Assembly (NCBI GenBank): GCA_040954595.2
Contig: CM082586.2
Span: 867,630 to 931,629, forward strand
Direction of reading: 5' to 3'
Length of the DNA: 64,000 nt
From: Balanoglossus misakiensis
Lineage: Eukaryota > Animalia > Hemichordata
The notes below the pieces were generated by a model. The model saw only the letters and a list, made by a program, of their open reading frames with translations. It searched no databases and was not told where the DNA came from. Of the stretch, positions 1 to 64,000 are shown one piece after another (positions within the stretch are counted from its first letter, which is position 1; each line of letters starts with the position of its first letter). Made by a program: the position numbers and the translations under genes.

Positions 1-225
1 AGTGCATGTTTTCCTGGCTGTTTTTATATTCAATTTATATATGGATACCTTTTCATCGAAATAAAATTACACTGGTATTTGTCAACCCCCAAAAATATGG
101 TATTCCTGATTTGTGCCACTAGTTGGTATCATTTATATCAGTGACAATGATGATTGTGATGACGATGATAAATGATGAGGATATGTTTTTATATGTCAAA
201 GTATATAACCTGAGAACAATTACAG

Positions 226-475
226 ATCCACCAGAATTTCATTACCTATTGATGGAATCGAAGTAAATTATTTGGATGGAGACATCCCAATCACAAGAAC
301 TGAACACATGTGTTTAGCTCATGGCATCGAAAATGCAGACATCTTCGTGCATTTTGCACCAAGTGTCTGTTTTAACCAGGTTGACGCTTTCATCTTTTGT
401 GCAGTTGCTGCTATAAAGCTGAACACGGACTATATGAAAGGAGTTTCAGTTATGATCTGGTGGATGTATACATGA
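226..475 (+). CDS. Possible terminal coding exon of an unidentified gene entering from upstream
   Basis: The acceptor-like tacag ends at 225, followed by an open frame (STRISLPIDGIEVNYLDGDIP...WWMYT) to the stop at 475. No recognisable family. Confidence 0.2.
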
Positions 476-1791
476 ATGTCTGCACATATGCCTGCGCACA
501 CAGTCGGCAGTGCAGTGTACACTGACTGTGTGTGGAATGCCCCTCGAGCCGGATCGCCGTCCGCGTATTCTGCAATGTTGTTTTCTAATAATTTTGTAAG
601 AATCGTGTTTGCACATTCAATCACCCGACACTTGTTTGATTGCTAATTTCCGTACGCATTAAAACATTGTAACTTTCGATGTAGGCAATTATATCGTAGG
701 TAAGAACTTTGTTTACATTCAGTGACTGCATTTCGTGAATGTAGTTCCGGGAATCAGCGCGAGCACTTGATCACGACCAGTTTATTATAGTGTATGGTAC
801 TAAAATGTGTACGTAATATGCTTTGAAATGTTTAAGTTTTGGAAGAATTAGAGTTTATTGCCGAATCGCATGACATCTTAATATCCGAATAATAAAGATG
901 ACAACCCCGAGTGAACACAAAAATAGTACGAACAATGGGTCGATAAGTTAGCGTCTCCAAACACAATGAATGCGCTCGTCTTTGAAAATAGCAAGAGAGA
1001 GATTTTAGCAAATCGTTTTCAAAATGCTACCGTGGTTATAATTAACTGGTCTTTAGGTGGGGGCTGAATTTAAAAGTAAACGCTGTGCGGTATAGGGGAA
1101 CGAAATAAATGGCATCCACTTACCCAGAAATATCCGTGCTGCAGTAAAAGTGAGCTTCACTCGCAGAATCAGAAAGGACGGCTTCGTCTTCGTTCGGACA
1201 TCAAAAGCCGCCACCAGACATGTAGATATAAAATGTCGACCTACATTTCCTGAACTTCTCTGGACTCTCTAACAGCCACGTGTACCTGGACTCACTCAAA
1301 GCCGTGTGCACCTGGCCTCATTAGCAATCCTTTTATGGAGAGTGCGGCCTCAACGTTCAGCAACCTGAACACCACGCTTGCTACATGTGCTTGTCTTGCT
1401 TTGCCAAACTGTTGAGGGCGCATCAGTGTATGCCATTTTATAGGTTATTTATTTTCGCTTAAACAAATTAATGTTATGTATGAGTTCATACAGATAGACA
1501 TTGATCAAAAGGTCATTTTCGTCAAAGAGATTTCATACATATAGGATGTAGGCCTAAAGTTAAACACTCAAAATACACCAAAGTTATAAATGGAAAATAC
1601 ACAGTTTTTTGGTAACATGCGGAACAAAGCAAGTCCATGAAAGAAATACAGATGGACATCTTGCAAATAAACCAAGAAATGATGCCACGTGTTTCGAAAA
1701 TAGTGATCACACCATGCACAGTATGTGACAAAAATATTAACCACCATGTATCAATCTCCAAGTCTCTAACTAGGAGGGAGTGACACTCTAC

Positions 1792-4295
1792 TTATTCATA
1801 TACGTTTCTGTTTTTTCTCTTTGTCTGTGGTTTCTGCTTATTGGAAGGGAAGGTTATTTTGAATAGCTCCCACAATATTAAACCGAACACTAATATACAG
1901 AGTGGAACCTGACAAATTGCCCAAATGGTATAGTCGATTGCAGTAATGAACCACTGAAATGCAGGATGACCGCTTATGGTATCCCAACACTTGGTCATTG
2001 ATTGCCTTAGATAAAATGGTAATAGTATATTTAGGAGGAGTGTGACCACCAGCATTGCTGCTGCTGAAAGGCGTCTTCCAAATGTGTATATGGAATGTGT
2101 AATGAACCACTGAAATGCAGGATGACCGCTTATGGTATCCCAACACTTGGTCATTGATTGCCTTAGATCAAATGGTAATAGTATATTTAGGAGGAGTGTG
2201 ACCACCAGCATTGCTGTTGCTAAAAGGCGTCTTCCAAATGTGTATATGGAATGTGTAATGAACCACTGAAATGCAGGATGACCGCTTATGGTATCCCAAC
2301 ACTTGGTCATTGATTGCCTTAGATCAAATGTTAATAACATGTTTAGGAGGAGTGTGACCACCAGCATTGCTGCTGCTGAAAGGCGTCTTCCAAACGTGTA
2401 TATGAAACCAATGCTGGTTTGATATCTACCATCTGGTGGTGGAGCTTCTCCAACTGTTTTGGCCTTAGACAAGAACTCATCCACTTTTCGGGCAACTCTG
2501 TCTGTCGAACTACTGTCATCTGGAACCACAGGGATGACGTTGCCAACGGAAGTGACACCAGCGTGTTCTAAAAAACATGAAAAAGAATGAGAATAGAAGA
2601 TGAATAGTTTTTCGCAATGCAACCCAACCAATACACGCACAATCACACCCTGTGTAACACTTTGAATATTCTTGTTTCCAGGTCAGAGAATTAAAGACAT
2701 GAATGCCAATTTCAAAAGAGCCACCCTACACCACATCTTGGTGGTTGTAACACCTTTCCAGAATAGTAAGAACACCCCGCCAGCATGCTACACCTATCAC
2801 GTTTGACTCCGACGTATAAATGTCATACAGTTGGCATTCCTAGAAGATTATAGTTCATATGCGTTAAAATTGGACTTACTAAAGCTTTGGGTAACGTCGG
2901 CAATTCCATCTACAGTGACCTGAAGCAACGCATCGTAAGTCAAAGGTCGAATGAAGAAACCGCCCGGTAAATTCAGTGCCAAGACTCGGCGCAGTGAGTC
3001 CCATATCGCGCTGAAGACTCCATTTGGAATGCGTTGGAAGACCTGCCTTACTAGTCTTGGGGAATCTGGCAAACCATTCTTGAATCTGAATGTGGCGAGG
3101 TCGTTGATTGATGGCCGTAGTTTCTCAACCATCACGTTTGGAGCTTCCCGGTAATGTTGGCTGGGTTCAACAGACAGCTTAGCCTGATACACCTTTACAA
3201 TTTCTGGCTTAGAGTCAATTCCTGGCTTAGAGTGGGTTTTGTGTATTTTGACTTGGAATATGCCGTCGGATTCACTTAGACCACTGATGAATGGATTCAG
3301 CTGAAAATACTGAATCAGATTTTCTGGAATTTCGTCGCCAGCCGTAACAACGAGGACAGTTTGGAAACCAGAAACTCTGCGAATCAAACAGACAAACCAC
3401 CGAACAAAGCGATGCAAGCGACTCTTCTGATTAAAACATTGGTTAAGTTGGGCCTCGTAAAAGCTATACAGAGGAACTTCAGTTTGGAAAAATTCTTTCA
3501 AACGTTTGGTCTGCTCGCCGTTGAATTTGTCCCAAATTGTTATGCATCGTCTTCTTTCGGCAAGACTGTGGGCGATGACATCATTGTAATGCCAAAGCTG
3601 CTGCCATTTCTCTGCAAACAGACAATGGTCTTCCAAACGTTCAGATTTCTCATCTCCATAGATAACAAGAAACACCGACCCTGTGATAAGAGACACAATA
3701 TTTTTCTTTTATTAAAATAGACAACATTAGTTGAGTTTCGATTATGATGTCTCGGCGACGGCGACGAGTATGCTATGGCTTTGTCTACAACTTGCACAGT
3801 CCACGCCGACCATTCTGTTCCAGAATATCATTTGCTCCGAGAAAATTAGTTGGCTGTCATAGTAGCAGTCGAGAGCTAAATGAAACAAGTTCCCCCTGCT
3901 CCTAATTTAGGACACCCACGTCCCAATAATGTTACTGTTTGTTCCTTTCAGTTTCACGACCGATTTACTTCTACAGACAATGACAGAAAAGCCTCACCTT
4001 TCGGAAATGTGAACGAGTCGGTCAGATAGTCTAGTTCGTTCCAGTGATCGACGTTCGCGTCTCTTCGCGACGGGGTGAAGAGACTTCGTGTCTGCCTGGC
4101 GTCGATCACTATAACCGCTGTTCTACTGGCAAAGTTACCGAGGTCATGTCGCTTTGCGCCATTTTCCACCACCAGGAACTCACTCTGACCTTCGCCATTC
4201 TCCAGTATCGACTCGAGGAGTCCTCTGACTTTTTCCCCTGCTCCCCGAAAGCTTTGGAGTTTAGTTTCTATTGATATGTAATGTTTTGCAGGCAT
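1792..4295 (-). CDS. Family paralogue P1 (~624 aa): TIR-like domain, second alpha/beta domain, multiple TM helices
   Basis: Exons 4295-3998, 3680-2880 and 2567-1792 with GT-AG phase-1 introns and continuous frame. Motifs TKLQSF, VIVIDARQTRSLFTPSRRDANVDHWNEL and GSVFLVIYGDEKS. The last exon has three hydrophobic repeats plus a final TM segment. Confidence 0.85.
1943..2404 (-). repeat. Coding tandem repeat, 3 x 156 bp (52 aa), in the last exon of P1
   Basis: gtaatgaaccactgaaatgcagg recurs at 1943, 2099 and 2255. The unit is IYTFGRRLSAAAMLVVTLLLNxLLxFDLRQSMTKCWDTISGHPAFQWFITHS. Confidence 0.95.
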
Positions 4296-4431
4296 GTTGG
4301 AAGAAGAACTTATGCACGCGTATGTACAGAACAACAACTCGACAGACTGCCTATATTTCTACTGCGCACACCCTTGTGACCTTTAGCCTCAATATGGCGT
4401 TACTGCATTACACGGATAATGCATTTGTGAC

Positions 4432-4442
4432 GAAACGAAACT
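4432..4442. promoter_or_regulatory. IRF/ISRE-like element upstream of P1
   Basis: GAAACGAAACT lies ~140 bp upstream of the P1 ATG. A second motif, TTTCAGTTTC, is at 3946-3955 in intron 1. Confidence 0.55.
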
Positions 4443-5149
4443 ACAATATAATGTGTACTTCAAATCTATCCAGACGGGGCTTGATGATTGTTAAAATCCG
4501 TTAAATGAAATATAAAACACCTGTTAATGTAGGGCAAACCAGAAATATGGAGAGATGTTAATTTAAACATTTGGGCTTGCATCCAAGAACTAAAATTAAG
4601 CTATACGTTCTAAATATTCATACAGAAAAGAGGTTTCTCTTTAGTGAATTACAATTTCGTCAGAATTAAAGTCGAGTTAGTTTTATCGCTTTCGCTTTGC
4701 TGCAATGGTAATAGTGTTGTACGCATCTGGCGCCCTCTGTATTACAGGCGACCTGTTATTTATACTATCATAGTTGACACGAGTACAAAGTATGAACATA
4801 TATCTGATAAAATACACGCCTGTTTGTGACAGGTTGTTGTTTGTACGCCAAGTGGTAAATCACAGTTGATACTGTGTCGCGCGATCAGACAAAGTCGATA
4901 GAAGCTCGGACTATGAATAATAAATCACATGGAACAATGGGTTAAGGAGCTGTTGCCGCCAATATAAATATATGACACGTCACTCAGTACGAACTTAAAT
5001 ACGATAACGTCACCAATAACAGTGAACAAATATTGGACTTAGTTACAAAGAATTTCTGTTGCTTTCAAACAATTGATGACCTGTTTTGTAGTTTATCGCT
5101 TGACCGTAGATTGAATGCATTTACGTATGATTAATTGATATCCTTGGCC

Positions 5150-5560
5150 TATATTACCATTGACTTTTCTAAATATATGCAAATTATATAAACAAGACGG
5201 AACTACTTTCTGCTTCCCAAAGGTGAGCAGTACAATCGGCGAAACTTGGTGATTTTTAACGCATTTTTTCAAGTCATCATATTATCCTTCCCGGTCATTA
5301 TAAGAAGAACAAAACATTCAGTTTTCAGTATTTTAGGAACCTCAAAATGTATACAAAAACCTGTCACTATCGCCATTGTTCTCGAAAATTAACGATGCGA
5401 TCTCACGACCTCTGACCCAAATCACTGATGAACTGACCCAATATGACCCTACTTTGCATAACGGAAGCTGCGTATCTTAGCCAATGAGCGTCGCAGGATC
5501 GCGTCATCAGCTGCCGCATCACTGTGCTGAAAATCAAGACGCCATGCAAGCAATGTTTGT
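5150..5560. mobile_element. Interspersed repeat fragment, probably transposon-derived
   Basis: Shares blocks (atatgcaaat...ctactttctgctt; tctcgaa...gatgcgatctc...cactgatga.ctgaccca..atgacc...tttgcataac...gccaatga) with ~23430-23860. Confidence 0.55.
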
Positions 5561-6009
5561 GTTTAAAGTTGAATAAAGCTTTATTTAAAAGATACATCTA
5601 TAGAGATAATCCAGTTATAACAACAATTGTCACTTTTGTCGTTTAACACGATAGGCCGTGTGTTGTTCTACCTGTGTTACATGCGAATGTCCACACACGT
5701 AAATTTCCTAGTTAAGTAATATCTCACAGGGTTTTGTGGAATACAGAAAATTGTCTCTAATAAGACTCTAAGATAAAAAATTATACGTTATTGAGTAAGA
5801 CATGCGAATTGGAGACACACAATAATTTTGTCATAGTGTGATGATTGAGTATTACTAGTATATGAAAGCACATTTTACCAGCTATGAACTGATTATGCCA
5901 ATTCCAATATGTACATGATATCATAACTATTGAAGATCTGCTCATTCATAATATCTTATTTCTGTACAGTTCAGATCTCACATAGAGTTTTGTCCTATTC
6001 ATACACTTT

Positions 6010-8133
6010 TCACTTGAATTTAACAATTCCTCGTTTCTGGTAAATCTCCGCGGCAGACAGCAACCCCAGCACTATTTGTTGGGTTTGATTGTCTTTATCC
6101 GTAGTTTTGGCAGCTCCGTCCGTGTGATCCATGTTCGACATGCGGTAAATTCTTGACGGGTCGATTCCTAGGCTGTTGGAGACAGTCACTACTGCTTTAT
6201 CGACTTCCTCCTTTGTTATCAAGTCAATGTGTGTTATTATAACAAACACAGGAATTCCCCGTCCTAAAATGCATAAAAAATCGTGAAAATAGTGACTGTG
6301 TAGTTCCGTTGTCAGTTAACATAAACGAGATATAACTTACAATTTATTTACCCCTACTTTTTCATTGATAACAGCGACCTTAGTTTGTGATGTATTTTAA
6401 ACGCAGAATATGCATTTCACGAGCTTACGTGTATGATTTACTCAATGAAAGATTTAACCAAGTCAGTGCGAAAGAATATGAGTGAAGATCTAGCATACTT
6501 TCTTACAAATGCGACCACGCTGAAGCTCCAGGTCAGTGGTGAAATGAGTAACATTATAACTTGTCCTTCTTAGATGCAAACTTTTGTAGTGCAAAGGCTA
6601 ACATTTTTTTCGCAGCGGACTCCCAAAGTTTTTTTTTAATCTCCATCCTTTTCCCATAGAGTAAAGAGACAATTTTGCTATATGGAAAGATTACCTTTAG
6701 ACTGTGCAGCCTCAATCACAGCGGAACCGAGCTGGTCTAGCTCTGCCATACCCTTATGGACGATAGCTACTGCGTGGACCTCACCATGTTTTTCCTGAAA
6801 GAAATATCTTACAAGCGCTATCGGTGAATACCACGCCCAATAATCCAGTGGCGCGTTCGAAGGGTATTTCCCATCCAGAATGTCTTTGATAACCTTGACG
6901 GACCGGTCTTTCCCGCCTCTGGTGTGGATGTTTAGCAGAGTCTGACCAGGAACATCAATACACTGGAAACAACTGCCTTTCACGTCAATTTTGAACGGAG
7001 TCAAGACAGCAGTACCAGCGGCCGCTGCCTTCCATGTTGAAGCTAGTGGTGTGTGGTGCCCTGATACCGCCTGCATGTAAAACAACACGTCCTCTGTTAT
7101 ACAAACTTACGCCAAGTACTTGCTGCTATATTCCAAGGTACAAATGTTAAAATGTCTCTAATGTCAAGTGTTGTCCCGAGGTAGCTATCCACCAAACCTA
7201 CTCGGCATTTGTGACGGGCTTTTCTTAAACCAAGTCTGACGTAAATTAGTTCAAAAGGGCAGATTTTCTAATTTCTCCACACCTTGCTGTGAAGAAATCT
7301 GACTGGGGATATCTGTGATCAAATATGAATACCTGATGCTTACTTTAATAATGGTATTGATAGTGGATGATTTTCCGTGTCCTGGCGCGCCAATTAATAC
7401 TATGTTTTGACCATGGCATTTTTCCTTGATGTCACCTGCAAATGCAAGACATGAATGTACAATTATAGTGGTAACATGCATTCCATTGAAGTAAAACATT
7501 CAAAGAATACAGAAATGGATCATTTAAAAGTTGCTTTAACTACTCACACTCATGTATGTGCCTGTGAATGAATGAATGAATGAATGAATGAATGTATGTA
7601 TGTATGTATGTATGTATGTATGTATGTATGTATGTATGTATGTATGTATGTATGTATGTATGTATGTATGTATGTATGTATGTATGTATGTATGTATGTA
7701 TGTATGTATGTATGTATGTATGTATGTATGTATGTATGTATGTATGTATGTATGTATGTATGCATGCATGCATGCATGCATATGTATGTATGTATGTATG
7801 TATATATGTATGCAATGCTTACTTAAAGTAGCGATCCTCATTGTTCTTGTCTGCACATTGAATTCCAGATTTCTTGCCTTCAATTCCCTGATGGTACTAA
7901 ACGGATCCAAAACCACACTCTCTTCACCAGGCAGAGAAACGATTGTCCTCAGGATGATTTCATTGCCCGTTTCTCGAACATCCCTGAGGTCATCATCGGT
8001 CAGACCAAATTCTTCAATTCTCTCCTTTATCTTTACAACAATATCTACGACTCGATGTTCCTCTGAGCACAGGAATCGAACGGGATCTCGTGCTGTGTTG
8101 GGTCTCACCATAATTTCCACGACTGAGAGAGAT

Positions 8134-8226
<93 letters not shown>

Positions 8227-10067
8227 GTCGCTAACATAATTATATATGTATGTATAGAGGTTATAACACTCGCGAAGGACGCGATATTTTCCTATTCAAG
8301 TCATTATTAATTTTAATTGTCAAATGTTCCTTATTAAGGGAAAACCACCTTAATTTTTCAAAAAAGCTAATGAACTGTTTACATAACACGGTAGCAAGTT
8401 CAGCTCCTTCCTGTCATTGTGTATAAGTTGCGCCACTGTAGACAAACACGTATACTTCTATATTTAATTAATGTGTTCCAGGTATAACAAAACGAAAGCT
8501 TACTATTCAATGTATTATTCTTTTATTTCGAAGAGTTGCATGGAAACAGGTGAGTCATGGGAATTCCCGGAACCGCGGGTGACCAAATGAAAACGAAAGC
8601 CGATATCATTCATTGATTTTTAACGAATCGATTCAGTGCACCATGTTAAGATGTGTGACCATCGCGATCTACTTGTTTGAACGGAACGTGTAACCCATGT
8701 GTCCGCGTTCAAGTCTCATGGAACCATTACCTGTGATTTTTAGTCATGTTTTTTTATCTTATTGTGTGTATCTACTGCATGTTATACTAGTAAGCGTGTA
8801 TTCAGCTACATGTATAAGCAATACTGCTGTACATAATGCATTATTGTTGAAAAGTCAAGTCCGGACTGGAAACAACAATGACAATGGTCGTTACACAAAC
8901 GTGGACTATGGTGACAAGCAAAAAAGCTGAGTATTTGAGCATAACACAAGGAGCATGCGTATGACAATATAGCTCAATAATAACCAAGGGATAAATCGTT
9001 TGATTGTCAGGCATTCATGTATTTCATATGAAATACCTGTGCGTAATACACAAACTCTTCATATTTTGTTATATTTATCGATACTCACCTTCATCGCTTT
9101 TGGAAGGTTTAATTTTGAAAACAAGTTCCTCATACTTCAAATTTTGTACTTTAGTTCGTGGTTTGAGTTGCTGTTCGTGGCCGTCAATGATTTTCATAAG
9201 AACGACTTCGCTTCCGCCTTTTTTGGCTTTTGCAGTAACGTCTGCGGCCAGATTAAAGTGCGCGATATTCTCGCGAATATACTGAGCCAGATCAGAGACA
9301 ACGGTACTCTTTACATAGGGAAGACTGACGGGGTTGACTGACTCTATGTATCTGACAGGTATGGCGTAGGCTGAAAAAAAATAACGACTGTTTAATCAAA
9401 TACACGAACACTTGGTCTACGTGCTAAAGTATGAGAGAGCGAAATTGCCTCAAATTTTAAATTCAAAATTGCTGCCTGTGTTGTTAACGCCATTGGGGAA
9501 TGGAAAGTAGTGATTTTTTTAAACAAGACGGGGAGCCCCCTGTATTCCTCGTTGTTTTCATAAACGACTCACCAAACACTATAATGTTGAAAGAATTGTA
9601 ATGTTTGGAGGACTATCATTTTTCTGAAAATCTACTCGACACTATCTCAAGCATTTCAGTGATATCACATGCAAGTTAGCTTTGGGCGTAGCGCCATGTA
9701 CAGGTTACACAAAAGTCAGTGACATTTGCATAATTTCTTTATGTTTGGATGAACGTTTCCTCGTGCGGAAAAAATGGAAATATGACTTACTAGGCTCTCG
9801 CTGGGAAGTAAATTCTACAATGTTGTTTTTCTGAATGACTGATACTGGTTCAGAAAACTTCAATTTCCTTTTTTCTCCTTTGTCGTCCTTTAAAAGCAGA
9901 CCAACTTGATTGATATTGATATCGTCACCACTCAACCCGAACAGACCAGCCTTGCTCTTCAGTAGAAGCGCCAGTTCATGAACGGTGTCTGTCTCTTTGC
10001 ATGTCAATGGTATCTCGTTCTCACCAGCAGGTGGGTACTTCACGTAGATTTTCTTCTCGCCGCTCAT
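6010..10067 (-). CDS. Triple ubiquitin-like domain / IFI44-like P-loop GTPase fusion (~526 aa)
   Basis: Exons 10067-9791, 9370-9089, 8122-7823, 7435-7344, 7070-6695 and 6263-6010 total 1581 nt in frame. Motifs: G1 GAPGHGKSS, G3-like DVPG, IKDILDGKYP, VHAVAIV, G4-like IITHID and LGIDPSRIYRMSN, in the order known for IFI44/IFI44L. Exon 1 aligns by eye to ubiquitin (IYVK...LTCKETDTVHELALLLKSKAG...IQKNNIVEF). Confidence 0.8.
7565..7810. repeat. (TGAA)n/(TATG)n microsatellite, intronic
   Basis: Tetranucleotide array seen directly. It produces the spurious MYVC/HTYI ORFs. Confidence 0.97.
8137..8223. repeat. (AG)n microsatellite forming the polypyrimidine tract of the 8122 acceptor on the minus strand
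   Basis: Dinucleotide array seen directly, next to the acceptor. Confidence 0.97.
8489..8600. promoter_or_regulatory. Composite immune enhancer or alternative promoter: ISRE-like, AP-1, NF-kB, ISRE-like
   Basis: AAAACGAAAGC at 8489-8499, TGAGTCA at 8551-8557, GGGAATTCCC at 8559-8568 and GAAAACGAAAGC at 8589-8600. Confidence 0.65.
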
Positions 10068-11029
10068 AACTGCAAAGGCGGGGGTTTCAGCGATACTGAA
10101 TACCAGTATACCAGTAAACACTCACTGTGAGTTTGGTAAAAATGGCGACCACGAGCAAGTAATATTCGAAACGAAAAGTAATCCACGAATCTTGCACTGT
10201 GAAGGATAAATATTTACATTACGTCAATACTAGTATAACGTGTCAAGTCGGTCGGTGTGGCATGATATATGAATCAAGACGCGTTGCCGATACTCACTTC
10301 CGCTCAGAAAATAGTGCGTTTGAAAGGCAGACGTTATAGGTGACCAAACATTGTCTTTGTATGATTGCAAAATATCTGTGCAACTAAGAAAGATGCAAAC
10401 CCAGCGCGGCTATTCTATGAAGACCTCTTGACCTCAAAGATAAAAACAAATACCCAGAGAAGTTGACCATTAACATACCATATTGTGATTGGTTGAAATA
10501 AAGGGAATTTCCCTACAAGCCAGCTTCTACTTAAGGCCGGGTCCATTAGCAGAGCCATAGACTGGTACTCTATGCACTTGTTCGAAATAAGGCTAAGATC
10601 CCATCAACTAAGGAAAGGTAATATTTTTTCAATCATTGGTCTTAAATGAAGGTTAGGGGGACGATCTACAACAGACTCAAAACTGAAAAGCAACGTTTGT
10701 GATCTAACCGTATGCACGGCTGTTCATTCATGGTAACTCGCTATGTTTCTTTGTTGTGAACGACTGCGTCACATAACCTTTGTTGATGCTGAAAAAAGCA
10801 CGGTGTCTTCAACAAGGCTGATATACACCAACAGATGATATAAGGCAGGCTGCATATTAGTGGCATAATCTATGTTTTTTTCTTTGCATACTTGGAGCAT
10901 GCGTGGATAATTTGAGCAATGACAACTACTTATGTCCTATTTCTAGAAATTGGCCAATCACTATTTTTTTTACAAACTTAAATATTCTGATATCTACTTT
11001 GACTTTCTTATATTGATAGATACTTAGTG
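10068..11029. promoter_or_regulatory. Putative bidirectional promoter between the Ubl-IFI44-like gene (-) and P2 (+)
   Basis: The start codons are head-to-head ~960 bp apart. GAAACGAAAAGT at 10168-10179, TTACGTCA (CRE/CEBP-like) at ~10219-10226 and GGGAATTTCCC (NF-kB) at 10503-10513. Confidence 0.6.
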
Positions 11030-13145
11030 ATGAAGCAATCGATAAAGATCTTCACCAAGCTCGAATCATTCAAATATGCACAAAATGAAGTTAAAGCGCT
11101 GGTCACTGATATATTTGAAGAAGAAATACGAAAGGGACAAATGACCGTGGAGAGCTATTCAGAAACAGAAAGCTCAGAAAAAGGCAGTTCGAATGGAAGT
11201 GATTGCACACACGGAGACAATGTAACTGAAACCGTATTCGTTGTATTGGATGCAAGACAAACTCGTGTGCTCATTACACCGCGGCGAAAAGACCCTGCAG
11301 TTGACCACTGGGATGAGCTGCGCAGACTGTCAGATGTCACAAATCCAAAAGGTAACTACAATGAAAACAGATTGAGTCGCACAGATGGACTGACCACTGA
11401 ATATGTATTCATCTGTCCAGAACATACAATGAAGCAAAGTGATTGTATAAATTGTTGCCAGTCTCATTTGATAAAAAACATTTTTGTATGAATTCTTCCA
11501 TGTGTTGACACAAGGAAAGAAAAAGGGCTGTGTGTTATCGGGTGATACATTCTATCATTATATGAGTCCATTACAGTCTAGATCTCAGGTGGGATTTTCA
11601 CTTTCGCTTTGAATTGGATTGGCGAACAAAGTGTTTCTTTTTTACTGTCTTGTTCGAAAAAATGGTCAGTACATTCCTTCTGTGCAGATCAAACTGATTT
11701 CATTGTAAACATATTTGTAAAGAATGATTTCACTTTGCACTGAAACAAAGGCGATATTGCTTCCTCAGGCAAATCGACACAAAAAACTTGACCATGCAAC
11801 ATCCGTCTTTATTTCAGGGTCAATTATGGTCATTATATATGGAGACGAAACCTCAAAAGATCTTAAGGATGATGTTATCATAGATGACAAATGGAACAGA
11901 GTATTCCAGTTCAATGATGAGCACTCCCCATACTCATTGTTGAATGGCAGATGCTTTTCTATGTGGCAGAAGTTCACTGAACACCAGAAGAAGACACTTC
12001 AAAATTACATGCATACCATTGCACTGTTTCCTTCGATGGAGGAAGTTGGAAATGTCCTGGTTGTTGGCAACAGTGACCAACTGGAATCATTCAGACAATA
12101 TATAGGACGACATCCTTTCCTGCACGTGCGCAATGGCGACCACCAAGACATGAAAGTTGACGAACTGTTTGTGCCTTCGTACGTCGAAGCAGCGACAGGG
12201 CCACCCCTTGTCAGGTTGTACCACTGCAATACAGTGAATGACGAGCCCATTAAGCTGTGCGATCGAGAACACGAGGCACTCCAGGATCAAGGATTCTATG
12301 AAGATAACGACATGTGGGAGAAGATGGGCGAGTGGTTGATGCTACGTTCTGCTGGTCGCCTTGTTGAAGAGCAGACATACATCATCGTCAACAAACTGGT
12401 GAAGATAGTGTGGCATTACCTCTCCAGTATATACAAGCATCTTTATAATATTCAGGTTGCCTTGGGATACGCCTTGCCTATGTTCGACCGAGTCATTCTT
12501 ATCAGTCATGATTGCGATTCGTGTTTTAAGGAGATCTACGAAAACAAAGAATGGGTGGACGGCTGTACGAGACAGTGTTTAGGTACAGTAGTCTTTTTTT
12601 AATCTCGCCAAACGGTATCTCTGGTAAGTCTAACTTTTTGCTATCTCGTTTCAGTAGTTTCCTCCCATGTATTCAAGATTGCTTTATAACGTGTTTGGTG
12701 ACTGTCTTTATTATCTCAATAAAGCCAGTCTATGAGTAACTGCCATGAGTGTTATTGATTACAAAGAAATTCAAAATCTGTGTTTACTATTTCGATTTCA
12801 GAATACCGAAATATCCACACGACTTCGCGACTTGACATTTTGCCCGTAGCAGTCGAAAAAACTCCAAAATCAATGGAAGAGAAAAGAATAATGGTAAAAA
12901 TCATGAAGAATTTCATCATGGAGGATCCCAGAAAAAGTTTCGGCGATATGGCCACTTTGCTGGGAAAACACAAGGATGACGATGACTGGATTCAGAAAAT
13001 GTACGTCTTGTATCTTTGCCATGCAGGATTTCAAAATGTCGATCACGACGAAGGTAGGATTTATGTGGGAATTATTTTTGCAAATCGTGATTATCAGCAC
13101 AAGATCACATTTGGTGATGTAACTATAGGTATTTTTTGTCAATGA
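11030..13145 (+). CDS. Family paralogue P2 (~476 aa), no clear C-terminal TM
   Basis: Exons 11030-11351, 11818-12582 and 12802-13145 with phase-1 introns. Motifs TKLESF, VVLDARQTRVLITPRRKDPAVDHWDEL, GSIMVIIYGD and SHDCDSCF. Confidence 0.85.
11591..11610. promoter_or_regulatory. Overlapping kB-like and ISRE element in P2 intron 1
   Basis: GGGATTTTCACTTTCGCTTT. The 16-mer TTTTCACTTTCGCTTT also occurs at 29787 and 34324. Confidence 0.55.
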
Positions 13146-15255
13146 CAATATTTTCGTTATTATTATTTCAAGTTTTCGAAATTCTGGATGAAACGGTAAA
13201 CGAAGAGCCTCTCCTCCAACCAAGTACTGCAAGTAAGTTGAATGTTATTTTAGTATACATACGTACTATCTTTTAAAATGTTTTCAGTAAAATGTAAGAA
13301 GTGAAAGCGCTTGCTAAATATTAACGAAATAAATAATTTCCCCAATTGCAGCGCCGGCGATGATCAAAAGGGCAGTTGAAGAAGCGATTGGAGACGATGA
13401 TTCAAGTGCCAGAGGTAATTTCAATCTGACAAAATCATTTTACTAATCACTGTGGCTTTATGTAAGGTTTAAAGCCCCAATAGCTGCCAACATCTCAGAA
13501 TATCTCCAACCAGATATTGTGAAAACGATGCCTGTAGGTCACAGAGTATTGCTCGAGCTCGTCTGGTTTATTGAATATATGATACAAGTTGCGTATTCAT
13601 GCCATTGGGACTTTTAATGATGTTCGTCTTATACTATTGATTACAGACATTCCTGAATAGGACTCTGATGGCCAGGACCTCCTTCGTGTTGGAAGTATCG
13701 ACGTTTATCAAACACAGACTTTGAAACTAATTGTTTCTTTCTGAATTGTATTTTGCGTTTCGGGATTGCCATTTGCTTGCATGGTTTTAAACTAGATGTT
13801 CGTTCAGTTAGAGATAAAAGAAACAACGCGAAAATATTCTGTCTGATTGGTTGATTGATTGATTGATTTTGAACAGAAACGAAGTTTCTCTGGAAATTGC
13901 ACGTTTCACATTTTTCGTCCAATTATAATGACAGCTTGTTTTGCTTTTTAAAATCTGTTGTCCTAATTCGATGTGCCCACATCACTTCACATTATTATTA
14001 AGAATTCATCACCTCTTATTCTTTATATTCAGCAGGACTCAACTTCGGTTATATTGCAAAATGTAACATAAATACGAATGTATCAATGTGATTTTGAATA
14101 TCACAATCACCTTCAAATAAAACATTCATATATTCAGAAATATAGTTTTGTATGATTTACTTGTATAAAGGTTAACAAACTATAACTCGAGACTGCACAT
14201 TGTGTGTCATTGTTTAATGTGTGTACCCGTTATCAAGGAAGCGTCGACCAAGGACTGACGTCGGCCATGAAACAAAAGCCAATTGATACATGTACAATTA
14301 ATCAAACTGTTTATCTCGCATCTGACAATGAGAAGCTTGAGGAGATGATCCACTTTAATGCAGAGTTGGTTAATGTATTACTTGTGCAAAATAATGTCCA
14401 ATCGTTTTGTACATATTGCATACTATAGACATGACAAGAATATCACACACATCAAACCAGCAAAGGCTGGAAACCCTTTACTGTAAACACAGTCTTCGCA
14501 GGGCTTTTAACGATCACGTGATGCACTGTTGCACTTTGCCCTCGACTGGTCCATTCAGACAAACATATCCAGCAAGTCGACAATACTGAGTTTGCGTTAT
14601 AAAGCGTTGCTTCCTGTTGAGTCGCCTAAATAAGGTTGGTTGGTCACTTAATTGTCGTAAAGACAGAAATAATGGTGTATACGATCAGACTATGCATGGT
14701 ACATGTATACCCGTGTAAGGGTACGATCAAGACCTTGAATATTTCACTACTTTCGTTTTAGCATTTAGACATCATAGTGCGCCGTCGTCTGCGTACGCTG
14801 CTGACTACAGAAAATGGTTCTAGGTCAAGAGGACAAAATGGTAGACTTAATTTGAAATAATTAACCTCAAACATTATATCGCTTGAAAATATTTGTATCC
14901 TGGTACGGAATGTCATAATCAAGCTTTCAAAAATCCAAGATTGGAAATAAACTGCTTTTAGCATGTTTAGAGGGGCGGATGAATCAATCACTTGCAAATG
15001 AAATGCGGTTCTTGCTGTGAACATCAGCGCCCTCTTGCGTACACAGTGGACCGGGTCAGAGGTTATCGCTTTAAAATGGCGTTCTTTTCCATGGTTCTTT
15101 GTCGTGGCTTTTTTGCATGTTCCCCAGACACCCTTTCCGAGTCTGCTAACATTAAACAAAAAAGGTGAAAAGACAGGTTGACGCGGTGACTTCCCAGTGA
15201 CACGCGGGATGATCAGAACCAATTCCTTGTTTGGCCTTATGCACCCATAACACAT

Positions 15256-15272
15256 AAAGCGAAAGCGAAAGC
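15256..15272. promoter_or_regulatory. ISRE-like element upstream of the P3 start codon
   Basis: AAAGCGAAAGCGAAAGC, ~55 bp before the ATG at 15328. Confidence 0.6.
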
Positions 15273-15327
15273 ACTGAACAGTGGATTTGCATGATGATTT
15301 TTTATCTCCACTTCAGAAACGACAGCC

Positions 15328-17582
15328 ATGCATAAAAATAAAGTGTTGGTTTACCACAAATTGGCATCCTTCGGTGCTGCTGCGAAGGCGGTGAAGTCAT
15401 TGCTTCAAGAGATGGAGATGCAGGACGTTGTTGTTGAGGATTACAACAACACATCCAAAGTCTTGACTGACAGAGCATCGACTTCCGTTGTTGTCGTCAT
15501 CGACGCAAGGCAAACACGCACACTGATAACTCCAGAACGCCGTGACGCAAATGTGGACCATTGGGCGGAATTGGAAATGATATCAGAAGAAGTCACAGGT
15601 AAGCTGAGTCACCAGAATGAAGGAACTACACTTCTCATGGGGTCGAAAAAAGTTACCAGCGGATACACACCGATACAGGCAATTGCATTCAATGTTCACC
15701 GTGTTCTTCTTTTTCAGATTCAATCTTGTTAGTTGTGTATGGCGACGGCAAGTCGAAAAACCTGGATGACAACACAACTGTGGGCGGACATTGGCTCACC
15801 ACCTGGAAGTATAATGATCCTATCGCCCATCACCTTGGGGAGAGAAAGAGGTGTTTTTCTATCGAGAATTCATTCAATGGTTTTCAGAAAGCTCATCTTG
15901 AAGAGTTCATCCGCCTTGGTCCACTAACGCCGAAGACAGAAGGAGAGTCAAACGTGATTCAGTTTGGTGATGCTGGTGATTCTATCGACAGACTGATTCA
16001 TGATCATCCCTTCGTCACTGAAATACAAGGGAACGAAAACGTCGGTGACACGTTGGCCACGAAGAAATTCGGGTCACTGTGTTTCAAACGTTCCACCAAG
16101 TCCACTCAGCAAACGGCAAGACTATGCGTCGCCAAAAGGTTCCCCCCGATTCACGTTTGCCAGACACAGGACCCTATAAACTCCATTGAACGACAGCTGT
16201 CAGCTAAGATCCTGAAAACCTACGGGATAACCAAGACGGATTCTTCTTGTCGTAGCCGCAGTCGACAGGAAGACTCTCTGTTTGACCGCGCCATCCTAAC
16301 GTGCCACTGCGCCACATGTTACCAAATAGTCGCAGAGAACCGTGCAATGGTTACACACATACTGAAGAATGAATTAGGTGAGTGAAACTACGGACTTAAA
16401 TTACGGTTAAATTCACCTTGAAAGTGGTCATAGGTCATAACCCGTGGATCACAAATTGTCTGTAACTTTGTTCTAATAATTTAACAGATGCAGTTGGTAT
16501 CACTTTGAACGGAGACGCCTTTCCATGGCTTGCAAACGACCAAGAGTCTGTCTCCAAAACCATGGAGGAGCAAATCCCGACTATAAATACAAGAAACAAT
16601 ACAGCTCTTACTGAAGGTCTGAAGATGATCTCTCCAGAGAAAAAAGTGAAGTTATATATATGGCACGTACTTTTCTACTGGTCTCATCCACGTGATCGTC
16701 CAACCAATCTTCCGGATTATATGGCGGATCTTGTATTCAAAATGCTGAATAAGATACGTGTAAACAAAAAGATATTAACAGCGTTGTTGGTAGTGATAGT
16801 TATCAGCATATTGTACTGCAGATATAAGCCACTGGGTAAGTACAGAGCATATAGCTTAATTGCGATGAATAAAGGTAGAAATGAAGTATATCTTTGCCAA
16901 TTTACGACGTTGATACATCTGTCTATGGTCGTACAAATGTTCCAGCTGAGAGTAGCTCCATTGCTTTATTTTGGGTCTGGGTTCGAATGACGTAAATACA
17001 AGTCGATGTGATTTAACTCATTTGTCGATCACACTTTTTTTTCTCTCAAGATGTACCTAGTGCTCCTGGACAACCGGTTGTAATCGAGGGGAAATTCAAA
17101 GAATCAAGTGTGAAGCTTCAGTGGACACCGCCAAAGTCTGATGGTGGCAGCCCTGTGGTGTCTTACAACATCCAGAAGCTTGTCGGTAAAGATGGCCATT
17201 GGGTCAACGCCATGAAGAGTAATCTTCCCATAGCTGAAGTGGCAGGCATAACACAAGGCGCTGAGTATCAGTTCAGAGTTGCTGCTGAAAACGTCATTGG
17301 TATTGGTCCATTCAGTCAACCGAGCCAACCATACATTGCAAAGGGTAAGTGAAGTTTCATCAGATTGTACCAAGTGCTCTCGGAAAACCAGTTCCCGGAA
17401 GTTACACACCGAGGAGTCCAATTTTAAGCCAATCAGAAATATCTGCAAGTTCTGTGTCTCTGGGGATTGTGGGGTGAGTTAATTAAAACCTGGAGACCAA
17501 GCCTGACACAATTATCATTATTTCTATTGTTTCAGATACTGCAGAAGGTCATGTAAGTCAACAGATGGCTGCAGGTGGCTGA
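15328..17582 (+). CDS. Family paralogue P3 (~539 aa) with TM and C-terminal fibronectin type III domain
   Basis: Exons 15328-15598, 15718-16377, 16488-16835, 17051-17344 and 17536-17582, all phase 1. Family motifs and CHCATC are present. TM ILTALLVVIVISILY. FN3 reads DVPSAPGQP...LQWTPPKSDGGSPVVSY...YQFRVAAENVIGIGPFS. The last small exon is less certain. Confidence 0.85.
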
Positions 17583-19096
17583 TAGGATGTGAAGAACGAC
17601 TCAAGAATACTTTGCAAGTGCCTCATAACCTAAATATAATTAAAATACCATTGGGCGGTCCAGTAGGGGTGCCCATATTTGCTGCACTAATAGAACTGTA
17701 GTGTTATGAAAAGAACGAATTATGTATTTGGGGTCACATGTGTAGTCCATCAATTTGATGCTTATATATTCGACGCAAAAGAATCACTGGTCGCAAATAG
17801 GCCACCTGCAAATAATTTTCATGACCCCTGCATGACCTTTCATCCTCGTACTTCCGGTGTTGTTGAATCCATTAGTCTGATGAAAAACTATAATTGCAGT
17901 TGTATAGTCAATCACGTACTGAATTATCAAAGAGACTATTTTCAAGCAATATTTTACACAATTCTTGTAGCAAAATGATTTTTCTGTAGAATAGAGAAAA
18001 TGCATGAAGATATTTTTAAAACTCTCGATGACCCTCGAACAGTGTCATGGGGAAAAGAAATTACATTGGTAATTATGGTGGCAATTACTGGGATTTTATT
18101 ATGCTTATTTTCTGTGTTGTTTGGCGTGGAGAGGGACGTTCAAATAAAAATGTTGGGCTTACTTGTTATTTTGTATGCGATATCCGTCCTGTCGGACATG
18201 CCAGCAAAAGTAATCTTCATAGGTTTGTTTAGGCTCGAAGGTCACTGCGACAATATTGCAGCCTTTTTCAGCTAAATACTAAAACTATTTAAAACTGTTT
18301 TTGTCGTATGACCTTCATGCAATTATGTCAATGGATGACAACAGGCGTGCGATATACCTATACAATATCTCAAATGATCTATGATAGACCTTGCTACAGA
18401 TGTGCAGTTGATGAAGGTTTTACATGACAATAAGCGGAATTAAAATTAGCATATTTCACTACTATAAATGTAGCCCCTTTTGTTATAGCCCCTCTCGCTG
18501 GCTTTCGGTCATTCAACCAGATATATGGGTTGTACATCATTCTTTTTGTAACTTTTAACTGCTTGAATCAGCCGCTACAGTGCATCACGTGATGGCACCA
18601 TCTGCTCATCTATTTTGGGTTTCGCTCATTTAGATGTTTCCAGATTTCTCAGAATGACGACTAGCTCTCAAAACTTTCTCCTTTGGCAACATTCTAATTT
18701 AAGAAATGTGTTGCACGAAAAGATTACTAAGACTAGTTTCGTAGCTTCAACACAATTTTTACTACGGGCGATTCAGCTAAATTTGAACGGGCAAAACCAG
18801 AAATAAATGAGCGGGTGTTTGCCAGCGTGATCACGACGAATTCAAATTCAGTCAACTCAAAGTCGTGTTGACGGGCATGCGCAACATCGAATCACATTCT
18901 GTACAAATGACACCGGTTTCATAAAGACAACACGCCGTTGACAACGCCCCAATAGTATATTAAATGGCTAATTTTAACACATGCAAGCTGCTGCATGGTC
19001 TAAAGTTACAGTCAGATTGGACATTTGGCGATACAGCAGCACTGCGCAACGACTGTGAACACCAGCAAAGAAGAACACACAACCAAACTCTCCAAA

Positions 19097-21412
19097 ATGC
19101 ATGAAAATGAAGGCAAGTGGTATTTTTGTTGGGAGAGTGGATTGAAAGGATATCACGATTTGATATTATTCAATTTAAAGATAGTTTCATATAATCAGTG
19201 TATTGTTTTTATTCGAAGAAACCAAACGTCGCAATCCCGTTTGCGTAAACAACACTTAAAGCGAGTCTGCTTGTGATTTGGACTAACTTACAATCAAATG
19301 CCAAACTTTCTGGATAAGGTTTAAGTGTCAAGTTGAACTACAACGAATAGACACACGACGGAGTAATCTGTATTGATTTGACACACAAGTACCACGGAAT
19401 ACACGACTTGCATGCGCAGTTCATCATCAAAGAGGCTGCTCGATTAAGCAATTTTGAGCAGGTGTATACTTTCCTCTTCCTAGGCGCTCTGGCCAAAACA
19501 AGGCAGACGGTTTGCATTCACGTCAAACCAGAACTGTACGACACTGTCGGCAGAAGTGTTTACGAGCTACTGCAACCTCACCTGGAGCACGAGAACATGA
19601 ACATCGTGTTCAAAAAGGACTGCCATAAGGATGAGAAACTTATCGACCCGGTCACCATCATAATGGTTGTTGATGCTTCGTCTGATGAAGGACCCTCAGA
19701 GGCTAGAGAAGAGGTTGTCATGGTAGCGGAGAAGCTAGCCGCGCTGGAAAAGGAAGCTGTGCCAAAAGGTACGTCACTGACCGATTTTTAATCCCGCCCA
19801 GTCACGGTTGACAGTTTGACAAGAATTTTTCTGTGCATAATTCAGCACTGACCAGCTGTATAATTGGACTATTTACAATAACAATAGCAAGAGTGGGCAC
19901 CAAGGTCTCAGTTGCGAGCTTAGTTTGTTCTGTGTTGCTCAATCCGTTTTCATTGCAGAAGACAGCTTTTCAAAAAAATATTTTGCTTTGAACTACAGGT
20001 TCCATATTGGTCATCATCTATGGAGACGAATTGTCTAAAAACCTTGGCGAGGATGAATGGGTCGCTGATGACTGGATGAAGGCCTGGGAACAGCAAGACC
20101 CAGCTGCCTACGATTTGGCCATGAAAGGAAGATGTTTCAGCGTGTGGGACAGCCTCAACGAGACACAAACTAGCAAGCTGTGTCAGTATTTCACCGATAT
20201 CCCCAAAACCCTTGACGTGGTGCAAGTGGTCCGTACCTTGACAATTGGTGACACCGGCAAGCAACAGGTCTCCACCGCGCTCGACAAGCACCCGCTGCTG
20301 AAGAGGCTCTTCACGGACGAAGCGGAAACACGTGTCGAGTATTCTTATTTCCACTTCCCCCAAGCCACAGGCAGGGAACCCAGGCTCAGAATAGAGTACA
20401 ACGTCGCTATTCCGCCGCTGAAGGTGTGTGAAAGCGAAAACATCGCCGTCTCGCTGGAAGAACAACTTGCAGAAATGTTCACCACCAAATATGGCACTAA
20501 CACACGCAGCATCATCTCCGGTCAATATACAAAGATCCGTTATGAGCACGTGCTGTTGGCATGTCACTGTGAAGAGTGCTTCAACATTCTCGCAGAAAAC
20601 AAGGAGCAAGTTTCTTTAAAATTGAGTAAGTCTATTCTCATATTACATCTCTCTCTCTCTCTCTGCCCATCTATTTATCCATCTATCCCTATCTCTGTTG
20701 ACGGAACGCAATTTGGGTTATTCTTTCTCAATTAATTAAACTTGGCAAAATCTCTTATTACAACTAATCTTTTTCTCTTTCAGGGAAAGTGGGAATCTTC
20801 CCCATAATTGATTCAGAGCCACTTATTGATGAAAGCAAGGCCGACATGGTAGCTGATAAGACCCTGCAGTATGTCAACGACGTAAGACAGAACACCGGCC
20901 AACGCCCAATAGAAGAGTCAGAGATGAGTGGAAAGGGTCTGTTAGAGGCGTACATATACCACACGTGTCAGAATGCACAGCCGTTCAGCAAAACACGCAG
21001 CAAAGCCATTCCTATAGCGGTGGGGTTGGCTTGCGTCCTACTGGCAGGCACGTTGGCCGGAACGCTAACAACTGTGAACAAGCCGAAGATTCCTGAGCCG
21101 GGGGACCCTGGGTATCAGCAAAGTCCAAACGGTCAGGGAGGTCAAGGCGATGAGGGAGGTCAAGGTGACCAGGGCGATGAGGGAGAAGAGACCGATCAAG
21201 GATATCAGGGACTCTCCACTCCGTCAACAAAGACAGAGACAACAACAAACCTCGATGTAATCGTGCACGCCACTGACGAAACCATGACAACGCCTCCCAC
21301 CGAGAAACCAGACCACCATGATCACGTCTACACCACGCCGCCGACACTGACCAACTTCACTAATATTACTGAACCAAATACTACACTTGTACCGACACCC
21401 TCAATGCAGTGA
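19097..21412 (+). CDS. Family paralogue P4 (~518 aa): signature motif lost; TM, Gly-X-Y repeats and Thr-rich stalk
   Basis: Exons 19097-19112 (GC donor, tentative), 19484-19768, 19999-20625 and 20784-21412. GSILVIIYGD and CHCEECF are kept but RQTR/DHWxEL are replaced. TM AIPIAVGLACVLLAGTLAGTL. Confidence 0.8.
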
Positions 21413-22073
21413 ACTGCCGCACCTGTTACCTCTTGTAAATGAAAGTAAACATGAAGTTATCATTGTTGGGTTGAGTTGGGCATATCAACCCTTCATCAGA
21501 AGGACGAAAGCCATATACCACATGATTGTCAATTATTTAATAGTATAATACTAGTATGTTAATTAATCATAAACTACTGGAAAGAGATCAGTACGGAAAT
21601 TCTTAAATGTCAAAGGTCTCCTTAAAACAAAACAACGGTATAAGAGGAAGTACATAGTTTTCATATGAAAGCAATAAGCTGCATTATTTAGATGTTTTAA
21701 AAACCATCTGTTGGTTTAGTTCATGGTAATATGTTTATGATATAAAAGTGCATATTTAAGTGTATTCAAACATATATGTAGGCATGCATTATACTAATGT
21801 ATCACCATTAAATGGAAATAAAGAGTACAAAAATGCACCATGACCAAATACATAAATATCGTGACACAAATTGACACGGAGAAGAACGTCAGGTATTCTA
21901 TGTAGCCTTGATTATCACAGGAAGGTAAAAAAGGCGACGTTGTCCTGATTTATACGTTTAGTTTCGATTCATTTGTTAGTTTAAAGCAATGACCAGTACG
22001 TCACGATATCGTTCAATAGATTGAACTCTGACCTTACGAATGCTGGATTAAAAATAACAGTGTCTGGTGTGAG

Positions 22074-22097
22074 GAAACGAAACGAAACGAAACGAAC
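22074..22097. promoter_or_regulatory. Multimerised IRF-type element (GAAAC)n upstream of P5
   Basis: GAAACGAAACGAAACGAAACGAAC lies ~145 bp before the ATG at 22240. It could also be a simple pentanucleotide repeat. Confidence 0.55.
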
Positions 22098-22239
22098 ATC
22101 AACACCTGCTGCAGTTGTCGTAGGCAATTACCCACAAGGCTACAGACAAACGCCACTGAACTGAACCGAAGACAAAAGTCAGTACAACTGATATTCAGCG
22201 TGACAAGCTTGAATGCACTACAGAGTGACAGGCGAGTCT

Positions 22240-25200
22240 ATGGAAATGGCCTCGAAGACTTCACAAACAGGTTTGTGTGTAGAACTCTTAACAGATCGAG
22301 TGGCCGGGCTTTCTGTTACTGAAATATCTGGGCGAAAATCAAATTGTAGTCTTATGTTGCTTCATTCTCAAATTTAGTTAATTTTTTTGTCGCGCCCCAA
22401 AAAACACAAACTGCCCTAGGCTGTCTCAGGTCTTTTCTAAATCAGCCCACGGAGGTATAAATTAACGGTTCACATGATTTGACCTAGTTATTCGAACCAT
22501 GGTGGTAAGATTGGACTCCGCTCTCATTTCCGTCATTATCAACAAACAATCCTCACAACAGGCCTGTATATATTCATTGCAATCCACAGTCTTCGTCTAC
22601 GCGAAGCTTCAGTCATTCATCCCGGCCGCTACAGAAGTCATTAAACTACTGAAGGAAGTATTGAAAGATGACGGCGTTGAAGTCAAGTCATACAACGAGT
22701 ACAATAAAGACGTTGATAAGAAGAACGCAACGATTGTCGTGGTCATTGACTCACGCCAGACCAGGACACTGATCACCCCGGACAGAGGGGACAAAACTGT
22801 AGACCATGTCAGTGAGCTAGCTAAGTTAGAATTGGAAACGTCCCCACAAGGTAAGTAGCAATTCAACACTCTAGCCACACAGTTATTTTATTGTACTCAA
22901 CAAATGCAAATCTAGCAAATAAAATGTTTTATGACATTACCAACAAGCTAGAAGTAAACAGATATATGGTTTTGCTTTAGAAGAACCAGAGTCATCGCTT
23001 AGGATTATCTCAGTCTAAACGTAGGGCCCACTTTAAAGTGAAAATGAAACAGAAAGGGTTATTCAATAGAGGTAGGCAATTGTGCGAGAACCAAACATAC
23101 ACCCGTCAAATATGTGTTACATATATATCACCAACGTTTTGTTGAAAAACAAACAAATATTATTTCAAATATTCTGCTAATTACGTCGTTGTTGCCAGAA
23201 AAACACAGCTTATAATAATATCTTCTATCGGTGATATGCAAATTAGAAATAATATAGTCCCAGTTGAAGCTGTTAAATAAAAGGGGTTGCTATATTTCAA
23301 ATTGTTGCCATGACGAACAGTATAAAATAAAACCTGCATTTATACATCAAATTAAGAAGCAGCTTTCACCTTCCTGTATCTGTGTGGTACGTTCTAAACT
23401 AATTACGTGCTCATTACACTATATCGGTAATTCATATACATATGCAAATATGACAATAGGGACTACTTTCTGCTTGTAAACATTGAACGCCAAGAACGCT
23501 GGAGCTAAGCATTACGATACGCGGAACGTGGTTATTTTTGAACATTTTGGCATGTTGATTGATTAACCTTCTCAACTATGTTAGAAGAACAAAACATTTA
23601 GCTGTCAGTATTTTTGACAACTTCAAAATTTACGAACATTTCTCGCTATCCCCACATGTTCTCGAATATTGCCGATGCGATCTCGCGACCTCCGATTCTT
23701 ACCACTGATGACCTGACCCAGCATGACCTTATTTTGCATAACAAACTTGGCCAATGAACGAACGTCTCTGGTTTCATCATCACTGCCGCGTCACTATAGT
23801 TTATATCAGTACGCCATGATCGAAACTTCAATTTTCGTCCGTCAAATCAGAGGGAATTATGCCGAACGCATCGCATCACTATTCGATATCCTTATTATTA
23901 AACTATCAAGTTATGTTTCAATATTGCAGGCTCCATATTGATATTGATATACGGAGACGAAAAATCTCGAAACCTAAGAGAGGGAGAACATATTGGTGAA
24001 CACTGGCTTCAAACCTGGCAATTCAATGACACCAACGCCCGCGGTCTTGCAGATGGTGGAAAGATTTTCAGTTTGTACACAACGTTCACTGAGACTCAGA
24101 AAGACAAACTCCATCAGTACTTCCGGTACATCCCTCTGACGCCTGATGTCCGGGCAAACACAAGCACCATCGTTATCGGCGAGAAGTGCAAACAGCAAGT
24201 ATCCCGCTTGTTCAGCGATCATCCAATGTACAGAAAATTGGCCACAGACGAGACTGGGACTGAAACAGAATATTATGGTTACTACCATTTCAAAACCACG
24301 AAAGGAAAAGAGCCGAGATTTCGCATAGACTGCAATTCGTCTATACGTGAAGTTAAAGTATGTGAAAGCTCTGACGTCGCTAAGGCATTGGAGAGCCAGT
24401 TTATGGAACTAAACGCAACGAAATATGGAGCTGCAAACGCTGGGCCAGAGCTCTTAAAAAGACAGCCTGATGTCTACGACAACGCTCTGCTGTCCTGCCA
24501 CTGTGGTAAATGCTACAAGATGATAATGGACAAACAACAAGTGGCTACTACGGAATTAAGTAAGTTTACGTTTAAATTCTTTGAGTGTGAAGTTATGCTT
24601 CGCGTTTTCTATGGTGACAGTAGTCCTGTATCAAAAGTAAAAAAGTCATTTCAGCAATGTAGATGTATTCGAGCACGCCAAAAATCATGTCCAAAAATTT
24701 GAAATATTGTTATGTATTGCGTCATTGTCAGAATGTTTTCTTTGCAGAAAAGGCTGGTATTGGCCTCAATAATGATGTCGTCCCCATTGTGAGTGAAGAT
24801 ATGGCTGATGAAGTTGCAGAACCCGCCAGAAAGTACGTCAATGATGTGAGAAGCAAGACCAATGAAAAATCCATTGAGAGTTTGGATATGAGTGGCAAGT
24901 CTTTGTTGGCGGCGTCCATACTTACCGCCTGCCAGTCGGCTAAACAGAAATCCTTTTGGGAAAAGTATAGGAAGTACATCTTGATAGCCTGCGTTATAAT
25001 TTTGTTTGTTGTCGTATTTCTGGCAATAATGTTTAATCTCGTAATTTCGCCGACATCAACAGACACGACCATGAACATGACCACACAAGAATATGTAACA
25101 AACACGACCATGAACATGACAACACCAGAATATGCCACTTTAAACACAACAACCAAGAGTGCAACAACAGTGAATGCCACGACTGGTACCACCAACCACA

Positions 25201-25253
25201 CTGACGATAACACAGGACAGACACCGACAAGTTCCACACACCAAACAACTTAG
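22240..25253 (+). CDS. Family paralogue P5 (~475 aa) with TM and Thr-rich stalk carrying N-glycosylation sequons
   Basis: Exons 22240-22270, 22590-22850, 23930-24559 and 24748-25253, phase 1. Motifs VVVIDSRQTRTLITPDRGDKTVDHVSEL and CHCGKCY. TM YILIACVIILFVVVFLAIMF. Sequons NMT, NTT, NAT and NHT follow. Confidence 0.87.
23430..23860. mobile_element. Interspersed repeat fragment in a P5 intron
   Basis: Homologous by eye to 5150-5560. It partly accounts for this unusually long intron. Confidence 0.55.
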
Positions 25254-26779
25254 ACATTCACCATCTAAATACATGTGCATGATAGAGCACTTCTCCACTG
25301 TGAATTACACAATCTAAAAACGACATTATATTCCAAACTATCACAACCACAATTTAGATGTAAACTTTGTTTCTTTTCATAATGACATGAAAAGAAAGTA
25401 TAACAGCTATACAATCACCATTATTCTAGATATGCCCATATATTATTTAAAGGTGTTTCTAAGTTTTCGAATTATCGTATGGTGTCTCAGCTTTTTTGTT
25501 GTATTCACTCCTCGAAAATCTGTCTTAGGCTATATTTTAATTTTCCAGTTTGTATTTTAGTTATTATGTTTCAAACACAATCGTGACACAACAGATTTCA
25601 ACTTTTTTCTAAACATATAGTAAACAGAATGGCAATATTATGACAACATTCTAATGCAATGATTTAGTTGACTTGAACAATTTAGAACAGCCTAATGATG
25701 TGGTTATAAATGACACATACAATTAGATTATTCCTTCTGCTTTGTAGGCCTATCATGCGATAATAAATCTTGTGCGTTATTAAAACTCTTGTTTGTGAAC
25801 GATTTGGCTTGTCTTTGTCTTATTTTATGACATTGCGGAATTAAGGGCTAAAATTCAAAAAAATATAATTATCTTCAACCAAACATGGCGGGGGGGGGGG
25901 GCAGTATTGTGGCGACACTAACACAATGATACCAACCAAAACACCTTTGACAGCAGGTCTTGTTAATTTATATATGATCAATGCAATTGGGGCATTTCCG
26001 GGATGGAATGGTTAGTTTACTGAATTGGCTTAGAATTCGGTCCAGAGACAGAGAAATACACTTTGACATATGTCATTTGCAACAACAGACATAGAGGTCT
26101 CACAAACAACTTCCAACGCTGTGACATATTTTGCTGGTTTTAGGGTTGACGTCATACTAGCCTGAGATGGCAGGCATTGATGTATGCTACGTGGAAGTAT
26201 GTCGAGTAGAACGAACTTTTCGTGACCTACAATAAAACCGGACTGAGCTGCACAGAAGGATTATAATCATGTGCGATTAATGCCCAACATTGAATTGTGG
26301 GTAATTCTGAGAATTGTTGCTGTATGTCGCCAGATAGTTGTACATACTTGAACACTACTTTGCGCATGCCTGGCTGAAGACTGCAGGACAGTAAATTGGG
26401 TCTGGTAACACCGAACAGCTTCACTCACAATGGAACACGGTGAGTAGCAATAATCAGAGCAGTTTACAATTGTAAAAGGAAAATTCAACATGGACGCCAC
26501 CCGGAAGTACGTACACGGGTACTGTTAATGCTCCGCTTACTTTGCCTTGTTTCATCATGGCGGTAGTTTAACTAGAAACCATTTGTATTATATATAGGAC
26601 ATTGCAATGTGTGCAATTTAGTGACAGCAAGGCTGTCTTCATCGTCTGCAGTGCAAAATTTTAACCAGGTGTCTGCCAGCAATCATGCAAAATATTCCAA
26701 AACTCAATTCACGCACCAGGTTATTAATTCCGATTAGTCTGCTCTGTCGACAAATGTCTAGAAATAGTGGATTCACATA

Positions 26780-26796
26780 AAACCGAAAGTGAAAGT
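26780..26796. promoter_or_regulatory. ISRE element upstream of the P6 coding exon
   Basis: AAACCGAAAGTGAAAGT, a close match to the IRF-E/ISRE consensus. Confidence 0.65.
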
Positions 26797-26870
26797 TTCA
26801 ATACATGAAAATTCATTGCAAATAATTAAATATCACCTAAATATTTTCATTGTCTGTTGTTTTACAAGGA

Positions 26871-28624
26871 ATGTCAACATTGTCACGAAGCGGCGGTCAG
26901 GTTTTGCGAGTGTACTCCAAACTGGAGTCCTTTATTTCCGGAAGAAATAAAGTCATCGACATACTTCGCCGATCTGTACTCGAACAAGAAAACATAGAAG
27001 TTAGCAGCGTTGAAGTTCTTGGTAGGCACCATGCGTACTTGGATTCACCTGTGATTGGAGAAACTGCCATGGTCGTAATTGACGTCAGACAGACAAGAAC
27101 TCTCCTAACACCAGAAAGAAGAGATTCCAATGTTGACCACTGGGATGAGCTGGACCAGCTGCAATCTATGACAAACCCGCCAGGTATATATGGCAGCATT
27201 TCTTTGCAGATATTTATTTTGTTGCCAACTTCAAGAAACGATTCAGAAATGATCAAAGTATGCAGTTTCCATTCACTAAGTCACTACCACATTGTTGAAT
27301 TCGCACTTCTTCTTGCAGGGTCGATATTGATTGTCTTGTATGGTGATGCTAAGTCCCGACACCTCGAAGAGGATCAGGTGCTGGCCAAAGAGTGGTCCAA
27401 CATCTGGACGTTCAATGACCAAACAGCCTTTGACCTTGCACAGAAAGGCGTGTGCTTCAGCCTGTGCGAAGAGTTCAACATGAAACAGCAGAAAGCGATT
27501 CGTCAATACTTGAAGGAAGTTGTCCTGCTTCCGGTTCCGGTCGGAGAAATCAACATCCTGGTTCTCGGTGACAATGGGACCAACAAAGAAATAGTCTACA
27601 AATGCATGGATGGTCATCCGCTGTTGAGAAATTCGCCTGTTGAGAATATTGAGGCCTTCACGACCAAATTGTACTCACCATTCAGTTTCAAACACGGCAG
27701 CGGCGTGAATTCTCCAAACAAAATCCATATTTTCACCGAGAGAAGGATGCTGCCCATCAGAGTTTGCAACAGCGCCACCGGCGAATTAAAAGATACCATT
27801 GAACGCGAACTCTCTTCACACAATCTGTCAGGACATGGAGTTGGCGCCATCTCAACACCATCTCGTCAGATGTTTGGTCCTTCTGCTGTCTTTGACAGAC
27901 TGATATTGGTGTGCCACTGCGACAAATGCTTCCACAAAATCTATGAAGAGAGCAAATGGATAACGACTTATGCTCGGGCAGAACTTGGTAAGGGTTTCAT
28001 CTCTTAAAATATTTGACATGTATGGGTAAAGCAAACACAACATAAATGATGTTTCCATTATAAAAACTGTAATCACATCATGGTTTGCAAAAGTATTATT
28101 GAACACGCTGTAGTTTTTGTTGTGTGTACCAAATACATACTCGGTTTCTTACTACATATCTACCTATTTCTTTTTTAATAGATAAGCTACACGTTACTCT
28201 CAAGGGAGACGTTTTACCCGTCGTTGGTGACTATTATGCCGAGTTGGTTCATGGCGAGACTCTGGAAAATGTGACAGAAGTATTTGATGATAGATTTGCC
28301 GAAGAGAAAAGAAGGAGATTGAGTAGTTTAGATTCCAAGTCGGTACTGAAAATCTACACTTGGCACGCATGTAGTACCGCGACCCAGATGGACGGTATAC
28401 CTCCCCCACCCACAAGCTGCTGCCAAAGAATCTGGCCATGTATCAATCGCAATAGAAAAATGAAATTCTTGATAGCAGCAGTAATCTTCGTCATATTGCT
28501 GATAATCATAATCATCTTGAGCACAAAGAATAACAGCCATGGTAATGATCATATCAATAAAACGTCGACTATGGTCAATTCGACGTATGTTGAACTTAGA
28601 GATTTGTTTAGAAAACTCAAGTAG
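26871..28624 (+). CDS. Family paralogue P6 (~474 aa) with TM and short tail
   Basis: Exons 26871-27183, 27319-27987 and 28182-28624. Motifs VVIDVRQTRTLLTPERRDSNVDHWDEL, NILVLGDNGTNKE and CHCDKCF. TM FLIAAVIFVILLIIIIIL. Sequons NNS, NKT and NST. Confidence 0.87.
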
Positions 28625-29058
28625 GGAAAGTCGTGAGGCTTTTCTGTAATTCTAAGGAAATTGAATTATTTTGTTGGGTTTGAATTAATGTACGAAAGTC
28701 TGCCATTCAATTTACCGTGAATTTCCCCATCAGAGTTTAAAAAGCAGTGGGGCACGTTATAAAAATGCATTGTGGGTAAAAAGGTAGAAAAAACTCACTG
28801 AAGTAAGAGATTGAAGAAGTATGTTACCAGTATTTCATGACTCCTCGTCTGAAGGTCTTTGTATAGTTAACGTCAGAAAACCAACAATTTTGGGAGTTTC
28901 AAACCGTCGTTCCCTCTTTATATCTGCATTCAAGCAAACAGTTTTATCTGTACTGTACTCAAATAATATAATATTACGTGACAGTCAAAGAGAATAATAA
29001 AAACCCTAGTTATTATCATTGAAAATGTGATATCACAACATTATTGTCGATTTTCCTC

Positions 29059-29117
<59 letters not shown>

Positions 29118-29434
29118 TTGACTGACTGACTGACTGACTGACTGACTGAGTCAGTCAGTCACTCACCCACTCATTTATTTACTAACTTTCTTATACTTGG
29201 GAATTTAAATAAAGTAATTTCGCTTCTTCAACTCACGCGAAAATCTGAGACGGTCCCTCAACATGACCCCATTAATTTTCTCTCCTGTCAATTTGAGGTC
29301 ACCAGGAAGCACGACGCAGCACCACCACAGTCACATGACAGGCCACAAGCAGCGTCGGGTTTATACGTGTATCAATCCGCCACCCGGTACCAGAATCACG
29401 ATATCGCCATCCCACCATTCGCGACACAGTAAAG

Positions 29435-32400
29435 ATGGCAACGGGGCAGGTTCTCGGGCAAGGTATGTTTGTGTCAAATCGTCCCTCTGTCTACTCCATT
29501 TCTAATTTGCTTTCCGCCACAACTGAACTTCCGGTAGTTCCGGTATGGCTACATGAAATACCCATACTGTTGTTTACTGTACTCGTAGTTCGTATTAGGC
29601 AGAACTATTTGCCAGACTAACCACGTTATGTATAGTGTTTAATTTCCAGTGTTCATAATAACATTATTGTGGCATTAATGACAATAGATCTAAATCACAA
29701 AACCTGGTATCGTGAATATTCACAGTGGAGGTAACTTGACTATATAATTACCATGCTAATCATACTATATTGAAATGTTGAGTTATTTTCACTTTCGCTT
29801 TTGAGACAGTAGGTGCACGTTAAATTCGCTTAGCTAGCTTTCGTGATTCTCATGAAGCAATTTAAGTCACGTCACAAGTCCAATCAACGAACGAATATTA
29901 AAGTTCTGATATATTTGAAGCTGGAGCACATGATTTCCTGTTTGATTCACGTACCTATAAGGCTTGCTGGTTTTGAATATTTAATTTGTTATTCATCGTG
30001 TTGTCCTTTAGGTTGGAGACAGAAAGTTTACGTGTATACCAAGTTACACAGCTTCAAAAAGGCGGCTGAGGAGGTCAAAGTTCTTCTGAAAAAAGTGTGC
30101 AAAGACATGAATGAAATTGACGTCGAGGATTATCCTCCCGGGGACTACCAGCTGCAGCCTGGACAGTTCCTAGCGGTAACTGTAGTGGTGGTTATCGATG
30201 CTAGACAAACGAGGGCAGTAATCACACCGGATAGAAGAGACGACAATGTGGACCATTGGAACGAATTAGACATGCTGTCTACCAAACAAACAGCCCCACA
30301 AGGTAATAGAACAATGCTATAAAGGCCTATCCTTGTTACTGTCATGTCATTTCAAAGGTCAAGTCAACAGAGCAAAGATAAGACAAATAATCATGTAATT
30401 GGTTGCCTTATAATCACGGAAGGTTTTAATAATTCCAACATTTAAACTAGCCAGGATATCATGCAAAGAACGTTGTAAGTGAGATTGAAGTGCATGTATA
30501 CTATAATGAAATGTACTTTTAACTATCCGGAAATGCCACAATAAGCGACGTTTTGGCAACATGAACACCGTAGTATTGATTTGTGGTTATTTCACCAAGT
30601 TCTGTTTACTTTCGGCAGGTTCCATTTTGATTGTGATATACGGAGATGAGAGCTCTAAAGGTGGAACTGACTTGGTATCTCAGAAATGGTACCAGGTGTG
30701 GAAGTTCAATGACCCCCTTGCTTATCAAGCTGCAGAGAGGGGAACCGTCTTTACGATTAATGAGGTTTTTAAAGTTGAACAGGAAGAAAAGATTCGAAAT
30801 TATCTGAACGACGCCCTCCTCCTACCACACGTTACAGGGGCAATGAATATCCTCTTTCTTGCACCTCAAATGGAGATCGAGAAAATTCCCGTCTTGAATT
30901 CCAATCCTTTTCTGATTCAGAACGAGAGTGAGGAATGCCGAAAGTGTGGCAGGAAGTTCTGGGGATTTTCCCACGTAAGAGATTCTTACAGCCAAAACAG
31001 AAAAACAGACCCTTTGAAATTGAAAGTATACCATTATGTTTGGCCCAAAATAAGTTCCGAGGATGGAACTCCTCAACTTGGTTTGGGAAAACTCTTTCCT
31101 GCATCCGGCAAAGCCAGCTGTGACTGTGGTCCACTAGACAAGTTTGATCGACTGATCTTCACATGTGAGACTGAAGACAGTTTCAAGAAATCGTGCAGAA
31201 TTAACCCGCCCTCGGAAATAGGAGATGCACTCAGAGTTGAATTAGGTAAGAACAACCTAGTGCCAGTAATACCCCCTTGCAGTGAGCCCTGACACATTGT
31301 GAAACAAGATACTAAAATCACTCATAGTCACCGATATATATATGCTCTGTATTAACGTGTGTACTATATAATTTCGAGTTCTGGTAATGTAAAAGAGGCC
31401 AATGCTACTCCCAGAACGCTGAGATGATACAGGTCAATCTTTTTGACTGCATTCTCCCTTTATTTGGAGATCTGGTGCAGAAGGTGTATTGGTCCAATCA
31501 TCCCATTGCCCATGCATGTGTAAACATTTAAGGTACAAATGTGCAAACTCACTATTTTCTATCATTGCATGAAGTACAAATCTCTTTCGGTATTTGATTT
31601 CTGATAGAAAATCTTGGTGTGCTTCTACGTGGCGAAGCTCTGCCTCTGGTCGCAAGTGACATGCAACAAAGCGATGAAGCTATGCTTGGCGTTATCCGGT
31701 CACTTAAACAACGAACACAAGAAAATGGTGTCCTTGAAGAAAATCAATTCACAACTGGTCCTGAGGAAGATACAGTGCATATACTGGGCAAGAAAATTGA
31801 TCGTTCTACACTCATTAGGCTCTATGTGAGTCACATCATCCAGATTCCAACACTGCTAGGTACGAAATCTGTGAAAATATGAGTTTCTTGTCTTCAGAGT
31901 AAAACTTTCATACGTTGGTATTGTTTCAGCGAAGTAATGATTTTCCGAGGCCAATATAACGAGAAAACTAAGCCATTTATTTAAAAACTGAAGCACTATT
32001 TACTTCTGCACTATTCGTTGTAGTTACTCGCTTTTGAAGCTTGAGTTTTCATACTTAGTGTTCAACATGATTATATGCAAACAGTTCTGTGTTATTGTTC
32101 ATGTGTAGATCCAGTGTTGACTTTGAAAGGTGAAGATAAAAGAAAAGTGGAAAATCAAAATGCAGAGGTAAGAATGCTCTTGGACACAGAAAGTCGACAG
32201 TCATAACTCCTGATTTTGCAAAGCGACATTTGGACATCTTGCCAAAAGTGCAACGTGCACGTTTGCTTTCATGGGCATGTAATATGTTGTCAGTAAGCTT
32301 TTTTATATTAGTAATATTAAAGAAAGTTGAGGCCTTTTATGTTTCCATATTCAAAACATATTATGTACATTGAACTACACGTTTCAATTTTATTTTAATT

Positions 32401-33231
32401 GCTTTATCGCTGGATCAGCTGAAAAAAAGAATCACTTTATTAAGAAATCAGTTGAAAGTTGCAGAGGCGCTACAAAAGGACGTGCAGGAGAAGTTGGAAC
32501 CTCACGTGCCGTAAGTTCATAATGAAGTAAAAACAAAGAATCCAGCCTGAGTTAATTACCTTCAAACAATCTTGTGATCCTTATCTTTAAACTCAAAACA
32601 TCACAATAATCTAATGGGAACCGAAGCTTCATGAGACTCACTATTTCGCATTGATTTTATAATTTTTGTTATCAAAGTTGAGTTTCATCATTTTCTGTGT
32701 GATTTAGAGATATGTCTGCTTGTTGCATCTGCAACTTGGCTTTGAAATCACATCTATTTATGTTCAACTGTGAAAGTAGAACAGTACAAAGTTTATAGCT
32801 TTCATCATATTTGACATGTATATTTGGTAACCTTTAGTAGTGGTTCTAATATGCGGTTTGCTTTATTGATTGTTTAACTTAATAGGATATGGAAACAAGT
32901 GAAACAATTCTTTTTGCCAATGTCACAGTGATTTCTGTATTCGGATGGCTGATAACTGCCCAGCGATAACTGGTTAGTGGCACAAATTGGACATTTGACA
33001 CAGACTTGCAGTTAAACTCTGACCGACCTTTGTTATAGTTGGTAATGGGACAAACGGCGTTCTCTGGAGTAAATGCAATATTGACCATTTGCAACGCATA
33101 CGCACTCGTACAAGATGTAACACTGGGTCATACAGATGCCTACTGAAGTTTAGTTTTCATTTATTCTCTCTTTCAGGATGCAGAAGTCTTTTGCACAAAG
33201 ACAGAGACTACAACCGAGAAAGGATGTGTAA
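29435..33231 (+). CDS. Family paralogue P7 (~467 aa), no TM, C-terminal coiled coil
   Basis: Exons 29435-29462, 30012-30302, 30619-31245, 31608-31859, 32109-32167, 32419-32510 and 33177-33231. The last exon is ambiguous; an alternative starts at 32886. Motif VVVIDARQTRAVITPDRRDDNVDHWNEL. Heptad-like LKKRITLLRNQLKVAEALQKDVQEKL. Confidence 0.8.
29787..29802. promoter_or_regulatory. ISRE in P7 intron 1 (copy at 34324-34339 in P8)
   Basis: TTTTCACTTTCGCTTT, whose reverse complement is AAAGCGAAAGTGAAAA. Confidence 0.6.
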
Positions 33232-33630
33232 ATTCTCAAGGATGATGTTCATATAGTAGTAATGTCAATAACTCTAACAATCGTAGTATTCAGAGTGTCT
33301 TTCAGTGCAAAGTCGTATCGGAAACAATATCCTAAGGAAGTTTGATGTAGATTTTCTTCAGCGCTTATACATGTATAATATAGTAGTTTTTATTGGACCG
33401 AATGCCTAAGAAGACTTTCAGTTGTATCATGAAGTTTAAAGTTCTGGTTAATGTATTGAGATAAGCGAAAGTAGGTCAAAGTTCACCAGAGGTCACCCAA
33501 CATTTGGGCAAAATTTTATCTGTACTGTACTCAAATAATATAATATTACGTGACAGTCACAGAGAATAATAAAAACCCTAGTTATTATCATTGAAAATGT
33601 GATATCATAACATCATTGTCGATTTTCCTC

Positions 33631-33689
<59 letters not shown>

Positions 33690-33982
33690 TTGACTGACTC
33701 ACTCAGTCACTCACCCACTCATTTATTTACTAACTTTCTTATACTTGGGGATTTAAATGAAGTAATTTCGCTTCTTCAACTCTCGCGAAAATCTGAGACG
33801 GTCCCTCAATATGACCCCATTAATTTTCTCACTTGTCAATTTGGGGTTACCAGGAAGCACGACGCAGCACCACCTCAGTCACATGACAGGCCACGAGCAG
33901 CGTCGGGTTTATACGTGTATCAATCCGCCACCCGGTACCAGAATCACGATATCGCCATCCCACCATTCGCGACACAGTAAAG

Positions 33983-36900
33983 ATGGCAACGGGGCAAGTT
34001 CTCGGGCAAGGTATGTTTGTGTCAAATTGTCCCTCTGTCTACTCCATTTCTAATTTGCTTTCCGCCACAACTGAACTTCCGGTAATTCCGGTATGGCTAC
34101 ATGAAATACCCTTACTGTTGTTTACTGTACTCGTAGTTCGTAATTAGGTAAAACTATTTGCCAGACTAACCACGTTCTGTATAGTGTTTAATGTCCAGTG
34201 TTCATAAAACATTATTGTGGTATAGATCTAAATCACAAAACCTGGTATCGTGAATATTCACAGTGGAGGTAACTTGACTATATAATTACCATGCTAATCA
34301 TACTATATTGGAATGTTGAGTTATTTTCACTTTCGCTTTTGTGACAGTGGGTGCACATTGAATTCGCTTAGCTAGCAAACGTGATGAACCTGAAGCAACT
34401 TAAGTCACGTCACAAGTCCAATTAATGTACGAATATTAAAGTTGTCAGAACTTTCGACTTATGATACAAGCAACTTAAAATGGGGACAATGTGTATATGT
34501 TATAAAGGCACGGCAATTGCAAGAAAAGGCGTCTATAGGACGAATCACCTGGTTCTGATATATTTGAAGCTGGAGTACATAATTTCCTGTTCGATTCACG
34601 TACCTATAAGGCTTGCTGGTTTTGAATATTTAATTTGTTATTCATCGTGTTGCCCTTCAGGTCCGAGACAGAAAGTTTACGTGTTTACCAAGTTACACAG
34701 CTTCAAAAAGGCGGCTGAGGAGGTCAAAGTTCTTCTGAAAAAAGTGTGCAAAGACATGAATGAAATTGACGTCGAGGATTATCCTCCCGGGGACTACCAG
34801 CTGCAGCCTGGACAGTTCCTAGGGGTAACTGTAGTGGTGGTTATCGATGCCAGACAAACGAGGGCAGCAATTACACCGGAGCGAAGAGACGACAATGTGA
34901 ACCATTGGAGCAACTTAGACATGCTGTCTACCAAACGAACAGCCCCACAAGGTAATTGAACAATGCTATAAAGGCCTGTTCTTGTTACTGTCATGTCATT
35001 TCAAAGGTCAAGTCAACAGAGCAAAGATAAGACAAATAATCATGGAATTGGTTGCCTTATAATCACGGAAGTTTTATATAATTCCAACTAGTGAGCATTT
35101 TTAATAACAAGACAAACTAGCCAGGATATCATGTAAAGAACGTTGTAAGTGAGATTGAAGTGCATGTATACTATAATGAAATGTAATTTAATTTTTGCTA
35201 CCCGCAAATGCCACAATAAGCGACGTTTTGGCAACATGAACACTGTAGTACTGTTTTGTGGTTATTTCACCAAGTTCTGTTTACTTTCGGCAGGTTCCAT
35301 TTTGATTGTGATATACGGAGATGAGAGCTCTAAAGGTGGAACTGACTTGGTATCTCAGAAATGGTACCAGGTGTGGAAGTACAATGACCCCCTTGCTTAT
35401 CAAGCTGCAGAGAGGGGAACCGTCTTTACGATTAATAAGGTTTTTAAAGTTGAACAGGAAGAAAAGATTCGAAATTATCTGAACGACGCCCTCCTCCTAC
35501 CACACGTTACAGGGGCAATGAATATCCTCTTTCTTGCACCTCAAATGGAGATCGAGAAAATTCCCGTCTTGAATTCCAATCCTTTTCTGATTCAGAACGA
35601 GAGTGAGGAATGCCGAAAGTGTGGCAGGAAGTTCTGGGGATTTTCCCACGTAAGAGATTCTTACAGCCAAAACAGAAAAACAGACCCTTTGAAATTGAAA
35701 GTATACCATTATGATTGGCCCAGAATAAGTTCCGAGGATGCAACTCCTCAACTTGGTTTGGGAAAACTCTTTCCTGCATCCGGCAAAGCCAGCTGTGACT
35801 GTGGTCCACTAGACAAGTTTGATCGACTGATCTTCACATGTGAGACTGAAGACAGTTTCAAGAAATCGTGCAGAATTAACCCGCCCTCGGAAATAGGAGA
35901 TGCACTCAGAGTTGAATTAGGTAAGAACAACCTAGTGCCAGTAATACCCCCTTGCAGTGAGCCCTGACACATTGTGAAACAAGATACTAAAATCACTCAT
36001 AGTCACCGATATATATATATGCTCTGTATTAACGTGTGTACTATATAATTTCGAGTTCTGGTAATGTAAAAGAGGCCAATGCTACTCCCAGAACGCTGAG
36101 ATGATACAGGTCAATCTTTTTGACTGCGTTCTCCCTTTATCGGGAGATCTGGGGCAGAAGGTGTATTGGTCCAGTCATCCAATTACCCATGCATGTGTAA
36201 ACATTTAAGGTACAAATGTGCAAACTCACTATTTTCTATCATTGCATGAAGTAAAAATCTCTTTCGGTATTTGATTTCTGATAGAAAGCATTGGTGTGCT
36301 TCTGCGTGGTGAAGCTCTGCCTCTGGCCACTGGTGACATGAAAGAAAGCAATGACGCTATGCTTGGCGTTATCCGGTCACTTAAACAACGAACACAAGAA
36401 AATGGTGTCCTTGAAGAAGATCAATTCACAACTGGTCCTGAGGAAGATACAGTGCATATACTGGGCAAGAAAATTGATCGTTCTACACTCATTAGGCTCT
36501 ATGTGTATCACATCATCCAGATTCCAACACTGCTAGGTACGAAACCTGTGAAAATTTGAGTTTCTTTTCTTCAAAGTAAAACTTTCTTAAGTTGGTATGA
36601 TTTCTGCGAAGTAATGATTTTCCGAAGCCAATATCACGAGAAAACGTTTAAAGACTAGGTAATTTATTAAAAATTGAAGCACCATTTACTTCTGTATTAT
36701 TCGTTGTAGTTACTCGCTTTTGAAGATTGAGTTTTCATACTTAGTTATCAACATGATTATATGCAAACAGTTCTGAGTTATTGTTCATGTGTAGATCCAG
36801 AGTTGACTTTGAAAGGTGAAGATAAAAGAAAAGTGGAAAATCAAAATGCAGAGGTAAGCATGCTCTTGGATACAGAAAGTCGACAGTCATAACTCTTGAT

Positions 36901-37916
36901 TTTGCAAAGAAACATTTGGACATCTTGCCAAAAGTGCAACGTGCACTTTTGCTTTCATGGGCATGTAATATGTTGTCAGTAAGCTTTTTTATATTAGTAA
37001 TATTAAAGAAAGTTGAGGCCTTTTATGTTTCCATATTCAAAACATATTATGTACATTGAACTACACGTTTCAATTTTATTTTAATTGCTTTATCGCTGGA
37101 TCAGCTGAAAAAAAGAATCACTGTATTAAAAAATCAGTTGAAAGTTGCAGAGGCGCTACAAAAGGACGTGCAGGAGGAGTTGGAACCTCACGTGCCGTAA
37201 GTTCATAATGAAGTAAAAACAAAAAATCCAGCCTGAGTTAATTACCTTCAAACAATCTTGTGATCCTTATCTTTAAACTCAAAACATCACAATAATCTAA
37301 TGGGAACCGAAGCTTCATGAGACTCACTATTTCGCATTGATTTTATAATTTTTGTTATCAAAGTTGAGTTTCATCATTTTCTGTGTGATTTAGAGATATG
37401 TCTGCTTGTTGCATCTGCAACTTGGCTTTGAAATCACATCTATTTATGTTCAACTGTGAAAGTAGAACACTACAAAATTTATAGCTTTCATCATATTTGA
37501 CATGTATATTTGGTAACCTTTAATAGTGGTTCTAATATGCGGTTTGCTTTATTGATTGTTAACTTAATAGGATATGGAAACAAGTGAAACGATTGTTTTC
37601 GCCAATGTCACAGTGATTTCTGTATTCGGATGGCTGATAACTGCCCAGCGATAACTGGTTAGTGGCACAAATTGGACATTTGACACAGACTTGCAGTTAA
37701 ACTCTGACCGACCTTTGTTATAGTTGGTAATGGGACAAACGGCGTTCTCTGGAGTAAATGCAATATTGACCATTTGCAACGCATATGCACTCGTACAAGA
37801 TGTAACACTGAGTCATACAGATGCCTACTGAAATTTAGTTTTCATTTATTCTGTCTTTCAGGATGCAGAAGTCTTTTGCACAAAGACAGAGACTACAACC
37901 GAGAAAGGATGTGTAA
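33983..37916 (+). CDS. Family paralogue P8, near-identical duplicate of P7 with DHWNEL changed to NHWSNL
   Basis: Exons 33983-34010, 34661-34951, 35294-35920, 36285-36536, 36795-36853, 37105-37196 and 37862-37916. The frame is intact. Confidence 0.8.
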
Positions 37917-38744
37917 ATTCTCAAGGATGATGTTCATATAGTAGTAATGTCAATAACTCTGACAATCGTAGTATTCAGAGTGTCTTTCAGTGCAAAGTCG
38001 TATCGGAAACAATATCCTAAGGAAGTGTTAATATTTAGATTTTCTTCGGCGCTTATACATGTATAATACAGTAGTGATATAATAGGAGTAGGCCCACATA
38101 CAGGCAGTTTATTGGACCGAATGCCTTAGGAAACTTTCAGTTGTAATCATGAAGTTTAAAGTTCTCGTTAATGTATTAATCATCCTCTTTGCAAATTACA
38201 ATGTATTCCTCAATACTTGATGAGGTGTGATGTCGTTTTTTTTCAAATCGCTATGGAGTCATTCATCTTCAATCTTTTACCAGACTAAAGTGGGACGATG
38301 AAAATACCCCCAGTGATATCGGAACGTTGCCAACGCACTGATGTTGACATGTAGAACACATGAACTAAACATGTACAGACAACTGTTTCCAAACGATGCA
38401 TTGAATCGCTATAGGTTTCTGTTACTTATGGAATAGGGTTTAAGATTACATCCATATTTGACAGAGAACTCCCCTTGAAATTCCTGCTGGTCAAAATCCT
38501 TTCATTATTAGTTTTGATGTTTGTTTAACTCATGTGTTATCCAGCTATTTATCATTACACATTACACAGTAACCGATTTATCAAATGCCTTCTGTACTGC
38601 ACGTATTCTGCTGTGTGTTTAAAGACAGGTCAGGTAAACAATGACCTCATCATATGACCTCATTAATAGTACCGTTCGGCGACTGGCATATCGCATATTT
38701 GGTTGTGTGAGAGCCCAGCCTGTAGTTTTACTGCAATCGATAAA

Positions 38745-41700
38745 ATGGCGTCTGTCGATGATCCAGGTGAGTGCAGAAGACCCTTTAACAAATTCCAACC
38801 CTTTCCATATGCCCCAGGAGAAACATTGATAACTTCACATGAAAAGTAGAGAAGATGTTTCAGTTAGCAACTATAGAATGTCGACAAGCCAACGCATTGT
38901 TCAAATAGTGTACACCATTCCTGTAAGACTGCTACCAATCAATTCGTGTTGGGGACACGTACTGTATTTAAAAACGGCATTTAACACTAATTACATGCAG
39001 ATTTGTTTATATATTAGACACATGTGCCTTTTCGAAGTGTTTTGATGTTTAGAATTGTTATCATAGGATTACTAGTGGACATTTCACCATAGTATTGTAG
39101 GCCTACAGGTTACACACTTTACAAAGCGAAAGACTCGGGTATGAAACTCACAGGTTGGGTCAGCATCTCAAATTGATTTATAACAAGTTTACAGGTCAAA
39201 AGGGGGGCTTTGTATTTAGCGCTGACCGATGGACATATTCTGACACAGCTGAACACAGCAACAGAACAAACCACATATCAGAGCTTATTGATTAATTAAC
39301 CCTTGCCGGACAGGTGGTACAGAAATAGAGACAACTAAACTTGTTTTGTCAGTTGAAACTTGGTATAAATTGGACATTGTCCCCTCTTCTCGTGTTATCA
39401 TTGTGAACCCACTTCAGAGTTCAAAAGTTTGTTGTCTTTCCACCTATCTGAATCTGTTATATACAGTCTAGTGTTTCAATGATATAGATGTTAAAGCACT
39501 GTGAATTGTATATGGAAAGATTTAGGTTTTTTAGATTGAGTAGAACTTTCTGAATTACCTGCAAATTATGAAAACCATCGATGTGAACCTACGAAACACC
39601 GTTTTCAAAATTATAAAAAAAAATTGAAATGCAAATGTATTACATTTATATGCATCATCCGTAAATTTTCTTTCAGCTCTGGAGCAGAAATTAATCACCT
39701 ATGCAAAACTGCAATCGTTTCGCAAGGCAGAGGAACGTATCACAAAACTCCTTAGTGACCTACTGAACGATGACGATGTCGCCATAGAACAAGGTGACCT
39801 GGGTCTGAAACCTTCAGAAGATGCCATTGCTCAGACCGGAGCTCTTGTCATTGATGCCCGGCAGACAAGAACGTTGGTGACTCCAAAAAGACGAGACAAG
39901 AATGTTGATCATTGGGATGAAATTGATAAAATTGCCTCTAAAGATACAATGCCACCAGGTAGGTGGCACAATATGGCAGTACATGCACACCCTTTTCATA
40001 AGTTTGGCACCCTCACGCAGCCATTTTGGATTTGAACTCAAAGCGAGGCTAACGGGGAAACCCCTTTGATGTGATTGGTCGACCTTTCACCGTTGACCTG
40101 CTCAGATGCTCCTGATAAAAGCAAAGAAATATTTTCTCACTAACCTTGTGATTGCCTTTCAGGTTCCTTTCTGATTTTCATCTATGGCGACGAATCATCG
40201 AAGGACTTAGAAGAGGGCAGAGTCATTTCAACTCGGTGGATGACCACTTGGAAATATGCTGACACGAACGCACACTCCTTAGCTGAGAAGGGCCGAGTGT
40301 TTAGCCTTGCAGAAAACTTCAACAAGACGCAGGAAGAGAAACTCAAGAAATATTTTCAAGATATTCCCCTTTACCCGACGACGACAAATAAGAATGTCAA
40401 CGTGCTCCTTTTGGCGACAGATGCCGGACAAGAAGAGGTGCGTGGAACACTGAAGGAGCATCCACTCGTCAGTGAGACCACGCAAGACACAGATGACCAT
40501 CCCGCAGAGTACCAGTACTTCAAGTTCAAGGAAAAGCCAAAGAACATCCCATCAATCAAAATCTTCTACAGGGATGTGACTCAGCCCCTCAAATTCTGTG
40601 GTCCAGATGACTTCCAGGAACTGTCTTCGAAATTTCTGACAGAGCATCTCGTCAGCGATAAACTCGGCACAAAAGGATACCCCAAGATTAATAGAGTCCT
40701 GCTCGCGTGTCACTGCGCAGATTGCTTCCAGAAGCTCTGTATCCAACATTCTGAAATTACAAAGCACGTGAAGAAGGAACTGAGTAAGTATAGAAATGTT
40801 AAATCAATGTTCAATATGGTAACCCTTAGCCTCACGATGTGAATATAACGAATATCTTTACCATTTTCACAGAGAAAGTTGGAATCAAGTTAATTGGAGA
40901 TGTGATACCAATCTTGAGCGAGCACATACCCAACCGTGATGACTCGATACTACAGAGAAGCCGAGATATAATCATGGATTTCAAGAAGGGCACGAAAGAG
41001 AAGCACCTAAAAGAAAAGAGGCTCAGACTACAGGACAGACAACTCCCTAGTTTGAAGATGTTGTATACATACCACGCAGTTCAAATACCGTCTAGCAAGC
41101 CGGAACACCAAATGGAGAAAAATGAAGAAGGGTCACGCGAACAGCAGCCTGAGAGTGCCTCTGACATTGGTCCGGATGCTATGAAAGACGTGGACGAGCC
41201 CAAAGAAACTGACCATTTTCTGGGAGGTACCCAGAAATCTGGCGATGCAGAGAGTGAGAGAGTGGTCACAACTAATGTGGAAGGAGCCTATACCCAAAGC
41301 CCCCAGCACGCCATCGTTGTCAAAGTACCTGACGACAGTTCCAGTGATGATGATATTGAACAAGACACCCCCGACGATAAAATACAAGAACCCCAAGTAA
41401 GGGTTCAAACTGCCCCTGCAGTAACCAGTCCAGGAGAAGCAGTCGTGTATGCAGATGAACCAGGTGCTTCTCAATCCCCTCCGCCAGGACAGACCAATCA
41501 GGAGGGTCCCAGAACCACACATGGCGGACAGGAGAGGCGTGATGACTTAGAAGGCGACGGTGATGGGGACGCCGCTTCTGGTGATGACGATGCTGACAGA
41601 TTGGAGAAAGGGCGGCTTGTGATACAAGACAGTGATACCGATGAGAGTCGCACATCTGAGTCCAAGCAGCCACAGGACAAAGCGCAACAGCCAAGAAGAA

Positions 41701-41882
41701 ATGACGATGACGTGGAGGCAGGAAAGCCGCTGTCCAGACAAAAGCACCCTGATAAAAGAGAAGAAGAAAGGATGTGTTCACCACTGCAGTGGGTTGCAAT
41801 CGCTGCTGTAATTTTTCTAATTCTTGTGACGATCATATTCGTCAGTGTGTTTTTCGGACTTGAAGAACACAAATTCGTTTAA
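38745..41882 (+). CDS. Family paralogue P9 (~644 aa) with long acidic linker and C-terminal tail anchor
   Basis: Exons 38745-38766, 39677-39958, 40163-40783 and 40873-41882. Motifs LVIDARQTRTLVTPKRRDKNVDHWDEI and CHCADCF. TM WVAIAAVIFLILVTIIFVSVFFGL lies 6 aa from the C-terminus. Confidence 0.87.
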
Positions 41883-42750
41883 TAGACCTGTACATTGCAG
41901 TATTAATCTGAACTTCACGAGACTCTGCAAGTTACATTGGAGGACATTCTCATGTGACACAGGACAAACAAGACATGTTTCATACAAGTTATATGTTTGT
42001 CAAAAAAAATACTAGATTTAGTCTTCTTGTTCTTCCAACTATGAGCTCAATATGTCACCTGTTTGCAGAACTTATCCTTAAATTCGACCACATTTGTATA
42101 ATTCACTCAGAAGCCCAGGCGTTGAAGATTTGTCTGTTAGCTAGCTTACACACGATTCCATGTACATGATATTACAATCAACTAAATATTGCCCATTTTT
42201 CTTTAACGTATACCCTCCCAACATTCAACTATGCTCCCTCTCCCACATGCTGACATAGTTTTCATTCCCCGTGTGTCGTTTTTTGAATTTTAGAATTCTT
42301 GTCAGATGTAGTTCGTGTTTTGACTTGTTTATCTGCACAAATTGTACTTGTCACTGATTTTCGTATTTCAAAAAAGTTTTCCCACTTGGGTAAATAAAAA
42401 CAACTTTGGCGTGGTATTTCTATGCTACACAATGGCACATGCGTGCATGTTTCGATGGTCAGACTCCAGCGTGCTATCCAGAGAGATCACCGCAAATTAC
42501 AAGCAGGCCAAACCGCCAGCGGTCCCTTTTGTTAACCAGGTATGCAGCGACATCACGAGATAACTGGCTCAGGTTGCAAACAGCAAATAGAATATATATG
42601 AGCTATATAAAGCTGACACCTGCACTATGACCTTAAAGAGACCTCTTATGTGCTGAATAGAGACTGCATGATTATCATGTGACTGTGAGTCTACCTCTTT
42701 TGGTCCGCAAATAGTTGTGTCTCTAATGTGAAACACGGCCTAAAACGACA

Positions 42751-45173
42751 ATGGCGTCGCCTAATTCTGACCTTCAAGGTGAGTACATGCTGAATTGAAT
42801 AGCTATAGATACACACATCCCTTTTTGGCGTACGTTTGTGGTTATCGTTGCGTCTGTACATTTCCCTGTCTATTTCGGGCTACTTCGCTGTTGTGTTGTA
42901 TAATTTCACTTTCATTTTGCTCTCCCTAAAGAGCCACAGCGAGTATAGAACCCAGACATTCGGGGTTCTTACTGTGGCCCCAATTCCTGCGGTGAGCGAT
43001 GTGTATTTAAGCAGAGATTTTTACAGCGTATAACAATGCAACAGCACCGGACCTTGACATGTCATTGTAGTACAAATAAAAAGGTACAAGTTGTCACCAA
43101 TCGGGACATTACTTATACTGCCTTGGCTGCAGCAATATCGGCGATTTAACCGTCGCCAACCTATAGGCCTACGTTGTAACCAATTGTTGGCGAATAATTT
43201 GAAATTTGAGAACTATGGTTTCACACGTAATACATGTAATATGTGCTTCTGTCTGCCGTAGAGTGGACTGCCATGTTTGTCCATGTCAAAGGTCTCACAG
43301 AGGATATCAATTGGACGTTGACAGATCTACAGTGTCAAATATCCTTCGCATTCCTTTTTATTTCAGTCAACAAGCAGGTAATCTTCACATTCACCAAACT
43401 AGCATCATACGAGAAAGCAGAGCGCAAAGTTGCCTCTTTGCTCGAGGAAGTGGTAGATGGCAGTGATGTGCGCATTGTGAGATACGACGAGGTTGGAAAA
43501 TATCAAGACGCATCAGCTGTGACTGGCATCGTTGTTATCGACGTCAGGCAGACGAGAACTTTAATCACACCAACTAGAAGAGACAAAAATGTCGATCATT
43601 GGGATGAACTGCACAAGCTGGCCTCTGACGTCACCAAGCCTGCAGGTGTGTATGTTCTTTCAACTTTCTAAAGGGTCTGGCCAGTTTCTTTGGCCGGGGG
43701 AGGTGTATTCTATTTTGTGCCGTTGTTGGTTTTTACACATACATGTATAAGTGTATAACGTCTCCAGACGATTGGCCTAAACGAAAGACAATGGTTCTTC
43801 AAATTTAAATAAGTTCTGCTTGAATTTTATGATATTCTTCTAAAGTGAACATGTACACGTTTCAGGTTCGTTGTTGCTTTTCCTCTACGGTGACGAAGAT
43901 GAACCCCGACAGCTGATCCGAGAGAATTGGATGTCGACGTGGCGGTATAATGACGACCGAGCCTATGGTTTGGCACAGGCGGGAAGAGTTTTCAGTTTCG
44001 GCAGCAGTTTGAACACGAAGCAGAAAAAGGTCCTGGGGGATTTTCTTAGCAATGCTCCCCTCTTTCCACAAAGGAATCGAAACACGAATGTTCTGTTGCT
44101 TGGCGACGAAGAGGCAAAGAAAGAAGTGTGCGACTGTCTGGACAGACACCCGCATGTGAGAAAGACTTGGCCGAACAACGCAGCCGACAGATTTGAATAC
44201 CAGTACTTCAGTTTCATCGGTGGGCAAGACCAGGAAGGCGGTCCGGCCATCAAAGTCTACTGCGGCGATATGGGGTGCATCAAACTCTGTGACTCTCAAG
44301 ATAACACCGTAGCACTTTCCGAGCAAATATCTGCAGAGCATCTAAGAGGCCGCGAAATAACCAACAGAGTCACGAACTTCTGCACCTGTTGCAATCCCTT
44401 TTCGACTTGCTGCAGCCCATGTTCAACCTGTTGCTGTAGAGAATATGCCATACCACCCATTGACAATGTGTTGTTCTCTTGCCACTGTGATATATGTTTT
44501 AAGTTATCTCATGATCGACAGGTTTCCGACTATATAAGGACTGAACTGGGTAAGTTGAGACTGCAATGCAAGGTTTTCATGCACGATTACTACGTCATCT
44601 TGATGGAAGATCAAAGATGGCTTTGTTGTCAAAAGTGACTATTTAATAAGATTTGACATCCTAAAGTGTGGGTCTCGTTTGGCCCCTTTGAGACATATTT
44701 TTTAATCTTTTAAAAACATTTTCTTCATAGGCAAAGTTGGTATTAAGGTCCTCGGAGACGTTCGCCCTCTCCCGGAAAGTCAGATTGCGGCCAGCGAATC
44801 CGTCGAAGATACCAGTCGTTCTGTCATAGTGGAGTTGAAGAGACAAGATAACGAGAGTCACATTGAAGAAAAACAGCGACGATTACTGGAATTATCGTCT
44901 GATATCGTCAAACAAATGTATATTTATCATGTTATGCAGACTCCCGCTGCAAGGTCGCGTGTACGTAGACCTGTTGACGAAAAACATCCCAGGGACGAAG
45001 AACACCCCGAGGACGGAGAACACCTTCTTCCAGATAATACTAACGGCCGTCGACCGCGATTCAGGCGAAAAGTAGCTCTTGCTATAGCTGTGCCTGTTAT
45101 TGCGCTACTTGTTGTAACTGGATTAATGGTCTATTTGATGGTATTTAAAGATGGAAATAATCCGCCTGCTTGA
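42751..45173 (+). CDS. Family paralogue P10 (~477 aa) with Cys-rich insert and C-terminal tail anchor
   Basis: Exons 42751-42778, 43367-43645, 43866-44549 and 44731-45173. Motifs IVVIDVRQTRTLITPTRRDKNVDHWDEL and CHCDICF. TM VALAIAVPVIALLVVTGLMVYLMVF follows RPRFRRK. Confidence 0.87.
42904..42918. promoter_or_regulatory. ISRE-like element in P10 intron 1
   Basis: TTTCACTTTCATTTT, whose reverse complement is AAAATGAAAGTGAAA. Confidence 0.5.
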
Positions 45174-45792
45174 GTTGACTCATAAACGCATTCATGTATG
45201 TAGTCGAGGTTTCCTTTCGCCGCCTAAAAGTTCAAGCACTGACCGTGATCGAACATGAACTAGAACTTTCTATTTTGTCGAGTTTAGTCCTAGAATAGAA
45301 ACCTCGCTTCCTGTCTGTCTTTCTTGTTGTGTTTTTTAAAGAACGGTACGTAAAAGCTGCCATGTTTAAATAGATACCATATCTAATGGCAAGGCACATT
45401 TGATATGTTTCATAATGTCATTGGAATTTCACAAATTAAATACTGGTAATAAATTCTCAGTCTATCATAGTCTTGTTCGCGGACATTCTCGTCATTAAAA
45501 AATACTTCTCCCTAGAAATTTGACGCAGGAAACCTACCTGTAAAGTTGTGCCCGTAGATGACCAGAAACTTGACCTCACACGACCCCAACCTGACCTGAG
45601 TCAAGTTGACCTCGCCTGACCCCAGCGCCCTCTATCGGTAAGCGTCACCCAGTGCATATTTTGAGCTGTCATGGCGGCCATCGAGACCTGAATTTGTTTA
45701 CACCTGGATACGGCTATTTTGGGGGCTGGCGTATTTATTTGGAAGGTTTGCCTTGTGAAAATTCTGTCACCAACCGTTTAGTAATTTCCGAA

Positions 45793-48700
45793 ATGGCTGC
45801 TCAGCAAAGAGTTCAAGCTTACCTGGAAAGGCACAAAATCGGTGCACTGTTTGAGGTAGGTACTTGCACTGAAGAAGTCGTTGTTGTGTTGTTGATTTCT
45901 GTCATCTGATCAGCTACCTTTATTATTAAACTGCAATAATACCAGTCTACCGAAGCGTCAGGACTAAAAGTATTGCAGCTAGCCCGCCTTTTGCGGAGCT
46001 GCCGGTGCTCAATCAGAATGTCTCGGGGCATGGATGTAGAAGTTTTGACTCGAGACCAGTGCAATCATCTCCATCTGTTGTGTTTAGGATCTGATGGCCA
46101 GGCTGATTCAAAACACGCCAGAGGAACCAGTACAATACTTGATCAAGGTCCTTCAGAGAAAAGATGAAAAAGGCAAACGACCTTATCAAGAGAACCCTTT
46201 AGCCAGTCGATCTCGTCCACCATCTGGGGCTTCCAAGAGGACAGTGGCAGTCAGCAAGAGTTATGAGGATATACCACGCTCCAAGACGAGCGGTGATGTC
46301 TTGAGGAGAAGTACTGGTGGAGCAGCGCAATGGGCAGCAACAGATCCTGTGAGAGTGAGTAAAGGTGACAGGGGGTATGAAAAACCCTGGTCCACCAACA
46401 TGAAAAGAGGCAAACCAGTTCAACAGACCAGCACCACAACCATGGGGAGGGTGACGATTGATGACAGCGAAAATACAAGACCTGCAGGTAAAAATGATGC
46501 AATTGCCTGTATGAGAATAATTCATTTTGTGATATCATGAAGATAACGCAAGTTTTTGTTTTCAGACAGTTAATCAAATGATGTGTACCTATACAAAGCA
46601 GTATTTGATTTGGATATCTGTTCAACAGGTCGCAAAACCAAGAAACCTGAGTGGGACCACCACACCAAATTATCAACTCAGAACTTTGATGAGATGTTTG
46701 AAATGAATCAACCAACAAAGAAGAGTGGAGGTAATATATACAGCACTTTCATTGAACTCAAAGTGAGGCCAATGGGGAAAGTTGACCAATCACATGATCA
46801 AGGATGTTTCCCCATTGGCCTCACTTCGAGTTCATATTCATGGTGGCTGCTTGAAGTTTTGGTCACTGAGTTCATTTTTTTAAACCAGTAAATAACATAG
46901 TTTTTTTCCGTTTTTTTTACAGCCTCTAAGTCTGCATGGGGTGCTATTGAACAGGTATATAAGAAAGAATTGTTCATAAGACTGTCATTTTTACTGAAAA
47001 AGCATCCTGAGATGCATACTACCATAGTGCTTAAAGACAGGTGGTGTATAATACACTAAATACTGCAGCCATACATACATACTCAAGATACTGTCTCTCA
47101 GCAAAGAGTGTATTTTTTTTCCTTCCCAGGACGAAGACTTGCTCTACACCAGCTCTGGCTACAGAGGTGTCCAGCGCCAGCGTACACAGTTTGAGGATGA
47201 CCCCCTAGCTGGTGAATTAGTTGTCCCCAAATATCGGTCAAAACAAGATGATGATGAGGGATATAGCACTTCCAGCAGTGTGTAAGTTGTCCCAGTGAAT
47301 GCTACGCATAAAAAACTAAAATAAAATCTTCCAGTTTTCTGTCATACAATATTCCTGCTGTTTTTGTTCTGCAGAGCCAGTCGACACGCCAAGCCAGACA
47401 AGAAATCCAAGTCACACAAGAAAGAACTGGAAAAGTACATTAAAACACAGAGTGCCGGTAAAACACAAATACCCAGTGGTGATGTCACAGATGATGAGTA
47501 TGATGATGCTATAGATATGCTGGGTATGTCATCAAATTTTTTTAAAGTGAAAATAGAAAATACTGGGTGTAGCACACAAGGTCTTTTTTGGCCTGGGAGA
47601 AGAATGTGTCATATTTCAGTACTCATTTCAGTAAAATCGAGTCATGCTTATCACCATGCAACTGATTGTGTTGCAGAAAACCTGGATGATCTTCGCAGTG
47701 AAGGTGTCACTCAAGTAAAGTCTTCTGGGAACAGAATCAGTAAGGTAATTCTGTGACGCTGCAGTTATAGTTATTCTGTGATGCTGTGGTTGTAATTACT
47801 CTGTTATGCAGCAATTGTGCACCAGTATTCTGTGATGCAGGGGATGTAAATATCACTTCATTTTTTATCTCATTCCCAGTCTTTCCATCGCGGCCAGTCA
47901 GAACCTCAGGTGAAAGTCAGTATTTGTGCCAGATGTGCCAAGTAAGTTATCCTTCATCATTGTTGTGTTGTGTTTCTTGTTCAACACCTAGTTCCTAGTG
48001 TTTAACGTGCGTACACCCTGTATGTGTAGAGTCACCATAGTTGTTGTTCGAACTATGAATTTGTCAACACTGACAGTGTTTTTTTCACATACACTGGCCA
48101 TTGACAATCATTAACATACTGTAGGAAATAGAATGACCAATCATTTACCCAGTGTATACTCATTTCATTGATACTCTGTAGAATCATGGGTGGGCAGCCC
48201 AGTGGGGGAGTTCAGAGCGAATATGGCTCAGTGGTCGGATATGGTGAACTACCGGACTATGATGATCGAGGCAGTGATTACCCATCGGCCAGACCCTTTG
48301 GTGCTGTGCTGGACGATGATGAGTTTGAGAGTGTGTCCCAAGTACACAGTCCGGTAAGTTCACAGGAGATTGGATGGAGAGATTGTCTGACCCCCGACTG
48401 ACAGGCAAATGATACTTTGATAGATTGGTCAGTAAAACAGACACAGAGAGACTGACAGATTCATGCTGTATATACTTACATGTACATGTGCATAGGAAGG
48501 TAAAGAAGCTAATGCAATTTCATCTCTCTTGTTACAGCGTCGTCCAGTGTGGCATGATGACACAGACACCTGTAAGTATTTGAGTAATTCCTCATTCTTA
48601 AAAAAAACTTGTTGCTGGAAAACTTCTGCAAACCAAGAAGCCTGAGTGGGACAACCTGCCAATATCTATCTGGTAAATCATAGCGATCAAAAGTAGTAAA

Positions 48701-49873
48701 GTGTGGATGAATATTCAATTTCAGCTACTGTTGGGCCGATGGAAGGTTCACATATGTATCATGCTAGACGATCCACTACTCCTAGGAAAGGAAAGCCAAT
48801 GTATGGGTAGGTAGCTGTTTGAATAAAATGGACCCTATGTTTCTGCACATCTTGGTTCGAACCTTATTCTCTTCAAAGCTGTGGCTCAATCCAAGTACAC
48901 AAAATAGGGGGAAAAGGTTAAAGAATCCTAGAAACTTTACTTCCTGCAAGTCATGAAACTGTGATGCATGCAGCCAAAGCCAGTCTTAGTAACTTTTTCA
49001 GAATATAGTTCCAGTATGCAAAAAATCTAACTATAATTTTTTTGGTTTGACTCTGGTAGTAGGGACTTGAAAGGCACAGGGTATTTTGCTGAGGATTCTG
49101 ATGACGCCATGAATGGCAGCAAACCAGTCGGACCTACGTCTGATGTTTTGGAAAGAACTGGACATGGCTGGACACCAGAGACTTACAGATCAGACACTGA
49201 GGTACGTGGTTTCCATCTTACACTGTTAAACAAGTTGATCTTGAAAATGAAACCCCCCCCCCTCCCAGATTTCTTCAGATGTGTTACAGCGCCCTCTGGT
49301 GCCAATTCCCTTTTCCTTCTGTTCTGGCCGTGGAGAACGCATAACCATGGAAACTTACTCATCAACCTCTTCATACTGGCTTTGTCTTGATACTTGTAGG
49401 AAGATCCTAGATATGTCAGGTCAGATAGAGTGTTACATGAGAAAGGTAGATCTTGGCAGACACCAGTGTCAGATGATGACGATGATGATGATGATGATGA
49501 GAATATAAACTTGGATGCCAGACGAGGTAAAAAATTGACAGAATTATGATGCAGTACTGAGTAGAGCAAACATTAAAGGCTTTGGCACGTCTGGGTTTAA
49601 TGCTTGCTGCTGTTTGGTATTAATTACATTTTCTTGTGGTTGCATGTGCATGCATATTTTAGGGATAGGTGTAGTTTGAGCTCTGGCAATCATTGGTGAC
49701 TAGTATAGGCTTTTCTTCTTCCTTCATGGCTACAACGGGACAAAACTGTTTCTTCCATATATGGGCATATTTAAATTAGAGGTGATTGTATTAAAGCATG
49801 CTACGTAATGTTTTGATTGACAGGTGGGCGGTCAGGACACTTCCAAGAAGATCCTAGTGGAAGAAAGTGGTAG
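45793..49873 (+). CDS. C8orf34: C8orf34 (VEST1)-like protein with N-terminal RIIa/Dpy-30-like docking motif, multi-exon
   Basis: Exon 1 at 45793-45855 and exon 2 at 46088-46487 give MAAQQRVQAYLERHKIGALFEDLMARLIQNTPEEPVQYLI, matching the C8orf34 N-terminus as I recall it. Internal blocks ENLDDLRSEGVT, VKVSICARCAK and DDDEFESVSQV. Last coding exon probably 49824-49873. Not all internal exons were resolved. Confidence 0.85.
46753..46834. mobile_element. Short MITE-like inverted repeat in a C8orf34 intron
   Basis: 28-bp arms tgaactcaaagtgaggccaatggggaaa / tttccccattggcctcacttcgagttca with one mismatch. A related arm is at ~40033-40060. Confidence 0.7.
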
Positions 49874-52379
49874 CGAGTTTTGAGGCTGGTTTATTTTGCC
49901 AGGTATGTTTGTGTAATACTATGTCATGTCATTTGCAGTGGTAGAACTTGGATACTGAAATTTATTTTGAGACTTTGACATCTGTTGTTATAGTAAGGAA
50001 ACTTTTAATAGACACCACTTTCTTTTGTTGATAAATTACAATAAATTACAATAAAAAATGTCAACATGCAATGTTTGAAAGTTTTTTTTATGTTGTGCTC
50101 AATGACCTGGCCAAGTACAGTGGCCAACTGACTGTATATAAGTATCGAAGTTTCTATATGATCTGTGTAATTTATTGTTTGTTTTGGCAGATAAGTCAGT
50201 ATGACCACCAGTAAAGAAATATAGTGTGTGTGCAAGTTTGCATGGAGACTTATCCGGTGGACCTACTGAGCGCAAGTCCTCCAGGAACCAAGTTACTTAC
50301 AGTGAAGTTTTTTCTCACTCTGGTGATTTTCTAAATTACAAATGATTCTGTTGTTACTTAATCTCTCCATCTGATTTTTATTTTAATATAATGTACGGAA
50401 AACAAGTGGATTTTTCATTTGAAGTTTTAACATAATTTCACTTAGATTGCACACTTTATAGAGATTTAGTTTTTGAAATATTTAAACACATTGTGATGTT
50501 GTGGAAAGATTAACCCTTTCACCCCCATTTTCCGGTAGAGAGGTCCAGAACTACCATTAGGACAGTGGGGTTGGACCAAACTGTGGTGGTGAAAAGGTTA
50601 ATTTGAAAACAATTTTTTTTGTTTATATCACTGGCATTTACAGTAACTGCAGAGCAAGAATTTGCTATGATTGTGGTCTCAAATGTATACACCAGCAAAG
50701 GCCAGGGTTGAGAATGCCAACTGGTCATGACTGAATAAGGCAAATGTCATGGTTGAGAAGGGCAGTGGTTTAAGTTGAAAAGTCAAAGGTCAATGTTAAC
50801 AATTGCATAACCTTGATCTGTGTAATTCAACTTTGTGTCATTATATCAAATGGCTAAGCTGTTTTGCATCTTGAAATATGTATCACAAATCATTATGAAA
50901 ACCTTGCTATATTAAAAGTATTCAAATAATATCAAACATACTATCTTCTGACTTTCCTAGACTACATACATGTATTTTATACACATATATATTGAAGTTG
51001 ATTTGATAATGCAGATGCTTAATGATTGTATCAGTATTTGGATATTTTGTTGTCCATTTTTAGCAAAGAATATGTAATTTGTCATGACTGGAAGATTTCA
51101 GACCCAGAAAATACTTGAAAGATAATTAAGACAGTCTACTTAGGACTTTATTCGAACTTACACCTGAAATGATATGTTCCACATGATTGATTCAGAAAAC
51201 CTTATGATGTAATTCACTACAAATTTGAAATAAAAAATCGTGATTAATAATGAAAATAAAGTGTTGTGCGTTGTACATGTGTATGGCAATTGGACTGTAA
51301 GAAACCAAGTCAGAAACATGTTAGCTCATATATTGAGTTTCACAAATGTGTTCAACATTGAGAAAGTTGTCCTGGGGAAATTACAGGGCTTTAGATAACT
51401 GCTTTTGTAAGCTGTACAATACAACAGTAATACAGGAAGTCTTGTAAGTGTTGTTTGACGGGAGAGCTGTCCAGGTGTTTGATCCCAAATGCCGTTGGTG
51501 CAACAACTATGTTCCAATAAGGTGTTCACAATGGCTGCAATCATGGTATTAGATGTCGTGTAAGACACATCTCAGGGGCAGATCAAACACCTGTGTTATT
51601 GTCGCTGGAAAGCACGATTTGTTCACTTCCTGTTCTGCTTATGGGGTTTTTGATCCCATGCAGTAATCACACCTTCTGTGATACTCACATTCCCAGGCTA
51701 GTTAAGTGTGCTTGCCAGCTAGACTGCCACTGGGAATTTGGCCAAAAAAAAAATGTCCGGAGATTAAAAGAGATCCTGTGTTCTTTGAATTAGCTACATA
51801 TCCGTGCCTTTCCGTTATTTGGCAGTGTGTGAAATGTAAGTAATGGATTTAGAATGCCGACCTGTGTGGCATATAAAGTGCTGGAGTTAATACATCAGGC
51901 TGAGAAAATACATCCTTACTCATGGGAACACCATAAAGTTGGAGAACCCTGGCTTTCCGGATAAGCTTATGTGGTATAACAGGCAAATGGGTTTCTGCTG
52001 ATTATCAATGGTGTGCCAGGACTGTTGCTATGGTTACACAGTCATTCTGTAGCATATATAAAAACCTTTGGTCATGATAGTCTGCAGAGCATGTTTTAAC
52101 CAAGAAGTCTTTCGTGTAAAGTCGATTGAATAATCTTCAGCATCTCGCAGTCCATTCCCAAACGAACAGTGAGATAAGAATCAGTATCAAAATATGAACT
52201 GGTTTATTTTTAGGGGCGTTCATGCACTTTTTGACGCCGCTCCAAGAGCAACATGTCTTTGAAACTAGCCGCGAGCGTGTTCTTCTTCTAATTGCAGGGT
52301 GGCCGTGGAAGTATGCAGTTAAAATTAAAGAATATGACGTATACATTTAAGAATAGAGAGAAGGAATAGAATAGAGAAT

Positions 52380-53450
52380 AGAAAGATAACTCCGTCACAT
52401 GCGCAGTAAGCCCGTGACGCGGGTTCGACTTCCCCCGTTTCCTTGGAAACGGTAAACGACCGTGGGATTGAGATGTTACGTTTCCTAACTACAGTGTATG
52501 CCACTAGCTTAGGAGGGGAGGTCAACAAGTACTAAGTAATTCGCCTGCGCGAAGCATCGATTTCTCGGTCAATTAATCTCCTGTGTCTTCCTAAGTTTGG
52601 AATTTTAATGAATCGTTTGATAATTTTGATGTCCTTTGATGTTTGATAATTTTGTTGTTCTGTTCATGGAAAACTAGAATCTTTTTCGTGTGTCACCGTT
52701 GGGGAAATACAACACGGCCCTACCCACAGGAAGAATAGTTGTGCTTTTAGCCTAAAACCACATAATTTGCATAATATGGAATTTCTCTTTCCCACGCTAC
52801 CATCCGACGCTTACTCGAAGACTTCGAATATTCGCGCGTTATCGACGTCCCTGGTTAGTTATTGAAGCTGAGTCGGTGGTACATCGAGACGTGTGTGAAG
52901 TTTTATTTGACTGGAATCATAGTTTACGTAAGTACATGACCCATTAATAGATTACACCGCCAAGAAAGCCCGCCTCGAGTTTTAGTCACACGTTACGTGT
53001 CTGATCTGGCGGCGTCTTCGTTTCAACTTCAATTCCAGATCACAAGTCTCCGGGACGTCAGAGAAACAAGTTGTAGGTTTTTATATACTGCGATATCAAG
53101 GTAAGTTTCAAGTTGATAACTGGAGTAGAAGTGACCGATGTGGTCTGCAAGCTAACCGGAAGCGAGCCACATACGTCCAGCGTCTCCAGCCCAACTTGAC
53201 GACGCGTCGGCGATCGCGCTTTGATCGCGTTTCTTTGACCCTCTTTTGCATGTAATGGGTCTATTTTGTCACAATAGTAATAAGTCTTTGAGCAAACACT
53301 GAAATTTTGTAGATCTTCACAACTGTTCCACTGTAACTTTTACGGTCGGTCCCAAGGTCTCCGGCGGCCATCGTGAGCGAAATGGAAGACGCTATACGCG
53401 CGCGGACGCACGATCACTGTTTTATTCAGATTCCCACAGGAAAAGGTGGC
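52380..53450. promoter_or_regulatory. CpG-enriched region, probably the promoter and first exon of a downstream + strand gene
   Basis: CG dinucleotides rise locally. A strong donor AAG|GTAAGT is at 53100/53101, followed by long sequence with no credible coding exon. Confidence 0.4.
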
Positions 53451-56400
53451 GTCTAATTGTGCAAACAATGATTTCCTCCATAGAGTTATATAAATCATCA
53501 ATGTGCAGAGATGCCATCTTGTTCTGGAGAATATTACACCATAAAACTTTATGCTGTTCCGAAGTAGAGCGTCATACAAGTGGACAGAGTCTGTTGCCAT
53601 GGTTACAAATGTTAATGTTATTAAAGTGAAGGGACATCTAGCTGTAACTTTTGGCTTTCTTTCTAGTATTTTTTTTCTGTGTATGTAATGCAATTTCTTC
53701 TTCTACTCAAAACATCATGCTAATATACCCAGTACCCCACTTGTTGTGTTGACAAGCTAGTGTTGGGCATTTATCATGTCTCAGGAATATAAAAATGAAA
53801 CTGCAGTTATTATATAGATCTACTTGAAAATAAGTTACTAATGCTCTGTCATTGGAACAAGGGGGTATTCCACTATACATTTGTTCTGTTTGCTTTGCTT
53901 GCAAATAGTTTACAAGTTTTCTTAACCCAGGCTTCTGACACCGTAATTTACAATTGACTGCTTCACCCTGTCAGTACAAAATATAGCTGGGTGATACGGT
54001 GCAGGTGTTTGGCATCAGTTGTAAATTGTGGACCATAGTGGCACCATCCCCTTGATGACATCAATTAACCCGTGTGAAAACCTTTCATCCCATTTCACTG
54101 GAAGTAACAGCACATTGCTATATTATGTAAATAATTACTTTCTGGTGTAACCATGCTTTGAGGGGTGATGTGGGGGTTCATTAGCTGAGAAGCAGTGTTT
54201 CTCCACAGACTGAAGATGAAGATCCAATGAATCATGAGCCAACCCTGATCTGTCCAGTGATGGCGCTGTATGCTACAAACACCCTAGTTGGACAGACTGT
54301 TGTGTTAGAGCTTCTAGACATTAAAACCTACAACAACACAACAGTATCATATAACAGAATTGTCACAGAAGTCATGTCACACTTTTTGTGATTTATTAAT
54401 TTGTAAAGACAAACTGTCTGAAATTGCTTGCTTTGAGAATTCTGATTTACAGCACATGGCTGTTGTTTAATAACATTGTTTATTTTGAGTGTTTTTCATT
54501 CTGCAAAGTTGTTCACCAGTTGCAACATATACAAGTATAATATGTCATGATCTGTCAAATTGTGTGTTAAAGTGGAGGGGAAAAGAAGATGATGATTCTT
54601 TCTGAAAGTAAGACTTAAGAAAGAAAGTGTCACATACCAGGCTGCAACTTTTTGGCAGGACAGAAAACTTCTGAAAGTTGGCAGCCCTTGTGTCTGGTGC
54701 GTGATCTGGACCAATTTCAAACATGTCAAACACTGGTCAGTTGTGATCAACTCTTAAGTGGTTCCAAGCGCCACAAGAACCATTTGTATATGCATACCTC
54801 CTTCCAGGCCATTTCAATACTTCCTGAAATCACGGAGGCAGGAAACTAACTTTACTGGTTCCCATTACTTGAATAAAGAAAACATCCTGAGATATGGAGA
54901 ATATGGTCTGGCAATGCTGCATGTACAACATGTATGTATTCAATGCCGGGGATGTGAGATTTGTGTTAATTTCCTGTGTGTGGACTGTGCCATTAGTGTT
55001 GAGCTATGACAAGCAGCTGTGGCAAATCTATCTCTGGATGATCCAATGTTGATGGGGGAAGGGAGGGGGAGGTACATGTACATGCCAGCAAAGTCCCTTG
55101 CCTTGGCATGTACATTGCTAGCTATATAAGTGCCAACCCAGTGCCAACCTTGGCCAATACAGTGTTAGCTGCATGCTAGCCCTGGTTCATACAGTACTGA
55201 GTGCCACTACATACGTGCTTTAGATGAAATTTTTATTTTAACGTGTACGTTATTGTGGTTTGACCTTGACATTGATTGAAAGTTCAAACAGTCAATGACA
55301 GTGGTCTCTGCGAACTGATCACAAACTACACCATCACAAAATGGTTTGTTTAGATTTTCTGTACTTTACAGGTCTTGTCACATCTTCAAATCAAGAAATA
55401 GCTTGACCTCAGTGTTAAGGTCATTCTTTGCTTTATTGACAGGAAGTCCTGGGGTTTTCGTTATCAATTCTCAAATTGGTTGTAATTCAGCTGCCATCCT
55501 TTGTGGATTCACAAATCTTTCCTCAACTGCCTTGTTGTGGTAAAGCTGACCCACTATCTTACTGGCGAAAATAAATAAGCGTCACTTCACCAACTAGTTT
55601 GCAGTTGTACATGTTGTATGAATGGGGGCCGTCTATCCCAATGGAATTAGTTCTGATTGTGCATGTGATTTCCATGACATGGATGACCTTGCGATTGAAA
55701 ATAAATGTCCTTCAGTCCCAGGGTTGTCTAATCAAAAAGATGTTGAAAGTAGTAGTTCTAAGACTTCAGAGTTTGTAGATCGTTGAGATACATTTGCAAA
55801 ATGTAATTGACTTGTACCATGTTCATTATAAAGTTGGGATGTGAGTCAGTGTTGGCATGTACATTTCCAATGTTTGCTTTCATGATCCTTTACATACCAA
55901 CGACAGTCAAATTCACAGACCAGGTGACAGGGCTCTGGCCACCGTGGTTGCCCAGAACCAAGAGCATGTCAAATCACAATATTTAGAAATGGCCACACTG
56001 CTAGGGACAAACTCAATCCATTTCATTTGCCGTGACTTGAAAAAACATCCGTTCACTTTTTGCAGAAAAAGAGGAGAATGAGTCTTTTTGGCCGGCAAAC
56101 AATGCAGGCAGTGTTTTGAAATCTGGAAGGAATTCACGCAGAGGTCAGTCCTGTAGGCAACTGTTGATCCTGTCAGAAAAAAGTCTAAGGTGTGAAAAAT
56201 AGCCACAGGGCATCAGAGAGAGTTATCAGTTAACTACGTTGAGGTATTCACGTTTGAAGTGACAAGCAAGTAAAAGAACGAAAGTTATTCTTGTAAGTTG
56301 TTCCTTGTTGAAGGAAAGTAATAGGTTGTATTGGTGTTTGATGTGTACCGGCATGTGTAGAGCTGTGTTATAAAGTGCGTCAAGTGCAATGGACCAATTA

Positions 56401-59400
56401 AAGGTGGATTTTCCCAATTGTCGTGAAGTGTGCTTGCTGGATGGAAATGAGATTCGGGAGATGGGGAGGGAGAAGATGGGCAGATGGATAGACGGATGTA
56501 CTGTTGGATGCATGGGGTAGATGCGGACAGACAGATGGTTAGACAGATGAATGAAATTGGTGGTTGATTGATAGTTGTACTGTCCACTCACAAGACCCCC
56601 ATACACCCAGACCATCCAGCCAAATAATGTCTCCACACATCTATCTGTGGTCAAGGCTTCAACGCCAACATGTGGACACTAGGGCACGGCAAACCAGAAC
56701 AATCAGTAAAAGAATAGAGACCTCTTAACACTACATAAATCTCATAATCACATGTATAAGGTACACTAAGACATACAAAAACCCTTTGATCGACAAACTA
56801 TGCATGTATCGTCACCTAGGAGAAGGGAATTGTATAGGGGATGTTCACTGTATGAACAAACAAGGTATTGTTCAGAACACAGAATGATAAAGTTCTTGTA
56901 AAGATGTGTATGCACTTTATTGCTGAACGGGACTGGCGAAGTGCTTACAGAGTGGTTCAGGTAATTTCAAGTTATGCCACTGGGCTAATTGGTAACATTT
57001 GAACATATTGTTATCTGTACATGTATGTGTCTGTATGTGAATGTTGGTCCTTCAGTGTTGGGAAATATTGTACAGATACGTACCAGCATGGCTGGATATA
57101 TGTGACCCTTTGAGCTCATTGACCAATCGACCAAGCAACAGATAGTACGTATAATGTAACTAAAAGTGAGTGCTAAATTGAACCATATACGCTCGCTCTG
57201 AATGGCCAGTTTTATTTTCACTGGGTTAAAGGACCTTGCCTGCCCCAGACACCAAGACTCCTGCGTGTTAAACTTCTCATAATCGCTGCAGTGATTGAGT
57301 TGACATACTGCTACACTTTCACTGGGGCTCTAGTCAACCGGGGTCACTCGGACGTTTGGGTTCAATACCGTGGGTCAGTGGCCATTGTGGCCACTCAATA
57401 CTGAAGGGTCAGTCAGCATTGGTGTTAGTGCCAACCCAGGGTGAGTAATATTTAACACTGTTCGAGCAACCTGCAACAAATAGTGTCTCTGATTTTGGTG
57501 CGTCTGGCGGGTCTTGGAGTCTCTCGTCTTGGTTGGAAGTTGTACTGTTTGTTGTACGTTCGGAAGTGAACTTTTGGTTCACTCTTTGGTTCAAGTATTT
57601 AACTTGATTATAGAGTGGAGGAGGAAATTATTCTGTTGAAGGACATATCTTATTTCTCAGTACATAACAAGACAGTATCGTATATATCAAGTGATATGAA
57701 GAATCTACTTTTAATCACATATGCTGAATAGTATCATACATGTATCTATCAATGACCCACAGCATTGTGGGTAATTTCACATGTTTAGTACAGCCTTCCA
57801 ATACTGAAATCACATGGAACAAAAGTTATCCAAAAGTCGTCACAGGAAGCAACTTTAACAATGTAACAATTTCCGGAAATAATAACGTTCAGTTCCAATT
57901 TTCTGGCGACAATTTCCTCCCTCTGTTATTAAATGCTTTACAGAATCTCTGATGGATGACTTTAGACCACACCGATAGTATAGTGCAAGTCTGCAGAGTA
58001 ATGGTCGAGGTGTGTTTAAAGCAATTAAGGGAAAAGCAAGACCACATTGCTGCAGCTATTCATTGCCTTCAATCCCATTGAAAACTGCCTTTTGTTTATG
58101 AAGATTGAAAAGAAGTATGCGTATCAAAAAACCACTTGTTCTGGTTGTAATCCCGTTTCAGGAGTCAGTGGATTTCTAGGGGAATGGGATATGCGGCAGG
58201 GATGTAGATGTTGGTCAGTGGGAAATAAAGACAGTAGGTTGTCTGTAGTTCAGAAGTTTGCCAGTGAAACTACTTTAGATTATGTTATGCCAGTCTTTTG
58301 CTGTGTACAAGATCATTGATTCTCTCTCTTGTATCTGTCAGGGTAATTTTCTAGTAACAAATACATGTATCGGAAACATTTGCAAGTTACCAAGCTAGAA
58401 TGCTATGCCATGTGAAAATAGTTCAAAACATAGCTATATATAGATCCGCACACACAGTAAAGTGTACAACATCTGAATTAGGGCTTAAACCTTGAGGAGG
58501 AACCTTTTCCTTCTCAACAACAAATATTTCATAAACCTTTGAGAAAATCAATCTGAATAGATGACTAGCCCATTTGGTTGCTATGGCTGGAAATGAATCC
58601 ACTCTATAGACCAATCTTGCATGATATTCCTAGAATGAATTTTACTGAGAGATACTCCTGGATCACGTCTGAGTACTTCATTGCACAGGATAATTTTAAT
58701 AGTGCATCGATATGATCCTTCTCTCATAAAAATATCATTTTCAAAATTATCTACGAGATGATGACATTGACAAGTTGGTACTGACGATCAGTAATACCCC
58801 CTTTTCAAGCCAATTTCAGGGTCCAGGATGTAAACATGGCCTCACTATTCATCGCACTAGAAGGTTAAATGTAAGTGTTGTAGCCCTTAGGCTGTCTGTT
58901 AATTAGCTCGAGGGCCCTGAGGAATAACTTGCAAAGGTGTACTGTGATCCCAGTTCCTGGTATACAATGTTTGTGATGTAATCTAATCCACTAATGTATA
59001 ATGTTCCCTGTTCGTAGCGACGTGCACCGTCTGTGGCATGTGTTTACTGGGGAGTTAAAAACGTGTAAGTTGGATGTACCAGGTACATTTGGTTCGAAAT
59101 GTGTACAATTGAAGTGTGATTTAACATGAAACGAGACAAAATGATATTTCCTCGAAGTCCAGGTTCCATGAACACGTATACCCTGAAAATACTTTGTATT
59201 CAGCTCCTCAGCAATTTCGTCAGTGTACTTTGTATCATTGGATACCAAGGACCTATACATAAGGATTACCCTCAACTGTGTGTGTTGTATCCATTGGATC
59301 TCATTGGCATTCTCAACGCAGAGTTTAAACTACAAAGTGTTAACTTTATTACCAGTACAATTTTCCAGCCATTCAACGATCTGCTTTCTTTCTTTTTTCT

Positions 59401-60049
59401 TTCACTGTATAAGCCTCACCCTTTTAGTTATTTTATTCATGTGGAATAAACGGAAACATGGTGTGAATTTTCAAATCAGTGTTTTTATTTCACTTCTCCG
59501 GATGCACATTGTGTGAAAGTTTCGGGTTCAATAACCGAGCTCGGTCAAACTATTGAGGAGTGTAGGTTTGGGAGAGACTTTTTACTTTTTTCACTTAAAG
59601 CTATAGATCTGCACGCATCAGATATAAAATGAGGATTTGAAATTTACCTCTGCGCCATTGAGAATTTGCTTCAAATACCATCGCTGTTGACTCAGACATT
59701 TGGCATGGGAAAGCTAGACATAATAAAATGTGGGGTGGGCTGCAAGAACTCAGTGTTCGCTAAGTTTGCCATGTAGTGTTCATAGCATGTCAAATTCCAA
59801 TTCCAGAGAGAGATGAATTCACTGCCATTGCAGAATTTGCAATATACATTTTGATACTTTATTTGAAGCTGGTTATTCTATGCAAGTTCTCTGATTCCTA
59901 GACTTGTGAGTCAAATCTATATTTTATGAACTTTACCTCAAATCCTCAGTGAATTGCCAGCATCAGTTCTGGCAATTGTCACCTGACAAAATCATGATTG
60001 CACTTGGTGTTGACAGACATTAACCATTAAAGGATAACCAGAACTTTTC

Positions 60050-60112
60050 TCCATCCATCCATCCATCCATCCATCCATCCATCCATCCATCCATCCATCC
60101 GTCCGTCCGTCC
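60050..60112. repeat. (CCAT)n/(CCGT)n microsatellite
   Basis: Tetranucleotide array seen directly. Confidence 0.95.
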
Positions 60113-63100
60113 CTCCCTGCACCAGAATTCACTGCATGGAAAGCAGATATGTCCTCTTTAGAAAGATCACACTTCAAATTTTCGGGTCCAGCATCACCAC
60201 ATTGTTGCTGTGGGTTCCAGTTGAATGCAAAACACCACAAAGATAACCTCGGAGAGTGAGAAAAAGTCATTCCAGAGGTCACCAGGGGTCACTGGCCATC
60301 CTGAACGAAAAATTCATTACGTGTCCCGCCAGTTATTGAACAGCAGATGATTGATTGTTGTCAGTTAGCTACAGTGGACGTGTTTTCAATTTACCAGACA
60401 CCTTTTCATTGTCAGCGTTTGACTAAAATGCTGCCAAGGTGTGAATCCTAGGATTTGAGGTGTGAAAACTAATGATGTTGACGGAAACATCTGCCCACCC
60501 AACTTTTTTTTCCACTACCGATGAAGTGGAAGCTAGTAGCTGTAACTTTTGTCTTTATAAAGTATTAAAAGGTTTCAAAATTTGCTCAAAACTAGAAACA
60601 CAGCTGTAAGGTTGATGATCTACAAAAGAGCACAACGTATTCATGCAGCATTGTGAGTTTGGAACACTACTTTAGTCAGTGGTATCTTTTACACATTAAA
60701 TGTGTTTGCGTTGCCGCAAGCAACAAACAATGTCACGACGCTTAAAAAAAATGAGGTTGTTGCCCCGGCGATGACGAACAAGGAGCGACAAGATAAATTG
60801 AATCATCACACCCCTGTTTACAGGTCCACTTTGGGTTAAGCCCAATGTTTTCAATGATGAAACTCGATCCAAATACAGAGAGATTTGTTGGAGAGGATGC
60901 AGATCACAATGCGGGTATTTATCTGACTATTGATGGGGAAAATTATGTAATTTATGCCTAAAAGAGATCAAAGGCTGCTTGTACTCACTGTTCCCATGTC
61001 ACAGAGTCAGCAGAAATACATGATCTGATTTCAACGCTCGCATTAAATCTTACTTGAATTGTGTGTGAAGTAATTGTGTTGGTTCTTTTAGTAGGCCATG
61101 GTATGACTAGCTACAAGGTTGCGAGTGCATAAATAAGGGAAAACAACAATAAATTGCGTTCAAAAGTAAAAATTCAAGAAAAGAATGCTTGAATTCTGTG
61201 CAAAATGACACACATGATTGGCAGAGGTTAGACTCTGCAAATCATATCATGAAGGACATTTTGAAGTGAGTCACACTCTATAGAAAGTTATATATCCGCG
61301 CAGCTTTGGAGAAAACCACTCACCGAAATTGCAATCAGTTAATAGCTGATGAATCCTATGAATCATTGTCCAGAAATGTAACTGGACACATCAATCTGTG
61401 TTATAGAACATAAATTTACCATTCAGGGATATGTTTGCATGGGCTATCATATTGTCACACTTCCTGCAGAGAATTAAAATTTATTTCATCACTTGTAATG
61501 TGAGACCATACTATGTATCATCAATAATTTTAGACTCTGTATGAAATTTCCTCTCCAAAGTACTATCCTTCAAAATATTGTTGATTTGACCCAATTTTTA
61601 CAATAAAGTTTAGCATCAATGAGATCACAAACCAGAAATATAACTTATAATGTACAGGAATGGAGATTGACTCCAGTGTTTTCACTGCAGTTTACATGTT
61701 GGAGACTTTTCATTGGTTTCCACGGCAATGGCTGAAACGATGTGAGTTGCACTTCACCGTTTGCACTTGACTCATGGGAGCAATGTTTGCTCAACTCTGA
61801 TTAAGGACTACATTGTATCAGCCAGTCCATTCAATTTCAAAGAGATAATCTTCACCTGTAGTATATTCATTGTACCCAGTTTACAGAATTGTGTAATACT
61901 GCATACCAACTAACAGGACAGTACCGCATACAGTGTTTTTGTTACGGGCGAGACCCAGACATTGCCCACTCATTTTACCTGCTTGCGCATTGCATAAAAG
62001 GAGGTGCATAAGTGTCTAATATATCACTGACACATTTCCATGACAACCACTCATCAGAAACTGTCAAAATTTAATTTTCGTCAAGTGGCGTATGGTGTAA
62101 CTTAACACACATGTTCTTCAGATAGTGATGTATTGGTCTGTTAATGTAATACGTACCCAATGATTGTAAATTATCACATTTAGAGGCAGGATATTGATCT
62201 GAATAACACCCTCTTTTTACGTCCATGGTCAAACTGACTGACTAAATATTTGAGTGTCAACAATTCCGTGATTTCCATTTTAATTCATTCCTCCTTCAAG
62301 GATACAGGGATTTTGAACTGTCTAATTGTTTTCTGAAGTGCACAATCACGCACACTTTGTGTTGACTTTGGTTATGCGAAGATTCTCAAAGATTCTTTGC
62401 ACTTTGCTGAATTTAGCTGAAAGAAATAGTTCTCCAGTGCAGTGTGCTTGTAACGCAGGGACTGGCAGTATCTAGGTTACAGTGAATTCATCATGAAGAC
62501 ATTGTTGAGAATCAGAGCTCTGCATTGCAGTGAAACCAGACAGAATTCCGTGTCTGCGGTGAAAAATAGATTGCATTCTCGCTTTGTTTCACACGGTTTA
62601 TTGAATGATAACAGTGGGAGCTTTCACGGAGTCACGAACGAACGCCGGAGTCTCAGAATCAGTAAAAAAATAAAGTCTGCGAATCATCACCCCCTACTGG
62701 TTCACGGCAATTGTCCGGGTGCAGACAAATCGCATTATAAGGGGAGTGCTCGTTGCCTGCGGGCCAGTTGGAGCAAACCAAATGTGTTATGTAGTGTGAG
62801 TAGTGAACACTGGGTGAGGTGCCAAAAGTGGGCGGAGTCAGCCACCCAGATATCCAGAAATCCCTGCGGGCGCAAACACTTGATTTGCATAAAACCAATA
62901 GAAAAAAAGAAGGGACTGGTTTAAGAACAGATGCTGTCTGCATACCTGATTTTTTCTATAAGGACAATCATCATGTGTTATCCCAAGTGAGATTGTTCTA
63001 GCCTCTACTGGCAGACGTGTGCTTTCTTCTGTGATGTCTACATCTGTTTCTTAGTGGTGAGTACTGCTCGCTTGTCATTGGCTCGCACAAAAAAATATCA

Positions 63101-64000
63101 GTTTCTTTGAGACGGGTTCAGTTGCCACATTGCCGTGTCTTTGATCTTGACCTTTGGTGGTTATTCCAATATGTCATTGACTGTGTAAGGTCATTTCTTA
63201 AAGGAATTTTCTCCCTCAATCTTGTACAAATATTGGTGATACATGTACTTGTACGCCGTCTCCTAACGGCGATTGAGACAGACTGATGGTCCGTACGGGG
63301 AATTCAGACCACAGATTGGCCGAAGCACTTCAGATATCCGTTATTGTCCATGAACACAATGTTTGTATGGGTGAAGTGATGAGGAGAATTTGTTAAGAAC
63401 AAAAGAGATCTGGAAATCAGAGGCTTGAGCGCTCGCTTCAAATCATCATTGTATGACGCGGTCTCGTAGCGGCGCGTAAGTTCGCTGCGAATATCGACAA
63501 AAAGCGTTCAACGGCGTACTGAGTCATTCTCCGCGAGAACAAAGAAAACTGGGTGTGCCGCAGAAAAAAAAATCATGAATTTTGATAGTTTTAGCATTAT
63601 TTCATAAATCTTAGATTAAATTTTTACTAAATAGATAACATTATGCTTTGTATGTTCCTGTAATAAAAAAACAAGTATTCTTTGGTAATAATTTGTTGTT
63701 TTATGAAACCTTTGAATTTAGGTGTTGAGATGTCAAGGCAGATGAGCAGCATTTTCGCGGTAAAGGGGCTTTGTCTTGTTGATGGTTTTGCATTTTTCAC
63801 ACCAGGTTTTGTGCCCTGAAAATGAAAGAGATTCCCTTTTTTTCCACTCGACAATCTTCAATCCTTGTCGAGTTGGAATACGAAAACACTGATTATACGG
63901 TTTTGGAAATGAAACACTTGAGTAGACCGCAAGGACAGCTGTATTGCTTCTTTATGTTCAAAGATTTTTATCACCGAAGCCTGACTTGTAAAAAACAAAA

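Follow-up and report, generated by a model that had tools for sequence, protein, structure and literature searches.

A Balanoglossus misakiensis gene predicted to join three ubiquitin-fold repeats to an IFI44-type GTPase

IFI44 and IFI44L are antiviral ISGs (PMC8913501), and the family is described with an N-terminal TLDc domain (PMC5614904). In oyster, IFI44 is reported as a multigene family that is induced by poly(I:C) (PMC7064767). OASL binds the CARDs of RIG-I in place of K63 chains (PMC4446440), and the OAS of the acorn worm Saccoglossus is presented without UBLs in PMC6307210. Crinkler (CR) proteins have N-terminal headers with Ubl folds, and GTPase domains are given as the C-termini of some of them (PMC5289972). 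Here we present a gene model from the acorn worm Balanoglossus misakiensis, together with its relatives, its predicted folds and a proposed role. The initial annotation had called the architecture new, and no published description of Ubl repeats joined to an IFI44-type GTPase was found among the titles and abstracts listed; supplements of genome or immunome papers might list the family.

Gene model and acorn-worm relatives

The gene is located on the minus strand at positions 10067-6010 of the window, which is the whole 64,000-nucleotide stretch analysed, and consists of six coding exons whose joined frame encodes 526 aa plus a stop codon, with no internal stops. All five introns are of the GT...AG type, with phases 1, 1, 1, 0 and 1. 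Coding exon 1 (9791..10067, 277 nt, 92 codons) contains the start codon and the predicted beta-grasp repeat 1, which is of a short type. Coding exons 2 (9089..9370, 282 nt) and 3 (7823..8122, 300 nt), both phase 1-1, contain repeats 2 and 3 of an extra-helix type, the latter adjoining the GTPase. The GTPase starts in coding exon 4 (7344..7435, 92 nt) with the P-loop G1 motif GAPGHGKS, continues in coding exon 5 (6695..7070, 376 nt) with its core, a candidate G2 threonine and the G3 motif DVPG, and ends in coding exon 6 (6010..6263, 254 nt) with the variant G4 motif THID, a C-terminal helix and the stop codon. On the same strand, a probable 5' UTR intron of 56 nt (10070..10125, GTGAGT...TTGCAG) ends 2 nt before the ATG, and a candidate polyadenylation signal AATAAA (5580..5585) lies about 425 nt past the stop codon. 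No ATG-bearing mini-exon for a one-repeat isoform was found in introns 1-2 or upstream. Within the 64-kb window this gene is the sole match of the repeat and GTPase profiles. The initial annotation had described three exons of about 92-100 codons, joined in phase 1 and in frame with the GTPase exons as a single gene; the stop-free frame agrees with this description, and the translation that it quoted for the middle exon (9370-9089) is correct.

The gene is collinear with RefSeq models of Ptychodera flava and Glandiceps talaboti, which share 44-56% identity with it over the full length. XP_070533647.1 of P. flava matches all six exons in order (47-83% identity), and three more full-length models align to residues 1-523/526 of the spliced product (44-53% identity); because these models match collinearly, the exon series is beyond chance. 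Exon 1 shares 49-58% identity with residues 1-91 of four P. flava proteins, exon 2 shares 53-59% with repeat 2 of the homologs P0001, P0003 and P0004, and exon 3 shares 36-47% with five P. flava proteins. The six exons constitute one intact predicted gene, supported by the collinear predicted models in two other acorn-worm genomes.

The 18 relatives carry one to three repeats each. Homolog P0005 is lacking exactly the exon 2 block and homolog P0002 is lacking exons 1-2, and P0017 joins a CARD to a repeat (Pfam CARD_2, E 1e-17). P. flava accounts for 12 records of the family, and 11 of these lie on a contig of one and the same length. Among 1.84 billion proteins, 14 of the 15 matches to the repeat profile belong to this acorn-worm family. 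The FctA-repeat protein P0015 (1167 aa) scored through the sum of weak repeat matches and was excluded as a false positive. No named IFI44 sequence was among the matches of the sequence searches, some of which returned only acorn-worm proteins, and no relative was confirmed among 265 and 289 pattern matches on viral and metagenome contigs. Judged from these sequences, the gene is a member of an expanded acorn-worm family and not a one-off. The combination of triple Ubl fold and IFI44-type GTPase was found here only in this one unstudied family.

Predicted folds of the repeats and the GTPase

The repeat exons are mutually similar: in searches of a six-sequence database exon 2 matches exon 3 with 28% over 88 aa (E 5e-7) and exon 1 matches exon 3 with 26% over 39 aa (E 2e-4). 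Single exons matched no ubiquitin-clan family in Pfam or PDB sequence searches, and the repeat profile matched polyubiquitin weakly (E 0.5, 34 positions). A DNA primase match of the same profile (E 0.002) was rejected as a helix-only match. The fold evidence comes from models of the homologs P0006 (44% identical) and P0001 (56%). The AF2 model of P0006 residues 1-283 (pLDDT 90.1, pTM 0.43) contains three beta-grasp domains with the order strand-strand-helix-strand-strand-strand found three times; repeats 2 and 3 have an additional helix compared with repeat 1. The top Foldseek matches of this model are tetra-, tri- and di-ubiquitin, ISG15, the OASL di-UBL and the USP7 UBLs (best E 2e-11). VIA-align delivered Z values of 10-11 and an rmsd of about 2-3 A across 70-87 residues, mainly for repeat 1; repeat 2 aligned with the Grb10 RA domain at Z 9.7 and rmsd 1.9 (70 aligned), and the fold of repeat 3 was judged via the three-domain model and multi-domain structure matches. 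For an independent Atlas model of P0001 repeat 1, all 10 listed matches are beta-grasp families, the best of them a Crinkler header domain (TM 0.81 over 88 residues), with a ubiquitin cluster at 0.76. Homolog models, Foldseek, VIA-align and Atlas agree, and the three repeats are predicted to fold as beta-grasp or ubiquitin-like domains, as had been suggested from the exons. Ubiquitin, UBL, RA and FERM-F1 domains match the repeats about equally, with Z tied within 1 and identities of 6-22%.

The G1 and G3 motifs of the GTPase are intact, and G4 is a variant THxD with His replacing the usual Lys. The Lys-Ser of G1, the Asp and Gly of G3 and the His and Asp of G4 are invariant in 16 aligned homologs. 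Pfam MMR_HSR1 is above its cut-off in homolog P0001 (39 bits), and exon 4 yielded weak P-loop matches below the Pfam cut-off, the best to AIG1 (E 8e-5). Membership in GIMAP/AIG1 is not indicated by Pfam, as AIG1 scores 15-24 bits in exons and homologs versus a cut-off of 27, and the NCBIfam search returned sub-threshold bacterial GTPase families only. An AF2 model of the whole protein, built from five sequences, was of low quality (pLDDT 54) and served solely to search for the fold of the GTPase. In the PDB, the G domain matched generic TRAFAC GTPases (EF-Tu, GIMAP, Toc34, EngB). Six of the 10 listed Atlas matches of the GTPase are TLDc-bearing or IFI44-named clusters (TM 0.81-0.83, about 233 residues), and the remaining four are G-domain or hypothetical-protein clusters (TM 0.76-0.82). 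By its motifs and the fold matches of the model, the G domain is a TRAFAC P-loop GTPase. It is predicted to be of the IFI44 type, a kinship judged from predicted structures on both sides and in line with the IFI44-like assignment of the initial annotation. No TLD Pfam match is listed for exons or homologs, and the N-terminus models as three beta-grasp domains.

Candidate regulatory motifs and proposed role

An NF-kB-consensus site at 10503..10513, about 440 nt upstream of the ATG, and an IRF-like GAAANGAAA site at 10168..10176, about 100 nt upstream and with no enrichment over permuted motifs, precede the gene. A loose NF-kB-consensus match by sequence is located in intron 1 (9530..9539), and a cluster in intron 2 (8551..8599) combines AP-1 (8551), NF-kB (8559), GAS (8564) and IRF-like (8589) consensus matches. 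The motif analysis is post hoc and is based on matches to consensus strings. Permuted motif triples clustered anywhere in the window in 5 of 1000 cases, a test that is itself post hoc because the intron 2 cluster was first spotted by eye. Three NF-kB-consensus sites occur in 7436-11000 versus 0.13 for permuted motifs (none of 500 permutations reached three); the whole window is likewise kB-rich, with 10 matches versus 2.9. IRF and AP-1 sites individually are not enriched in the gene region over permuted motifs. IFI44, GTPase and ubiquitin do not occur in the main text of a Saccoglossus study with a poly(I:C)-type challenge, and five related terms are likewise missing from one of its supplements. 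The kinship with IFI44, the expansion of the family and the NF-kB-like sites suggest that the family likely serves innate immunity.

We consider it somewhat more probable than its opposite that the gene encodes, in one frame, three Ubl-fold repeats and an IFI44-type GTPase, with the repeats as non-conjugated docking modules replacing TLDc in a protein induced in innate immunity. The evidence for the fusion consists of predicted gene models. Di-glycine is present at no repeat end and at no C-terminus in the 19 proteins examined, and a C-terminal LRGG is absent, so that conjugation is unlikely, as had been noted before. Together with an identity of at most 22% to ubiquitin-type chains, this makes the repeats likely non-conjugated docking modules in place of TLDc. 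The GTPase would bind GTP, and turnover probably proceeds through dimer or oligomer contacts as in its GIMAP, septin and Toc relatives, because a conserved catalytic glutamine after G3 is absent. The repeat adjoining the GTPase would be a fixed element of the architecture, and the outer repeats may be gained and lost as phase-1 exon cassettes, which would tune the choice of host or pathogen proteins to which the protein is recruited through its GTPase-linked repeats.

IFI44-type GTPases are conserved antiviral genes. The apparent exchange of TLDc for one to three ubiquitin-fold cassettes would mark the IFI44 N-terminus as an exchangeable targeting slot, and the family offers a natural series (one, two and three repeats and a CARD-bearing form) bearing on the function of this slot. 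With it, the hemichordates, which are informative about how chordate immunity arose, gain a candidate immune family that is expanded within the lineage and unannotated.

An unlikely alternative is that the three repeats mimic polyubiquitin and bind readers of ubiquitin, for example RIG-I-like CARDs or receptors of linear chains, in the manner of the OASL UBL pair, a precedent described in PMC4446440, and thereby boost or dampen immune signalling. Linear tetra- and tri-ubiquitin top the Foldseek list, yet tandem targets are favoured whenever a query has three beta-grasp domains, and the geometry of the chains is not matched (rmsd 9-17 A, pTM 0.43). In 10 of 15 multi-repeat rows, 10 residues separate the final strand of repeat 1 from the opening strand of the repeat that follows, which is also the inter-domain spacing of linear polyubiquitin. 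The position mapped to Ile44, by sequence pattern and not by superposition, is hydrophobic in 15 of 17 type-1 and all nine middle repeats, but in just seven of 18 last repeats; in the last repeat of the window's gene it is occupied by Arg. The CARD of P0017 would also suit mimicry; the low identity to ubiquitin-type chains, the extra helix in repeats 2 and 3 and the reduction of some family members to one repeat argue against it. In the initial annotation an OASL-like mimicry was suggested; FERM-F1, RA and other UBL domains match the repeats about as closely as ubiquitin does, and polyubiquitin mimicry is regarded as possible but unsupported. An elaborated form, to which we give little credence, would place an uncleavable encoded ubiquitin-chain mimic on an IFI44-type GTP switch: induced by NF-kB/IRF, GTP-driven dimers would display up to six units, and paralogs with one to three units would tune the engagement of readers. 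If the repeats do mimic ubiquitin chains, acorn worms would have arrived independently at the strategy of vertebrate OASL, with an unrelated enzyme, and IFI44, a poorly understood GTPase, would be linked with signalling by ubiquitin.

It is rather improbable that the repeats serve as effector modules, similar to RA/RBD domains, for binding a GTP-loaded GTPase, either their own or a Ras-family partner, which would make the protein a self-regulating or signalling GTPase without any particular function in immunity. The tied best matches include RA domains (RALGDS Z 10.8, PLC-epsilon Z 10.2 and, for repeat 2, Grb10); in the Atlas, RA domains reach TM 0.76-0.78, but they do not stand above other beta-grasp families. 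Weak Pfam PI3K_rbd matches occur in two of 18 alignment members (best E 0.008). The distance from the last repeat to the P-loop is nearly constant, with 21-28 residues in 17 of 18 P-loop-bearing proteins; the sole exception is P0018, whose second repeat lies outside the alignment. The last repeat, however, shows the lowest conservation of all regions (a mean pairwise identity of 0.35 versus 0.43-0.47 elsewhere, seven proteins), a poor fit with a fixed interface, and core signalling genes do not typically expand in a single lineage.

Descent from a mobile effector system, as a Crinkler-type conflict protein with a CR-Ubl header and a GTPase, is quite doubtful. The Crinkler N-terminal cluster is the top Atlas match of repeat 1, but its TM lead over the RA, ubiquitin and DUF7054 clusters is just 0.03-0.05, and at E 0.001 no Crinkler was among the matches of the repeat profile in a set of 1.84 billion representatives. 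Matches to Pfam PF20147 occur below the cut-off in three of 18 members (best E 0.004, 14-18 bits versus 24.6) and in none of the window's own exons. A nuclease or kinase module and the LxLFLAK motif are absent, the intron structure is ordinary and the G domain is nearest to IFI44 clusters.

Deubiquitinase-type proteases cleave after di-glycine. That the repeats serve as bait for viral deubiquitinase or deISGylase proteases, whose cleavage would free or activate the GTPase, was another suggestion of the initial annotation and is very improbable: the tandem Ubls are ISG15-like in fold, with chains from structures that also contain viral proteases among the matches, and the repeats vary in number and sequence, but in none of the 19 proteins does a domain end in GG at a repeat junction, and no motif is common to the linkers. 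From these sequences a cleavable bait appears unlikely, and a non-cleavable decoy role for the repeats is possible. Separate genes for repeats and GTPase, or a fusion that is an artefact of prediction, are extremely improbable: all database support is from predicted models and homolog P0008 has three repeats without a GTPase, but 16 of the 18 relatives, in two genera, carry repeats and a full GTPase in a single chain (truncated in a 17th), the phases agree at all junctions and exon 4 lacks a start codon of its own.

Comparison with known systems

The Crinkler proteins resemble the gene in their N-terminal Ubl header and, in part, in ending in a GTPase (PMC5289972), but in the gene the header is triplicated and matches Pfam at sub-threshold level only. 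ISG15, FAT10 and linear polyubiquitin share with it the head-to-tail beta-grasp domains with short linkers, whereas the gene has neither di-glycine nor a free C-terminus in its repeats, which are permanently fused to a GTPase. OASL is similar in fusing tandem Ubls to a nucleotide-binding immune domain, and the di-UBL of chicken OASL is among the fold matches. In OASL an OAS-like domain is followed by two C-terminal UBLs, whereas the gene has three N-terminal repeats and a GTPase partner, and its repeats are very divergent from ubiquitin, two of them with the extra helix.

IFI44, IFI44L and invertebrate IFI44-like proteins have a C-terminal G domain as predicted here, judged by the nearest predicted structures. 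The acorn-worm gene differs in its G4 motif THxD and in having one to three beta-grasp repeats across the family instead of TLDc. An expanded family, as in the acorn worms, is also reported for the IFI44 of oyster (PMC7064767). The P. flava and G. talaboti proteins are named 'uncharacterized protein' in RefSeq, with the repeats unannotated and Pfam MMR_HSR1 as the only precomputed domain; XP_070533647.1 (P. flava) and XP_077990219.1 (G. talaboti) are examples that have the same architecture, in the same order, as the gene of B. misakiensis.

Gene structure, surroundings and relatives

The subject gene lies on the minus strand at 10067-6010 and occurs in single copy within the 64-kb window. Its six exons, of which 10067-9791, 9370-9089 and 8122-7823 each encode one N-terminal repeat and 7435-7344, 7070-6695 and 6263-6010 the GTPase, are joined in frame by GT-AG introns of phases 1, 1, 1, 0 and 1 into 526 codons and a stop. 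With phase-1 introns on both sides, exons 2 and 3 form symmetric 1-1 cassettes, and exon-versus-exon comparison finds the three repeat exons mutually related. A 56-nt GT-AG stretch directly 5' of the start codon points to a first exon without coding sequence, and AATAAA about 425 nt past the stop (minus strand) is a candidate polyadenylation signal, both read from the sequence only. Microsatellites flank exon 3, TACA/TTCA in intron 3 (7560-7810) and CT in intron 2 (8135-8225); the CT run is the polypyrimidine tract of exon 3 and yields spurious long ORFs.

The gene is embedded in an array formed by 10 tandem copies of a family unrelated to it, of about three exons and with the motifs DARQTR and YGD, located at 1795-4298 (minus) and 11003-45173 (plus), with second exons starting near 3687, 11811, 15699, 19995, 23914, 27312, 30603, 35278, 40144 and 43859. 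Several copies end in a hydrophobic segment, probably membrane-spanning, and in the first copy the membrane-anchor exon contains about three in-frame repeats of a unit of about 150 nt (1950-2400, minus). The family gave no significant Pfam or PDB match; by eye only, its strand-helix pattern looks TIR-like or Rossmann-like, and it may represent a second unstudied expanded family. Translations of copies 29834-31292 and 34465-35967 are nearly identical, which suggests recent duplication or assembly duplication. Exons at 46088-47756 (plus) that match DUF5586 (E 9e-7 and 0.003) probably belong to a conserved gene beside the array.

Exon 5 as query retrieved two proteins of the acorn worm Ptychodera flava. 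XP_070533647.1 of this species (536 aa) is collinear with all six exons at 47-83% identity, and its N-terminal part retrieved three further paralogs. A profile built from eight repeats gave 15 matches at E <= 0.001 among 1.84 billion cluster representatives; P0015 was discarded as a false positive, and the other 14 comprise 12 proteins with a full GTPase, one with a truncated GTPase (P0017) and one with none (P0008). The 18 relatives comprise 12 records of P. flava (a near-identical pair among them), four from Glandiceps talaboti and two others; they are predicted gene models, not transcripts. Three repeats are clear in nine, two plus a weak third in one, two in five and one in three, including one with a partial second repeat. 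The window product, itself absent from the database matches, shows 50-56% identity to the three-repeat paralogs of P. flava (P0001, P0003 and P0004) and 44% to the nearest G. talaboti protein, which makes an acorn worm its likely source. The initial annotation had placed ubiquitin-like exons and GTPase in a single gene; the collinear predicted models of P. flava and the relatives in G. talaboti bear this out, and the gene is real.

In P0017 (273 aa), a CARD assigned to CARD_2 (E 1e-17) and one repeat stand ahead of the truncated GTPase; this may tie the family to signalling of the RLR/MAVS type, unless the gene model is faulty. P0008 (P. flava XP_070533637.1) has three repeats and an unrelated short tail; it may be a copy with a frameshift or else a triple repeat that stands alone.

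The domain combination is real and apparently undescribed. All family members looked up are named 'uncharacterized' in RefSeq, and no published description of the architecture was found in a search that covered mostly papers outside subscription. Among matches with a named source, in the searches run, it occurs in acorn worms only. The folds of both parts are known and immune GTPases commonly undergo domain swapping; the functions discussed below are ones that we infer.

Fold and possible function of the repeats

The window's own exons matched no ubiquitin-clan Pfam family, and the homologs gave sub-threshold Pfam matches to OTU1_UBXL, PI3K_rbd, Crinkler and DUF7054. An AlphaFold2 model of the first 283 residues of the homolog P0006, based on an 18-row alignment (pLDDT 90.1, pTM 0.43), predicts three well-folded domains whose mutual orientation is not fixed. 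The best PDB rows obtained with Foldseek for this model were linear tetra-, tri- and di-ubiquitin, ISG15, the OASL di-UBL and USP7 UBLs. Among 48,161 chains compared with VIA-align, FERM-F1, a ubiquitin variant, UBLs and RA domains were tied (Z 10-11, rmsd about 2-3 A, 6-22% identity); the rows mostly span repeat 1, one spans repeat 2, and two align 212-214 residues across all three. In the Atlas, a collection of predicted-structure clusters, its own model of P0001 repeat 1 matched ten beta-grasp families (TM 0.81 for the Crinkler header, the best, 0.78 for RA and 0.76 for ubiquitin), with feature scores all below 0.9 that serve as leads only. In a tree of 44 repeats, a short type (repeat 1) and an extra-helix type (repeats 2 and 3) form separate groups with support 94/87, just below the tool's bar. 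No repeat of the aligned set ends in GG, in agreement with the earlier expectation that conjugation is unlikely. From the fold models, the tied matches and the missing terminal GG, the repeats are predicted to have the ubiquitin fold without assignment to a subfamily, and not to serve as modifiers; the beta-grasp fold first proposed for these exons is supported through the models of P0006 and P0001.

Most economically, the repeats would be docking modules that take the N-terminal place in a GTPase of the IFI44 type. The last repeat lies 21-28 residues ahead of the P-loop in 17 of 18 P-loop proteins, and outer repeats are gained or lost among relatives as exon-sized blocks. Mimicry of polyubiquitin, suggested in the initial annotation, has a precedent described for OASL (PMC4446440). 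The spacing after repeat 1 fits as well, being 10 residues in 10 of 15 multi-repeat rows. The position that we take, by ubiquitin numbering, to be equivalent to Ile44 is hydrophobic in 15/17 first and 9/9 second repeats, but in only 7/18 last repeats. Mimicry is further disfavored by the unmatched chain geometry, the low sequence likeness to ubiquitin, the extra helix in two repeats and the single repeat of some paralogs. RA-like repeats acting toward a GTPase, or a Crinkler-type origin of the gene (PMC5289972, PMC12957317), would draw on matches that are only tied or sub-threshold. Bait for viral proteases, also suggested initially, is unlikely in a cleavable form, as the di-glycine is missing.

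Evidence bearing on an immune role

We infer an immune role from IFI44 kinship, family expansion and NF-kB-consensus sites with their cluster. IFI44 and IFI44L are described as antiviral ISGs (PMC8913501) and oyster IFI44 genes as responding to poly(I:C) (PMC7064767); the family is expanded, and most of its P. flava records lie on a contig of identical length and have close accession numbers. NF-kB-consensus matches lie at 10503, 9530 and 8559, three near the gene versus 0.13 for permuted motifs, and an AP-1/kB/GAS/IRF-like cluster lies at 8551-8599, such clustering occurring in 5 of 1000 permuted triples anywhere in the window and in 0 of 60 simulated windows; these tests are post hoc, the sites having been spotted by eye beforehand. 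IRF and AP-1 sites by themselves show no enrichment over permuted motifs near the gene. The whole window is rich in kB matches, with NF-kB-like and IRF-like matches at 2-3 times the permuted frequency window-wide (10 vs 2.9 for kB; 20 vs 6.9; 13 vs 6.9), an excess that may reflect an immune-regulated cluster or duplicated and A-rich sequence. The main text of a Saccoglossus paper on induced antiviral immunity does not name IFI44, GTPases or ubiquitin, and five related terms are likewise missing from one of its supplements (PMC10210618). This silence, the post hoc testing, the kB-rich window and the unenriched IRF and AP-1 sites count against the role.

The GTPase and known systems

G1 (GAPGHGKS) and G3 (DVPG) are intact, a near-invariant Gly-Thr stands at the expected G2 position, and G4 is THxD with invariant His and Asp; the position after G3 varies in the alignment, which leaves no conserved catalytic glutamine. 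In the Atlas search, 6 of 10 rows were TLDc-bearing or IFI44-named clusters (TM 0.81-0.83) and the other four G-domain or hypothetical-protein clusters, and solved-structure matches were generic TRAFAC relatives only. The domain is termed IFI44-type on the likeness of predicted structures.

The OAS of an acorn worm is described as lacking UBLs (PMC6307210). The initial assignment as an IFI44-like GTPase is supported by the predicted structural neighbors. IFI44 has a putative TLDc domain (PMC5614904), whereas the window protein carries the IFI44-type G domain without TLDc and is therefore not classed as IFI44.

What the first reader, a model, noticed from the sequence alone, without database searches (positions are those of the whole stretch)
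11030..12030. N-terminal domain has a TIR/SEFIR-like topology with a conserved Glu in DHWxEL: possible NADase or signalling enzyme
Seen across paralogues (P2 shown): hydrophobic strand (KIFTK), helix, strand, strand VVVID, a conserved RQTR/TPxRRD loop, helix DHWxEL, strand ILxxIYGD, W...W.FND, strand xFS, helix. Known: TIR domains have a five-stranded alpha/beta fold with a catalytic Glu in the WxxxEL helix after strand C (SARM1, plant and bacterial TIRs). Inference: the conserved R, D, H and E residues form an active site, possibly for NAD+ or nucleotide cleavage, in a divergent TIR-like clade.
Basis: inference. Interest (0 to 1): 0.8.

Follow-up and report, generated by a model that had tools for sequence, protein, structure and literature searches.

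The report
Acorn-worm pseudo-GTPase family, probably not TIR
A ten-copy gene cluster, with relatives found only in acorn worms, encodes a strongly conserved domain whose predicted fold matches GTPase domains better than TIR immune enzymes, so it is likely a GTPase relic that would act as a signalling scaffold; the proposed NAD-cutting activity is untested and less likely.

Summary
The motifs are real, but the domain is split by a GT-AG intron (11352-11817) and belongs to P2, one of ten tandem paralogues. All named relatives come from three enteropneust hemichordates.

Structure searches nevertheless rank P-loop GTPase domains first (ranks 1-38 and 1-40, best Z 9.9-10.1). TIRs appear at Z 7.5-7.8.

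The motif is D-H-W-x-E, not TIR's WxxxE. A TIR_2 profile detects five other TIR-superfamily clades. This domain detects none of them, and no GTPase family either.

An intact GTPase gene sits inside the cluster. It has a phase-1 intron in the equivalent loop and appears homologous to a third domain found in some relatives.

Best reading (0.45): a P-loop-less pseudo-GTPase whose conserved charged cap would bind a partner or phosphate-bearing ligand, often membrane-anchored. A divergent TIR-like NADase remains possible (about 0.2). The Glu superposition could not be tested.

The parts
11030..11351 (+). P2 exon 1: strands 1-3, helix 1, the conserved RQTR/TP/RxD loop and the DHWDEL helix of the N-terminal domain (ND)
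   Evidence: donor AAG|GTAACT
11303..11320 (+). DHWDEL; the Glu is acidic in 37 of 37 homologue rows, with Trp at E-2
11352..11817 (+). phase-1 GT-AG intron between ND helix C and strand D; same site in all 10 paralogues
11818..12582 (+). P2 exon 2: ND strands 4-5 and last helix (to about 12030), then domain 2 (from NVLVVG at 12051), whose predicted element order is G-domain-like
12802..13145 (+). P2 exon 3: end of domain 2 and a helical tail; the spliced model is 476 aa with no hydrophobic anchor (max KD19 1.37)
1792..4295 (-). paralogue P1 (3 exons)
6010..10067 (-). intact P-loop GTPase gene inside the cluster (G1 GAPGHGKS, G3 DVPG, G4 THID; three N-terminal repeats); phase-1 intron 6694-6264 just before its G4 strand
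15328..17583 (+). paralogue P3: ND, domain 2, hydrophobic segment, FN3 exon 17051-17344 (predicted type II layout)
19507..21412 (+). paralogue P4: lacks the RQTR/DHW motifs; its partner P0030 lacks them too
22586..25253 (+). paralogue P5 with C-terminal hydrophobic segment
26871..28624 (+). paralogue P6 (first intron is in frame) with hydrophobic segment
30017..31289 (+). paralogue P7, exons 1-2 (a third exon lies near 31600)
34666..35964 (+). paralogue P8, recent copy of P7 with Asn in place of the conserved Glu; exons 1-2
39682..41882 (+). paralogue P9 with hydrophobic segment
43372..45173 (+). paralogue P10 with hydrophobic segment

Best explanation
The N-terminal domain lacks a P-loop and G3/G4 motifs and is likely a decayed GTPase (G) domain, a pseudo-GTPase predicted not to hydrolyse GTP, whose conserved charged cap (K20, D71, R73-Q74-R76, T80-P81, R83, D85, D89-H90-E93, D114) would bind a conserved partner or a phosphate-bearing ligand. 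The family likely arose by tandem duplication and decay of a GTPase like the intact gene inside the cluster, giving ND + domain 2, and in some relatives a third dead G domain. Many members add a membrane anchor, some with an outer FN3, Kazal or LDLa domain, and would act as cytosol-facing signalling scaffolds or type II receptors. Shown: motifs, gene structure, loss of G motifs, ranking of structural matches, and domain 3's profile match to the neighbour. Inferred: G-domain ancestry of ND and domain 2, ligand or partner binding, membrane topology.
For: VIA against 48,161 chains, P0001 model: ranks 1-38 are GTPase G domains by title or chain (LRRK2 Roc Z 9.9, rmsd 3.6, 141 aligned; GIMAP7 Z 9.2), and 46 of 50 rows are P-loop NTPases. 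Model of P2's orthologue P0022: ranks 1-40 are P-loop proteins (GPN GTPase Z 10.1, rmsd 3.8, 153 aligned), and the two-G-domain Der aligns across residues 14-462 (Z 8.8, rmsd 16.1). Second look: 49 of 50 rows are GTPases. Strand 3 ends in an invariant Asp and strand 4 in G-D, as in the Ras consensus built here. Domain 3 of five relatives matches the neighbouring GTPase over about 180 columns (prob 71-83%, E 4e-5 to 1e-6; reversed control E 0.43). Phase-1 introns fall in the loop before the G4-equivalent strand in the neighbour, in ND (10 of 10 paralogues) and in domain 2 (donor sites in 8 of 8 checked). Precedent for tandem pseudoGTPase domains: p190RhoGAP pG1-pG2 (PMC5593906, passages).
Against: ND has five strands and no antiparallel beta2 hairpin, with only about 3 residues between strand 1 and helix 1; this fits TIR, receiver or flavodoxin folds equally well. 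The Z gap to TIRs is only about 2 units, G domains are larger and more numerous in the library, and the tool notes typical best Z of 7-8 for unmatched models. Foldseek finds nothing at E<=1e-3. ND shows no profile match to Ras, Roc, TRAFAC or the neighbour, and domain 2 matches none either. The intron clue was noticed after the fact, is offset by about 3 codons, and the neighbour's other introns are missing from ND. Dense polar conservation (R, D, H, E) is more typical of an active site than of a scaffold.
Confidence: 0.45

Rival explanations
1. ND is an extremely divergent TIR-superfamily enzyme that cleaves NAD+ or another N-glycoside using E93 after self-association.
For: Element order betaA-alphaA to betaE-alphaE with an acid on helix C. 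TIR NADases are among the top 50 (TIR-STING Z 7.8, 126 aligned; Cat1 Z 7.6), and TLR15 TIR appears in Foldseek. ND vs ThsB scores 21.3 with E aligned to E, above 25 of 25 block shuffles. Unrecognised animal TIR-like NADases exist (TeTIR, 10.64898/2026.09.21.753143).
Against: GTPases outrank TIRs. W is at E-2. The ThsB hint (E 0.011) is matched by reversed-sequence controls (E 0.0098), was one of seven families in the shuffle test, and misplaces strand C. TIR_2 finds DUF4062, NDT, CAP12, SEFIR and ThsB at E<=1.4e-4, while ND finds none. Asp replaces Glu in 3 of 37 rows and Asn in P8.
Confidence: 0.2
2. ND is a new enzyme or ligand sensor on the common 2-1-3-4-5 alpha/beta core, of uncertain ancestry, acting on a substrate other than NAD+ (a nucleotide, phospholipid or phosphoprotein).
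For: Dense conservation of K, R, D, H, E at the strand ends; no profile link to either superfamily; motif-less subfamily P4/P0030 kept across species like a pseudoenzyme.
Against: No substrate evidence; structural matches are consistently G domains rather than a mix.
Confidence: 0.2
3. ND is a non-catalytic TIR/SEFIR-like adaptor that signals by homotypic assembly.
For: TRAM TIR Z 7.7; TLR15 TIR in Foldseek; receptor-like layouts.
Against: Same lack of profile link as above (the SEFIR profile held only 2 sequences); GTPases rank higher.
Confidence: 0.1

Closest known systems
Tandem pseudoGTPases (p190RhoGAP pG1-pG2; AAGAB psGD, class i)
   Same: Predicted G-like fold with all G motifs degraded; two such domains in a row; likely scaffold role (PMC5593906 and PMC12490416, passages).
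   Different: ND lacks the beta2 hairpin, carries a long conserved charged loop, has no RhoGAP domain and is often followed by a hydrophobic anchor; no sequence link was shown.
GIMAP/AIG1, Roc and EngA G domains
   Same: Top structural matches; GIMAP C-terminal anchors and multi-G-domain members (recalled) parallel the layout.
   Different: No G1, G3 or G4 motif; five strands; no Pfam or profile match.
TIR NADases (ThsB, CAP12/TIR-STING, Cat1, SARM1)
   Same: Five-strand alpha/beta order, conserved acid on helix C, Z 7.5-7.8.
   Different: W at E-2, strand C ends in Asp, about 22 residues from strand C to the Glu with a unique RQTR/TPxRRD loop, no profile link, ranked below G domains.
TeTIR (TEP1 extended TIR)
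   Same: A precedent for an animal TIR-like NADase missed by standard profiles.
   Different: TeTIR lies directly upstream of NACHT and was detected by HMM-HMM comparison; these proteins have no NACHT match, and ND does not match DUF4062 (DUF4062 as a stand-in is my assumption).

Membership tests
TIR NADase | five alternating strands and helices (flavodoxin-like core) | tested here: met
   DSSP of two models; aligns to TIR and REC domains at Z 7.5-7.8; strand order inferred from those alignments
TIR NADase | nearest solved folds are TIR domains | tested here: inconclusive
   TIRs listed at ranks 39 and 50, 41 and 44; G domains about 2 Z higher
TIR NADase | helix-C WxxxE motif (PMC10641520) | tested here: not met
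   W.E 29 of 37, W...E 2 of 37; references ThsB 10 of 20 and TIR_2 8 of 38, so the motif is not universal
TIR NADase | Glu within 3 A of ThsB E85 after superposition (criterion of 10.64898/2026.04.20.719644) | not testable with these tools
   tools return no coordinates or residue pairs
TIR superfamily (TIR_2, ThsB, CAP12, SEFIR, DUF4062, NDT) | significant profile-profile link to other clades | tested here: not met
   ND best E 0.011 (ThsB), equal to reversed controls; TIR_2 control links all five others at E<=1.4e-4. SEFIR (2) and NDT (5) profiles are shallow and all references are bacterial
TIR NADase | Glu-dependent NAD+ cleavage | not testable with these tools
   needs a bench assay
TIR NADase | self-association | not tested
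TeTIR | directly upstream of a NACHT ATPase | tested here: not met
   no NACHT NTPase family hit in 39 members (only NCH2 at E 0.089 in 2); gene models
active TRAFAC GTPase | G1 GxxxxGK[ST], G3 DxxG, G4 [NT]KxD | tested here: not met
   ND consensus has KLxSF, no DxxG, and YGD
active TRAFAC GTPase | six strands with antiparallel beta2 | tested here: not met
   ND has five strands; domain 2 shows extra strands after helix 1
pseudoGTPase (class i) | GTPase-like fold with degraded G motifs (PMC5593906) | tested here: met
   at the level of predicted models: best Z 9.9 and 10.1 to G domains over 141-153 residues; motifs absent
pseudoGTPase (class i) | descent from a GTPase shown by sequence | tested here: inconclusive
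   ND and domain 2 not significant; domain 3 of five relatives prob 71-83% to the neighbour GTPase; shared intron position is indirect
pseudoGTPase (class i) | no nucleotide binding or hydrolysis | not testable with these tools
   needs a binding assay

The most novel reading that the evidence does not exclude
ND is an active signalling enzyme, an NADase or other N-glycoside hydrolase using E93. It is either a TIR too remote for the profiles that join all known TIR clades, or a dead GTPase fold that evolved a TIR-like catalytic helix on its own. Fused to a pseudo-GTPase and often to a membrane anchor with variable outer domains, it would define a new class of type II immune receptors in a deuterostome lineage.
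Probability: 0.2. Interest if true: 0.8.

Novelty: new variant of a known kind. Interest (0 to 1): 0.45.

Why it matters
The family has no Pfam model, and I found no paper on it in eight library searches (listings only). It has been kept as ten or more orthologous subfamilies across acorn worms, with one domain far more conserved than the rest. If it is a pseudo-GTPase, it shows a G domain being stripped to five strands and given a new conserved surface next to its likely parent gene. If it is an NADase, it adds a new animal TIR-like enzyme class. A single NAD+ assay and one superposition would separate the two readings. It also warns that 'five strands plus a Glu after strand 3' does not by itself identify a TIR.

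Tried and rejected
- Pfam and PADLOC scans: no family for ND or domain 2.
- PDB sequence profiles: no hit below E 0.3.
- Word-indexed search with P6 found nothing.
- No relatives in prokaryote genomes or viral contigs by single-protein pattern search (close relatives only).
- ESM Atlas: only unnamed eukaryotic clusters at 0.84-0.87; the nearest named clusters were PIN/XRN-like at 0.79-0.80, too low to use. The Atlas model of P0016 was poor.
- Viral fold library: nothing at E<=1e-3; Ras-like, AIG1, VWA and TIR rows are mixed.
- A CAP12-like 'RxNV..E' resemblance did not hold with a 30-sequence profile (E 0.28).
- Domain 2 vs GTPases, the neighbour or domain 3: not significant. It was not folded alone, so its fold is barely tested.
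- The IFI44-like label for the neighbour is recalled and was not confirmed; Pfam gives MMR_HSR1.
- No RNA holder was listed; this is no evidence on expression.
- No whole genome is held.
- Earlier scan findings: none.
- Literature searches listed no paper on this family by title or abstract start.

Full report
Setting. The window is intron-rich animal DNA with no genome held. It carries ten paralogues, P1 on the minus strand and P2-P10 on the plus strand. In all ten a canonical phase-1 GT-AG intron separates the DHWxEL exon from the SILxxYGD exon, and splicing gives stop-free frames. P2 models as 11030-11351, 11818-12582 and 12802-13145, 476 aa. The finding's span therefore covers two exons and an intron.

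Observation. The motifs are present at the coordinates, with the corrections listed under the observation check. Across 37 homologue rows (two are isoforms), D71 and D138 are invariant, E93 is Glu in 34 and Asp in 3, and K20, Q74, R76, T80, P81, D85, D89, D114 and W134 are at 34-36 of 37. ND averages 42% pairwise identity against 19% for domain 2. The conservation is real and concentrated in ND.

Range. A search of 1.84 billion representatives gave 38 hits; one is a spurious walnut titin-like protein. Of the other 37, I looked up 19, and all 19 are from Ptychodera flava, Glandiceps talaboti or Saccoglossus kowalevskii, named uncharacterized. A profile search gave 20 of 20 hits from Ptychodera or Glandiceps. 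In a quick tree (the careful search did not finish), P1, P2, P4, P9 and P10 each pair with one database protein at SH-aLRT 98-99 (P2 with P0022); P3, P5 and P6 fall in supported groups (95-99); P7 and P8 pair with each other and then with P0015 at 85. The expansion is therefore old and stably kept. No Pfam or PADLOC family covers ND.

Fold. AlphaFold models of P0001 (pLDDT 79, pTM 0.78) and P0022 (pLDDT 73, pTM 0.73) give ND five strands alternating with helices, with the Glu on the helix after strand 3. Foldseek finds nothing at E<=1e-3; its best rows mix small GTPases, flavodoxins and one TLR15 TIR. VIA against 48,161 chains puts GTPase G domains at ranks 1-38 (LRRK2 Roc Z 9.9, rmsd 3.6, 141 aligned). 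TIR-STING is at rank 39 (Z 7.8, rmsd 4.2, 126 aligned), FleQ REC at Z 7.7 and Cat1 at Z 7.6; a few chains in large complexes were assigned as GTPases from my own knowledge. The P0022 model repeats this: P-loop proteins at ranks 1-40 (best Z 10.1), TRAM TIR Z 7.7, TIR-STING Z 7.5. The second look gave 49 GTPases in 50 rows. G, TIR and receiver domains share this core (established knowledge), so the fold class is right, but it does not single out TIR. The gap is only about 2 Z units, and ND lacks the beta2 hairpin of true G domains.

Sequence tests. I built reference profiles from prokaryotic genomes: TIR_2 38 sequences, ThsB 20, CAP12 30, DUF4062 13, NDT 5, SEFIR 2, Asgard Ras 30, Roc 10 and other TRAFAC 12; weak or stop-containing hits and one unpublished-genome locus were left out. 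TIR_2 detects ThsB, CAP12, SEFIR, DUF4062 and NDT at E from 1.7e-24 to 1.4e-4. ND detects none of them, and no GTPase profile either. Its best score is ThsB (E 0.011, 84 columns, Glu on Glu), which beats 25 of 25 block shuffles. Reversed controls reach E 0.0098, however, and the alignment shifts strand C against the model. The TIR helix-C motif is WxxxE (PMC10641520, passages). ND has W at E-2 in 29 of 37 rows and W...E in 2 of 37, while ThsB has W...E in 10 of 20 and TIR_2 in 8 of 38. The structural criterion used for animal TIRs, a Glu within 3 A of ThsB E85 (10.64898/2026.04.20.719644, abstract and passages), could not be applied. That preprint's supplementary TIR tables were not seen and might list hemichordate proteins.

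Context. Between P1 and P2 lies an intact GTPase gene (10067-6010, minus strand) with G1, G3 and G4 motifs. Its Ptychodera orthologues hit MMR_HSR1 and show the same longest-contig length as most Ptychodera family members. Five relatives (P0008, P0014, P0020, P0027, P0045) carry a third domain that matches this GTPase over about 180 columns (prob 71-83%, E 4e-5 to 1e-6; reversed control E 0.43) but has no P-loop. Domain 2 shows a G-like element order in the P0022 model, and Der aligns across both domains, but it has no significant profile match. Phase-1 introns sit in the loop before the G4-equivalent strand in the neighbour, in ND and in domain 2. This clue was noticed after the fact, is offset by about three codons, and rests on my mapping of elements, so it is suggestive only.

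Architecture. A hydrophobic segment (KD19 >= 2.2) follows domain 2 in 5 of 7 modelled window genes and in 16 of 46 database proteins; P2 has none. P3 continues into an FN3 exon, its relative P0010 into Kazal repeats, and P0034 has an LDLa domain. These layouts suggest type II receptors or tail-anchored scaffolds (inference).

Mechanism. Most likely ND is a class-i-type pseudoGTPase, as defined for p190RhoGAP pG1-pG2 and AAGAB (PMC5593906 and PMC12490416, passages). Its conserved charged cap would bind a partner or phosphate-bearing ligand on the cytosolic side (0.45). A divergent TIR-like NADase is kept at 0.2, because of the helix-C acid, the TIR rows and the TeTIR precedent (10.64898/2026.09.21.753143, abstract and first third of Results). 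An enzyme for another substrate is at 0.2 and a non-catalytic TIR adaptor at 0.1. An immune role is a guess from architecture and is not shown.

Verdict. This is a real, uncharacterised, lineage-restricted family. It works, on present evidence, like a tandem pseudo-GTPase scaffold, and it cannot be filed as a TIR: the WxxxE and profile tests failed and the decisive superposition was untestable. Novelty: new variant of a known kind. Interest 0.45.

Noticed in passing
window 6010-10067 (-): Intact GTPase gene with three N-terminal repeats that look ubiquitin-like by eye (no Pfam hit); orthologues P0048 and P0049; IFI44-like by recall only.
   Followed up: partly
window 19507-21412 (P4) and P0030: A subfamily lacking the RQTR/DHW motifs is kept across species (SH-aLRT 99), a natural inactive control or decoy.
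   Followed up: partly
window 30017-31289 and 34666-35964: P7 and P8 are a recent duplication that includes downstream sequence; P8 has Asn in place of the conserved Glu.
   Followed up: partly
window 1795-2567 (-): P1's last exon holds about three near-identical hydrophobic repeats of roughly 47 residues, possibly several membrane segments.
   Followed up: no
domain 2 of most paralogues, e.g. window 12486-12525: A conserved C-H-C-x-x-C-F motif after the DRVIL strand may bind a metal.
   Followed up: no
window 46088 onward: A different multi-exon gene starts here, with a DUF5586 hit (E 8.5e-7).
   Followed up: no
ESM Atlas clusters: Unnamed 177-194 aa eukaryotic clusters (rotifer, arthropod) score 0.84-0.87 to ND by features; possible remote relatives, below the tool's bar.
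   Followed up: no
window 7570-7800 and 8140-8225: (TACA)n and (CT)n microsatellites in introns of the GTPase gene create spurious long ORFs.
   Followed up: no
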